From the NCBI GenBank assembly GCA_004764695.1, contig SMSO01000014.1, positions 4,412,845 to 4,476,844 of the forward strand: DNA of 64,000 bases, given 5' to 3'. Both the position numbers and the translations under genes were made by a program. Within the stretch, counting starts at the first letter, position 1. Each line of letters begins with the position of its first letter. Below the pieces are notes generated by a model. That model was given only the letters and a program-made list of their open reading frames with translations. It had not been told where the DNA came from and ran no database searches. The stretch comes from Schizochytrium sp. TIO01. Its lineage: Eukaryota; Protista; Bigyra: Labyrinthulomycetes. Shown here in pieces: positions 1 through 64,000 of this stretch.

Positions 1-2
1 AT

Positions 3-1550
3 ATTGATGACGATGAAGACGGTTTAGAAGACAGCCCTCCTGTGTTACTGGATGTTGCAGATGCAGATGGCAAACCTCAGCAATATGTTTTCGGTAGTCT
101 CCAAATGAGCGATGGGTCATTTTATATGGGTAGTGCATCCCGTAATCTGAGTCAGCGCATGGATAAGAAGATTAAATTTGAACGAAAGCAAGTGGCAATT
201 ATCCCTAAGACAGAAAAGGTCATTTACAGTGGATGGACAGTCAAGCGAATTGTTTCTCGTAAGCGGGCCATTGCATCGATGCTCGAGTCGAAAATCCAGA
301 CGATCGCCTCTGCTTCTCCAGAGGATATATATAAAAGTATGCCAAAGTCTCCCAAATCACCGATTAACTCGCCGGCATCACAAAATGGACGTGTTTCCGG
401 AAATTCGGATGTTAAGCCGTTTGAACAAAGACATTGGAATCAAATGCAGCTTGATTTAATTGGTAAGTCCAGAGAAGAGCAACTCCAAATGCTACGCATC
501 GCAGTCAAAGAAGCGCATGCGGCGGTCAAGGCTGCCGAGCAAGCTGCTGAGGGGGTCTTAAGAACTGTCGCTTACAAGGGTAATAATGGATTCAAAGGGC
601 CTTCTGACTCCGTAAATGCGAAATATCTTCGTCGCAAGTCTGTCTCTGTGAACTTTCACAACCCCCTTCCTGAACGGCATGTACACCATCCTGCCTTACA
701 ACATGATCCCCGTGTAAAACAAGCAAAGTCGCCGAAGACAATAGAGAAAGGCAAGTCTGTTAAAAAGGCGTCTGCAAGTCAGCGATCTACGCAAATGATT
801 AGACAAAAAGTTCGTGATCTAAACGAGGCAGAACAGCATAGTCTTGTTCGAAACAAATCAAACTTGTCTAAATATACAAATACAACAGGAGCTGCCAGTG
901 TGTTTTTTGAAGCAATACGCGTGGAGAAAACAAGACCTGACTATGTTACAGAGCTAGAAATGGCAAATTACCTATCAAAGGACCAGGGAGAAATGTGTGT
1001 TTGCGAAGCTAGCTCTCCAGGCTCTGTATATTCCGTCAATGAGTCTCTTTTTGACTCAAAAAACCCATACAGAATTAAAACGACTGTGAATAATCGACAA
1101 AATCCAGAGAATTGGATTGAAGCTGCGTTACATTGCAGAGGTATGAATATCAAACGCAATGAAGGCTTCTCTTCTATGAATCGCCAGCCTGCACGCCCTC
1201 AAACCGCCCCCGCAAGAAGAACGGGTGCTCCATACAGCTCTCGCGCTTTCTACGACAAAGCCAAAGAGCATCGGAGACCTGTTTCTGCACGCCCTGGCTT
1301 TCATGATTATTTGCGCGCACAAAGCAAATGCCCTCGGTCCTGGCATCGAATTTGCCGCCAAGCTAAGCTTAAATCAAAAAGTGAAGACATACCACAAACA
1401 ACACCCCTGAAGACACCACAAACAAATGATCCAGGAAAATCGCCTGTCATGCAGGAAGTTGTGAATGCGAGAGTGGAAGATCATATTGCAGCAATTCAGA
1501 GAATTATTCATCATTCTGCAGCACCGGGCAAGTATGCCTTGGTTTCCTGA
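3..1550 (+). CDS. Hypothetical basic protein, 5'-truncated by the window edge
   Basis: The frame is open from position 3 (IDDDEDGLEDSPPV...) through the 502-aa ORF to TGA at 1550. It contains RPQTAP/RPVSA motifs but no recognisable domain. Confidence 0.6.
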   Translation: MDDDEDGLEDSPPVLLDVADADGKPQQYVFGSLQMSDGSFYMGSASRNLSQRMDKKIKFERKQVAIIPKTEKVIYSGWTVKRIVSRKRAIASMLESKIQTIASASPEDIYKSMPKSPKSPINSPASQNGRVSGNSDVKPFEQRHWNQMQLDLIGKSREEQLQMLRIAVKEAHAAVKAAEQAAEGVLRTVAYKGNNGFKGPSDSVNAKYLRRKSVSVNFHNPLPERHVHHPALQHDPRVKQAKSPKTIEKGKSVKKASASQRSTQMIRQKVRDLNEAEQHSLVRNKSNLSKYTNTTGAASVFFEAIRVEKTRPDYVTELEMANYLSKDQGEMCVCEASSPGSVYSVNESLFDSKNPYRIKTTVNNRQNPENWIEAALHCRGMNIKRNEGFSSMNRQPARPQTAPARRTGAPYSSRAFYDKAKEHRRPVSARPGFHDYLRAQSKCPRSWHRICRQAKLKSKSEDIPQTTPLKTPQTNDPGKSPVMQEVVNARVEDHIAAIQRIIHHSAAPGKYALVS

Positions 1551-1707
1551 ATACCTCACCAAATATCCTAAATTATCATATTCGTAAAAAAAAAAAACAC
1601 TGTACCTGCCTTCTTATTCTCACTTGTTGTTCATGAGATACAATCACTATGGTTTCCATCAAATGCATATTTACTTTTTAAGTTCTTTGATTGATCTATC
1701 ATACAAT

Positions 1708-4700
1708 TTATGTGAGCTTGGCGCGTTTATTATCATGCTCGGCTTTAAACGCCTCGAGTTCTGCTTCGAGAGCTCGTCGACGCTTTTTTTCCTCTCTGTT
1801 CTTAGCATACAAGCCATCAACAACTTGAACTACTTCTTTCAGAGAATTTCGAGCGGCATCTCGTTTGACCTTAGCTCTTGCTGCAGATGCACGGGCTACA
1901 CCAAGCTCAGCACTAAATTTACTCTGGTTCAGACGCAACTCTGCGTTTGCATCAGTGAGTCTTTTCTTGTAGCGAGCCTTTTCCATCTTGAGCTTTGTAT
2001 TCTTTTTGATTAAAAGTTGCACACGAGCTTCAAGTGATGCAAGAGTCTCTTTCATGTCTTCAGCATCTTTTACGGCTTTATTGCGCATCATCACCTGAGC
2101 TACGTGTTGAGGAATATCATATTGTGAGAGAAAGTGGTGGCTTGTTCGCGGAGGGGTTTGATGAGCTTGCATATTTCCTGGCGGTACAACTGGAGGGGCT
2201 TGTTGAACTGATGATTCATAAAGATGAGCAAATGGGGCCGGTACTATAGGATCTTGAGTATCATAAGCTGGACGAGAATGGGAGACTTGTTTTTGTCGGG
2301 CGGGCTCCTTCCTGCTGATTTTAATAGGTTGTTGCGGTTGCAGCGGCTGTCGTTGCGGTGCGTGTAGTTGTGATGATTGTCGTTTTGATACTTGTTGCTG
2401 TGGTAGCTGGTGATGTTCCTGCTCTAGTGGGCGCGTTTGCGTTGGGTGCTGCTGTATGGGTTGCCGTTGTGGTGATTGATCTAGATCTAATTGGTGTTCT
2501 TGGGTTGGGTATTGTTGCGGTGGTTGTTCTTGCTCGTGCTCATCTCGTTGCAGTTTGTGTTGCTGCCCGTGCTCCTCCTGAGATGGATGATGTTGTGCCT
2601 GTTGTTGCAACACTTGGTGTTGTGGCAATTGCTTTTTTGACGCTTGTTTTTGCGGAGGTTGCTGCTGAGGCAATTGTTTCTTGGAAGACTTTTGTGATTT
2701 ATGTTGCGGCGGTTGCTGCGGCAGCGGTTGTTTCTCAGAAGCTTTTTGTTGTGTTTGTTGCGGTGGTTGCTGATGAGGCAATTGTTTCTTGGAAGACTTT
2801 TGTGATTTATGTTGCGGCGGTTGCTGCGGCAGCGGTTGTTTCTCAGAAGCTTTTTGTTGTGTTTGTTGCGGTGGTTGCTGATGAGGCAATTGTTCCTTGG
2901 AAGCTTTTTGCGATTTATGTTGCGGTGGTTGCTGCGGCAGCGGTTGTTTCTCGGAAGCGTTTTGTTGTGTTTGTTGCGGCCGTTGCTGCTGAGGCGATTG
3001 TTTCTCGGAAGCTTTTTGCGATTTATGTTGCGGTGATCGCTGCTGCAGCGATTGTTTCTCAGAAGCTTTTTGTTGTGTTTGTTGCGGTGGTTGCTGCTGC
3101 ACAGATTGCTTCTCAGAAGATTTTTGTTGTGTTTGTTGCGGTTGAGATGATTGCGATGGACGCTGTCGCGACTCTTGTTGCGATGTTTGTTGCTTTGGTT
3201 CTTGCATTTCTGCATTTTCTTCCTCATCACTGCTATCACTATCAAACGCTCCACCTGCGTACATATAATCATCATCACCAGGGACGGCTTCCGGAGGCAT
3301 TGGAATATCCGAGAGATCTCCAGGTTTCTCTAGAGTCTGTTCAACTGGAGTTGTTCCGGTTATGGAAGGAGACATCGAAATAGCAGCTGGAGTATTGCTT
3401 ACGCTACCTTCATGTGCTGTAGACGTTGCTCTAGAAGTGAAATAAGAAGTGATTTTTGTCGAACCGTCTTCTGGCACAGTTGAGGATGCTACCCGATTAG
3501 TCGTTGGTACAGATGCAATGCGGCTGTCAGATAAACCCTGCACTGGAGCCGGGATATTTGAAGGCGAAAAAGAGTTGGTAGAGTATGGGATTTGATCATT
3601 GGGCCCTAAGTTGTGGCTTCCGAAACCTGGTTGGAGATTCTGCTGCAAAGCATCCATAGACATCATCTGACTAATGTCAGATGAACCATAGTATGAACCG
3701 AATTGTTGCATATACTCATTGTAGTTGATGCAATTGTTCAGTGTAGGCGATTGATAATTATGTCCAGGGGTTTGTCGTGGTAATGGCGAATTCATCTGCG
3801 CATAATAGTCAGAAAGCCCCTCATCTGCTGAAGAAGCAACCGTCATATTAGCTCTAGCCAAGATCTGCTTTATGGCATTCCTATTGGTTGTCATAGCTCC
3901 AGCTTCTATTTGTGCTGATATGTTCTGAGCATGAGGAAGTCCTTCGCGTGAGGAGTGAGCATGTTGTTGGTATTGTTGTTGGTAAAGCTGCTGGTAATGC
4001 TGCTGGTAAAGCTGCTGGTAATGCTGCTGGTATTGCTGCTGGTATTGCTGCTGGTATTGCTGCTGGTATTGCTGCTGGTATTGCTGCTGATATTGTTGTG
4101 GATGATGATGCTGTTGCTGCTGGTATTGTTGTATTAGGGTTCCCGTTGACAATCCTGGAGTAGAGCTATCTTGCTGACGAAACAAACGATTCATAGCAGC
4201 ATTCTGAGCCTCTTGACACAGACGCGAGTAAAGAATCAAAAACTCTTCAAGTACAGAGTCGCATACTTTAGTATCCTCCTGCCAGTCACTTGTAAGTGTT
4301 GCAAGAGTTTTTGCCACAGCTACAACAAACAAAGGCATGCTCGTAAACACTCCTCCATTGTTGTCGTTTTGTGAGACCGTGAAGCCCCTCGCTCGGACCT
4401 GAGGCAATGTAATCAAATATTTGATCCCTTCTTTCATTTCTTCCGGAGATATGGGGCATGATATGATTTGGCGGAGTGTCTCGAAATGGTTGGGGTTCAT
4501 CAAAGTAAGACATACAGCACCACCAATTGGCAACTGATTACTCATGTGCAAAAGCTCGATGAGGATAGACTCAACATTTTCTGTAGCAAGGGACGATTGT
4601 CCGAATCCTCCTACACTTTCTGCTGGACCAAGATTTTGAGAACCAGAGGCACCATGAGTGCCTGACACTGGAGAGGGTGATGCAGTACAAACAGTAGCAG

Positions 4701-7104
4701 TAGGCTTTGCCTCCGGTGCAGGTTGCGAATTGTTGAGATCCAAACCTTGAAAGATACCATCCTCAAGCTGTTCGCCCATGTTTTCTGACCAAGATGACGA
4801 AAGGGCTGATACTGCTCGCGTACGACTCCCAGACGCATGAGAGGACCCTGGTCCTTTGACTAATCCAACACCCTCTAAAAGACCGGTTAGAGAAGAATTG
4901 TCATCTCCTGCCAGACTAGAAATCTGTGAGAATGATCGGTTCCGAGGCACTGACGCCGGTCCTGTAATGCGTACTTCATCGTATGAAGACGCCGTGCGTG
5001 CAGCACTTGACTTGGGCTTAGCAGCGGATGAATGGTCAACATTCGCCTCTGTACTAGACGAAGTCTCTTCTGAAATCGGGTCGAGGCGAGTAGGGCAATC
5101 TCCACCATCATGGTTGCTATCTCTATCGATATCTTTGATCGGCGATGAACAAGGTCCAGGGGAATCTTTCGTGGCTGCGTCTATTCTGCTTTGAGACTGC
5201 AGTCCAGAGGCCGATCCTACAGATTGCGGGGCTGACAATGGCGTGTTATTACTTGGTTCCTCCTCACCGTCGTTTCTGCCATGGTCATTTGCGGTCTTGG
5301 CGCTTCGAAGCCGCCTCCGGATAGTGTCCGGTGGGCTATCAAGCCGAATCTTTTTCCCTGGAGAATTCGAGGGTGGGGCTGTGCTTGTGCTTTTGAAGGG
5401 TAAAGTTCCAATGGATTGAGGCTCGTTCAAATCTGCTTTGTCAACATCTTGCTTAGAAGCGTGATCAACATTATTTTTCTCTTCGACAATTTCTTTTTGA
5501 GAAGGTTTTGGTGTCTGATCATTATCCTTTTTGTTAGGCAATGTCTTCTGCTGGCCGTCTAGATGTTCCTCATCAATGTCCATCTTGTTGCTCTGGTCTA
5601 AAGAATGGCTGGCCAAATCTGAATGAATATTACCATGAACAGATCGTTGTGGTCTCTGGGAAGGCATTTCATCTATTAAGGTAGTTGTCTTTTCATAGTC
5701 CTTTGTGCCTTGATTCGTGCGTGGTGAAGCATGAATCTTCTGTGGTGAAACCTGCTGGTCATTGCTATCAGAAGACTTGACATCCTCTAAGCTGGTTTTG
5801 TCTTGAGATAATTGCATTTGGGAAGTAGACAGGCTCTGCTCTGGAGATTTGAAGCGGGGCGATCGCCTTTTCACTTTGGCAGGATTTGAGTGAGCCCTGC
5901 CTTGACGTGATGGCGTCTCGAGATTTCGGTGATCTTTGTGCTCTGCATCATCCTGATAGCCATCTGAATTCCAATTATCTTCTTGATCATTCTGGTGGTC
6001 ATCTGAATCTCTGCTGTCTTCTTGTTGGTCCTCATCAGCACTCATTTGTTGAGCATCATTAGCATCATGAACAACATATTGATTATGAGCGGCCTGCTCC
6101 TCCCTTTCTGTTTCATCAGGTAGATGTAGTAATGGTTGGCCAAGAGATGAAGACGACGATGATCTCGAGGGCTGGCTCCAGGTAGTCCTGTTAAATGATT
6201 GAGGGGCCTGATCTCCACGCGAATTTGCAGACCCTCTGAAGGAGACTCGTTCTCTTCTCTGAGATGTTGGGGTTGAGGTACGTGCAAGTTCATACTGACT
6301 TATCTTTGATAACTTTTGATATTGTAACTTCTTGGAGTAGTCTAATTGTGGGTCTCTTGGCCAATAACTGTCCTTGGAACTAAGATCTTTCACAGCATCT
6401 AAATTACTCCTCTTTTGATACTCCAAACTGGACGTTTTCACTTTAGCGTGGTGCGGTTTAGGAAGTTGATCAGGAACTACCAGTGTCCATTTATTTCCCT
6501 GCGAGTCTGTAAAGATATCGTCTTCGACTGACGTATGTACTCCAACTAGATACCTTGTATCCATCTGGATTTTCTTGCCGCCTTTGCGCCTGAATAGATC
6601 TACTTCAAAATGTCCTCTCCAAATCCTCGGTCTAGAACGTTTGTTGATTTCATCTTCCTGAATGCCGAGATAGAAGCACCACCGATTTCTCAAGAACGGT
6701 ATCATTTCTTGATACGGTGTTGTCGGTTTCGCAACAGGTCGTGGTAAGCTTACATTCCCCGCTAAAACGTGATCAATAGGGCAGTAATACCTGCTCGCTT
6801 CGCACGATTTCCACCCGCACATACAGTTAACAACATCACTAGAGCCGCAGATCATCGCTGAAGGTCCAAAGCCGCCAAGGTCTAGTACAGCATCAGATTT
6901 CTTAGGCGCTGGTTTCGCATGTGACCTGTTCCTTTTCGGGGCTGTGTCTAGAGGGGCGTTTGTGAGAGTTGATTTCTTTCTCCTCTTTTGAGCATGCGAG
7001 GGCAACGTTGACAACTCCAACACCGCCGCGGTTGAAGGTGTATCGCTGGCTTGGACCACCGCGGCATTGCATGCCAGGGCAGTCAGGTCTTCATCGTCCT
7101 CCAT
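1708..7104 (-). CDS. Large low-complexity Q/S/P-rich protein (1798 aa) with a Cys/His-containing (possibly THAP-like) N-terminal domain and a C-terminal coiled coil
   Basis: Uninterrupted 5.4-kb ATG ORF. N-terminus has CMCGWKSC...LP...RNRW...RIWRGHF; C-terminus is heptad-rich (LASLEARVQLLIKK...LEAELEAFK). Confidence 0.75.
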   Translation of the reverse strand: MEDDEDLTALACNAAVVQASDTPSTAAVLELSTLPSHAQKRRKKSTLTNAPLDTAPKRNRSHAKPAPKKSDAVLDLGGFGPSAMICGSSDVVNCMCGWKSCEASRYYCPIDHVLAGNVSLPRPVAKPTTPYQEMIPFLRNRWCFYLGIQEDEINKRSRPRIWRGHFEVDLFRRKGGKKIQMDTRYLVGVHTSVEDDIFTDSQGNKWTLVVPDQLPKPHHAKVKTSSLEYQKRSNLDAVKDLSSKDSYWPRDPQLDYSKKLQYQKLSKISQYELARTSTPTSQRRERVSFRGSANSRGDQAPQSFNRTTWSQPSRSSSSSSLGQPLLHLPDETEREEQAAHNQYVVHDANDAQQMSADEDQQEDSRDSDDHQNDQEDNWNSDGYQDDAEHKDHRNLETPSRQGRAHSNPAKVKRRSPRFKSPEQSLSTSQMQLSQDKTSLEDVKSSDSNDQQVSPQKIHASPRTNQGTKDYEKTTTLIDEMPSQRPQRSVHGNIHSDLASHSLDQSNKMDIDEEHLDGQQKTLPNKKDNDQTPKPSQKEIVEEKNNVDHASKQDVDKADLNEPQSIGTLPFKSTSTAPPSNSPGKKIRLDSPPDTIRRRLRSAKTANDHGRNDGEEEPSNNTPLSAPQSVGSASGLQSQSRIDAATKDSPGPCSSPIKDIDRDSNHDGGDCPTRLDPISEETSSSTEANVDHSSAAKPKSSAARTASSYDEVRITGPASVPRNRSFSQISSLAGDDNSSLTGLLEGVGLVKGPGSSHASGSRTRAVSALSSSWSENMGEQLEDGIFQGLDLNNSQPAPEAKPTATVCTASPSPVSGTHGASGSQNLGPAESVGGFGQSSLATENVESILIELLHMSNQLPIGGAVCLTLMNPNHFETLRQIISCPISPEEMKEGIKYLITLPQVRARGFTVSQNDNNGGVFTSMPLFVVAVAKTLATLTSDWQEDTKVCDSVLEEFLILYSRLCQEAQNAAMNRLFRQQDSSTPGLSTGTLIQQYQQQQHHHPQQYQQQYQQQYQQQYQQQYQQQYQQHYQQLYQQHYQQLYQQQYQQHAHSSREGLPHAQNISAQIEAGAMTTNRNAIKQILARANMTVASSADEGLSDYYAQMNSPLPRQTPGHNYQSPTLNNCINYNEYMQQFGSYYGSSDISQMMSMDALQQNLQPGFGSHNLGPNDQIPYSTNSFSPSNIPAPVQGLSDSRIASVPTTNRVASSTVPEDGSTKITSYFTSRATSTAHEGSVSNTPAAISMSPSITGTTPVEQTLEKPGDLSDIPMPPEAVPGDDDYMYAGGAFDSDSSDEEENAEMQEPKQQTSQQESRQRPSQSSQPQQTQQKSSEKQSVQQQPPQQTQQKASEKQSLQQRSPQHKSQKASEKQSPQQQRPQQTQQNASEKQPLPQQPPQHKSQKASKEQLPHQQPPQQTQQKASEKQPLPQQPPQHKSQKSSKKQLPHQQPPQQTQQKASEKQPLPQQPPQHKSQKSSKKQLPQQQPPQKQASKKQLPQHQVLQQQAQHHPSQEEHGQQHKLQRDEHEQEQPPQQYPTQEHQLDLDQSPQRQPIQQHPTQTRPLEQEHHQLPQQQVSKRQSSQLHAPQRQPLQPQQPIKISRKEPARQKQVSHSRPAYDTQDPIVPAPFAHLYESSVQQAPPVVPPGNMQAHQTPPRTSHHFLSQYDIPQHVAQVMMRNKAVKDAEDMKETLASLEARVQLLIKKNTKLKMEKARYKKRLTDANAELRLNQSKFSAELGVARASAARAKVKRDAARNSLKEVVQVVDGLYAKNREEKKRRRALEAELEAFKAEHDNKRAKLT
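2640..3140 (-). repeat. Coding minisatellite with ~60-bp units (QQPPQQTQQKASEKQPLP-type 20-aa repeat)
   Basis: About 8 consecutive 60-nt lines are near-identical, alternating two variants (QTQQK / HKSQK). Confidence 0.85.
3962..4133 (-). repeat. Coding 12-bp repeat encoding (QQQY)n
   Basis: Tandem TGCTGGTATTGC-type units on the + strand; the protein reads QQYQQQYQQQY... Confidence 0.85.
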
Positions 7105-8705
7105 CGCTCCGAGAGTTTGAGTTTGAGTTCTGCCATCAATTTCAATTCTTCACGAGCAATCGCCACTCGTGTCAATTGTGGCATTTGTGCTTCCTTCATT
7201 CTAATCAATTTCGTACGTGTTTCTACAATCTAAGATGTCTCTAGATTAGCTCCTCGTTTGTTTGTTTGTGTACCAAATCAGGCGTGAAGTGCAGGCTCCC
7301 GTAGGCTCTCCAGGATAACCGACGCATTGTCACTGGCGCCACTGAGAAGCGGCATTATTCTGTTGGCTTCGCAGTTAGGTTGGAATTGCATGAGTGGTGA
7401 GTCTACTAGGAAGGAAGGAAGGAAGGAAGGAAGCTTTCATTCATTCCAGATACATTGAGTCCACTAAAATAGACCCTTTTTAGAATAGGTCTGCCTTGTT
7501 CCATATCCCAAGTTCTCTATTCTTGTCTAGCTTTTAGCCTATATATTTTATTTTGTTCAACTATTTTTTTAATAAAAATAGTTTCGGACAGCCTCAAATT
7601 TTCGTTAAGGGTGACCAGAACTTCATGAGCATAACACTTAATTGGTCTCGGGTCATTTCGCCTGAGAGACGATTTTATTGAGAGGGTTTGTAATTGAAGA
7701 CGCACAGGACGAGTCTCTGATAAGTGCAGTAGTATTAATTGTCGAAGCGATTTTGTAGCAGTGTGGTGGTTATTGTAAGATTTTGTGGGGTTGCTGACAC
7801 TGAAGAGGTCTGATTGATTGGTGGTTTCTGCGCATTGGGTGCTGTCGCAAAACATGGAGGACCATGTAATGAATAGCTTTAAAAAAAAGAAGATGTTCAA
7901 AATAATGGGGGTGTTGGCTGTTCTCTAGCACTAGTAGGCTATTGCATCTCAAGTCATAATACTCACAGGCCGTCAGAAAGCATCAGCATTGGAAAAGACT
8001 AATTTTGGAGAAACCGTGCCTTGATTTGAGGCGCAGTTTCAGCAAATGCTTTGACAGTGTCGCCTTTTACTATCCTTGGACACTATCCTTTGAAACTCAA
8101 AAGACAACAATAGGAACTGTTTCTGGGATAATAATAATAATAACAATGATGATGAGGGATTGAAGCTGTCGATCATCCTTGTATCAATCCAGTTCGACAT
8201 CTCTTTGCTTTCTCGTTCAACTATAGATATCACCCACGCAGGAGAATGTGCATTAAAGCCGGTTGGTTTATTCTATCGCTTTCTATGGTAGACAGGATGC
8301 CCCTTCTACGTATCTTTGCCTGTTCAGCAGCGGCCAGTAGCTCGACGACGGGTAGAAAGATTCATAAAACTACTTTGATCAGAAGAGGTTAAATTTAGAG
8401 ATCGTGGGAAAGAGGACCAACATCAGAAGCAGAGTCTGTTTCATAACTTTAAAAATAGAGAGGGATCAGGGAATTGCGCGCACAAAGTATTAGCTTTAAC
8501 AGCTTATAGTTGCGTTGTAGATGGACGCATAGCGCGCAATATTGTGCAGTAAGTTGCTGCATGTTCAGCTAAATATATGACCTCAGAGTAAAGGATTTGT
8601 ATGCAATAGATATATAGATAGATGTGTTCGACGTAGGGCAAAAACGATCTTGCGATTTCGTTTCGCTAAGCAAAAAGCTTATTCTGATTTACAATCACGA
8701 AATAG

Positions 8706-9257
8706 CTATGCTTTGGCGAAGAGAATTTCGTGGATATCTTGTGGGGCTTGCGTGCGAGTATGGGTCGCAGACACTTCCGGCATTGTTGCAGCGGATGATG
8801 TGGGCGAAGAAGCGGGCGTTGAAGAAGTTGCCTTTGCAGTCTCTGCACGAACTCTTGCATCACCTTGACTGGCCTCTGGCATGCGCTCAGCATCTTCGTC
8901 GCTTAGCTTCGAGGGTGCGTACAGTCGAACAAGATACCAAATAAAAAGAAGAACTCCAACCAAAAATACAAAACCAAGAACGATCGGGAGAATGAGAATC
9001 TCTCCGTTGTGATTACCATACATGCAGTCGAGACGACTGTTGTAGGATTGCCAGCTAAGAGTCGTGGGGCTACACTCCCCACTCGAATCAGACAAGCAAT
9101 ATGAAGATTCTGAGGAATTGTCTTCTTGCGCAGCACACCAGGTGAACCCTGATTTCACGCACTGTGTGCATTCATCTGCCACAGCAGAGCCTACCACCAC
9201 GGCCACAGTGCAGCAGCGGAGCCATATACTGCGACTCTTCGTCTGGATTTCCCTCAT
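8706..9257 (-). CDS. Small single-pass membrane protein with a Cys-rich (PSI-like) ectodomain
   Basis: Hydrophobic signal-like stretch (CCTVAVVVGSAVA), then CTQC...WC...YC...C...C, a TM helix (ILILPIVLGFVFLVGVLLFIWYLV) and an S/T-rich tail. The ORF track starts at a TTG (9290); the first ATG is at about 9257. Confidence 0.65.
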   Translation of the reverse strand: MREIQTKSRSIWLRCCTVAVVVGSAVADECTQCVKSGFTWCAAQEDNSSESSYCLSDSSGECSPTTLSWQSYNSRLDCMYGNHNGEILILPIVLGFVFLVGVLLFIWYLVRLYAPSKLSDEDAERMPEASQGDARVRAETAKATSSTPASSPTSSAATMPEVSATHTRTQAPQDIHEILFAKA

Positions 9258-12200
9258 GCTTTTTATATTTTGGTTTTGCTGAAGAATCAATCAGAGTCAA
9301 TCTCCCCAGGACTTCCCAGTCCAGCACAAACTCAAATTCCAAAGGTCAAGTCAATCGATCGTTGTGCGCGATCCTAGCAAGTGCTTGAGTACGCCACTTA
9401 TGAGCTATCGCCCAACAGAGTACACGTGGGTCAGTGGTGCCTTTGATGCGTCACCCGTGTGTAAATTTCTCCCTCTCCAATTTCTGTTTCTTCGTTACTG
9501 GGGTCAACTTCGCGAGTGTATTGTACCACCCTGCTGCTTCGGTCTCCTGCCGTTTCGTTTCGCTTTGCTGTCGCACTAGTAGCAAACTAGCAAGAGCACT
9601 GACAGCGCTCGCCGCAAACCGTGCCCAAAGTAACCTCAGCCGAGCTGTGAAGTGCCGCGCACACGACACTGCGATTCGGATTTGCTGTCCCCAGGACTCA
9701 TGATTTTAGCAGTTCTTCAATCCAGCACGATTCTTTTTATTTTGAAGAAAAGTATTCTCTTGTCAACTTAATTGAACAAATGCAAATCTTAATTTTGATT
9801 TGTTTTCTTCATATTTTAAAACAAAGTATGAATACAAGGCAGTAGTACAAGTAAATAATAGTAAAAATACTACTAAAATGATTTATATAACATTTCCAGT
9901 GTTTTTCTTTAATAATAATATTACTCATATAGATATATAGAGTAGAGCTAACTGTACTTTTCTTATAACTTCGTTTACATTTTATTTTATTAAAAAAAAA
10001 AAAAAAAAAAAAGTAATTAAAAAAGTAATTAAAATAACCTGAGGAAGTAAAGTCCCAGAATGAATTCCAACCAGCTTTGGCCTTGAAAGCCGCGTGGGTA
10101 ACATGAACCTTCTCTATACGGGCGTATCACGCTTCATCAATAACAAGGCACCCGACTTACTAGACCCTTGATTCTTCACAAAGGCCGCTTCCCTCGCACA
10201 ATCCCATAGCTCCAAAGCGCACGCCCGGGCCCATTCGTCCTCTCACTCCATCGAAGCACATCATCAAAAAACTTGACGAAGTCCAAAACGCAATCCACGA
10301 GCAGAGTATCGAGCTCGCGCTGAGTCTATCTCCATCCTGCACATGCTCTCCGCAGAATGGAATCAGAATGCATGGGCTGCAGCAACCAGAGCGCGAACTT
10401 CTTGGCATCGTAGAGGAGGCACTTGACCTTCATCAAGTAGAAGAGAACGCAAACGAAGCATCGCACAACATTGTGCGAGTATCGCTCCATTGGCGAGGTT
10501 TCGGACCTAGACAAGGCAAATGCCTGCGTCGATACGTCTGCAAGGCCCTCCTCGCTCTTCGTCCCACGTCTCACCTTCTGTTGCCGTGGCGGCTTCGGCT
10601 TGCAGGCCCTGCACAGCGCCTACCGCGGGGTAGTGGTGACCTCTGAGAGTCCATCCGTCTCCTGGCCATCGCCATCGGCGTGAAGCTAGCTGGCTTGCAT
10701 ATGCTGGTGCAGGTGAACTTGAGGCATCGCCTCGAGGAGGGCACCGGGGGGACGCACACGATGCACAGAAAGATCTTGCAGGGTCCGTGGCCGTCGCTGC
10801 GGATGCGCTCGACTGCTCTTCGCAATGTTGCTTGCGGCGAGACCATCACACAGAAGCATTGTCATAGATTAAGAGTTTTGGATAAGGTACTTTGAAAGTT
10901 GTGTTTAATGTATAAAATAAAATAAAATAATAGGTACCTCGCAGTGATCAATTCAAGTTTTATGAATTCAAGAACATGCATGATAACTGGAAACGCCGTC
11001 GCTACTTTCAAGAGATATCGAGCATTCCTTGAGACGGACAGAATTCTCTAGCTAGCCAAAAAGAACTTTGATTTCAAGTTAGCCTTCAAGACATTAGAAT
11101 TATTTTAGAGCAATTGAATATTACTGTGCACACGTCACTCGCTTCTCAAGCGTTGATGAGAATGGTTCTCGCATGAATAAACTGTAGCTCGTAGTGGTAT
11201 CTTTAATCCATCTTCTGAGCAGCTATGATCTTCGTGACTTCATTCGGAGCTTCACACTCGAGAAATCACCCAACTTTGCAACTCCAGTTCTGTCCATTCT
11301 AGTTTGCTTTCGAAGACCCTACGCAGTTTATTTAATACGATGCTTCTTTTCCTTTTTCCTGTTTTATTTCATTCGAATAAGTTTTTAGAAGGCCATTAAA
11401 TTAAGCCCATCTCATCCAATGGCCCTAAATATTTGATGTTCCGGCTCCACGAGCGCGTGTTAGATCGTCTTTGGAAACCAGAGAGGCAGCAGCTGTCCCT
11501 TCTTCCTTTTGAGTGAGCGGGGGCGTCCATAATAAAATCGACCAGTCCCGTCCCTTTCTCCGGCTCGTAATTCGTATTCTTTGGTCATCGATGGGATAAG
11601 ATAACAATGTAATGGCAATGATGATGGACCCTTTCTCAGCCTTTCTCGAGCAGTAGTAGTAGTAGTCACTTAGACGGGCATAGCAGAAGGAAGTTGGAGG
11701 CAGAGCAGCATCGTCTCGCGGATTCGCTTTTTCATTTTTTCTGTTATTTGTAATTGTTACTTTCAATCAATTAGAAAAAATCAAAAGTCCACTTTTTTTT
11801 TCCCCTTTCTGTAGGCAGATTTCTGTTATGAACTAGTGTGTCGATTTTTATTTTTATTTTTATTTTTTTTTAATGTTAAGTAAAAGAAAAAGAGCTTGTG
11901 GCGAGAGAGAAATTCATCTTTGGCGGTACCTTTGATCAAGCTCAAGCTATTTTCGGGAGTTCGACGCCCTTTACTTGTTGCGTTGGGGTTTCAACATTAT
12001 CCTATAGCTAGCCTCGACGAAAGGGTTTGCTATGGAGGCAACGGCTCCGGTCTAAGGTATCCACTGTGGACGCGTTGATCGCTTCTTCTTCTTCTTCTTC
12101 TTCTTTTTAGAAATTAATTTTTTTTTTTAATAAAAAAGTATTTAAAGCTCAGAATCGTCTTCAATTTGTAAACGAAAACAGATTCAAAGTTGGAGCTCGT

Positions 12201-15200
12201 GGACTCTGATTCCTTTTGGCCGCGTGGGTTTTCTCTTCCCCGATCGGTGTAACCGCCACAGCGCGAGCAATATGGTTGAGCACAAGTGCATAATGAGGGC
12301 ATGCGCGGTTCAATTCACTGGTGCGGGTAATTAAGCGACTTGCTCTATTTTCTATTTCTTTTTTCTCGCACTTCGCGAGCAACTTGAAAGTTTCATCTTC
12401 AACTTCAAGTGCTTCGAAACCACGGAAAGGAAATGTGAACGTCAAGATTTCAACTTGAAAACTTACAGCAGCGGTAATAACAACAGCAACAGCAACAGCA
12501 ACAGCAACAACAAAAATAACGAGAACACGGACAAAGATCTGCTCTCTGAAAACTTGAGCTTGACTTCGGAACGCGATCCTGAAAAAGAATCGTCCTGCGG
12601 GAGTTAAAAATTTTGACTAATTTTAAGCCGCAACGAAAACTCTGCAATTGAGCGGACTTGCAGCTTTTGGGTGGTTGGTTCACGCAGGTGCCTGAGCTGC
12701 CTTTGGACGTGAAGGTGGGTGCGTAACAACTTTGCTGGCGGCTGTTGGCAGCGGCTTCTCTCTCATTTGCCCGATTTCTTCTTCATCTTCAAAGCTCTTA
12801 AAGAGCTGTGATTCCGTCGTCTATAGAAAGAAACTAAAAACTTTTCTTTTCTTTTCTTTTCTTTTCTTTTCCTTCATTTTATTGTATACTGGCAATAGTG
12901 ATTGAAAACACTAACTTGAGAGAGTCAAAGTCAAATGAATCTAAAAAAGTTATGAGTTGAGGTAATAGGAAGAGAAGAGAAGAAAAGAAAAGAAAAGAAA
13001 AACCATTGTTTGGGTTCTGAGAACCCGTCGAAGAGCATCAGCATCACGATGCTTGATGAGATCTTTGAGGACCAGGATACCATCTGCGACGGAGCTTACG
13101 CTCTCCAAGCACTAGCAACCCTGCTTTGACCTGGTGCTGCTTGCTCTTGTCCGCACTAGCGGCGAAGCTGAGGCTTTGGGTTCGGCTTCGGCTTCGGCTT
13201 CGGCTTCGGTTTCCATGCCAGTTTTGCGCTTGTCTTGTCGCTGCATCTCCAGAGCTAGCTCGCGGCCTCCATGGCGGACAGCGATGCGATGACGGCCACG
13301 CTCGAGGAGGAGGGCCCGGAGCAGACTGGCCGCTGCGAGGAACTGACTGGCCAAGTTTGAGGACCAAGTAGTCAATCGCGCGAAGTTGACACGACGCCTG
13401 GAGGCGGCGCGGAAGAACGAACTTCGGGTCTTGGCGTGCGAGAAGGCGAATGCGGATACCCGAACTGCGCAAAACTTCGAGGCCAGGACCACGAAGGCCG
13501 CCATAACTGGCGCCGCAGTCCCACTCGATGGGCTCGAGCTGAGCTGGAAGACAGCAAGCACCTCGAGCACGGGATTAATGGACATGCAATTGAAGAAATC
13601 GCCACGTTGACTGTTGCTCTCCGGCGAAGCGAGATGGCATCGCGGGGTGGCTCTTGGGCCAGGGCGCAGTACGATCGCAACTAAAACCGCAGTCGCAGCT
13701 TCACCGGCCCGTGGGCAGCGATGTCTTTGGATAAGCTGCCGACCTCCATCGCGAGGGCTTTGAGGGAAGCGAGAGGGAACTCAATGTGCTCCCGAGACTG
13801 TGCCCAGCCGGTGCGAGGCTGGCCCGTCGTGGGGGCGCCAGGCTGAAGCTTGGCGGAAGCGCCGGCGACGGCCACGGTCCCTGGCTTGCGCCGCGGCCTC
13901 TCGCGTCGAATGGACCGCGAAGAGGTCGTCCTGGAATTACAGAGAGGATTGCGCCAGTGTAATCCCTCCTGCTCTGTGCTTTCGTTGGCTCCCGTAAACC
14001 CAAATGTGGAGCGTGCCTTGGCATACGAGTAGCGTGGAGCTCCACGATTGTTCAAAGCACCCCATACGTTAGGAAGACACGCGAGAGCGCAGGGAGGTGG
14101 GCCTGGAGAGGTTCAAGGGACCGTGGGGAATTAAGGCACAGGCACTGGCGACGAAAATGACCTCGAAGAGTGCTGCGCGGAGAAGCGCACGGGGTGTCGA
14201 GGAGAAGAAACACCCCGAAAGCGATCGCCTCAACCTCAAAATTTCGAGTGCAGGTCGGGAAAGGTCGAGAGAATGGCGGTAGATAGCTCAGGGCTGGTGC
14301 CGAGCGTGCGCCGGGATCGAGACCAGGCTACTGCGAGGCGATAGGATATTGACGAGGCGATTATTTCTTTTCCCAACACGGAGGTAGACAGGTACGCACC
14401 TACCTACTTATTTAACTAGCTAGTGCAAGCTCAAGATCTAAATCGAGCTGCGTAGTGGAGCCAGAAAGAAGCGTGTAAATGCTTCAGCATGAACATTGCA
14501 TGATTGGGATTTTCGGGACACTCAGCGTCCGCATAGAAAAGGTTGGGAATTGATTGCGTCGACATGGTAAAGCAAGGTTGCACCACTTTTCAAGACACAC
14601 GGAGTTAAAGATTGTACCCTACTATCTGGGTTTCATGGACTGCTTTAGAGTAGCAGTTGCAGGCAATGAAAACATGCCATAAAAAGGCGTGCTTTGTAGA
14701 AGAGAGAAGGATCTATTTGAGGTACATAGCAGTAGTTAGTGTTGAAACTAAAGTTAAAACAAACATTCTTGCTCGGACTTTGGATTTCTGCATGTCACTA
14801 GAATTGAAAGATAATCACTTGAAGACATGACTTCCTAATATTTGATTGCTCTTTTTATCTTGTTGCTTTTTTAGCCTTTTTTGTTTTGTTTTTTTGTTTA
14901 ATCCGCCGCAAACTCAAACTAGTATTCTTTTGGCTACTTCGGAATCGTAGGGAGGAAGAGGAAGCCACATTACTCCCTGCGCAATTGAACTTTCTAATGA
15001 ACTCTCATGAAACTATGGCTTAAGACCTCGGCGCGGCAATCCTTTGATGGCCGGTCATCAGTCCCAGGTTTTGGACACAGCAATTTAAGGTCTCTCCCTC
15101 CAGTGGAATCGCGTAAATATTGGAGCCCCAAGCCTTAACCTGAGGTTACCTTAATAGCTGCAGTTCACCTCCATTCGTGCAGTGAGACCTGTCTTTAAAC

Positions 15201-15495
15201 TTAACCAAAAGAAATGCCAGATACGACCCTCTCACGCTCTGGTCAGAATGTACCCGTGCAACAAACAAAGTCCTAGAGTATATACCTATCGATAACAATA
15301 GTACTTCGCTCCATCTTAGCCATCGAAGAAGAAAAAAAAAAACCTCGACTAGAGCCCCAAATTATCCACAGGTTCTAGCACACCTGTGGCTGGAGAGGGA
15401 CAGGAGGCCTTCTGCAACACCTCTTGGCCCTTGGACTCTCGCGGGCTTCCTTTTTCTATAAGGCTAGGCGGTCGTGTGGAGGTTCCTGGCCCTGA

Positions 15496-18400
15496 TTGAC
15501 TGAGATCTTCAACCCGCTAGCGACGGTTGTACACGCTATGGCAAGCTCGAGATACCTATCTAAGCGCGATGCGCAGCGGAAAGAGCTTGGCAAGTCTCTC
15601 GTGAGTTCGATCGCTGGCATTTCTGAGGAAGATGACCCTGAGAATGCTGCTCTTGCATTGGATTTCGTTCTCGACCACTTCGCTCGGCCCCAAACCTCAC
15701 AACTCTTAATGCGCGTCAAAGATGTCTACACATTATATGAAGGCATTGCAAGCAAAATGCACGCTCACGCAGAACACTTGCGGGCTGAACGCATGATGGA
15801 CTGTCTTCACGAAGCTCAAGAAGGCTTAGACGAGGACACATTTGCAGCTGTTGCGAGTATGCTTCATATGCTTTCCCATGCCCCTTCAAGGACAGACCTT
15901 GATGAGGATGCCAAATTGCTCTACGACATGCGCGTCGAAGAGCGCCGAAACCAGGAAGATGCTGCAAGGCTTGAGACAGATGCGCGCGAGCGCCTTCGTC
16001 TTCATAAAGAAGCACTTCTACAAGAATTGCAGCAAGTCCCTGATGATCTCATTGATCAAGATTGGCTCGATGAGGATTTCTCTTCATCCTCAGAACTTTC
16101 AGATTTTGGCTCAGATGATGAAGAAGACACAAAGTCCCCACCTAATCAGATTTCCATCACCGATGCTGCAAAGAGTGTGGAGAAACCAGATGCATTGAAG
16201 ATTCAAACCCAAACAAGTAAGGATACTGAAGACGAGGATTGTCTTCTGGATGACATTTGGCTCTCGAGTGTCCGTCGCTCTGCACAAGATGAGGAACTGA
16301 TTTCTACTGTTGTCATGGAAGATCAAAAGCCACCGACAATTCAACATTTTAATGCTACGTGCTATGACGCATGTGTTCGTTCTTTGAAAGAGCGAGAATC
16401 GCTGCGTGGTTTAGGGGCCGAGTCACTTGTACCTGGTGGAAGAGACCATATCGTTCATGAAGCCGAGCTCTGCAGAGCAATGCTCTTGGCTTTTCATGGG
16501 TACGAGTCTGTTGGCTTGGTTGTGAAGAGACTATCCTCAAAGGGGGGAATAAAGTCACCGCTGTCTACCTGCGACAGGAATTTTAACTTTCAAAGCTTTC
16601 AATTAGAGCAGGGGGTATCTCTTGCTCATACCTCTGGAGAGGCTTTGGCAAATGCAATTAGGCCGCTTTTAAAAGCAGCAAGCGCCTTGCATGAAGCCCG
16701 CATGATATGTTTAAATTTGCTTGATTCCCAAGCTACCCTTCCGCTAACGTTTCAGCGGACAGCAGCGCTGATCTCAGACATTATCGAAACGCATGTGAAG
16801 TGCCAAATTACTGCAATGGAAAAACAGGTGCAACAGGGAGCAATTATTAGTGAAACAACTACTTATTCTGCTACAGAGCGAATCAAAACTGCACCGACAT
16901 TAATATCTCTATCTAATGACCTCCGCTCATTACGTGAGGAGGCAAAAGCTTTGAAAGATGCCGCAAGTCTTCTTTCTAATTTTCGACCCACTGGAGATGT
17001 TGACGACTGCCGCACCGCAGCGAAAGATCTGCTTAATGCTCTTTTTGACCGAGCGCTGGATGAATTTACTTTGCAAGGGAACCATGTATCATCAGTTCAA
17101 CCCTACGATATATGGGGACGTATTTTCCGGGCTGCCATGGCATCGCAGACACAAATGTTAGGGCAATTTTTTTATGAAGGCCGACTTTCTGACCCTTTTC
17201 GGGAATTTTTCCTAAGTGTAGATATTCAAGGTGGTGTGATTCTCCATGCTGCTCCCCGCGCGTGGCAGCCAATGTGCGAGCGAATTTTCATGTTGTGTGA
17301 CGCTATTGAAATGCTACGAAGGCTTGGTGCTCATGATGGACCTCGTGGTGCAGGATGGCCACCTTGGCCTCTTGAGGTAGGCCAGCGAGCCCTTAACTTG
17401 CATCGTGTTCTTCTCGCCGAAACCCCTCCAGCTCGTGTTCAGGCACCTGGGACAACAGACGATGAGTCGCACATGGCCGTGGCTCTACTTGGTACCCGTC
17501 TGTTTGCGCCCCTGAATGACATCTGCACACTGGTTAACCAGACTGTGATGCGTGAGCACATTGTATCACATCGGGTTCTAGAGAAGCTTGCCGAGATGCG
17601 AGCACTGTTTTTTGTCCAAAATGAACTCTCACTGCAGGCATTTTTACGAGATGTTTATTATGCTGCAGATCGTGATTTACCGTCTTCTAACCCAGTGGTA
17701 GCTGAAGCCATGAATATTTATCTTGAAGAGTTCATGGAGGATACAAGGCTACCCCCAGGCTGCTTGACTCCAGCAGCATCCCCTACCTCGAAGTACGGAA
17801 TGGATGACGAGCAACGTAGTGAGACGTTAACCCATCTTCTTCATGCTGATCTGGAGGATCACTTGCAAGACCTGTCAAAAGATCAAGTTCACGTAGTTTT
17901 TGAAAGCGTCCCTGGATCAGAGCGTTTCCAAAATTTTGGCGTACGTGCGTTAACAGGCATGCGACTCGTATGTGACATTCCACCACCTTTGGATTCTGTT
18001 GTTGATGGTGATGCACATGCGCAATATCAAGCTGTTTTCCGATTCCTGGTTCTGATTAAACGTACTATGCTGGTGCTTTGTCGACTTCAGCACAACCTTC
18101 GTCGTGATGTCCTGACAGCTCAGAAGGAGGGGGACACAACCCGACCTTACGCACGCATGCATAAGGTCAATTTAATGCTTATCGAACACTTACATTTTAT
18201 TTCTAATCTCCATGCATTTGTCATGCATCGGCTTGCTGATGTTTCGTGGACCCAGTTCACTGACGAAGCTCGCAAGGCAACTCGTATTGACCTTGTGTAC
18301 GATCTTCATCGCGCCTATCTTCGTCGTGTGTGCATTCAGTGCTTAATTTCACCTGACACGCCGAATGCTCCAACTCGTGTCATGGAGGCTGTTCATGAAA

Positions 18401-18666
18401 TGCTCGAGTGCTCTCTACATTTCCGCGTCCTGGTGATTGCACTCTGGCAAAATTCACAGCGAAATGAAGAGCAGACCGTTGAACGACTATGGAAATCATT
18501 GAGCGCAATACACGCCAAATTCACCCGTGCTAGTCGCTTCCTTCTCATTATGCTTTCCCAGCGCGCTTCCCTCGGTGGAGCAAAGCACCTTGAGGACGTT
18601 CTCACCCGTCTCGATTTCAACCAAGCATGTCGCAGAAAACGCGTGCCTGCAAAATCCACCAAGTAA
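15496..18666 (+). CDS. Gamma-tubulin complex component (Spc97/Spc98/GCP family, GCP5-like)
   Basis: GRIP-domain motifs: GRLSDPFREFF, PPPLDSVV...YQAVFRFLVLIKR, HFISNLHAFVM, and the C-terminal LEDVLTRLDFN. First ATG at 15538. Confidence 0.85.
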   Translation: MTEIFNPLATVVHAMASSRYLSKRDAQRKELGKSLVSSIAGISEEDDPENAALALDFVLDHFARPQTSQLLMRVKDVYTLYEGIASKMHAHAEHLRAERMMDCLHEAQEGLDEDTFAAVASMLHMLSHAPSRTDLDEDAKLLYDMRVEERRNQEDAARLETDARERLRLHKEALLQELQQVPDDLIDQDWLDEDFSSSSELSDFGSDDEEDTKSPPNQISITDAAKSVEKPDALKIQTQTSKDTEDEDCLLDDIWLSSVRRSAQDEELISTVVMEDQKPPTIQHFNATCYDACVRSLKERESLRGLGAESLVPGGRDHIVHEAELCRAMLLAFHGYESVGLVVKRLSSKGGIKSPLSTCDRNFNFQSFQLEQGVSLAHTSGEALANAIRPLLKAASALHEARMICLNLLDSQATLPLTFQRTAALISDIIETHVKCQITAMEKQVQQGAIISETTTYSATERIKTAPTLISLSNDLRSLREEAKALKDAASLLSNFRPTGDVDDCRTAAKDLLNALFDRALDEFTLQGNHVSSVQPYDIWGRIFRAAMASQTQMLGQFFYEGRLSDPFREFFLSVDIQGGVILHAAPRAWQPMCERIFMLCDAIEMLRRLGAHDGPRGAGWPPWPLEVGQRALNLHRVLLAETPPARVQAPGTTDDESHMAVALLGTRLFAPLNDICTLVNQTVMREHIVSHRVLEKLAEMRALFFVQNELSLQAFLRDVYYAADRDLPSSNPVVAEAMNIYLEEFMEDTRLPPGCLTPAASPTSKYGMDDEQRSETLTHLLHADLEDHLQDLSKDQVHVVFESVPGSERFQNFGVRALTGMRLVCDIPPPLDSVVDGDAHAQYQAVFRFLVLIKRTMLVLCRLQHNLRRDVLTAQKEGDTTRPYARMHKVNLMLIEHLHFISNLHAFVMHRLADVSWTQFTDEARKATRIDLVYDLHRAYLRRVCIQCLISPDTPNAPTRVMEAVHEMLECSLHFRVLVIALWQNSQRNEEQTVERLWKSLSAIHAKFTRASRFLLIMLSQRASLGGAKHLEDVLTRLDFNQACRRKRVPAKSTK

Positions 18667-19212
18667 AGTAACATAACATATTCTATAAATCTTCTTCACA
18701 GATTCATCATTAATTTATCATTAACTTTATTTGCCCAGCAGAACTTCACGTGACATCAGATCTCTCACTAGCTTGAAATCTGGTTCTCTGTTCCCAATAT
18801 TGTCCCGAATGCAAAAGCTGTTTTAGTCTCGTTCTATTTTGTTGAGGTTTTTGCGTCGTGTACAGATCAGAGAAAAGATTATAACGTTTTGGTTAAGTAA
18901 TCTTAGCATGATTGATGGTTTGTGTTGCACCAGGAGAAGAAGAAGAAGAAGGAAAACCTCAACTGGTGTCCTTCTGCGACCTCAGTTCGGAATCCTTCTA
19001 GCTCGACAAGCGTGGGTGACACATACTCGCGGGTCAAACCCATCTACGCTTAGGTACGCTGGGTGAGGGAAACTTTCTAGGCTTTTGTAGCTTACATCTC
19101 GGTGCATGAAAGTGATTGCCCAAAGAAGCTAAGGTGCTATCTTTGAGTTTCTCTTGTAGCGTTTTACACGAAGGCTAGAAAGCGTGACAGACTTGCTGGA
19201 GCTCAAGCTAGA

Positions 19213-20316
19213 ATGGCATCCCGTAGTCATGCTGAGGGCCAGGCTCTTGCACGTGCAAAGACGAAGACTTTGGTAAGTGGCAAATTTTAAATTACATGTC
19301 TGAGGACATTGGCCAAATATAAATAAACAAGCGCTATATGGGAAATTAATTTCTGACAATTGTAATTACGGTTGTTCTCGTTTTGTCTACAGGCTGGTCA
19401 TGAGCAACGTGTGCTCTCTCTTGGATGGAACACTAATGGATCCCTTCTCGCATCTGGATCAGATGATACAAGTGTAAAATTGTGGTCAGTGGGGAGCACA
19501 GGAGTAACCCGCGAGGTACGGGATCTGAAAGGTCACACTAAGAGCGTGGACCAAGTTCGCTGGGCAAAACACGACCCGCACAAGCTGGTGTCCGCGTCTG
19601 CGGATAAGAGCGTACGTCTGTGGGATACGCGGGCTGGACGTTGCGCACAAACCTGGCTTACATCTGGACCAAACTTAAATCTTGCATTTCATCCCGATGA
19701 AACTCAAATCGCCGTAGGCGACCGTGATGATCTTGTGACTTTGTTTGATGTTCGGAAGCAGGATGCTTTAGATTCGGTTGACTTTCAGACGCGTTTTGAC
19801 ACCCAAATTAATCAGATATCATGGAATACAAGTGGTTCGCACTTGTTTTTGACCTGGGGCAAGAGCGCGGTTGGTCGTGGTGGCCTGAAGATTGCGAACA
19901 CGCAAGAAGGCAAAATAGATATTGTTGCAACCCTTGAAGCGCACACAGCCAACTGCATTTCCTTGGACTTTAGTGGTGACGGAAAGTGGTTTTCCGTAGG
20001 CAGCACTGATGCGCTACTTTCTGTATGGGATGCGGAGGAACTTTGTGCTGTACGCACTTTTGGCAGAAGCGAAACACAGTTGCGGAGCTCAAGCCTCAGT
20101 GCTAACGCCCAACTGATTGCATATGGCTCTCTAGATCGCACCATCGCTGTGGATGACGTGCAAACTGGGGCAGAAGTAGCTAGTATTGACTCTAGCATGG
20201 TTGACGGTGTCAACTCCTTGGCATGGCATCCATCCGAGCTCATTTTAGCTTTCTGTGGTGATGAACCAAAGGGCACACGCGGTGGTTTTGTTCGCGTAGT
20301 AGGCGTAAACTTCTAG
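19213..20316 (+). CDS. THOC3: THO complex subunit 3 (Tex1-like WD40 protein), 2 exons: 19213-19272, 19393-20316
   Basis: WD40 repeats with THOC3-typical GH..SVDQ..W, AHTANCI..F...G..F.VGS.DAL.S.WD and LAWHP...LAF. A GTAAGT...CTACAG intron joins MASRSHAEGQALARAKTKTL in frame to AGHEQRV. Confidence 0.8.
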
Positions 20317-20704
20317 ACCTCCCAAACGATTTTTGTAACGGGTAGCGTTATGCTGGTTTCCTAAAAGTTTAATTTAGCGTGGGATAAAACAAGGGGTGGG
20401 GCGTTATTACTCTATCTAGATTTACAGTATACACCGCATCAAGCAAAACAACGCCGTAACAAAAAGGTTCAAACAAGGGTGCAACAAAGAATTGTTTTAA
20501 TGTTTATTAGAGGATCAAGCAGTGAGATAACAAAACAAAATCAACCACACAGTGAGTCCCATAAATGTGTTTGATGCCAAGTTAGAGTGAACTGAAGATT
20601 GATAGGTGGAACTAGCCTCACTCAATAGGAAATGGAGAATGCAAAGCAGAATAGAGCAGAGACCAACAGCAAAGAAACAAATACAAATACTCATACAGCA
20701 TCAA

Positions 20705-22144
20705 TTATGCCTTTCTGTCATTGGCAGCTTGCCAGTTGAAGAGCGAAAGCGCAATTCCAAACGCTTGAACAGGTGCGAGTGGAAATCGAAAGTCGAGATT
20801 GAAGCGCTCGTCATTGTATTTACCGAACTGCATGACTACGCGCTCTTCAGTTTGAGTTCTGCTGGAATCATGGCCTGAACTAGAACTATAAGCTGCAGAG
20901 GTTGCTGAGTCAGATGATGCGAGGTTATCTGAATTGTGATTAAGACAGAAAATTAGATTTTTGGAAGATGCGACACGAACTCGATTGTTCAAAAACTTCA
21001 TACGAAGGCTGCCAGTGTTACGATCGTACCTCGGCACGCGGGTGTTGATAATACATTCTCCATCCTCATTGCCAGCAAGCGGGCCAACCGCCGCGGCCTC
21101 TTTATCAGAGCGTGTTACGGGAGTCGAAGTTGTTCGTGTGAGTCGATTAGAACCTGCAACCTGTTTCTTGGCAACATAAGAATAGCCTTGACCACTACGC
21201 ATGCCAACAGCGTCCTTCGTCTCTTCATCGAACTCGTGACGCGGGTCCATCGATGTGGAAGAATGAGTCTTATCGAGGCGCGAGCGTGAGCGACCGGGTG
21301 TCATCACCTGTGGTGCAGTACTACATCCATCATCGCAGTCATGACTGGACTGGTTATCATGATCATGTTGCTGAGCTTGAGAAGACCCAAGGTACTGGCT
21401 CGCAGCGGTGTTGGGTCGTTGGGGTACAATAGACTTTGCATTTGCCGAGCGATTCTTTGGGTACCGGGGGCACCAAACATCCCGGCTGAGATCTGCATAT
21501 ACAACAGGAATCTTTACATTCACCGTATTGCATTCAATCCAGGAATCAGCACCAGCTTGAACTGGAGTGCTCCCGTGCTTTGTTTCAAGAAGTATTTGTC
21601 GATCTCCATTGACCCGGGACTGTGCACCACAAGTGTGCAATCCGAGCAGTTCATCGCAACCTTCGCACGTGCGATTATATAACGTGTACACTCGTGTTTG
21701 AGGGTTAAGGCGAAGCGCTGCACAAAAAGTGTCTCCTGAGCCTAGTTGTCCTGGGTTTTCCAAAAGCTCGAGCTCGCTGACGAAAGAGTGACAAAACTCT
21801 TCGTACTGAGAAATATAGATTGTATCGTCCACCATTTTAGCACTCAGCATAAAACGACCAGTAGTTTCGCAATATAAGTAAAAGTTTGCTTTGTCTTCAC
21901 GGACTACATGACACTTTCGTAGCTTGCGCATCTGTGGGTCTACGGGTGTAAGATGCTCCTCAATAAAAGTCTCCTTTGAACCTCCACATTCAAGCATGTC
22001 AATGTCACTGAATCGTTGTGATAGTGGCGTTCCAGGCTGGCTACCAAAGGTAAAGATGTCATCTGGGCCATACTTGTTGTGATAGCTATTGTTGCTGCTA
22101 ACGCTGCAGTCTGACATCGATAGTCTTCTCGTAAAAGCCTGCAT
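20705..22144 (-). CDS. Tubby C-terminal domain protein
   Basis: Tubby signature P.YD...S..M.F..RV..ASSKN and the C-terminal QFGK....FNLDFRFPLAPVQAFGIALS.F. Confidence 0.85.
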   Translation of the reverse strand: MQAFTRRLSMSDCSVSSNNSYHNKYGPDDIFTFGSQPGTPLSQRFSDIDMLECGGSKETFIEEHLTPVDPQMRKLRKCHVVREDKANFYLYCETTGRFMLSAKMVDDTIYISQYEEFCHSFVSELELLENPGQLGSGDTFCAALRLNPQTRVYTLYNRTCEGCDELLGLHTCGAQSRVNGDRQILLETKHGSTPVQAGADSWIECNTVNVKIPVVYADLSRDVWCPRYPKNRSANAKSIVPQRPNTAASQYLGSSQAQQHDHDNQSSHDCDDGCSTAPQVMTPGRSRSRLDKTHSSTSMDPRHEFDEETKDAVGMRSGQGYSYVAKKQVAGSNRLTRTTSTPVTRSDKEAAAVGPLAGNEDGECIINTRVPRYDRNTGSLRMKFLNNRVRVASSKNLIFCLNHNSDNLASSDSATSAAYSSSSGHDSSRTQTEERVVMQFGKYNDERFNLDFRFPLAPVQAFGIALSLFNWQAANDRKA

Positions 22145-23956
22145 CTTCTCGTACTAGATATACTACACCTAATCAAGAACTGTGTTTCTTATCCTCCCGC
22201 TTTGCTCTGTGTATCTATTTTGTGTGTTAAGAAGCCGCAGCTGACTTCGACCTTCTCCTTGGCAGCAGCTTTGCACCCGTTGAGCTCGTACAACACTGTC
22301 AAAGATACTGTGAATATTTGATAACTAGATACAGTATTACCTTGCAGGCATAAACGTCCGCTCCTTTGGAGAAGGAGAGCGCCAATACAAGCGGAACTTC
22401 GAATCCTTCGAAAGTGTCCTAACCTTGAGGGTCTTACAAATTAGTGACCCTAGTAGAAATATATCCTTTGCTCTTGGCTGTCGGCTCGTGCTGCTGGCCT
22501 CACAGCGTACGCGTCAGTCTTCCTGACAATGCGCGTGAGTTGCCGAATTTTGGTTTGCTCTCAGAGTATCACGTTTTTGCTTCAGCAGGAGACAGCATAA
22601 AGGTGTGCACTTCTCAATACTTAGTTTCTTGTTTCTGTGCATAGCATTTCACTTGTACGACTAACCTTAACCAAATGAATTGGTTTCCTTACTTCCTTAG
22701 ATTGCGAACATTGTAGTGTGTTTCTTTATTTTTTTAATTCTTCTTTTCCGGCGTGATGCAAATGGTACATTTATCTATATGATGATTACTATATTGCACT
22801 TGATACTAAGAGTGCCAACCAACGTCCTCATGCACCGGCATTGCGTCCGCGTAAGGGGATAATTTCTACTTTTGTCCTTAACTCTATTCTAACATCTGCC
22901 ATGCGCACCGGTATCTCTTCCTCACAATGCATTAGAATATCAGTTCCAACACAGATTCTTACTTCTTCTCTGTTATTATAATTATAAAATTGAAAAAAAA
23001 AAATCAAAAACCGCATGACACGTGCGCTTTCAACCGAATTTTTCGCCTTTCTTGATGGTCAGACCAGCACAAAATTATGAAATCTGGCATATGAAATATG
23101 TAGACCAAGTAACGCAGAGGAAACTCACCGCAAACTTGATTACTCCTACCTCCCCAAATGCAATGGCCAACAAAGCAAACACAACCATAAGTTAAGAATC
23201 ACAAGATGCCTGGCAGAATCTTTGCGAAAGTATGGTGAACGTTGTATCCGTTGACAGCCTTTTTCTCCAAAGTAAAACAAAAAGAAATAAATATATATTA
23301 AGAGGCCGCCTTTATTGCCTTTGTTTATTTTTATTTTTTGTTTTTCTTCGAAAATTCAATCTAAACATAGATGCCTGATACAGAGAGGAGCAAACAAAAT
23401 TGTGAAAGTAAGCAGTAAGCATTTTCCTTCCCGTAGTCTATCTGTTTTTACTCTCTAGTTTTTCCGGCAGTGACAGTGCATGAGGATTGTTGTGTCTCCT
23501 GCACTTCATGCACACGCGATCCGTTGATGGGCCACTTTACCGTTGTTATAAGTCTTTTACATTATATGGCGCACTTTAGCGCCGAAGTTAGGAGGTTGTG
23601 GGAGCTCTCGTGAACCAACTTTCATTCTCTTCTGCTCGCTTTTGCTGTACTATACACAGAGCACACCTTGCTATTTAAGACAACCTTGTCGAAAGCGAGG
23701 TCGTCAGATCATTGAGGTCACAGTATAATTATTAAGCTACGTGTTTTGAAGCACAGGAGTCTGCGTTGCCTCGCTGGCCGCCTGCAAGAGCATCTCAACC
23801 ACGGCGGGAGCACAACAAAGAGCATATGATAAGCATACTCTCTGTACTCCGATAAAGAACTCGAGGGTCACTAAGCATAGACATAACACGCTTCTCAAGC
23901 TTCAAGCGGCTTCAACCAAACTGGGCTAAGGCTTGCTGCTCCGCTTCCCAGTTAAC

Positions 23957-24763
23957 ATGTCAAGGTCTGGGCTAGCTAAGACTACACCAGCACCAAAACG
24001 ATACCTTCTTGAGCTACAAAACCTACACCCTGGGGAGCGCGCATGGGTACAGGGATTTGTCGTTGGTAAATCAGGCCTAAAAGAATACCTTGTCGATGAT
24101 GGTACTGCAGTTGTCTCGGTGCAGCTTTATGCCTTAGGTGGCGTTGAGACGACATTAGATGCTGGTAAGTGAAGGAGTGTTATTTAATTTTTTACCTACA
24201 AAAACTTAGATTGTCTTGGGTCAACACGAGATTTGAGACCAAAGCTGGAGTTCTAAGGCTGGCATGGGCCCATGGTAAAGCAACCATGCTGCGCTTGTTT
24301 GTATTGGGGATGAGGGCAGGGCGGATTAATCCGATCGTTTTGTACTCCACATCGTTTACGCCAGGATTGCACGTGCATGTTCAGGGCTGATGATATCTAA
24401 AAGCATGGCATAGCTCCCTTACTTTCAAACAACTGTAGTAATTCGAGACGAATGAGGCAAATACGAACATGATGCATTGAAAAAAAAAGAGAAATTAATG
24501 AAAAATTAATGAATTATCGAGCGGAAATTTGGATGATGGGAAATGTAGATGATGGCTAACAAACATCCACCTTGGATTGCAATGATAATTTGAATGATTG
24601 AGCAGGGTCATATATAATGGTAGTTGGCGCTGTGTCTGCACCATCAACATCAGATTCTATGTATCAAACTACCGCACTTATTGCACATAACCTTATTGAC
24701 TTGAGTTGCGATGCACAACGTGTCCCGTTATGGTGGCTGGAAATTGCTCACGCACGAGTTTAA
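23957..24763 (+). CDS. RMI2: RecQ-mediated genome instability protein 2 (OB fold), 2 exons: 23957-24164, 24606-24763
   Basis: Exon 1 has WVQG.VV...LVDDGT. A phase-1 GTAAGT...CAG intron joins to GSYIMVVG...AHNLIDLS...LWWLEI, matching the RMI2 pattern. Confidence 0.75.
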
Positions 24764-25450
24764 GGGAGGTTCTCCCGCGTGTGTCTCCTCGCCGCTTCTT
24801 TCTCACCAGTCGTGGCTGATAAGATATTATTTTTAATAAAAGGAAAGCATGAAGCTAGATCGAACGTCTTTTACGGTGAGCCCAGAGGTTGAGAGAATCA
24901 ATCGAACAGAGAATTTAGAACGAAACGATAACCAATCAAATTTGAGAACCCAAATGAGGGAGAGAAGAGCAGGAGGGTCATGTTCAGCTGCTACAGCACA
25001 ATTCACTCCAAAATACCAACCGTAGTATTATGGAGCCCAAGGAGAGGCTGCAGCATTTCTTTCTATAGCTATAGACTAATGCATGCATTTCCATCCGTGG
25101 GCGCGCAATATGTCATTCTCTCACAATCTAGATTTCCAAATTGAACATCACTGTTTTCCTGGTTGTCGTGATCAATGGGGTCCCTACCATTTGATCGTCT
25201 TTATTTGTTCCATGTGACGGAACGGCTAGTTTCGAAAAAGCCTCAAATGCCACCCGTCGACCCTCTTTCAGATTGGCACGAAAGAGGCTCAGACAAGGCA
25301 GGATTAAAACACCACACGCACATGCGCACAGCTCCAGTGATCACCGTCTTCATGTTTTTTGTTTTCCATGAATAGTTGAGTCTCGACTAACAGAGTGAGT
25401 GAAGTATGATTCACGCACTACATATCATCGGGGAACTGAAGAGAAAAACG

Positions 25451-26675
25451 TCATATTTCCGCGAGAAGCGCTACCTCAGCCAACCGAAACTTGCGCATGT
25501 CTATATAAGGCATTTCTGACCAAATACCAAGATACAATGTTAAGTGTTCATGTGTAGCAGCGTTGAAGGCTTGCGGATTTAAGGATAGATCCTTCAAGCC
25601 CTTAAAAACATCTTTTTTGCATTGTAAGTCCTGACCCAAACTAAGCAATACCTCCTTCAGTAGATACTCTGCGCTCAACAGGAATATTATTTGACCCACC
25701 AAATTTCGGTCCATGCAACATGCCCGTCCAAAGTGAATGTAGTACGCAAGTATTGATTCAATAGATGCGTAGAAAAGCAAATAGAAAAGATTAAGTGCAG
25801 AGACCATGTTTTTTTTTTTTTTTCACCCATTGTGCCATAAAGTGCCATAAGGAAGTTTCCGACAAGGAAACTAAGTCAGTCTCTCATTAGCCCTCACATA
25901 TACTCACTCATATTCTAAACTAATTACCCCGCCCAGGTTGCCCCTATCTTTTAATTGTGACGGTCCTTTTCTGCCTCACTTTTGCTTGTGGGCATTGGGT
26001 GCGCATCGTCAGCGCGTGCACACCCCTGGTCTGCTAATTAATTTGATCATTTAATATTACAGGGCCTGGCACCTTTGTCTCGCAAAAAAAAAAGTTCCTT
26101 ACAGTCTGAATGAAAAAAATCATCCCTCCAACTTAAGGTTTTTGCCTGCCTACCTGTCTACCTGCTTCACTGCCGAGGTCTAAAGTGTGTGCATGCGATT
26201 ACGTACCTGAGTCCAGAAGGGTGCTGAGCGCATAGCGGTAGTCGTTCCTGTTGATGCGGGAGAGCGCGTCGCAGGATTGTTCGAAGCGGTACACAAGCGC
26301 TTTGAATTCGGTATAGCGTGCTTCCTGTGAGAATATTTTTATTCAAAGTGGACCAAATGTTCATGATCCGCATCAAGTTCGGCGGGCCGTTCATTCGTTC
26401 GTGCACAATGAGTCCGTCAGAGGAGATCGTTGGTGCAGCACGATGTCATGCAAAGTGATGGGAGTTAGTCTCTCTATTGTGCGTGGATGACTGGCAGGGC
26501 GGGGTAGGCTGCATCGGGCAATTTTACCATTCCACAAGAGAGAAGCAAAGGAAAACAAAAGGAAGAAACTCCGGAGATAATCAAATGCTGAAGCAAGAAT
26601 AGAATAACTTACCAACTCCATGATGATGGCTTCCATTTTCGTCAATAGCTCCAGTCTCATGGCTGTCATCTGTTT
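25451..26675 (-). CDS. CINP/C1orf109(AIRIM)-like helical protein; 3' exons 26613-~26675, 26207-26324, 25451-25668; upstream exons (possibly to 27643) unresolved
   Basis: Canonical splice sites join in frame: ...LELLTKMEAIIMEL|EARYTEFKALVYRFEQSC...LLDS|EYLLKEV...KKDV...LTLYLGIWSEMPYID. The C-terminus resembles CINP's LSYLSMWLHQPYV (recalled from memory, not searched). Confidence 0.5.
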
Positions 26676-28210
26676 CTGGTCGATCGCCCCGTACAAGTCA
26701 CCGCAATCAGTTTGCGGATGTTGGTCAAAACAAAACAAAAAAGCAAGCACACACACAAAATAATTCCAGTCGTCCGCCCAAAACATGCATAAACAGGATA
26801 ATGTTTCCAACGTTTGTATCGCATCGTCCGTTAGTTACCGCGCCGTAGACCTGTACACGTACTTCTCTCCGCGACCGCCAGGGCCTTCCTGTCCAGCCAC
26901 GAGCAAAAGGAACATGAGCGCAGCAGAAGAAAGCATATTAAACAAAATAGAGAAAAAGAAAAGAAAAGAAAAGAAAAGAAAAGAAAACAACCGAAAGAAC
27001 CAAAGGAAACCCAAACCAAAGCAAGCAAAGCATGCAGCCTTTCCCCCTTTCTCAAGACCTCCCAGCAGGCCTTGCCTTCCCCTCCTCCGCCATGCCCAGG
27101 CAGGCAGCACGCACGCACGCAGGCGAGCCGGCCTCTGGCAAGTGAGGCGGGGGAGACAGACGGAAGTGGGGGCGCAAGCCACAACAGTTTCACAGATCGG
27201 AATCTGCTCTGTCCCGCGTTCTGTTCTTTCGGCCCGCGTTCTCGCCTCCTCCTTTTCTTTCGTCTATTCCTTTTTTCCCTGTGCTCCCTCTCTTTCCTTC
27301 TTTCCTTAAGGCGTTTTTCCGCTCCTTCTTTGTTTTCCTTTCAGCTGTTCCTACTGATGGAACGACTGAGCGAAAGAACGAAAGAACGAAAGAACGGAGA
27401 ACGAAAGAAAGAAAGAACGAAAGAAAGAAAGAAAGAAAGAAAGAAATGTTCCTTCTTCTTAGGTCGTGGCTGGCTGACGCGGCGGGTCGGGGCTCTCTCG
27501 GCGGCACCTACCTTGGTGGCGACGGCGCTGCGGACCGTCGCGTTTGCCTCGAGCGAGGCCCAGTTTCCGGCATCCCCCGTGTAGCTGTCGCGCCGTGGCG
27601 TTTTCGAGGCCGTCGGCGCAGGCGTCACCGCCGCCATGGTCATTGTCCAAAGTTCAAAAATCACCGTCGGGTTTGAACCACGCCAAAAATTCAAAATCAG
27701 CCACGCCGCCGCGGTGGAGACCGCGCAAATCGAGTCCATCAAGGCCGTCGGTCAGTTCTCTGGATCATTCCACGCGTAAACGCCGCCCTCGACACCGGTT
27801 CCGCCCCCGCCGCCGCCTTGGACAGGGTCCTGGCGCCGGTTCGCGCGCATTTCCACTTTCAAAATCTTGAAATCCATCCATCCATCCATCCATCCAGCGC
27901 TCCATCTCTGGCAACCTACCTTGTCTCGATGAGTCTGTTCGCCAGCTGCGTGCCCACTGCCGTGCCCTGCTGCGATAGCGCCTCCCACCTGTCCCTGGCA
28001 AGCCCCACGGCCGCCGCAGTCTCCGCCGCAAGCGCGCTCTTGTCCATGACCCAAGACGAGCGGATCGGGATGGATGGATAGCTGTACCTCTCGATGCCTC
28101 GAGGCGTGGGCAGATAAATAGACTCCACGAGAGCAGACCGACCTGCAGGCCAGCTCGCCGACCCCGCCTTCGTGAGCCTGGTGACGGAGGACCTCCTCCG
28201 CGATCGCGGT

Positions 28211-29592
28211 CTACAGCGCCACCGTGAACGCTCTCGCGAAGCCGCTGTAATCGAAGACCGCCGCGAACTCCTTTGGGCCCAGTCTTTGACGCTGCTGCCT
28301 CCGTGCGCCCTGCGCGCCCCCGCCCTTTCCGCCGCTGCGGCCGTTCTGTTCCTGTTCTCCAGCGGCGTTCTCGCCGGATTGCGCGTTTCGCATGTTCTCG
28401 GAGTTCCCAGAGTTCTCCGGGTTCTCGCGGTTCTCGCGGTTCGAGGGACCCGTGGGACTGGAGGGACCGGGAGCAGGGAGCGCGCTGGGATTAGAAGGGA
28501 GCGAAGGGGAAGCGTCGAGAAGGAAGTCCGCTTGGACTTGGAGCTCGGACATGGCGAGACCGGGGAAAATGCAAGAGAGGGCGTAGATGAGGTCGTCTGC
28601 GGAGATCTCGCCGTCGTCGTCGTTGTCGAAGGCCTTGAAGGCGTCTGGGTGGTTGGTTGTTTGGGGGTTTGGTTTTTGCTTAAGAACGAGTTAGTGAGGA
28701 AGGCTATGTTATGGCTCACGCGAGGCTCGGAAATTGTTGACTTACATTGCTGCTTGAGGGTCTCCGGGGTGGCCGGGTGGAAAACGGAGACGATCTGAAG
28801 GAAGATTTCGAAGTCAACTTCGTTGGGGCGCAGATCGTCACGCTGGGACTCGTCGAAAACTATCTCTGACACGCGGGTCACCATAGGGTTGAGGGACAAG
28901 GCGGGAACGCGATCCATGTCGCTTACCTGGACGTAATCGTTCTCGTCTTTTCGTGTCTTCTCGCGGGAAAACCTCCGGAAGTATGCCATCATCTGCTTCA
29001 CCTCGCCTTTCGTGACTATGTTTTTGAACCGAGCCGTGGTGTTACAGGTGTCCAATAGTGTTAGAATACGATTTTTATATACACCCCGTTACATGTATGT
29101 ACACATAAATAGTTTCCACCACAATTGAAATTGAAGACAACCCGACCCCGTTTTACATCAGTTACATCAGCAATCGATTCAATTAGTTAGCCTAAATGTT
29201 TTCAGCAGCAGGATATCACTATAGAGTTATAGCATTCATGTGACTATTCTGATTCCCTTCACCTGTTTTCGAGTTTTTACCACAACTTGATGTCGCAGAC
29301 CGCCGGGAACCTTCATCCATCTTTCATCCTCGCTTCGTACTATTTATCCATCAGCACAATGTTTCTAAGTTTTGTGATACTATTTTCTTCTTCTGTACCT
29401 CAAGGCCCAGCAAGAATTCTCCCAAACTTCCTTTTAATTTTATCCTGTTCAGCTTTGCCGCTCAAGTCGTCGCCTCTCTCTCAACCATGTCTTCTTTGCA
29501 ACCAACTTACAGCACTCTGGCACGTTGAGCTCTCGCGCCTCCCCATTCCTGCCCTCTACGTTGTTCTCCCCTTTTCCAGCTGTGTTGCCCAT
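28211..29592 (-). CDS. Calcineurin-B/CIB-like EF-hand protein with N-myristoylation motif, 3 exons: 29511-29592, 28746-29015, 28211-28644
   Basis: Spliced product: MGNTAGK...C|FTKGEVKQMMAYFRRF...ALSLNPMVTRV...VDFEIFLQIVSVF...QQ|YAFKAFDNDDDGEISADDL. Both introns are phase 1 with GTAAGT donors and YAG acceptors. Confidence 0.75.
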
Positions 29593-30126
29593 AGTATTTA
29601 GAACGTCTTCTGCTCACACAATTCGGGCTCTACAGCCCTTGGGGGTCCTCTACAGCTGCAGCCAAGCGTGCAAAGTTTCTTCAGGCAAGTCAATATTTTC
29701 TCTACTCTTGTATGTCTGTGTATGTTTTAGCTGTAAATTATTAGCTGCTCTGCTAGGGTGGTGCAAACTTAACGGACCCATACTAAACTTTGCAAAAGTA
29801 TGGTAAAGTTGAGGTGTCCGTTGAGAGAAGATGAAATCTGGGTTGCGCAGACCTGTAGACAATCACATAATATATCATTATCCGTGTTCCTATGTTTGCT
29901 AAAATATACTGCTTGAAGAAGAGACAATTGTTGGTGAGAGTACAGAACAGGCAAAGCGTGGAAAGTTGCTTCGGGAAAGGTCACGGAGAGCTCTCTCGAA
30001 TTTCTTGGAAGGAGCGTCTGAGCCAGGATTTGAGCGAACCGAGCAAGTTAAACGAAACAACAGGTCCCTCAACCCGGCAGAGGTTAAAACACTGGGCGCA
30101 TAGGTTAAAGGTTGCTTTCGGAAAAA

Positions 30127-30957
30127 ATGACTTCGGAGCCAGAATACAGCAACGATGAAGATAGAGGCAGCAAGAGCAGTGGAAGCTACAATGGCGACAG
30201 CGGGAGGCTTCGAGCCAAACTTTTGAAAGAAAAACCTGAGCAGCTTATCGAGGAGCTTCGCGATGCACCCAAAATGAAGAAGAATCTTGAGCAAGATTCT
30301 CAACTTCTTCAAAATCGCATCCGCCATCTACAACAAGAGCTTGAGAAAACAAAGCGCAAAGTCCACGAAACAGAATCAAGAGCAGAAGAAATTCGTACTA
30401 TGAAACAGAAAAATGCTGAGCGCAAAGAGGTTCGAAAGCGTACAACTGCTAGCATGTCTGGATTGTCACAGCAGCGCACACAAGAACTCCGTCGTCAGCA
30501 AGCAGAGGCAAGAGAAAAGCTATTAAGAGCTCGACAAGAGAAGGAAGAACTGGCGCGTCGCGAAGCAGACCGTTTGCGCATCAAGCGTTTAAAGGCCAAA
30601 CGGGAAAATGAGGAAATAAAAGCTCGCGAAATTGATGAAACTAAACGACGAGTACAAGATCGAAAGCAAGAGGTTGAGCGAAGGAAGCGCGAAGAAGACC
30701 GTATGCGTCGACTTGCTGAAAGAGAGAGTCTGCGGGAAGCTCGTAAACAATTGGAACATGAACGAGAGGAGAATGCTGAGCTACAGCAGCTTATTGAGAC
30801 ACTAGAATCCAAAGAGGCCAAGTGGATCGACCGACTCCGATCGGCACTCGATGAGCAACGTCAAGTATATCAGGAGCTAGAGCATGAACTCGCTCAGGAT
30901 GCAGCCGAGAAGGACGAAGCCAGATCGACAGCCGAGTCTAAATTACAGTTGAGCTAG
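30127..30957 (+). CDS. Coiled-coil protein (E/R/K-rich)
   Basis: ATG at 30127 opens a long charged heptad-rich ORF (QLLQNRIRHLQQELEK..., EAKWIDRL). Confidence 0.7.
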   Translation: MTSEPEYSNDEDRGSKSSGSYNGDSGRLRAKLLKEKPEQLIEELRDAPKMKKNLEQDSQLLQNRIRHLQQELEKTKRKVHETESRAEEIRTMKQKNAERKEVRKRTTASMSGLSQQRTQELRRQQAEAREKLLRARQEKEELARREADRLRIKRLKAKRENEEIKAREIDETKRRVQDRKQEVERRKREEDRMRRLAERESLREARKQLEHEREENAELQQLIETLESKEAKWIDRLRSALDEQRQVYQELEHELAQDAAEKDEARSTAESKLQLS

Positions 30958-31596
30958 CCCCTTTTAAAACAATGACTTGCAGCAGAGTATAGACGGGTGA
31001 TTTAAGGAATGCGAAAGCACAGAGATCGAGATGTGATCAGTACCTGACAAATTAAAATGATCAGATGAAAATGGGCTCCTTTTCAAAGTTTCGTTCAGAA
31101 CATTTACGTAAATATGTATAGGTGAGGTGTGTAAGTTGCATTCTTAACATCAATTCTTAGACAGCATTGTCAATCTTTTGGGATTCAAATCGAACGAGGA
31201 AAAATAAATACAACATGAATCCCTTTGAAAGGGGGTGAGAGCCGCTCGCCTCAACAGTACCTTGATTTCTTATTGCGAAGCCCAAGGAGAAGTTTTTATT
31301 TGTCTCTCTGTCTACGAGTACTACTATTAGGCTTTCTGGCATGCTTATGATTCTAAAGAGCTCCTTTAAGTATAAGGGGAGAGACGCCGTATCGTCCATC
31401 TTCGTACTTCAACGTTTAAAACGGCAACTATATACCTGGTGTATATATATTTTATAGTATTGAGAGGCGAGTTATCATAATATTTCCTGAACATCCCAAA
31501 ACGCAAAATAACTTGTCAACCAAAGAGAAACACTAATCCGTCTTTGTAGATAATTTGATTCTCCATATTTTTTGATATTGTTATATATTTTATCTA

Positions 31597-33312
31597 CTAC
31601 ACAAGGAGGTCATCAAGATCCTCTGCTTCCATGAAGTTTTTCTGGGCAGTGGAGTTTTGCGTGGCAAACTTTACTCCTAATGAGTTTGCTTTGGCCTTTG
31701 TTACACTCGACAGCTCGGCTTCAGCCTGAGCAAGTAAATTCTCAATGTTGGCTTGTTTCTCAGCTGCCTTTTTTCTTTCCTCTTCTTCAGCCTTGCGTAC
31801 CTCCTCTTCTTCATGTCGTTTAAACTTCTCTTGCCGCTCGCGCTCACGTTCTTCTTTGATATGGACAGAAAGCATATCGGATAAATGAAAACGGTCCTCT
31901 GGGAGAGCATCATCTTCATTATTGTCAGTTGCTTTAGAGACACTGTCAGGCGCATTTGCTTCTGTTAGCTTCTCGATGGCAGGTCCAGAAACTAGATTCT
32001 GATCCTGTTCCTGTGCATCATCTTCCATAGCAATCGCGGAAGCCAAAAGCCACGGGCGCGAGCCAATATCTGGTTTTGTGCTCGTGCGCCATGCTTCATG
32101 CTCCTCAGGATTGCGGGTTTCCTCAAGACTAATCTTAAGCTGCATCGTATTTGCATCAATACTTGCATTTACAGAAGCAGGATCAATCTGCATGGGGAGG
32201 AAAAGCTCTAAAGGAAGATAATACCCATCAACTTGCAAGGAGAGTACCTCTGAGCTGCAGTCGATTCGCACACGATCCAGCACTTGTGGCATTCCAACAG
32301 CCCGTTCAAGAGTTGCCTCAAAGAGAATCCCTTTAGGCTCTTCACTTAGTGGTTTTGCTTCGATCGTTGGGTCAGTTAGCACTGCTTCGCAAGGCACAGC
32401 ATTCTCGAGAGTACCCTCCCAGCGCTTCAATGAGTATGCCAGTTGCTGCGGTTTTACAGGTGGAGCAGCTTGAGACTTTTCTGCAGACTTCAGAGAACTT
32501 GCCAATGAAGGAGCCATGGGTGTAGCGCCTTCAGAAACCTCCTCGATCACCGGGGTGTGCTTTTTGCGAACATATTGAGCAGGGATGGCATCTTTATTTC
32601 CTTTGTAAGCAAGTTTCGGTAGCTTGTATTTATAATCGACAGAACACTTATACTTTGTTTCTACGTACCCCAGTGCAACTTCGCACAGAAAACTCCGTGA
32701 GGCACCAGACTTATCGTCACGGGCTTGCTTGACTACGTCAGGGTTGACTATCACATCATACACTAAACAAGATTTACCTGCGTTATCGCGATCTTCACGG
32801 GGCGGCCCGAGGCTCAAGGGTACATGAAGACCCTCTTGCTCCGAGCCATCCTCAGCCAGCTGCTTCCTTGTGGAAGTCTTCTGTACCGCTTCAGATTGGC
32901 ACACGTTGATGAATATTTTTTCGTCCTTGTCTGTGCGGGTCTTGATGACGAAGCCAGGCGTTGGCACTATTCTCAAACCTTCCTGGTCTTCGCTTTCTGT
33001 AACTCCCTTTTGCCCAAGGACTTTGCCCCCAATGCCTGGCATTCGCGGTGCAAATTCTTTGTCCTCCGTTTTTGGAATGAAATCAGCGGATACGTCTTCC
33101 TCCCGAGTTACAATGCGCTCAGACTCTTTCTTTTGCTCCACAAAATTAGCCATGTCCTCCATGAGCAATTTGTATTCCTCAGGATCTGACTTTTTCAGCT
33201 CTTCGAAATACGAAGCCCATTGTGCTGTCATATCTGCTTCCCCTGTCGCATTCTGCGCAGCGAGACGAGCAGCCGCCGCAAAGTCTTCCGCACCGTTTGG
33301 CATCCTGTTCAT
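31597..33312 (-). CDS. PIH1-domain protein (PIH1D1/Kintoun-DNAAF2 family, R2TP-type co-chaperone)
   Basis: PIH1 motifs IVPTPGFVIKT...KIFINVCQS...VPLSLGPPRED.D..G..C.VYDV.VNP and K..YKG, followed by a CS-like region (LELFLP..ID...V.A). Confidence 0.85.
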   Translation of the reverse strand: MNRMPNGAEDFAAAARLAAQNATGEADMTAQWASYFEELKKSDPEEYKLLMEDMANFVEQKKESERIVTREEDVSADFIPKTEDKEFAPRMPGIGGKVLGQKGVTESEDQEGLRIVPTPGFVIKTRTDKDEKIFINVCQSEAVQKTSTRKQLAEDGSEQEGLHVPLSLGPPREDRDNAGKSCLVYDVIVNPDVVKQARDDKSGASRSFLCEVALGYVETKYKCSVDYKYKLPKLAYKGNKDAIPAQYVRKKHTPVIEEVSEGATPMAPSLASSLKSAEKSQAAPPVKPQQLAYSLKRWEGTLENAVPCEAVLTDPTIEAKPLSEEPKGILFEATLERAVGMPQVLDRVRIDCSSEVLSLQVDGYYLPLELFLPMQIDPASVNASIDANTMQLKISLEETRNPEEHEAWRTSTKPDIGSRPWLLASAIAMEDDAQEQDQNLVSGPAIEKLTEANAPDSVSKATDNNEDDALPEDRFHLSDMLSVHIKEERERERQEKFKRHEEEEVRKAEEEERKKAAEKQANIENLLAQAEAELSSVTKAKANSLGVKFATQNSTAQKNFMEAEDLDDLLV

Positions 33313-34098
33313 TCTTTGACGCGTTCGACACAAGCACGTTTAGTTTCTGCCAAGAAAGCGTTGTGCCTAGCGAGGCTAGTGTATGAGTCTCACGTGCTGG
33401 AAAGCCCCAACTCTTCACAGCTCGAGTGAGCTTTGTCTTTTGTTTCCAGAGTTTCTAGGCTGTTTTGAAGTGCATACGTTGAAAAAGTCTAATTTCATTA
33501 CCTAGCCTTATATACATTAGGCAGAACTTCTAATATTCGTATATATAGGGCAGTGACTGAACAATTTGATGACCTCTTTCGTTAACAAGGAAAAAGTTGC
33601 TTGACGGAGACAGCAACTGGCTAAGACACTACCGAGTTTAGTACAAATATACAAAACAAAGATTACCTTACAGATGTAGGATGAAACTCTGATCGCAAGT
33701 CATTTTTTAAAGAGTACTTGCAATATGAAGTTTGCACGCCTGACAGACATGCAATTCCAAAATTTTCTTTTAAAGAAAGCTTCGCAAGTAGATTTGATTC
33801 ATCGATCCGGAATGCAGTATGTTTCGCAGAGATGGTGTGTATCAACTTCGAGCAAATACCAATCCGTCAGGTTTCGCCACATCATTATACTTTTTGCAGA
33901 AAATGATCTAATGTGGTATTGTTTTTGAAGCATACGAACATTAAAAATGTTGCATCTGAATTATGCATGTATTTGGACAAGAGTCTTAGCATTACAAAAC
34001 AGAGAGCCAAGCATTCATACAAGAAGGGATAACAAGGTATATGTATATAGTCATGGATCAAAGAAGAGTTGATAAAATCATTACCGATTTGTGAGTGC

Positions 34099-35076
34099 TT
34101 AGTAGCCGTCGCCACCAGCAGCGTCACCTCCGAAGAGGTCGCCACCACCGACGTCGACCTCTTCCTCCTCCTCCTCTTCCTCAGCGGCAGCCTCGGCACC
34201 ACCAGCGGCGGCACCACCGGCAGCAGCGGAAGCGGCGGCGAGCTTGGCGAGCTCAGCGGGGTCCATGTTGAGGAGCTTGTCCCACTCAGCCATCTGCTCG
34301 AAGGAGTATCCAGAAGCAGCAGCAATGGCGATGAGGGTGCGGACACCGTTACCGACGGAGTGGGGGAGGGAGACGAGAGTGGGGTAGCCGGTGGTGAGGC
34401 AGATGGAGGCCATGCGGCGGACAGCCATGAAGAACTTGGTCTTGAGGTTGTCCTCGGTGATGTCAAGAACCTTGGCGTCAAAGATGTTACCCTTGTCGTA
34501 GACGGACTTGAGCACAAAACCGTAGGTGAAGGGGCGGATGTCGAGCCTCTGGAGGAGAGCAGCCTCAGAGCCTCCGACGACCTCACCCTTGACGACGAGC
34601 TTGAGCTCGTTGACAATCTCAATCTGACCACGAGAAATCTTGGTGGGCACGTTGAGGGCCTGGAACCAGGAGGTCTGACCGGGGTCACAGCCGGTGGGAC
34701 CGGGGGGCACGATGACATCGGACTCGGCGATCTGGCCGGCACGGGCAGCAGCGGGCACGCGGTTGCTGTCGATCACGGTGCGGATCTCAGAAACGTCGTC
34801 GTTGGTGAAGATGAAGCCGATGTTGCCGCGGACGTGCTCAGTGAGGTTGGAGATGGGGTGGGAACCGCCCTGCTCCTCAACGAACTCACGGATGATGGTG
34901 CGCTGCATGGTGTTCTTACCGAAGAGGAGAACAGCCTTGCCGCGGAGGGCAATACGGATCTGCTGGATCTGCTTGGAGCCAACATTGTTGGCACCGACAA
35001 GGAGGATCTTGTTGTACTCAGCGAAGAGCTCCTTGGTGCGAGCAAAGAGCTCGGCCTTGCGCTCACGGGAGGGCAT
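34099..35076 (-). CDS. RPLP0: 60S acidic ribosomal protein P0 (uL10)
   Basis: NVGSKQIQQIRIALRG...GKNTM, GPTG.DP.QTSWFQAL..PTKISRGQIEI and an Ala-rich/acidic tail. Strong C/G-ending codon bias. Confidence 0.97.
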   Translation of the reverse strand: MPSRERKAELFARTKELFAEYNKILLVGANNVGSKQIQQIRIALRGKAVLLFGKNTMQRTIIREFVEEQGGSHPISNLTEHVRGNIGFIFTNDDVSEIRTVIDSNRVPAAARAGQIAESDVIVPPGPTGCDPGQTSWFQALNVPTKISRGQIEIVNELKLVVKGEVVGGSEAALLQRLDIRPFTYGFVLKSVYDKGNIFDAKVLDITEDNLKTKFFMAVRRMASICLTTGYPTLVSLPHSVGNGVRTLIAIAAASGYSFEQMAEWDKLLNMDPAELAKLAAASAAAGGAAAGGAEAAAEEEEEEEEVDVGGGDLFGGDAAGGDGY

Positions 35077-35900
35077 CTTGATTTATCAACGAATGAACTT
35101 CGAAAAAAAAAGGCTTGGGAAGGAGTGGAGTTCTTTGCGTCCGGCGCAAGAACAATTTAACCACACCTAAGGCTGTTTTGATTCAAATTAATACCACATA
35201 AACTCTACCGTTAGTTCACCTTGATCAAAAATGTTTACAAAACCAAACTAAAGATGCAATACGTAGGCAATGTGTATACACGCTCACTTCTGCTAGCACC
35301 AGCAGGATGTCGCCCAGGCAATACCGAATGAGGTGGATTCCTTCGGGAGTACAACATCCTTTATTACAAAATTAACAGATGTACTGTAGCAGCCAAAGAC
35401 CGTCGACCTCATTCCTCCAGGAGAGGCCCCTTTGCCAGGTTGACCCCACTTCAACATTGGTGGTGACCACATGCTCCATGTCCAACATCCACAAGGTCAG
35501 GCCGGCTCAGCCTTAGCTCTGAGTGGCATAGGAGAACAACGGGACCTCTCCGAGAGCACCCCAGCTGTGCATGAAGTCTCCAGTCAACGCGCAGGCCTAT
35601 CTCCTGCGCAGGCTTCGCCTCGACGCTTTCACTCACCTTGTCTTTACAGGTCTGCTCGATGGCCACGACGCCATGTAGAAACAGCCTATAGTTTTTTCTA
35701 CCATTGTTCTTACTGAGCAACCCTTTTCGAAAGGTTCCATAATATCACCCAGCAGCACACGGCCGCATCGCGACGCGGCCACATCTCGTCCATGCATTTT
35801 TGACAGGGCCAAATATATGGGGACCTCGGTTAGGTTTAGTGGAAGCGGGTTAGGTTTGATATTAGGCCTTTTGATGATATTTAGGCCTTTTATTTGGTCG

Positions 35901-35963
35901 GGTTAGGTTAGGTTAGGTTAGGTTAGTTGAGACAAGACAAGACAAGACAAGACAAGACAAGAC
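35901..35963 (+). repeat. Compound microsatellite (GGTTA)5 followed by (GACAA)6
   Basis: Read directly at 35901-35926 and 35931-35963. Confidence 0.9.
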
Positions 35964-36292
35964 AGCAATACAACATAGATGGATACCTACTTGCAGAAGG
36001 TCGCTTAGAGAAAAAAGGTTGAGCATCAGGGATTGGATTGCGTGGGATGATTAATGACTAATTTAGGTTCTTGACATGCGGTTAAGGTATGTAGTTAACG
36101 TGCGTGTTGGAGTTAGAACACAATGGGAAAATCTACAAGGCTAGGGGAGGCAAGACTTCAAAGCTGGCCTCGGTGGTATGGATTAGTTTATTTCAGGTTT
36201 GGATATGCCTGCGTGTTTGGGATGATTTAATGACGGTTTGATGCCTCTCCGGGTAGCAGTAGTGAGGGCAAAGCAGAAAATAAAGAGGCTAC

Positions 36293-36764
36293 TTAGGCGA
36301 GAATTTCGTCATTGTCATCATCCACAGCAGCCTTAGGAGGAGGTCCGCATGGCTGGATCATTTTTTCAAGCAAGTTGAGGCGAGTGCGTTCCACAGATTC
36401 GTTCTCCGCAGTCGCAAAGTATGTGAGCATATCAGCATGACCAAGAAAGGAAGCAAGAGAATCGCGCTGCATGTTGACGCCCCACTCAAACTTGGTCATA
36501 TCAGGATGACCGGTACCAACAAATCGGTTTTGAAGGTGCTCCCAGTTCTTTCCCAGGGAGACATTCACGTTGAAGCGATCCGTCGACTGTGTTCAATAGA
36601 ATTTATAATCTCCTTGTCAGTCTCATTTCCCTACGCCGATGGCCAGAACACATTGCAGTACGTATTTACCTCTGATCATAATACACAGCCAGAAACCTTT
36701 CTCAAACTAACCAGCAACAAGTCTCCCTCCATCCTACTCCTCATCTTTCCAAACAACGTACCAT
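36293..36764 (-). CDS. SF3B5: Splicing factor 3B subunit 5 (SF3b10); ATG-only first coding exon 36762-36764, exon 2 36293-36586
   Basis: EHLQ..FVGTGH.D.TKFEW..N..RDS.AS..GH...ENES..R...LEKM.QPCGPPP. ATG|GTACGT...CAG gives the family-like start MSTDRFN; the start exon is inferred. Confidence 0.85.
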
Positions 36765-37531
36765 CTTGCTAGCAAAGCAAGTCCTCAGGGCACTCCCTTT
36801 CAACCTCAAGTCTACTTATCCACTCGCCACAGGCCTCTCCGTCCGAGCCGTCTGCGCTGTCGATCAATCGCTTTGTTTGCAAGTCTGAAGACAAGATAAG
36901 ACAACTCAAGCCAACAGGAGAAAGCAACGAAGACAAACATATTCCAGTAAAGTTCCACATGTTCTTTCACGTTCCATATGTTCCAATGCAACTTATCTCG
37001 CCAAACAAGGAGAAAAACAATCTAAAATAATCAAACGAAAATTAGTTGAGAGAGAGCAAAACTCTCACTTACAGAGCGCCAACCGCGACGTGAGCTTTGG
37101 CGGCGACGACTTTGAAGGCTTCGGTGCCGCTGGAGAAGACACATTGACGGGAAGAAGAACCTCTAGAGGAACCCCACCACCTTGTACAGTCAGGAGCGAG
37201 CCAGCTGAGTTTAGCTAACTGTAGAGGAGGGTCTCAGGCGCGGCGCTGGAGATAATCATCAGGAACATCTTCTTCTAAAGGCGTAGAGCGTACATTCATT
37301 TTAGTTCTTCAGGGGTATTGCGCGTGGCCTTCTCTCTCCCATTTGCGATTTTGCCCACTGCCAGGTTGGCCAAAGGCCTGGGAAATTTGCGAGTGTTGTG
37401 GCAGAACTGAGCAACTCCACAAGTTTACTTATCTGTGCTTGGGATATCATTTTTCATTCGTGTATGCGAACGTGGTGACTACCTTGAGGTGAAGAAGGAG
37501 ATTCTCCAACTTTACAAGACTATAAGTGAAG

Positions 37532-38362
37532 ATGACACAGCTACTAGACTTTCTTCCCTATGTTGACCAAGAGCTGCAGGTAAAACCTGAGCTTCGAGAC
37601 GAGGTTGATGCAATGATTGAACAAGAATGCGCCCAACGACGCCGTGCAGAACCTTTTGACCCAGAGGCGTTTCTACAGTCACAAGGCTTTGAGAGTAGCC
37701 GCAATGAGCCCTTGAAAGACCCAGCTGCATCTACATCAGGCAACCCATTCTTGCGTTCTGAGTTACAGCGCGTCATGCAGAATGGACCAGCAGATACAAA
37801 TGCTATCACTGAAGACCCTACATACAAACTGGTTGAATGCCCGAAAGAGGATGCGGCTACTGATGTTTGGGAAGCTGCCCTTCGACACAACACACTTATT
37901 CTTGAGCGTCTTGACAATGACCTTTTAGACGTTGAACTTCAAGCTCAGTTTGGCCCTAGCGCCTGGAAAGTTTATGCACAAACCATGGAGGGCCTGGCTC
38001 AGCGTGTTAAAGATCGGCTCCTTGATGTCGAACAAGATATCCTTGCCATTAATCAAGCTCGGAAGCGTTCCCATCTTGCTGCTGGTGAGAGGGAACGAAA
38101 ATTACGCAATAAATGGCTTGACCATATTAACCAAATCCGACTTATTCAAAAGGCACTTGCCGAAGCAAGCTTGGGACGTACAGATTCTGCCATGGCGGCT
38201 GCATCCGATGCTTCAGGTGGAAACCAGACTATTGAAAAAAATACGAACGAAGATGTCCCGGATGAAACACGTCCCCATCATTCAAACCAAGATCACGGAA
38301 AAGAAGATGCCGAGGAAGCATTTTCTTCTTCACCACGAGCGGCCAAACGGCAGAAGACCTAG
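37532..38362 (+). CDS. BCAS2: Pre-mRNA splicing factor SPF27/BCAS2
   Basis: N-terminal LDFLPYVD...V..MIEQE, then W..AL..., FG..AW and INQARKRSH coiled coil typical of the family. Confidence 0.8.
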   Translation: MTQLLDFLPYVDQELQVKPELRDEVDAMIEQECAQRRRAEPFDPEAFLQSQGFESSRNEPLKDPAASTSGNPFLRSELQRVMQNGPADTNAITEDPTYKLVECPKEDAATDVWEAALRHNTLILERLDNDLLDVELQAQFGPSAWKVYAQTMEGLAQRVKDRLLDVEQDILAINQARKRSHLAAGERERKLRNKWLDHINQIRLIQKALAEASLGRTDSAMAAASDASGGNQTIEKNTNEDVPDETRPHHSNQDHGKEDAEEAFSSSPRAAKRQKT

Positions 38363-41300
38363 ACTGGTTAGCATGCTAGATTGCTAATACCTTGAGCATT
38401 GATTGGGTACCCTAATTTTGTTCAGCGGTCTCTTTTTCGAATTTCTCTCTCTATTTTTGTGCTGAGTGCTGGGATAATTGGTGTATTGACATGGATCATT
38501 CGACTGGAGAGCTGCAGTGCACCAAGAGAAGAAGAACTCTTGTAACGACTTTGGAGCTTTAAAGCTTGCATGCCTGTTCTCTTATTCCTGATTTTGCCAA
38601 GCCTGAAGAGTGTGATGCCTGACTGGAGCATCTGTGTCAGAGTCCCCCAGACCTGTCAATTTCTTTTTCTTCCTTCTATATGGAAAGTCGAATTGTCTCG
38701 TCGGCCAACCACATGGTTTGCACTCCTTCAGCTCACTTTTTGAAATGTTTTTGCATTGCTCATTATGATCCTACTGCATGGGTCGCCGAATGCCGCTTCT
38801 TGATGTGAATATTCATGAAGGGGAGAAGCGCATCGTCTTTGGGCAAATTCTTTTTTTTTTTTTTTAAGAGTATGCTCATATCCTGGTATTCCCCTCTCTT
38901 CAGTAGAGACAACAATAAAGTTTAATGTACCTTGTTCTATATTTTTAGTTGGTTTAGAATCCTGAGCAAGTTGCGCATCTCACAAAAACTATGCAAGAAA
39001 TGCTCCGTGCCTGCTGATCCTAGTTAATCCATCGTAGTTTAAGACAACGCGAGCACCGATAGAAATATTTGCAAAGTTGAGGAATTTGCCTTCTCCAAAG
39101 CTTCGTCTAAAGTTCTGAAAATTCACCAAAGCCATTTTTGTGATCGATTCAGTCCCAACAAAACGTGTCCAATCACTTGCTCCGCACCTTCTTTAAAAGA
39201 ATTTTTTTTGCAGCCGCACATAGCTAAGCAGCTATTTTGCAATGCCATTTATTTCATTCATTGTGATGTATACATATGATAATACACAGAGAGCTATCAA
39301 AACTGGCTATTCGAACTTGCAAATTAATAAATCGCACATTTTCGTTACAATCGATGCGCTGCCGATTTCTATTAACCCCATAAATATGTTTCACCCTGGG
39401 CGAGTTGATTTTTTATAATGGGCATGGTAGTAAATCTGAAGTCTTGTGAATATTTTTCAATTCAATACAAAGATGCTACGTTAAGTATATCGATTGCCCA
39501 CAATTTTGTTTCTTCATGCAAATATAGCATACAGTCTGTTTTGCATGGTTTACCCGCTGCACTGTCTGGCAGAGTTCTTTTCTATTCGCTTATGCTTAGC
39601 CGGATTATGCTTCATTTGAGCTGGTCTCGAAGTACGGTTTGTGTTCAACTCTGGTGTGCAAGCCCAATCCAACCTTCACTTTTCTTTCAACTTGGACAAA
39701 TCAAGCCAACAGAAAGCAGTCCAGTTCTTTCCGACTCAGCGTTCCTGTGAAAAAGTTAAACTGGGGGCCGACGTTGATTTTTTTGCTTGATCGATAACAG
39801 TTAGGCATCTTTCATTTGCTCTTCCTCCATTTAGTAGCTCGTGATTTGCTTTATACTGATAAGTTGACGGTTCACCTGAGGATGCGGCAATAAACTACTT
39901 TGTATACATGGTTGTTTATAGATGAAACTTATAGCGATTCCATTAGGATAGCTAATGGATTCGTTCGGGGAAACAATTCGCAATAAATACTGTTTTAAAA
40001 TTAAAAATTGGATGACGTGAGGAAATAGGGAAGCTAATGTAATATTAAGTAGTATTACCTACCTACGTGCTGCTGGCCGACTAAAGTTATCGACGGGGCT
40101 ACCTATTCGTTTAAATTCGTCATCAAAAAAAATATGAAGGCGGGAGAATCTAAGAAAACCTAATGTTTGTAAGACAAGGTTTTTCACATACACCAGCATG
40201 ATGACAAATAGACAAATAGACAAGTGAACAGAATAATATCGACTTAACCTTGCACAATCGATTAATCGCATGCTCCCTCATAAGTACGGTAGGTTTGGTA
40301 GGTAGGTACCACTGTTCAGGAGGAAGGAGAGGGTATACTAAACTCGGTGTATATAATTAGTCAGTAGGTAGGCAGGTACTAAATAGTACTATTTGGTAGG
40401 TAGGAATACAAGGATTTAAAAAGTGTTTTGTTTTTTTACAGAAGATATTTGTATGAGGCCTTTTTAATGTATTGTTTCTTTCTTTCAGATTACAAAACAA
40501 AGGGGAAAGGCTCAAGAGAAATAAAAAGTTCGCCCATACATTATGGCTAACAAGCGGTGATGAAGTTACGATTGAGTTGATGACATTAGCGAATGCTGTA
40601 ATGGCTTGCGAAGGTCAAATATACAATTAAAAGCTGCGACAATATTTTTAATTTGCGGTGTCGATGCTGCATTCCCTTCATTATATTTCTCGACTTTGAT
40701 CTCAAACGTATCATCAACTCCTTTGCCACGCGCAACTGGCCAGCGAAACTCGCTTACCTTTCATGCTGCTAGCTTTCGATGCCTGCAGTCTGCAAAGGGT
40801 CAGCTAGCACTGCAGGCTGCCAGCGCTACAACAGCATGACCCACAGGAGAACGAGAAGGCTACTCAACGAAGATCATACGAAAGGCAGCTAGCATGCCTA
40901 GAATGTTACTGAGCGTATTGTCGCCAGTCTAGTAGCGCAGCTCTCCACCCGTCCAATGGAAGCTTTTAATCTCTTTATGCGTAACTTATTGTTCAAGGTT
41001 CCCCACTAATAGATCGCACCTAAACTTCAATGTAACTATTAGCCTTTCTGATAGCTGGATCCATAAGGGTACTATGGCAATCAGCCATATGATGAATCTC
41101 TCACCATCACGGTGGTTTTTCACTTGACCAGTTTTTTTTTAATGTATTAGCAACCCATTTTTAGATTTACCATTAGGCCCCAGTAAGGCTCCACCTATTC
41201 TTTGTTAATTTTCAATGGAACACCCCTTGAAATTTGGGTGAGCCTCGGATAGGTTTACTTGAATTTCTGTCTGACATGTTCTTTCGTTCAACCAGATTTT

Positions 41301-42908
41301 CCCCTTGCTATTGATGTGAAATTCATATGGCCAAAGTCTGACTATCTATGTATACCTTGCCAAAAATTCTGCATGATGACCTTTGGGTTGTCCTGGGGTC
41401 AAGCCTACTTGGCAGAATTAATCTTATCAGGCAAAGGCTTCTCCAAGTTTTAAAATATTGAGCTCTCAATATTCTCTGGTGGGTACCTTCTAGGCTACTG
41501 ATAAAAAAGGCTTCTCTGGTCTATTCCAAGGTTTTGCTACTGGCTAATAAATTACACTGATTCAGGCAAGCAAACCGACTGCCCAGTAGATCTTCGAAGT
41601 TTGAATCGACTCAACGCCGGTCTTGCGTGAGCCTTTGCTCCATTCATTTTCCCCTGTCAACCAAATGACCATTTCAGCCTTATATACCTGGAGATTTTCT
41701 TTATGTCCCAGAATTCTCTCAATCAACCTTTAAGTTTCACTTGCGTTGCATGCCTACCAATCAACAAACCCATGATTAAAATCGGCATCAGACCGGTCAT
41801 CACGAGAAGAAGAGTGGGCAACAGCTTGGTCATGGCTGAATTCTCTCTCTCCTTACGTCGAATCAAACACATGGTGTGAAAACTTACCGATGAGAAATTC
41901 CCAAGAACAGCTTGTCGACGAGATATAGTACAAGAACAATTCAATAGATAGATGAGGTACTTCGGATATAGGATTTGGGGCCTTTTTGCTCAGTCAGCCT
42001 GTTTGCAAGCCGACCATTCGTGACAATTTTATTCATTGCTTTCTGTAAAATTGCCCAGACAAGCCTCATTGTCTTCTTTTTATCGACTTCTTTTCTCCCT
42101 CTGGATCTCTTTACCAGTTCCCGCGCGCTCTTTTTTCTTTCCTTTTCCTTTTCTTTATCCTCCTCTCATTCACTCACTTTTTTACATCTGAAATACTAGG
42201 TGTAGCTTAGAGTCTGAATCCTTTTGCTCTAGTAGTTTCTATTAGCCAAAACAAAAAACCAATATGGAGCCTCACCATTCCACTAAAAGGAAAAGGTGAA
42301 AAAGAACGATTGTTAGGTTACGCATCAAGTAGTAAAAAAAGTTTTCTTAGCTTGTCAATTCTGTCCAGGGCTTACGGGACTCCAGGTTTCATCGAGCTTG
42401 GATGAAGAGTCAAAACTTCATGGATTTCTGTTGCAAAGCTGGTGAGTCTTGAAAGAACTCCGCTTGGCCGGCTTACCTAGCATAGCAATACTTCGTCTCC
42501 ACGCGAGCAATATTATTCTAAAGTTTATTCAAATTGCACAGAGAGGTTGGAAAGGAAGCCGACTGACGCTCTTTGTTCTGAATACACCTTTTCTCCTTTT
42601 TGGCAGGAACACGGTCAAGTTGCGCTCCATTTTGCCAGACACGCACCAAACAAAAGGGAAAGAGCTAAGTGTGAGGTTTAATCCATTGGGTAATATAGTA
42701 CTAGTTGCCGTGGGCGAATGTGGTCTCTGCGCGGAAGCAAGTGACGAGCAAAACCCAAACGCAGAGGTCGGGAGCTCGACCTCAGCGATTGCAATATATT
42801 GGTGGAGATATACCCTTCTGATTTATTCTTGTTCACGTCATCCCGAGAGGGCTAGAGCGAAAGGAAACCCCTCTTGGCTTTAGGAGAAACAGGGAAAGAA
42901 ACTTCAAC

Positions 42909-45098
42909 ATGCTCGCCAAGTCCCAGGTGAGCCGCGAAGAAGGCTGCAATGAAACATTCGAAACGTCAGCAATGCTTACACAGCACACTAGGTGTAGCAG
43001 GCGGCGCCCCCGTAACTGGGCCCGCGTAGCACTGACTGCAACTCTTTCTCTAGCCACATTGTTTTCGTTCACAGAAGCACGTACCACAAGACCGAATATG
43101 GTCCTTATTTTGGCTGATGATCTAGGTATTGGCCAGGTAGATACGGTGCAATCCAGGTCAAGTGGCGTCTACGCACCAAACTCAGCCAACGAGCCTGTAA
43201 AAACAGACAATCTCTATAGTCTTTCATCAGATTCATTCTCCTTTGATAGGTTTTATGCAGATTCTTCTGTCTGTGGACCATCACGATACGCTTTGCTCTC
43301 TGGCATCAGCATTGGCAGCAAGTATTCACGCGTACGAGGAAACCAAGGCGACTCGGTCGATCAATACCTCAAGTCTAACAACGAGGTTCTTTTCACAGAT
43401 ATTTTGAACAGTATCAACTACACCGTTGCAGGATTTGGCAAATGGGGATTTCTTGAAGCTCCTCATGAGTGTGGTTTTAGTTATTTTCTTGGCAAGGAAA
43501 GCCACAAGTCAGCACAACGCTATTTTGCCCCGTTTCTTTATGAGGATGACGGAACGAGTGCTTATTTTACATATGATTACACGCCTAACAACGACGGAGT
43601 TACAGATGCAGCTTTAGAGATGGAGATATGTAACTTGAATGCAGAGCGTGAGTGTGACTATGTGCCTGATGTTCTTCACAAGCAGGCTTTGAAGTGGCTT
43701 GACAATCACGCAGCAAATGCAACAGAAGAAAAGCCTTTCTTTCTCTACTATGCAAGTCAAATCCCACATGATGGCGGTAGTGCAAGTGGCTACGACGGCA
43801 ATGTCATGCCAATTTCATCATATTCAGGTCCATCTAACTGCAGCGACTGCACAAACTATAGCGCTACTGGTGAAGGTGAGGCGTACGAGGGGTATTTTGA
43901 TGCTATGTGCGGCATTGGCTCTGCTGTCACAAATCACCTTGACAAGCAAGTACTTGAAATTGTGAATAAACTTGACGATCTGAATGTACTGGAAGACACA
44001 TTGGTTATCTTTTTGAGTGATAACGGACCTGCTATCAATGTTGGAGCTGACGAGAGTGATTGGTGGCTCATTTTGGATCAACCCATGAATGCTAATGGCC
44101 CTTTCAGAGGCTATAAACGCCAATTGTTCGAAGCGTCACTCCGTGTTCCCAATCTTTTTATGTGGAAAGGTGTCATCTCCGGAAGTACTCTGGGCAAGCA
44201 AGCTGTGCAAATGTCTGATATGGCCCCGACACTGTTGGAGATTGCCGGTCTTGATTCATCTGAGCTACCTTCGCAGTATAATGGTGTATCATTTGCGAAG
44301 GCTGTACTGAAGCAACGTACAGGCTCCGTCACCGAATTTCATGATTATCTTTACCACGAGCTATGTTGGGAGGACCCTGGTGTAATTTTCGGTCACAATA
44401 ACTGTGACTTCTCCGTCAACTTTGGCACATCTCTGCAGTACCGTGTTGAGTGGACTGCCCGCACCAACCTAAACCTTAGTATCACAAACACTAAGGCTGG
44501 GTGGCTACAAGTTGATGAAAATCTCACTACCACCTACCTACTTGACAGCGACTATACCCCTGATGTCCACAAAATTACCGCAGAGTACAAGGATATTGCA
44601 ACCCAAAAACTTCTTAATCGCGCTGCAGCCAAGGTCGCGGCGCACAGAGTGCTACCTCCGACAAGTGATTCATCTATCCCCGATTACACTATGCCACCAT
44701 CGGCGCGCTCTGCTACGAGCAATTTGACGGATTCAAGTACACTTGCTCCTTCAATTGCACCTACGATCAGTCCTTCTGATGTACCTACGAAGAGTCCAAC
44801 GGTGACTCCAACCAGCGCGCCAACCACGCTTGCACCAACCACGGCAACCCCAACGACTATGCCCACAACTCTTGCGCCTACGCTCGAGCCTACACAAGCA
44901 CCAAATAATGTAACTGCCTCAACAACCCTCTCGCCAACTACAAATGAACTGACCACAGCCCCGGTAAGCTCGCAAGATGCTTCAAGTGCTACAGCATCCC
45001 CCACTGCTGCAACTGTCGAGGCTCCTTCTGCATCGTCGCGGATCACCAAGCCTATCTTCTTCGGCTTCCTTGCAGTTTTGGCGACATTTTGGATGTGA
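42909..45098 (+). CDS. Cell-surface formylglycine-dependent (aryl)sulfatase with a mucin-like T/P stalk and probable GPI signal
   Basis: Signal-like VALTATLSLATLFSF, PNMVLILADDLG, the CxPSR motif (VCGPSRYALLSG), GKWG, IFLSDNG, FE...RVP and DMAPTL. PT-rich stalk and hydrophobic C-terminus with no cytosolic tail. Confidence 0.9.
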   Translation: MLAKSQVSREEGCNETFETSAMLTQHTRCSRRRPRNWARVALTATLSLATLFSFTEARTTRPNMVLILADDLGIGQVDTVQSRSSGVYAPNSANEPVKTDNLYSLSSDSFSFDRFYADSSVCGPSRYALLSGISIGSKYSRVRGNQGDSVDQYLKSNNEVLFTDILNSINYTVAGFGKWGFLEAPHECGFSYFLGKESHKSAQRYFAPFLYEDDGTSAYFTYDYTPNNDGVTDAALEMEICNLNAERECDYVPDVLHKQALKWLDNHAANATEEKPFFLYYASQIPHDGGSASGYDGNVMPISSYSGPSNCSDCTNYSATGEGEAYEGYFDAMCGIGSAVTNHLDKQVLEIVNKLDDLNVLEDTLVIFLSDNGPAINVGADESDWWLILDQPMNANGPFRGYKRQLFEASLRVPNLFMWKGVISGSTLGKQAVQMSDMAPTLLEIAGLDSSELPSQYNGVSFAKAVLKQRTGSVTEFHDYLYHELCWEDPGVIFGHNNCDFSVNFGTSLQYRVEWTARTNLNLSITNTKAGWLQVDENLTTTYLLDSDYTPDVHKITAEYKDIATQKLLNRAAAKVAAHRVLPPTSDSSIPDYTMPPSARSATSNLTDSSTLAPSIAPTISPSDVPTKSPTVTPTSAPTTLAPTTATPTTMPTTLAPTLEPTQAPNNVTASTTLSPTTNELTTAPVSSQDASSATASPTAATVEAPSASSRITKPIFFGFLAVLATFWM

Positions 45099-45676
45099 GG
45101 TCCATCAATTCATATGCTATCATTTGACATTTTCCTCTTTTTATTGCAAGGAAAACTCCCTTCATTTGTTTCTTCTCACAAACGATATTTACATGAGCAC
45201 CATTTGCTAGAAACTTTAATTCAAGTAATGATGTCTGCTTCAGTCTAGTCTCTCTCTGCACCAGATTTTTTCCTAATTTGGCGCTATAAAAGCTCCTAGT
45301 CTTGCATCGCAACTGTCTCTTCAAAGACTTTTATTTTAAAGCAACACCTTTGATTGTGCATTATTGCGAGTATCTAAGCTCTCACCGATCTCTCTCACCA
45401 AGGCCATTGATTTCACAGAAGATGAGCGTTTTGAAAGTTCCTTTTGAGTGCGCACGCTGATTTAATATTCAGCAGTCAAGATCTACCGCTAAGAATTTAT
45501 AAAATGGGCTATGATAAACTAATAACAAAGCTAAATTACATATGTTGTCTCCTTTCTATAACACAACAGCATTACAACTTTAATACATATATGATTTGTA
45601 ACGTAATTTTAAAGTATGCGATTTTTTAATAAAGCGATGGAGAAGCAAAAAGTTTGAATTGTAATTTGTCTCGGGT

Positions 45677-47554
45677 TCATGATGGTGAATTGCGAAGTTT
45701 CTGGCGGCACTGGTGTAGGCAGGCACTTGTTTCCGCAATATCTGGGTGATGGATTTCCAGTGTCTCGATTTGTAGATTTGATGCCTGCTGGAAATAATCA
45801 ATAGCTTCAGACCAGAAGCCCTGATCACTATATACCAAACCAATATTATGAAGAGTTTTTGCTACAAGAGGATGGTGCGGGCCGTATGCTTGCTTGAAAA
45901 TATCCATGGCATTTTTGAAGTAGGTTATTGCGTCTTCGTAAGAGCCTTCCTTACGAAGCACATTTCCAATATTGTTGAATGCAAGAGCAACATCAGGGTG
46001 GTCGGGGCCATAGGAGGCTTCTGTGATGGTCTTGGCTTCCTCAAAGAGTTTGCGAGCATCTTCATAACGGTCTTGTGCTTGATAAATAAAAGCAATATTA
46101 TTGAGCGTTTCTGCAATGCTGACATCGTCTTCGTTTAAAACCTCTTGACGAATGACAAGTGCCTCTGAGAAGTTCTGTAAAGCTTCTTCATAATCTTGGC
46201 GAGCGGAGAGGAGATGCCCAATGTTATTTAAAGTCGAAGCTACCTTAGCATCTTTCGGACCCAAGGTGTCCCGAACAATTCCCAGAGCTTCCTCATAGTG
46301 TGCTAGTGCCTCATCAAGCTCACCAAGAGACTCATAGGCACCACCTATATTATTTAGTGTGTTGGCAATATATTCATGTTCTGGTCCTACACTGTCTTGA
46401 AGGAGCTTAAGGGCCTCGTCGTATAGCTGCAGTGCGTCATGGTAATAGCCTTGTCTTTGACGAAGGTAGCCTGTTTGTGAAAATACTTGAGCTACATAAA
46501 CTTCGTCAGAGCCATCCTTTTGCGCTTTAGAAATTGCATCACGACCCACTTGCACGAACCAGCTACAGACTTGATCGGTGATGATCTCGTTAAGAACATT
46601 AAATCCTCCACCTATGGATCGCTCAATTGCAAAGTCAATCATCTCTTTATCATCAGGTTTCCTGCATTGAGCTTTACGCATGTCTGGGTAATTTGTGCAA
46701 ACCTTGTAAACCACCTCTGCATCATCAAGCAGCTGTTTTAGGTATTTTTCTTCCTGGCCCGGGGCTAGAAGCGCTTGCATAGGTTGGGTGCTTGTTGTGG
46801 CTCCATAGATCTCCCAAACACACCAAGCCCTTCCGAGTGGGGCAGGTGCATCCCACTGGTTAATCAATATCAATGAACCATCAAATCGAGCTATGGCTTC
46901 ACGTAAACCCTCGGTCAGGATTTCTTCCCGCAAGCCCTGAATATCAGGCCTAGGCCTTTCTGAGCTTGTTAAAAGAACCTGATTTGAGCAAAAAACGTCA
47001 AGCCAGATAAACTGGGCTTCGAGATGCAGGGCTCTCTCCTCGGCGTAGTCTACTAAAGCTTGGACAAGGTCAGCAAATCGGCACTCATGAGCATGGCTAA
47101 GATAGAGGCCCTCATAAGCTTCGCCAATGTCGTCGTGCGGGATAAGCTTTGTATAGAACTGCTCTCCTTGCTCAAGCCCTGTAGTCGCTGGCAGCACAAT
47201 AAATTGTGTGATGTCCTCTGTTGTCCAGTCTTCACGAGGCTTCTCTTGAGCATCTTCACATGTAAAAATCACCACATCTCCGGTATAGGCAACACGTCCT
47301 TCAAACCTATCGTCAAACTCCTTGACAAGTTTGATCGTTCTGCCTTGTTTCACAGAGGCATCAATGTCTCTTGTAGCCACAAAGAGTCGCACGCCTGGTG
47401 CTAGAAGGTCCTCCTGCACCTCCACGAGAAATCTGCGTAGAAAACTCACGCTTACGCCTTCGTATCGTACCAGAGACCTCTCCACATCTTCAACACTTGG
47501 CGCAATCTTTGACGCACTAAAAAAGCTCCCGCTCTTGCGTCTTGCCACCTGCAT
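45677..47554 (-). CDS. HET-like (TIR-related) domain plus kinesin-light-chain-type TPR repeat protein
   Basis: LSH.H...F...FIWLDVFCSNQ and PLGRAWCVWEI motifs, followed by about 6 42-aa TPRs (e.g. GPDHPDVALAFNNIG...YEDA). Confidence 0.8.
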   Translation of the reverse strand: MQVARRKSGSFFSASKIAPSVEDVERSLVRYEGVSVSFLRRFLVEVQEDLLAPGVRLFVATRDIDASVKQGRTIKLVKEFDDRFEGRVAYTGDVVIFTCEDAQEKPREDWTTEDITQFIVLPATTGLEQGEQFYTKLIPHDDIGEAYEGLYLSHAHECRFADLVQALVDYAEERALHLEAQFIWLDVFCSNQVLLTSSERPRPDIQGLREEILTEGLREAIARFDGSLILINQWDAPAPLGRAWCVWEIYGATTSTQPMQALLAPGQEEKYLKQLLDDAEVVYKVCTNYPDMRKAQCRKPDDKEMIDFAIERSIGGGFNVLNEIITDQVCSWFVQVGRDAISKAQKDGSDEVYVAQVFSQTGYLRQRQGYYHDALQLYDEALKLLQDSVGPEHEYIANTLNNIGGAYESLGELDEALAHYEEALGIVRDTLGPKDAKVASTLNNIGHLLSARQDYEEALQNFSEALVIRQEVLNEDDVSIAETLNNIAFIYQAQDRYEDARKLFEEAKTITEASYGPDHPDVALAFNNIGNVLRKEGSYEDAITYFKNAMDIFKQAYGPHHPLVAKTLHNIGLVYSDQGFWSEAIDYFQQASNLQIETLEIHHPDIAETSACLHQCRQKLRNSPS

Positions 47555-49049
47555 CGTGGCTACACCGATCGATATCTAAGCACCCACCAGCCCAACTTGT
47601 CCTCGAAGCCCAGTCGTTGTGTCTTGTTGCCAACGTCAATTTCTGGTTTGTTGCACTCTCGGACGCTCCCCCGCTCGTTGCTATGCCCCTGCGAGCTTTC
47701 CAGCAATAAATTGCCACATGTAGTACTGCTCTCTTGATTTATACCTGAGGCTTTTTTTCGAGCACGGTGGTGTCTAGATCACTGCCCCTACTAGTACTCA
47801 GACTCAGGACTGCCTGAAGTTGGAATATGGTAGTACTAGAAGAGAAATTGTAATTGCGTAAAAAATGACTGGAAGTAGTCCGATTCTGGTATTTCTATCA
47901 CAAGCGCACACGTATCGCACACCTTCCTCTGAAAGAGGGAGGTCTCGAGAGACCGCTGGAACAAGTATTGATCGGTACATCATTATTTAGTTGATTTTCT
48001 GTCAACTGGTATCAACCAGAGTATGGAGGATAAATCAGCAAAGACACGCGTGAGTATTGTAGAGGAGCCTGACTTGCAATTGAAACTCATCCTCGTTTTG
48101 TTTTGATGAAAAAATGAGTTCGAGCTTCTGTGACCTGAGAAATGAGGAACGCAGACGATAAAATATCTTTGCTTAGTAGAACCGAACGCTTTCATCTTTG
48201 TGAAATCAAACACTTTTTGGTATTAATAGGTGAGGTTATGGTTGTTGATGGACCAATGATGATATTTCCGGCTTCTGAAGCTCCGGTAATATTGGTAAAT
48301 CGGCATGTGCAGAGCATTTACGTGGCCAAACATGTATTATTGATGACCTAGACAGCCATAATGACTGCATTGAAGTCCTCATTACCCAAAACTTTATTGT
48401 AAGACAGTTTTGCCATGTTACCTTTTTTTGAAAATCTTGCTCAAGTTGGATACCATGTTGACTTTAGCTGCTTGGATGGGTGCTGAAGAGAATGTACGTA
48501 CCTTTTGAATCACTGCAGGTCAAACTCGGCGATTCTAATGTGATCTGATTTTCCAATGTCCACGCCCTCTGCTGAGACCTCTGTCAAGTACAATGCGGTT
48601 GCGCACTCCCCAATGTCGTATGCACTGTAGTGCTCATGATTAATGTGCATCTGTACAGACATATGAGCAATAAAAACAAGCAAATTGCTCGAAGCGTTAG
48701 AATAACTTTTAGAAGAAAGAACTGAAAAGACGCCACGTTTGCTCACTTCTAAGTCAGCCTACTATGGCGAAAAATTTATCCCGAGTGAAGCCTTGCCATA
48801 TAACACACTCTGTTTCTGGGCAGACGTTTTTGTACAGTTCAAAGTGCTAAAGCTATTCTCTGGCAGCTAGAGGTCGACTGGGAATATTTCAAAGAGAAAC
48901 TCTAAAGCTTACGCATTCCTTTGCCAGTTGTACACAAGCGACTCGATAAAATGAATTGAACATTGATTCATCTATCTAAATCTAGTGCCGATGATATCAG
49001 ATGGAAGAGGTTGTGGAAGCTGTGGTCCTATTACATCTTGAAAACTTCA

Positions 49050-50110
49050 GTCTTGAATGTTTTCATCTCAGTACGAACACAGACGCTCCGCACATATCTC
49101 ACGAACTTGCTCAAACGAACCAGGGGAAGATGGATCTTAACCACGTTTTCGTTTGCAGGTGTTTACAGGAACGTAGCAATCATTCTTTGAGTTATATATC
49201 TAAGCACAAAAGAGGTTTCCACATTCCACCGCACAGCATCCTTCAAATCGATTGAGACAATTATCGCTGGTAAAACAACATGCATTTAGAATCCCCTCTT
49301 GGGCATGCATCAAATTCCGCTGCGCGTCACGAACCAGTCCATCTGCTTTTCAAACTTCTTTCATTCGCCGTCGGAATTTTTGTTCGGCCGAATAGCTGTT
49401 CTAATTTCTAATTTTATCTTCGCATTTAACAAAAGATAATTCAGATTGTTCGGGACAAGGCAAATAGTCTCTCAACCCGTGATTCCTTCATCGCACCCAC
49501 GCTCCACACGCACACCATTGTTTCATCGCAGGTTACAAAGATGGAAGACTATCGTTGCGCAGCAGCTTCTACGGATTCAATAATACAGTCTCGGCATGAA
49601 AGCTGTCCCTTCTCACAGCTTGTGCCTTTAGAAATCGTCATCTTCTTCTTATACACAAGGCATTTCTCTTCAGGATTAACAGCAGCTCCAAAAGATTCGC
49701 GCTGAATTGCTCACGAGCACTCAGACGCTGACCAGGGTTTTGAGCTTTCAACGTTTTGATGAGTTTCTGGATTGAACCGTTTGGCGCAGAGTACAGGTCC
49801 TCTACGACCACACCTACGGAGTACATATCCATTGCAGTTTCGAACTTTGTCACACGGCGATCCCGCAAGTCGGGAGCAATGTACCGAGGTGTTGCCCGTA
49901 ATCTGCGACTTTAATACCATCGAACTTTTTTACCAAGCAAGGCTGTCCAATTACTTGTAAGGAATATGTTCTCGGGCTGGATATTACATTGCACAATGCT
50001 GTGCAAGGTAGAATTGCGATACTAACAAGTAAGCCATGTTGAGTCTATTGCCAGATATTTTGCTTTCGTTGATTTGTGAATCCACTTTGCCAAGTCGCCT
50101 TGCTCGTCTG
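49050..50110 (-). pseudogene. Decayed paralogous copy of the kinase-RING/Rcat 3' part of the neighbouring gene
   Basis: 49560-49900 aligns by eye with 51067-51400 (RV.KFETAMDMYSVGVV.EDLY..PN.SIQKLIKTLKAQNP.QRLSARE). 50082-50107 matches 51610-51635, and 49080-49260 retains RFEGCCAVECGN and SFEQVRE. Frameshifts, stops and deletions occur throughout. Confidence 0.85.
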
Positions 50111-50422
50111 GAGATTTCATATTCAAAAATCCCGCAGTTCTATGATTCCATATCAACAATATACTACTGGAGCCAAAATCAAGTTTATCAGGTGGCAAGG
50201 TATGCTACCTTCGTCTCTCTAAAAGATATTTGCATTAAAGTTTACCAATATTACAGGGAGATTTTAAAAGGGTCCTACGTAGGGACTTCTTAGCTGAGGT
50301 AACTTTAACAACAGCACAATAGATTTGCACCAAAACCACACTTATGGCAAAAAGTTAGTCCATCAGATCTTAAAAATCAAGCTTGAAGCAATTTTTAAAA
50401 ATTAAATTAAAATTTGATAAAC

Positions 50423-53400
50423 TTATTTCAATCGACTTAACCTAAACCTAGTGCCTACCACTCCAGATTTTAGCAGTGGTTTGAGCTGCTCTCGCAGAGT
50501 ATTTGGAAGACCTCTGTCCTTAACATTCTCATTCCAGTACTTAACAAGACGATCTGCGCGCAGCTCATCCCACGCCTCTCGAACCTGCTCGAATGAGTCA
50601 GGGAAATACGGATCTTTACAACGTCGTTTTGAGCAAGTTCTCACATGTTCATGACAAGCTTCACCGTTTTGTGAACTAAACGATAGACACCAAGCACAAA
50701 AGTGATGTCCACATTCGCGATTTCCACATTTCACAGCACAACAATCATCAAATCGATCAATGCAAAAATGACAGCTCGGGCAGAACACATTAAAGATTTT
50801 CTCCTGTATGTGCTGTAGATGACGCTGTACATCGCGACTCTGTCCATCCATCTGTACAAGATCTGCCACGCGCCTTTGAATTTCTTGTTCAGTTCTAATT
50901 GCTGCTTCACTTTCTGCTTTCCTCTTCGCAATCACCAAGAGATGATTCAGCGCCTTAGGCGCAAGCCGAATGATCGCTTGACCCGTGATTCTTCCAGCAC
51001 ACTCATGCTCCATGCATTTCATCGTTCCATCACCGCCAACAAATACGGAAGTCTGTGGTTGCGTGGCAGCTTCTACGGATTTTGCAATACAGCATCGGCA
51101 CAGAAAGTGTCCCTTCTCACAGCTTGTGCCCTCAGAAGCCAGAATCTCCTCCATACACACATGGCATTTCTCTTCAGGATCAACAGCAGCTCCGAATGCT
51201 TCGTGACAAAGTGCTTCACGAGCACTCAGACGCTGAGCAGGATTTTGCGCTTTCAACGTTTTGATGAGTTTCTGAATTGAACTGTTTGGCACAGGATACA
51301 GGTCCTCTAAGACCACACCCACGGAGTACATGTCCATTGCAGTTTCGAACTTTGACACACGGCCGTCCCGCAACTCGGGAGCAATGTACCGAGGCGTTGC
51401 CTGAAATGAGGTGTACGTTGCAGTGCAATTTGCTATCTTGATGCCATCGAAATCCCCAAGCAAGGGTGTCCCATTGCTTGTAAGAAATATGTTCTCGGGT
51501 TTGATATCACAGTGCACGATGCCGTGCAAATGTAGAGCTGCCATGCCATAAAGAAGGCCCATGGCGAGTCGATCGCGAGATGCTTTGCCTTCATTAGGAT
51601 GTTCCTGGATCCACTTTGCCAAGTCGCCATGCTCGTAATAAGGCATGACGATACAACCCCATGGCATTCCATGCATAGTGTCTACAAAAGCACCAGTAAT
51701 TCGAATCACGTTCTGTGACACCACGTTTCCCATTTTAGCGACTTGTTTGTAGAACGCCTTGGAATTACTTGCATGTCCGAGTTGAAACTGTTTCAAAACC
51801 AAAGTTCTGCCGTCGTTATCAAGAACTCGTTGTACTTTTTTGCCGCCTCTCGAGGCCAGCGGCTCGCCAACAGACTTGAAGTCCATAATTTTGATATTCG
51901 GCAGCCACAGATCAGCACAGGCCACTTCAAGAACACCTGCTGCACTCACATGTATACTTTTAAGCCAGTTTTGATCTTGCAATAGCTCTGGATAATGTTC
52001 TTTTGCGAGATGCAGTGTTTCAGCAAGCTTATGACGAAAGGCTTTACTCAGCTCGATAGGGGTGCCTTGAGAGAGGATGGATTCCATTTTCTTGACTCGA
52101 CCTCTGTAATGCTTCCTATCTTTCTCCTCTAAACCTTCTGACTCAAGCTCTTCCTTAGCTCTTTTCAAACTCCCCATTGCATTACTGGAACGAGTCAGTT
52201 TATCGTATAAATCTCGAAGTGATTGGACGTTGGGCGTATTTGAGCCCAAACGTAGATATTCGTCCAATTCTTGAATGTCTTTTGACACAAGTACTGCGTT
52301 TAACATGATATTTTCAGAGTAGCGTTCGAAACGGTTGAATGCCGAGCTCATTGTGCGAAGTATTTCTGATACTTGACCACTGAAAGTGTCTTTCTGAAGG
52401 ACTTCAAACTCTTCAAGGAGAGCATTTTTAAGCTCTAAGAGTTCTGGTTCTAGCTTCACAGCCTTTTCAGGTGCCCCGAGGGCAAGTGAAAATGTATCCC
52501 CAAGCTGTAATTCATTCATTCTATAGACAATTCTTTCAGCAGCTTCTTGGCGTCGCTGTCCAATGTTGTTTGGCCAGGTATCCGGGTTTAGGTTGTACTC
52601 ATCAATGCATTTGTTGACTCGAACAACGAGCTCTTCACAGTATCTGACATCATCTGCGCGTGGCTCATCTTCAATGACTGGTGTGACGTTTATGTCCAGA
52701 TATTCTAATAATCTTGCAAGTTTAGATTTGAATTTGTCTACTGTATCCCCATCAAATTCGTGGTTGTTAGCGCGAACGTCTTGCACAAGCGATTGTAGAT
52801 GACTCCTTTCAGCATTCCGCTGCTTAATGAGATCAGGCAAGCCATCCGAAGAGCTTCCGCGAATCTGGTCCTGAAGGGCGTCTATTCGTTGTTTGGAGTT
52901 CTGGATGCCACTGGAAGCTATCCGCAATTTCATGTGGCCAAAGTATCCCTGGATCGCTGGCCCTTTGAACTCCTCAAGTAACGTAATGCCGATCTGAAGG
53001 GAGTCTCCTCTGGCTCCGCCTCGGTTCACACGCAAGTTGTAGATTGCTTGCGCAAGTTGCACCACATCGGCGAAACTCACGCTATCCGATTGTGTTCTGA
53101 AGCAGAAACGTGAATGAGTGAGTGAGCGAAGATAGCATCACCAGCATTATCAGCACCATTAGTACGAGATAAACAAGTTAGTTGAACAATTCTTGCAAGA
53201 AAGAGTCCCCCAGCTCTTGAAAGAACATTGACCACCAAAACAAAACATATATGCCTGAAACTTACGGAGACCCATCTAAATCGTGTGCTATCGCAACAAA
53301 TTCAACGCCATCATCAGCAACGACGGTATTGTTGTCATTGACACTATCGACGTTTTCCTGCTCATTGCTGCGCTCTGCAGAACCCCCGCTTACCACATTT

Positions 53401-56400
53401 ATTGAGTCGCAGGATTTGGTATCTGAGGCATTGATGTCCTCTCCAGGGAAACATACCTTAGCGAACAGCTCTTCAGGAGTCAAACTAACAGAACTATTAA
53501 AACTGTGACACGTGGAAAATTAGAAAAGCAAACAAAGCCCTCGTTAGATCAACGATGATTGTGTGCGATGAAGCTGCCATGAAACTGCATGGAAACTCAG
53601 AAAGCTACGAATGTAAGCCCTTGCGCTAGTTGGTTGAAGCAATGGAGCAAACAGAACTTACTAGATTTGAACAAAAGGGCAGGTCTTGTGCAGAGACTTT
53701 GCGACAGCCTTAGCTCCATTATCGCTAATCTTGTCCCCACGAAGACTGTGAGTAGTAATAAGTAATAAGATCATTCGTAGTGATTACGATGCAACGTCAG
53801 TCAAATGGTTAGCCATCGAGCACTCTCTCTTTCTCAGACTGAAAATCGCAGAATTGCAGGAGACTTCCTGCTTCTGTGTTCCTTCGCTAATCGAATCCAG
53901 AGCCTAACATCCATTCTCTCATTGCAATACGATGTGCTTGAGTTCGCTTTCAGTTCTGCTTTACCCTGTTCAAGTGCTACAATTCGACTTTAGTAAACGA
54001 AGGGCTTGGCGAAAGTTATCAACAATGGTTTCTCTAATTCTCTGCTTCATCGAACAAGAAACAGCCTGAAAACCCTTTCTTGTGGATTTTTAAAACGTAC
54101 TCTAAATATATCAGGTTCTTGCATTCCGCAATTCCCTTTGCGATGGCCTTTCCACCCTCATCGCCAAACTTGCTCTCACTAAGACTGCGAATAATAATAA
54201 GAAATAAGATCATTCGTAGTGATTACGATGCAACGTCAGTCAATTAGTCAGCCATCGAGCACTCTCTCTTTCTCAGACTGAAAATCGCAGAATTGCAGGA
54301 GACTTCCTGCTTCTGTGTTCCTTCGCTAATCGAATCCAGAGCCTAACATCCATTCTCTCATTGCATTGCGACGTGCTTGAGTTCGTTTTCAGTTCTGCTT
54401 TATTCTGTTCAAGTGCTACAATTCGACTTTAGTAAACGAAGGGCTTGGCGAAAGGTAACAACGATGGTTTCTCTAATTCTCTGCTTCATCATACAAGAAA
54501 CAGCCTGAAAACCCTTTCTTGTGGATTTTTAAAACGTACTCTAAACGTGTCAGGTTCTTGCATTCCGCAATTCCCTTTGCGATGGCCTTTCCACCCTCAT
54601 CGCCAAACTTGTTCCCACCAAGACTGCGAATAATAATAAGTAATAAGATCATTCGTAGTGATTACGATGCAACGTCAGTCAATTAGTCAGCCATCGAGCA
54701 CTCTCTCTTTCTCAGACTGAAAATCGCAGAATTGCAGGAGACTTCCTGCTTCTGTGTTCCTTCGCTAATCGAATCCAGAGCCTAACATCCATTCTCTCAT
54801 TGCAATACGATGTGCTTGAGTTCGCTTTCAGTTCTGCTTTACCCTGTTCAAGTGCTACAATTCGACTTTAGTAAACGAAGGGCTTGGCGAAAGTTATCAA
54901 CAATGGTTTCTCTAATTCTCTGCTTCATCGAACAAGAAACAGCCTGAGAACCCTTTCTTGTGGATTTTTAAAACGTACGTTAAACGAGTCAGGTTCTTGC
55001 ATTCCGCAATTCCCTTTGCGATGGCCTTTCCACCCTCATCGCCAAACTTGCTCTCACTAAGACTGCGAATAATAATAAGAAATAAGATCATTCGTAGTGA
55101 TTACGATGCAACGTCAGTCAATTAGTCAGCCATCGAGCACTCTCTCTTTCTCAAACTGAAAATCGCAGAATTGCAGCAGACTTCCTGCTTCTGTGTTCCT
55201 TCGCTAATCGAATCCAGAGCCTAACATCCATTCTCTCATTGCATTGCGACGTGCTTGAGTTCGTTTTCAGTTCTGCTTTATCCTGTTCAAGTGCTACAAT
55301 TCGACTCTAGTAAACGAGGAGGGCTTGGCGAAAGGTAACAACGATGGTTTCTCTAATTCTCTGCTTCATCGAACAAGAAACAGCCTGAAAACCCTTTCTT
55401 GTGGATTTTTAAAACGTACTCTAAATATGTCAGGTTCTTGCATTCCGCAATTCCCTTTGCGATGGCCTTTGTGCCCTCATCGCCAAAGTTGTTCCAACTA
55501 AGACTGCGAATAATAATAAGTAATCAGATCATTCGTAGTGATTACGATGCAACGTCAGTCACTTAGTCAGCCATCGAGCACTCTCTCTTTCTCAAACGGA
55601 AAATCGCAGAATTGCAGAAGACTTCCTGCTTCTGTGTTCCTTCGCTAATCGAATCCAGAGCCTAACATCCATTCTCTCATTGCATTGCGACGTGCTTGAG
55701 TTCGTGTTCAGTTCTGCTTTATTCTGTTCAAGTGCTACAATTCGACTCTAGTAAACGAAGGGCTTGGCAAAAGGTATCAACAATGGTTTCTCTAATTCTC
55801 TGCTTCATCGAACAAGAAACAGCCTGAAAACCCTTTCTTGTGGATTTTTAAAACGTACGTTAAATGTGTCAGGTTCTTGCATTCCGCAATTCCCTTTGCG
55901 ATGGCCTTTCCATCCTCATCGCCAAAGTTGTTCTCACTAAGACTGCGAATAATAATAAGTAATAAGATCATTCGATGCAACGTCAGTCAAATAGTTAGCC
56001 ATTAAGCACTCTCTCTTTCTCAGACTGAAAATCGCAGAATTGCAGGAGACTTCCTGCTTCCGTGTTCCCACGCTAAACGAATCCAGAGCCTAACATCCAT
56101 TCTCTCATTGCAATGCGACGTGCTTGAGTTCGTTTTCAGTTCTGCTTTATCCTGTTCAAGTGCTACAATTCGACTCTAGTAAACGAAGGGCTTGGCGAAA
56201 GGTAACAACGATGGTTTCTCTAATTCTCTGCTTCATCGAACAAGAAACAGCCTGAAAACCCTTTCTTGTGGATTTTTAAAACGTACTCTAAATGTGTCAG
56301 GTTCTTGCATTCCGCAATTCCCTTTGCGATGGCCTTTCCACCCTCATCGCCAAAGTTGTTCTCACTAAGACTGCGAATAATAATAAGTAATAAGATCATT

Positions 56401-59400
56401 CGATGCAACGTCAGTCAAATAGTTAGCCATTAAGCACTCTCTCTTTCTCAGACTGAAAATCGCAGAATTGCAGGAGACTTCCTGCTTCTGTGTTCCTTCG
56501 CTAATCGAATCCAGAGCCTAACATCCATTCTCTCATTGCATTGCGACGTGCTTGAGTTCGTTTTCAGTTCTGCTTTATCCTGTTCAAGTGCTACAATTCG
56601 ACTTTAGTAAACGAAGGGCTTGGCGAAAGGTAACAACGATGGTTTCTCTTATTCTCTGCTTCATCGAACAAGAAACAGCCTAAAAACCCTTTCTTGTGGA
56701 TTTTTAAAACGTACGTTAAACGAGTCAGGTTCTTGCATTCCGCAATTCCCTTTGCGATGGCCTTTCCACCCTCATCGCCAAACTTGTCACGAGTAAGACT
56801 GCGAATAATAATAAGAAATAAGATCATTCGTAGTGATTACGATGCAACGTCAGTCAATTAGTTAGCCATCGAGCACTCTCTCTTTCTCAGACTGAAAATC
56901 GCAGAATTGCAGGAGACTTCCTGCTTCCGTGTTCCCTCGCTAATCGAATCCAGAGCCTAACATCCATTCTCTCATTGCATTGCGACGTGCTTGAGTTCGT
57001 GTTCAGTTCTGCTTTATCCTGTTCAAGTGCTACAATTCGACTCTAGTAAACGAAGGGCTTGACGAAAGGTAACAACGATGGTTTCTCTAATTTTCTGCTT
57101 TATCATACAAGAAACAGCCTGAAAACCCTTTCTTGTGGATTTTTAAAACGTACCCTAAAAATGTCAGGTTTTTGCATTCCGCAATTCCCTTTGCGATGGC
57201 CTTTCCCCCCTCATCCCCAAAGATGTTCCCACCAAGACTGCGAATAATAATAAGAAATAAGATCATTCGTAGTGATTACGATGCAACGTCAGTCACTTAG
57301 TCAGCCATCGAGCACTCTCTCTTTCTCAAACTGAAAATCGCAGAATTGCAGGAGACTTCCTGCTTCTGTGTTCCTTCGCTAATCGAATCCAGAGCCTAAC
57401 ATCCATTCTCTCATTGCATTGCGACGTGCTTGAGTTCGTGTTCTGCTTTATTCTGTTCAAGTGCTACAATTCGACTCTAGTAAACGAAGGGCTTGGCGAA
57501 AGGTAACAACGATGGTTTCTCTAATTCTCTGCTTCATCGAACAAGAAACAGCCTGAAAACCCTTTCTTGTGGATTTTTAAAACGTACTATAAAAATGTCA
57601 GGTTTTTGCATTCCGCAATTCCCTTTGCGATGGCCTTTCCCCCCTCATCCCCAAAGATGTTCCCACCAAGACTGCGAATAATAATAAGAAATAAGATCAT
57701 TCGTAGTGATTACGATGCAACGTCAGTCAATTAGTTAGCCATCGAGCACTCTCTCTTTCTCAAACTGAAAATCGCAGAATTGCAGGAGACTTCCTGCTTC
57801 TGTGTTCCTTCGCTAATCGAATCCAGAGCCTAACATCCATTCTCTCATTGCATTGCGACGTGCTTGAGTTCGTTTTCAGTCCTGCTTTATTCTGTTCAAG
57901 TGCTACAATTCGACTCTAGTAAACGAAGGGCTTGGCAAAAGGTATCAACAATGGTTTCTCTAATTCTCTGCTTCATCGAACAAGAAACAGCCTGAAAACC
58001 CTTTCTTGTGGATTTTTAAAACGTACGTTAAATGTGTCATGTTCTTGCATTCCGCAATTCCCTTTGCGATGGCCTTTCCACCCTCATCGCCAAACTTGTT
58101 CCAACCAAGACTGCGAATAATAGTAAGTAATAAGATCATTCGTAGTGATTACGATGCAACGTCAGTCAATTAGTCAGCCATCGAGCACTCTCTCTTTCTC
58201 AAACTGAAAATCGCAGGATTGCAGGAGACTTCCTGCTTCTGTGTTCCTTCGCTAATCGAATCCAGAGCCTAACATCCATTCTCTCATTGCATTGCGACTT
58301 GTTTGCTTTCATTTTTAGTTTTGCTTTATTCTGTTCAAATTCTACAATTTGAACATAGTTACAGGAGGGCTTTGCAAAAGGTATCAACAATGGTTTCTCT
58401 AGTTTTTTGCTTCACGGAACAAGAACCAACTGGAAAACCCTTATTTGTGGGTCAAAATAACGTACGTTAAACGTGTCAGGTTCTTGCATTCCGCAATTCC
58501 CTTTGCGATGGCCTTTCCACCCTCATCGCCAAACTTGTTCCCACCAAGACTGCGAATAATAATAAGTAATAAGATCATTCGTAGTGATTACGATGCAACG
58601 TCAGTCAATTAGTCAGCCATCGAGCACTCTCTCTTTCTCAAACTGAAAATCGCAGGATTGCAGAAGACTTCCTGCTTCTATGTTCCCTCGCTAATCGAAT
58701 CCAGAGCCTAACAACCATTCTCTCATTGCAATGCGATGTGCTTGAGTTCGTGTTCAGTTCTGCTTTATCCTGTTCAAGTGCTACAATTCGACTCTAGTAA
58801 GAGGAGGGCTTGGCGAAAGGTATCAACAATGGTTTCTCTTATTCTCTGCTTCATCATACAAGAAACAGCCTGAAAACCCTTTCTTGTGGATTTTTAAAAC
58901 GTACTCTAAATGTGTCAGGTTCTTGCATTCCGCAATTCCCTTTGCGATGGCCTTTCCACCCTCATCGCCAAACTTGTTCCCACCAAGACTGCGAATAATA
59001 ATAAGTAATAAGATCATTCGTAGTGATTACGATGCAACGTCAGTCAATTAGTCAGCCATCGAGCACTCTCTCTTTCTCAAACTGAAAATCGCAGGATTGC
59101 AGAAGACTTCCTGCTTCTATGTTCCCTCGCTAATCGAATCCAGAGCCTAACATCCATTCTCTCATTGCCATTACGACTTGCTAGCGTTCGCTTTCAGTTC
59201 TGCTTTATCCTGTTCAAGTGTTACAATTCGACTTTAGTAAACGAAGGGCTTGGCAAAAGGTATCAACAATGGTTTCTCTTATTCTCTGCTTCATCGAACA
59301 AGAAACAGCCTGAAAACCCTTTCTTGTGGATTTTTAAAACGTACTCTAAATGTGTCATGTTCTTGCATTCCGCAATTCCCTTTGCGATGGCCTTTCCACC

Positions 59401-60067
59401 CTCATCGCCAAACTTGTTCCAACTAAGACTGCGAATAATAATAAGAAATAAGATCATTCGTAGTGATTACGATGCAACGTCAGTCAATTAGTCAGCCATC
59501 GAGCACTCTCTCTTTCTCAAACTGAAAATCGCAGAATTGCAGGAGACTTCCTGCTTCTGTGTTCCTTCGCTAAACGAATCCAGAGCCTAACATCCATTCT
59601 CTCATGCCCTTACGACGTGCTAGCGTTCGTTTTCAGTTCTGCTTTATCCTGTTCAAGCGCTACAATTCGACTTTAGTAAACGAAGGGCTTGGCGAAAGGT
59701 ATCAACGATGGTTTCTCTAATTCTCTGTTTCATCGAACAAGAAACAGCTTGAAAACCTTTTATTGTGGATTTTAAAAACGTACGTTAAGTTTGTCAGGTT
59801 CTCGCATTTTTTCAGGGACTTTGCAATTGCCTTTGCGGTATTTGGACCGATGCGCTGGTTGCTAAGACTGTGTTTGTTGAGTTTTCAAGTATATATCATT
59901 TCCAACTTCATCAGTACCGATCCAAAACTCTTCTACTACAAGGCTTGCATTCTTGAACACATTAATAACGCCAATGCCTCCTGCTGTCTCCTCTTTTTGC
60001 CACCGCGCACTTACTCAATCTCCGTCGTATCTTTACTGATGTCCTTAACCTTGCGTGCTACACTCAT
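50423..60067 (-). CDS. 18-exon cytosolic LRR-array / helical / Ser-Thr kinase / RING-Rcat (RBR-like) protein, ~1407 aa
   Basis: Exons: 60015-60067 (MSVARKVKDISKDTTEI); 84-nt LRR exons 59784-59867, 59345-59428, 58905-58988, 58466-58549, 58027-58110, 57588-57671, 57154-57237, 56715-56798, 56287-56370, 55859-55942, 55420-55503, 54979-55062, 54540-54623, 54101-54184, 53662-53745; 53266-53502; 50423-53096. All introns are GT..AG and phase 2, and the total is 4224 nt in frame. Kinase motifs LVLK, HCDIKPEN, LGDFDG, YIAPE, DMYSVG; RING CxxC...CxxGH.LCxxC...CxxxxC; Rcat-like CPSC...DCCAVKC....CGHHFCAWC. Confidence 0.85.
53746..59783 (-). repeat. Tandem exon+intron array, ~439-bp unit (range 428-441), 13 homogenised LRR exons and 14 near-identical introns
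   Basis: Recurring exon starts on + strand at 54101, 54540, 54979, 55420, 55859, 56287, 56715, 57154, 57588, 58027, 58466, 58905, 59345. Confidence 0.97.
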
Positions 60068-63000
60068 CTTCTTGTCGCAGTGCCCACTGTAATGATTCGT
60101 GAAGACTAATCGATCAACGACGCCGTTTCTTTTGCCTTGGAGCCCTCGCTCTCAAGACCACCTTTGTGTGCTAAAGGACTTCTTCCGAGCCGCAAGAGGT
60201 GAGCTCCACGCGGCGCCTCGCCTTGCCTCTGCAGCCTACGCTTCGTCCACGAGCAGGTCGGCGGTGCTGTGCTATAGAGGTTGCGTGTTTGTCGAATGTG
60301 TTCACTGCGTTGAGTTGAGGGTTTGCGAGGCTGGTTTTGGCAGCGTTGATCTCATTCTTTCTCTGTGAGCAGAAAATAAGCTCTGCGTGGAGTTTTCACT
60401 AAGTGAGTGACTAAAAGGCCTAAAAATTTGATTGATTGATTGATTGATTAATGAGTCATTAAAAGATCGCTTGACTGATCGATGGATAGGAGTGCTTAGT
60501 CTCTGACTATTGGAAATGTCGGATCTTTCTTTCTTTCTTTCTCCTTTCTTCCTTACTTTTGCAAGAGGTCCTTCTTCCAGCTTCTCTTTTTTATTCTGGG
60601 AGCGAGAAACTTTAGGAGGAGTGTTAAGTATCACTTAGCACTTCTCCTTTAAAAGGTAGCGACGGTGGCCGCGAAGTACCAACCTACCAATGCCGATTGA
60701 AAGAAGGCGAAACACTTCATCGTTTGGAGAGTAAACCCGAAGAGCGAAAGTGTCTCTATAATGACTTTTGAGTGAAGGAGAGCCTTGTAGGTTGTATTTT
60801 GATTTATACCTGACGATGTTAACTTTGCACACCCTGATTGAAAAAGGAAATCAACTCAAGGGATCACCAAAAAGCCTGGTTTTGGACTTAAGTTGAGAAA
60901 AAGATCGAAAATACCGTACAGTCGCACTTCTTAGTATCTTTGACCTTGTTCTGGCAACGCTGTTGAGAAATACCTCTCCAGGAGGGACCACGATTCGTCA
61001 TATTCAACTTGATAGGTAGGTAGGCAGGGTCAGTACTGCGACCGATCATGAAGCATCATCGCTTAGGAAACATGCAAATGAGTAAGATGTTGAATCCAGA
61101 TAAGAATGGGTTTTGTACAAGGGAATCGCTTTTAGGTAAGAGTTGGATTTATCATTTGTGCCCTAGCAGCGTTGGAGATAGGTAACGAGTACTTCAGGCA
61201 GTTATGCGTGCTATATGTTTTTACCAAAGTTAAAGGGTTGATACTGATGTTTTGGACGAGTGAAGGCGCAGGCTCGTGCGTCTCCAACTAGTATTAGACA
61301 TTCTTCTTCACTCGTCCAAGTCACCCATGGCCAATCCGACGAAGATATTTCTGCTCATAAAGGCTTAAAGCAAATGACCGCTGAGCAGGTCTTGCTTACT
61401 TGACACCCTTTTGTCTAATTGATGTCAGGGCGCAAACTTTACGGGATTATCCAGAGAGTTATCCAGAGAAGGCACCAGCGCAGATGCCAGGAGTACTGAG
61501 TCAAAGAACACTGAATTTGACAGAAAAAATGTTTGAAGTGTACAAAATTTGGTTTGCTCAAGTAAAATTACGGCCTTAGGTCATTGCAACTGAGACCTCT
61601 AGCCTCGAAGTCAGGTCTTATACTATAGTTTAGCGCTTGTGTTAAAAGACTATTGGGCAGCCGCATTTTGATTTTGCGAGTTGTGAATATATTGGAGTTG
61701 TGTGATCATATTCTGATATTACCTTACAGACATAGAGCATTCTATTCATTGCAGCTAGACTCTTCATATAGGAGAGGCAAGCAAACTAAAAGCAGAATTA
61801 GTTTGAAGCCAGAAACCTGCACAGAGTCAAAGAAACTTCCAGCATATTTGAAACAAGATTTTTTAACTGCTTGTTCGTCAAATGATTGAATGCTATACTT
61901 ATTTCTCGTTCAAATTCAGTCATTTTGACAAAATGCCAATGTCGGTAACCTCGAGTAACTGGCCATTGTTCGCCATTGATGTTTGAATAAAACGTTTACC
62001 ATGGTGCTGTAAAGACACAGATCTCATCATCAACAAAGAGTACAGAGGTTCTAGCTGATAGGAATATTACTTACATACGAGCAAGCATGCTGAAATGTAT
62101 TCAGTGAAGTTTGCACGGATAAATTTGAAAACACTTGAACAGATGGATCCAATGACTCAGCGATAGGGGTATTTTTTGGTAATAGCTCGTTTGAATTCGT
62201 TTAATGTGTCTAGAGAAGGTCTTGATGCCTCAACACTACAAGCAATGAGACTCTTCAGCGTTTACGCTTCCTCACCAAGTAGCTTCCCCTCTCGAATGAA
62301 CGGATTTTTGTTTACTGCTTCTGCGGTTAAAGAGATCTAAACAATTGACTGATGGAATTCGTCGAGTTTTTGCCTGCATTCAAATGAGTGAGGCATTAAT
62401 GTGAGACTTTAACGGTAAGGAACAAGAGTACGCTTCTTATTGAGTGTTGAGTCTTTGAATCACAACTTTTGCAGGAGATAGTGCCACACAGTGGGCCTCT
62501 TCAACAATTCTCGGAATTGCATGTTCTGTTTCTTAATTATGGCGGTGCCTTTTGCCGGCGTTAAGTTATTACTAGGCCAGATGCTGATAAAACTGCCCAC
62601 GAGACCTAGCACTTACCAAGCATCATTGGTTTCTTCCTGCTCTTCGCGAGTTTTGTAGTATGTCCACGCCACAAACGCCCTTCGTGGCGTTATTGGTTGG
62701 CAATAAATTCTCTTGCGAAGAGAACTTATCTAATCCTTATCGATCTTGTTGAGATTTCTAATCAAAGAATCATGTGAACAACACAGTGCGTAGCTTCTTG
62801 GTGTACCTTTGTAAGACCTCGAAGAGTAAGGCGATGAATAGGATAAGAAGCAGGCAATCAGATGCGTGACTGCGGATTCAAAGAAAGCCAAGGCACAAAA
62901 GGTGCACAGGCACCTTGGTAGAGCGTGTATGGCGAGATTTACTTTGATGGTTGAAGAGGCAAGTGAATTAAACCTCTTCAAATATGTCTAGCTCTGTTCT

Positions 63001-64000
63001 AGGCTTTCGATTGTGATATAGATTTGCCTATCATGGGATATCATGAACAGCAGATCGCTAACTCTAACGAGCCAAAGGTTCTTGCTATTTTCCGAGCTCT
63101 CCTAAGTTTTAAAAGCCTTTTATAGGCCTTCTTCAAGTCTCTTGCCTTCGTCTTCATAGTCAACCTTCATCTGTCCAGACTCAATTTGAGCAAGGCTGGG
63201 CCACTTTGTCGATGATCTTTTCCTGAACGAAAGAAGAAGAAGAAGAGATTTTCCAGAACGCCAACAAGCGCAAATGAATTTGAGACTCGAGCTGGTGCTT
63301 CCATGAGCAACTACATGGCCTTGACAGCAAATAATAATTCAGGTTAAGATTTCTTAGTTTATCATCTTTGCTTGACTTTGATGTCCAAGCATTGAGTAGT
63401 GCTGTATACATTTGGATAGAACATACGTAGAGCACTTTATATTGGTAACCATCATATTTTGGAACATGGTGGCCAAAGTAAGTTCTGCTACATGTTTCTG
63501 CTGGATGCCAGTACTCTCTGTCCAGCTTGCCTTTCTAGGTACAGGCATGTTTCGGAATCTATATGTGTCACGATTTGATAAATTCTTCCATAGGAATGGC
63601 GTCGCACAGTCTAAAGAGAACTAACTCAAAAGAAGGAGCTCGCTTTTTCTAGAAGTGAATCAGCAGTGCTCAAATGGTGTTATTTCAGGTCCTTCGAATC
63701 ATCCTCGATGAGGCAATCATATATCATAAAAGCTTGGACAAAATCATACAGGATTACCATCCAGCAAAACTTTTGAAATACCAATCAATTGTAGAAATGG
63801 GAGCGAAATAGAACCGTCGAATACTTCTCTTGATACCCACGCATGGTGTGCACACATGTAGCTAAGAACCATAAGCATACGTTTGTATCGCACAGGTACT
63901 TCAAGCACTCTCTAAAGTCCAACTGAAAACATAAACTTAGCAGAGGTTTTGAGGTTCGCACCTCTGAAGGATGCTGAGCGTAGTGGATTGTTTGAACGTA

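Follow-up and report, generated by a model that had tools for sequence, protein, structure and literature searches.

On the minus strand of the window (the whole 64,000-nucleotide stretch of DNA that was analysed, to which all coordinates refer), a protein kinase ORF of 885 aa lies beside what appears to be a 439-bp satellite, and the question that this locus raises is whether the two belong to one gene. TRF reports a single tandem array at 53721-59808 with a period of 439, 13.9 copies and 93% matches. The apparent satellite is a spliced gene of 18 exons, extending from 60067 to 50423 (-), with a start exon of 53 nt, 15 leucine-rich repeat (LRR) exons, a linker exon of 237 nt and a last exon of 2674 nt, as follows.

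60015..60067, minus strand: start exon, ATG at 60067, 17 codons plus 2 nt, donor GA/gtaagt, hydrophilic, no signal peptide
59784..59867, minus strand: LRR exon 1, a divergent N-terminal repeat, 84 nt, phase 2
54101..59428, minus strand: LRR exons 2-14, thirteen 84-nt phase-2 exons, starting at 59428, 58988, 58549, 58110, 57671, 57237, 56798, 56370, 55942, 55503, 55062, 54623 and 54184
53662..53745, minus strand: LRR exon 15, the C-terminal capping repeat; paralog arrays end with the same cap motif
53266..53502, minus strand: linker exon, 237 nt, acidic

A splice-site scan found all 15 LRR exons to be exactly 84 nt, in phase 2, with AG/GT borders and open frames, and the introns after LRR exons 2-14 are each of about 355 nt with donor gtacgt and acceptor tcgcag. 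By exon arithmetic the 18 exons sum to 4224 nt, phase 2 throughout and with no internal stop, for a predicted protein of about 1407 aa; the codons split across the exon joints specify D/T/Y/G/P, and the nearest in-frame stop is 29 codons upstream of the ATG. The 4224-nt model put forward by the original prediction is thereby borne out. The linker exon has no match in Pfam. Just downstream of the gene there is a kinase pseudogene fragment.

Evidence for splicing comes from contigs of sequencing runs X1, X5 and X8, here called ‘RNA-like’ as their RNA nature is a guess, which were compared with a 6-kb stretch that leaves the start exon outside. These contigs contain four joints, 53096/53266, 53502/53662, 53745/54101 and 54184/54540, each with GT..AG borders on the minus strand. 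The DNA-like run X15 has none of the four, its contigs continuing straight through the introns. The linker to LRR15 joint (53502/53662) was found in X1, X5 and X8, joint 53745/54101 in X1 and joint 54184/54540 in X5, so that RNA-like contigs from three studies connect LRR13, LRR14, LRR15, linker and last exon, with the linker exon contiguous and joined to both its neighbors. One X1 contig of 3025 nt has LRR14, LRR15 and the linker followed by the last exon, and ends near the stop codon; the earlier proposal that the LRR array and the kinase exon share a transcript thus stands, and the two are neither separate genes nor unexpressed. Because repeats collapse in k-mer contigs, the joints observed cover LRR13 to the last exon and not LRR2-LRR12. 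In X1 and X5 the 3′ end of LRR exon 1 is a loose contig end joined to an LRR exon start. A joint of LRR exon 1 to 58110 was considered as exon skipping and rejected, as the simplest explanation is LRR1 joined to an LRR2 that differs by one base and is outside the compared stretch.

The repeats are 28 aa long, of the form LxxLxLxxNxIGdeGaxxLaxaLxxn, and single LRR exons match Pfam LRR_6 with E values from 5.7e-5 to 0.07. Together with the LRR_6 match of a paralog transcript described below, this confirms the RNI type that had been proposed for them. Neither a signal peptide (the N-terminus is hydrophilic) nor a transmembrane segment (the highest 19-residue hydropathy is 1.32) was found, in agreement with what had been surmised by eye, and so the protein is not a surface receptor.

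The last exon contains a long upstream region, the kinase and a Cys-rich tail, with the kinase and tail corresponding to residues ~400-885 of the 885-aa ORF.

51884..53096, minus strand: first part of the last exon, about 400 aa, conserved among paralogs
51194..51883, minus strand: protein kinase domain, the Pkinase match of the 885-aa ORF (4e-30)
50999..51166, minus strand: RBR-type RING1, C639-x2-C-x11-C-x3-H-x2-C-x2-C-x24-C-x4-C694
50783..50998, minus strand: Cys-free linker of 72 aa, two long helices, in place of an IBR
50633..50782, minus strand: Rcat (RING2)-like domain, C767-P-x-C-x9-C780-x4-C-x4-C-x4-C-x2-C ... H810, H812, C816
50423..50632, minus strand: C-terminal helical tail and stop codon, the tail conserved together with the module in distant relatives

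No family was found for the ~400 aa ahead of the kinase, a protein atlas search included; the region appears helical and is possibly oligomerizing. Comparison of paralogs shows the invariant kinase residues to be K430, D525 in an H-C-D motif, N530 and D543, the last in DFD and not DFG, and the best PDB match of the domain is entry 9gmp. The HCD motif makes the domain a non-RD kinase, of Ser/Thr type. Gln446 stands in for the αC Glu and the Gly-rich loop departs from the usual pattern, which leaves the activity of the kinase uncertain.

The Cys-rich tail is, to judge from profiles and structural models, an RBR-type E3 module with RING1 and Rcat and without the intervening IBR, and C780 is its putative catalytic-position Cys. 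A comparison of 50 diverse sequences shows conservation of all eight RING1 ligands of the C3HC4 cross-brace (C639, C642, C654, H658, C661, C664, C689 and C694), with Asp for H658 in many close paralogs, and their spacing is parkin-like. A wide family profile matches RNF216 (1.5e-7, at RING1) and parkin (3e-6), the RING1 of the latter included. An AF2 model of the module has a pLDDT of 93 (one made with 11 close paralogs gave 56 and was set aside), and its top Foldseek matches are all RBR ligases, including the HHARI catalytic domain and whole RBRs. The invariant C780 aligns with the catalytic Cys of HHARI and of parkin (GGCMHM motif), and the Rcat spacing C-x2-C-x9-C-x4-C-x4-C-x4-C-x2-C is the same as that of HHARI RING2. 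An ordinary RING such as that of RNF4 was considered in place of Rcat; PDB searches with a single sequence or narrow profile were ambiguous between the two, and only the wide family profile decided for Rcat. The RING/Rcat assignment of the original prediction is upheld by the profile matches, conserved ligands, model and fold comparison. No IBR (BRcat) is present between RING1 and RING2, as residues 695-766 lack Cys and form two long helices at high model confidence; with the IBR lacking, E3 activity is deduced from conservation only.

Far from being a conserved single-copy housekeeping gene, the 18-exon gene is a divergent member of a fast-evolving family. A genome-wide search of the 64-Mb thraustochytrid genome found at least 51 paralogs, and the 20 of them that were checked all have arrays of 84-nt LRR exons, the shortest with 3 and the longest with at least 19. 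In several paralogs the matching region is interrupted by stop codons. A full-length and independent MMETSP transcript, P0028/P0175, encodes the same architecture of LRR_6 (1.4e-33 for P0028), Pkinase and RBR-type module. It is 100% identical to paralog G000:C13:1153892-1156630, and its LRRs are in separate exons of about 84 nt (100% identical blocks of 27-28 aa each). As for the earlier suggestion that the architecture is undescribed, literature searches found no paper on an LRR-kinase-RBR family, but the architecture is already in public protein sets (the MMETSP transcript and Hondaea fermentalgiana), where it is unnamed or listed as ‘protein kinase, putative’.

In the repeats of the paralogs, an entropy of 2.5-3.5 bits is confined to the x positions of LxxLxLxxN, and most other positions stay below 0.4 bits. 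Within the array of the 18-exon gene, π rises to 0.6 at the ends of exons, against 0 in their core and 0.056 in introns, and diversity in the variable codons is about 5 times that of the introns. pN/pS is 2.55 at x positions and 0.23 in the framework, keeping in mind that this partition was picked after the variation was seen and that exon pairs are not independent. In both the divergent 18-exon copy and the 20 paralogs the variable sites are the structural x positions. Variation is thus concentrated at the predicted ligand-contact residues, the β-strands of the concave face, while the framework, by its pN/pS, appears to be under purifying constraint.

Taken together, the gene probably encodes one expressed cytosolic LRR-kinase-RBR protein whose variable LRR face binds a variable ligand, whose kinase activates the E3, and whose exon layout permits shuffling. 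It is a good candidate receptor for recognition or immunity in a protist. The most plausible ligands of the hypervariable face would be non-self ones, for example proteins of viruses or microbes, and their capture would free the kinase or bring several kinases together. By analogy with PINK1 and parkin, the kinase would in turn relieve the RBR module (in cis or in trans) of its usual autoinhibition, so that the E3 could ubiquitinate either the captured ligand or some target further down the pathway. With one repeat per symmetric exon, unequal recombination could add, delete or swap repeats with the frame intact, which would account for paralog arrays ranging from 3 repeats to at least 19. A more specific version, tentative and on balance doubtful, casts the family as an antiviral or anti-microbial surveillance system of a marine protist that is complete in itself. 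Each paralog would capture a different non-self cytosolic protein with its hypervariable LRR face, the kinase in the same chain would turn on the RBR ligase, and the ligase would tag the ligand directly, so that a single polypeptide would recognize, signal and execute; the repertoire would be renewed by in-frame exon shuffling. Thraustochytrids, likely including the host species, carry persistent mirusviruses (PMC12606086).

The same architecture could instead serve endogenous signaling, with the LRRs as scaffold or regulator of the kinase/E3 pair in the manner of LRRK2/ROCO, in the life cycle, mating or self-recognition, and with the expansion due to a recombination-prone location. RNI-type LRRs are general interaction modules and may here be plain protein-interaction scaffolds, expression of the gene is seen in runs from ordinary cultures, and fusions of kinase and module are also found with Ank, WD40 and helicase partners, as befits a general signaling cassette. 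This is nevertheless unlikely, given that only the predicted binding face is hypervariable, with pN there exceeding both pS and intron diversity, and that at least 51 copies with differing numbers of repeats are hard to square with a conserved endogenous partner. A different source of diversity would be the production of many receptor isoforms from the single gene. Since the 15 LRR exons share one length (84 nt) and one phase (2), leaving out any of them keeps the frame, and joints 53745/56287 and 54623/56287 of run X8 would skip 5 or 3 exons. These joints have only 26 nt on one side, inside repeats, and X8 is from a differently labelled organism with many base differences, so another array composition explains them equally; with X1 and X5 having consecutive joints only, isoform production on this scale is improbable.

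Least credible, and very much so, is that the array is a recent amplification under concerted evolution in a decaying or non-functional copy, with the variation at exon ends being a by-product of gene-conversion tract boundaries. The units are indeed 93% identical, introns included, a kinase pseudogene fragment lies downstream, and several paralogs have stops. Against this, all 18 exons are open, splice sites are intact, the RNA-like contigs show a spliced and expressed gene, and, with framework pN/pS at 0.23, the variable sites coincide with structural x positions here and in 20 paralogs.

The preferred reading, a cytosolic receptor with a fused kinase and E3, has partial counterparts elsewhere. 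Plant LRR receptor kinases (FLS2, EFR, Xa21) and animal NLR/RIPK/LUBAC systems share with it the coupling of LRR sensor to a non-RD kinase (HCD motif), ubiquitin ligases downstream and large diversifying families, but the thraustochytrid LRRs are of RNI type and kinase and E3 are in cis rather than recruited. The signal peptide, extracellular LRR and single TM of the plant-type LRR receptor-like kinase layout are not found. Pfam searches revealed no NACHT, NB-ARC or P-loop NTPase domain in the gene, so not an NLR/STAND layout, and no ROC or COR domain in the 885-aa ORF or its relatives, so not a ROCO/LRRK layout. RBR ligases (parkin, HHARI/ARIH1, RNF216, HOIL-1, HOIP) provide the best profile and fold matches of the thraustochytrid module, which shares the ligand spacing of RING1 with parkin, the Cys spacing of Rcat with HHARI, and a Cys aligned to the catalytic one, but differs in having a 72-aa Cys-free linker instead of IBR/BRcat, and a kinase in the same chain. 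The IBR-less module is widespread, with about 2000 cluster representatives, and its repeated fusion to kinases suggests a cis version of the PINK1-parkin logic in which a kinase activates an RBR.

Closer at hand, the stramenopile Ectocarpus has LRR-ROCO and LRR-kinase candidate pathogen receptors with fixed-length one-LRR exons, exon shuffling, positive selection on the concave face, a cytosolic location and LRRs fused to a signaling domain (Zambounis et al. 2012, PMC3341825; PMC11378527). The present family resembles these in its one fixed-length exon per LRR, shuffling, variable concave face and cytosolic LRR-signaling fusion; with symmetric exons of fixed length, variable exon number and binding-face variation it has the features of an exon-per-LRR shuffling family. 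The Ectocarpus exons are, however, of 72 nt, encoding 24-aa LRRs of another class, in contrast to the 84-nt RNI/LRR_6 exons here, and the effector there is a ROC-COR GTPase or a kinase alone and not a kinase plus RBR-type E3. Tetrahymena has a huge, fast-evolving family of LRR genes with exons of exactly 90 bp, phase-2 introns and subtelomeric/pericentromeric enrichment, and the uniformity of exon length was thought to be unique to it (Xiong et al. 2019, PMC6564038). Purifying selection acts on most of those genes, and a kinase-RBR effector is not reported for them (PMC6564038). The single exact exon length, the phase-2 introns and the large, fast-evolving family are shared, but Tetrahymena is a ciliate and its exons are 90 bp as against 84 nt. 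Thraustochytrids would then join brown algae and ciliates as a third SAR lineage in which exact-length phase-2 arrays with one LRR per exon arose.

Innate immunity of heterotrophic marine protists is almost unknown, and the family would provide a concrete and testable receptor repertoire. Since annotation based on ORFs or satellites misses these genes, repeat arrays in such genomes need checking for hidden exons. The closeness of family members to contig ends may be due to assembly breaks at repeats instead of telomeres; the 18-exon gene itself is inside its contig.

The stretch 53721-59808 is one tandem array (period 439, 13.9 copies, 93% matches), and each of its units has, on the minus strand, an 84-nt open segment with a polypyrimidine tract plus cag as acceptor and gtacgt as donor. 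The original prediction was of an 18-exon frame of 4224 nt joined by canonical splicing, and a splice-site scan combined with phase arithmetic reproduces that model exactly:

60067-60015, minus strand, start exon (gene model)
59867 to 53662, minus strand, 15 LRR exons of 84 nt (scan for AG, 84 nt and GT)
53502-53266, minus strand, linker exon (gene model)
53096-50423, minus strand, last exon (gene model)

All the introns are phase 2, the codons they split specify D, T, Y, G or P, there are no internal stops, and the closest in-frame stop 5′ of the AUG is 29 codons away. With LRR exons of this symmetric design the gain, loss and exchange of repeats are all frame-neutral. The tubulins of the source genome (G000 L033-L035) are intron-free single ORFs of 444-472 aa, and a GCP6-like gamma-tubulin complex protein of 1056 aa and a THOC3 homologue are also single ORFs (15496-18666 and 19372-20316 of the window); as these housekeeping genes are in uninterrupted ORFs the genome is intron-poor, and against that background the 17 introns of the LRR-kinase-RBR gene family are conspicuous. 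The sole named relative of the GCP neighbor is Hondaea fermentalgiana GCP6, to which it is 56% identical; this and the MMETSP0960 transcript match described below place the genome among the thraustochytrids (Labyrinthulomycetes, stramenopiles).

Contigs assembled from sequencing runs were compared over 52600-58599 only, a stretch chosen to test the linkage of array and kinase exon. In runs X1, X5 and X8, which come from three studies and whose RNA status is a guess of the tool used, contigs contain the joints 53096/53266, 53502/53662, 53745/54101 (X1) and 54184/54540 (X5), all four of them GT..AG on the minus strand. A single X1 contig of 3025 nt spans LRR14, LRR15, the linker and nearly the entire last exon, bearing out the earlier claim that array and kinase exon belong to one gene. 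Over the same stretch the contigs of X15, which behaves as DNA because its contig total equals the genome size, have no joints and read through the introns. A loose contig end at 58110 in both X1 and X5 starts with the 3′ end of LRR exon 1, and its 42 aligned bases match exon 5 except at a single base, the sole position at which exons 5 and 2 differ; with exon 2 outside the compared stretch, this end would most simply be the LRR1-LRR2 joint. The repeats are near-identical, and joints among LRR2-12 are not resolvable in k-mer contigs.

Single LRR exons match Pfam LRR_6, so the earlier call of RNI-like repeats holds; the match covers profile positions 10-24, which puts the border of the exon within the beta strand. 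The approximately 400 aa ahead of the kinase had no match in any search of Pfam, PDB or the protein atlas. The absence of a signal peptide or transmembrane helix, also claimed earlier, agrees with a highest 19-residue hydropathy of 1.32 and a hydrophilic N-terminus, from which the protein is likely cytosolic. Residue numbers here refer to the last exon's 885-aa ORF, which matches Pkinase at 4e-30. When this ORF is aligned to its counterparts in six paralogs and to three foreign relatives, there is no variation at K430, N530, D543 or the H-C-D525 catalytic loop (non-RD); the position of the alphaC Glu is Gln446, and the kinase carries DFD, not DFG. Its best solved-structure match (residues 406-548, 3.6e-15) is PDB 9gmp_A, an ‘uncharacterized Map kinase kinase-like protein’ with which it shares overall motif layout.

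For the Cys-rich tail, single-sequence and narrow-profile searches were ambiguous between an ordinary RING and Rcat. A tail profile run against 1.84 billion cluster representatives matched 1960 proteins at E<=1e-3 (603 at E<=1e-10), in which the module is usually C-terminal, and aligning 50 sequences shows two groups of conserved ligands. The first, C-x2-C-x11-C-x3-H-x2-C-x2-C-x24-C-x4-C, has the spacing of parkin RING1; the second is C-P-x-C-x9-C-x4-C-x4-C-x4-C-x2-C followed by H, H and C. Among PDB entries the wide family profile matches RNF216 (1.5e-7) and parkin (3e-6), with RING1 and Rcat each aligned to its own counterpart and C780 to the Cys in the GGCMHM motif of parkin. An AlphaFold2 model with the 50-sequence alignment as input has a mean pLDDT of 93, and its top Foldseek matches are without exception RBR ligases (RNF216 first, at 4e-5, followed by HHARI, ARIH2, HOIL-1, parkin and HOIP), all of which supports the RING/Rcat assignment first proposed. 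The 72 residues between the two zinc domains have no Cys and form two long helices in the model, so there is no IBR; the module is here termed RBR-type and IBR-less and is not filed as a canonical RBR.

A genome-wide search for paralogs, proposed with the original prediction, finds the kinase-RBR exon in 51 or more copies in the 64-Mb genome (37 contigs), most of them ~60% identical to that of the window gene, and more divergent copies besides. All 20 paralogs for which 9 kb upstream was examined have arrays of 84-nt phase-2 LRR exons (3 to 19 or more, spaced ~420-450 bp), and the same capping repeat terminates almost all paralog arrays. An MMETSP0960 transcript (P0028/P0175), which matches an exon of a paralog in the genome at 100% identity, is a complete 1240-aa ORF with LRR_6, Pkinase and the module. 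Its LRRs come from separate genomic exons of ~84 nt, or 27-28 aa apiece, and the introns are short; the transcript thus proves the architecture independently. By our own count ~21 of the 51 copies lie 100 kb or less from a contig end versus ~12% expected, though contigs may simply break at such repeats. Some paralog pairs at different contig ends are near-identical. Two pairs on different contigs, C32:2889857-2892520 with C35:2708734-2711397 (within 10 kb of contig ends) and C30:1672198 with C34:2829326, score equally and are identical in their terminal LRR exons, which suggests that segments were recently duplicated from one chromosome end to another. The window gene is interior, 4.46 Mb into a 7.46-Mb contig, and without a close paralog (62% identity at best); its LRR consensus differs from that of the paralogs, and as its introns match no other locus its array was homogenized within the gene.

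Entropy over 136 core exons of paralogs peaks at repeat positions 2 and 3 (3.3-3.5 bits) and is 2.9 at the split codon, 2.5 at position 26 and ~1.4 at positions 5, 8 and 25, while most others are below 0.4 (position 4, at 0.64, excepted). Position 8 aside, the high-entropy sites coincide exactly with the x positions of LxxLxLxxN, which in LRR proteins are solvent-exposed residues of the concave face. Within the window array nucleotide diversity is 0.5-0.64 at exon ends, 0 in the exon core and 0.056 in introns, an exon-intron contrast independent of the choice of site classes. A crude pooled count for this array gives pN 0.317 and pS 0.124 at x positions (ratio 2.55) and a framework ratio of 0.23, and family-wide, at saturation, the ratios are 1.25 and 0.18; with classes picked after looking and pairs non-independent, these values are indicative only.

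This is a single spliced gene with LRR, kinase and RBR-type domains, a member of a family, and its hypervariability is focused. As a recognition receptor, its LRR face would capture a ligand, capture would activate the kinase, and the RBR module, released in a kinase-dependent manner, could pass ubiquitin via C780 either to the captured ligand or to a target. RBRs are kept in an autoinhibited state, and phosphorylation is a frequent trigger of their activity, as with PINK1 and parkin. An endogenous signaling scaffold is a less likely alternative, and an unlikely one is a decaying repeat, with which the kinase pseudogene fragment directly downstream (49638-50200, minus strand) is in keeping. 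That broken C-lobe copy, from a partial duplication, includes an ORF (49638-49868) 85% identical to residues 570-622 and further frame-shifted pieces (50022-50198) resembling the ‘GDLAKWI’ region.

The diversity could also lie in isoforms generated by splicing, and X8, which bears another organism label, shows many base differences in its contig and two longer joints; however, each has only 26 nt on one side, and a different array content in the X8 strain is as good an explanation for them as exon skipping. X8 differs from the window at ~19 positions of the linker and first part of the last exon (52600-53750; compare X1, X5 and X15) and has a different repeat ahead of the capping LRR, which suggests strain-level divergence of the array.

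The closest known systems to the predicted receptor family are the LRR-ROCO and LRR-kinase genes of Ectocarpus, whose 72-nt exons are shuffled and whose concave-face residues are under positive selection (PMC3341825), and the Tetrahymena genes whose 90-bp LRR exons with phase-2 introns their authors considered unique (PMC6564038). In contrast the unit here is of 84 nt and RNI type; this, the lineage and the fused kinase and IBR-less RBR effector are new. The description of the architecture as undescribed stands in that literature searches found no paper on the LRR-kinase-RBR family, but public protein sets do hold members, nameless or as ‘protein kinase, putative’. Hondaea has kinase-module proteins with LRR_6 plus Ank, or Ank, N-termini, and there is one in a dinoflagellate; elsewhere SF1 helicases, DEAD helicases, WD40 or ubiquitin domains precede the module.

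Brown algae have a second candidate receptor type, TPR arrays. In a 625-aa ORF 3 kb from the LRR-kinase gene (45677-47554, minus strand), the C-terminal half holds strong TPR_12/TPR_10 repeats (E 4e-76), and the N-terminal 360 aa have no assigned domain. A 1798-aa ORF (1708-7104, minus strand) has no Pfam match and probably encodes a low-complexity or repetitive protein; strand skews are marked at 2001-4000 (GC skew +0.25, AT skew -0.32).
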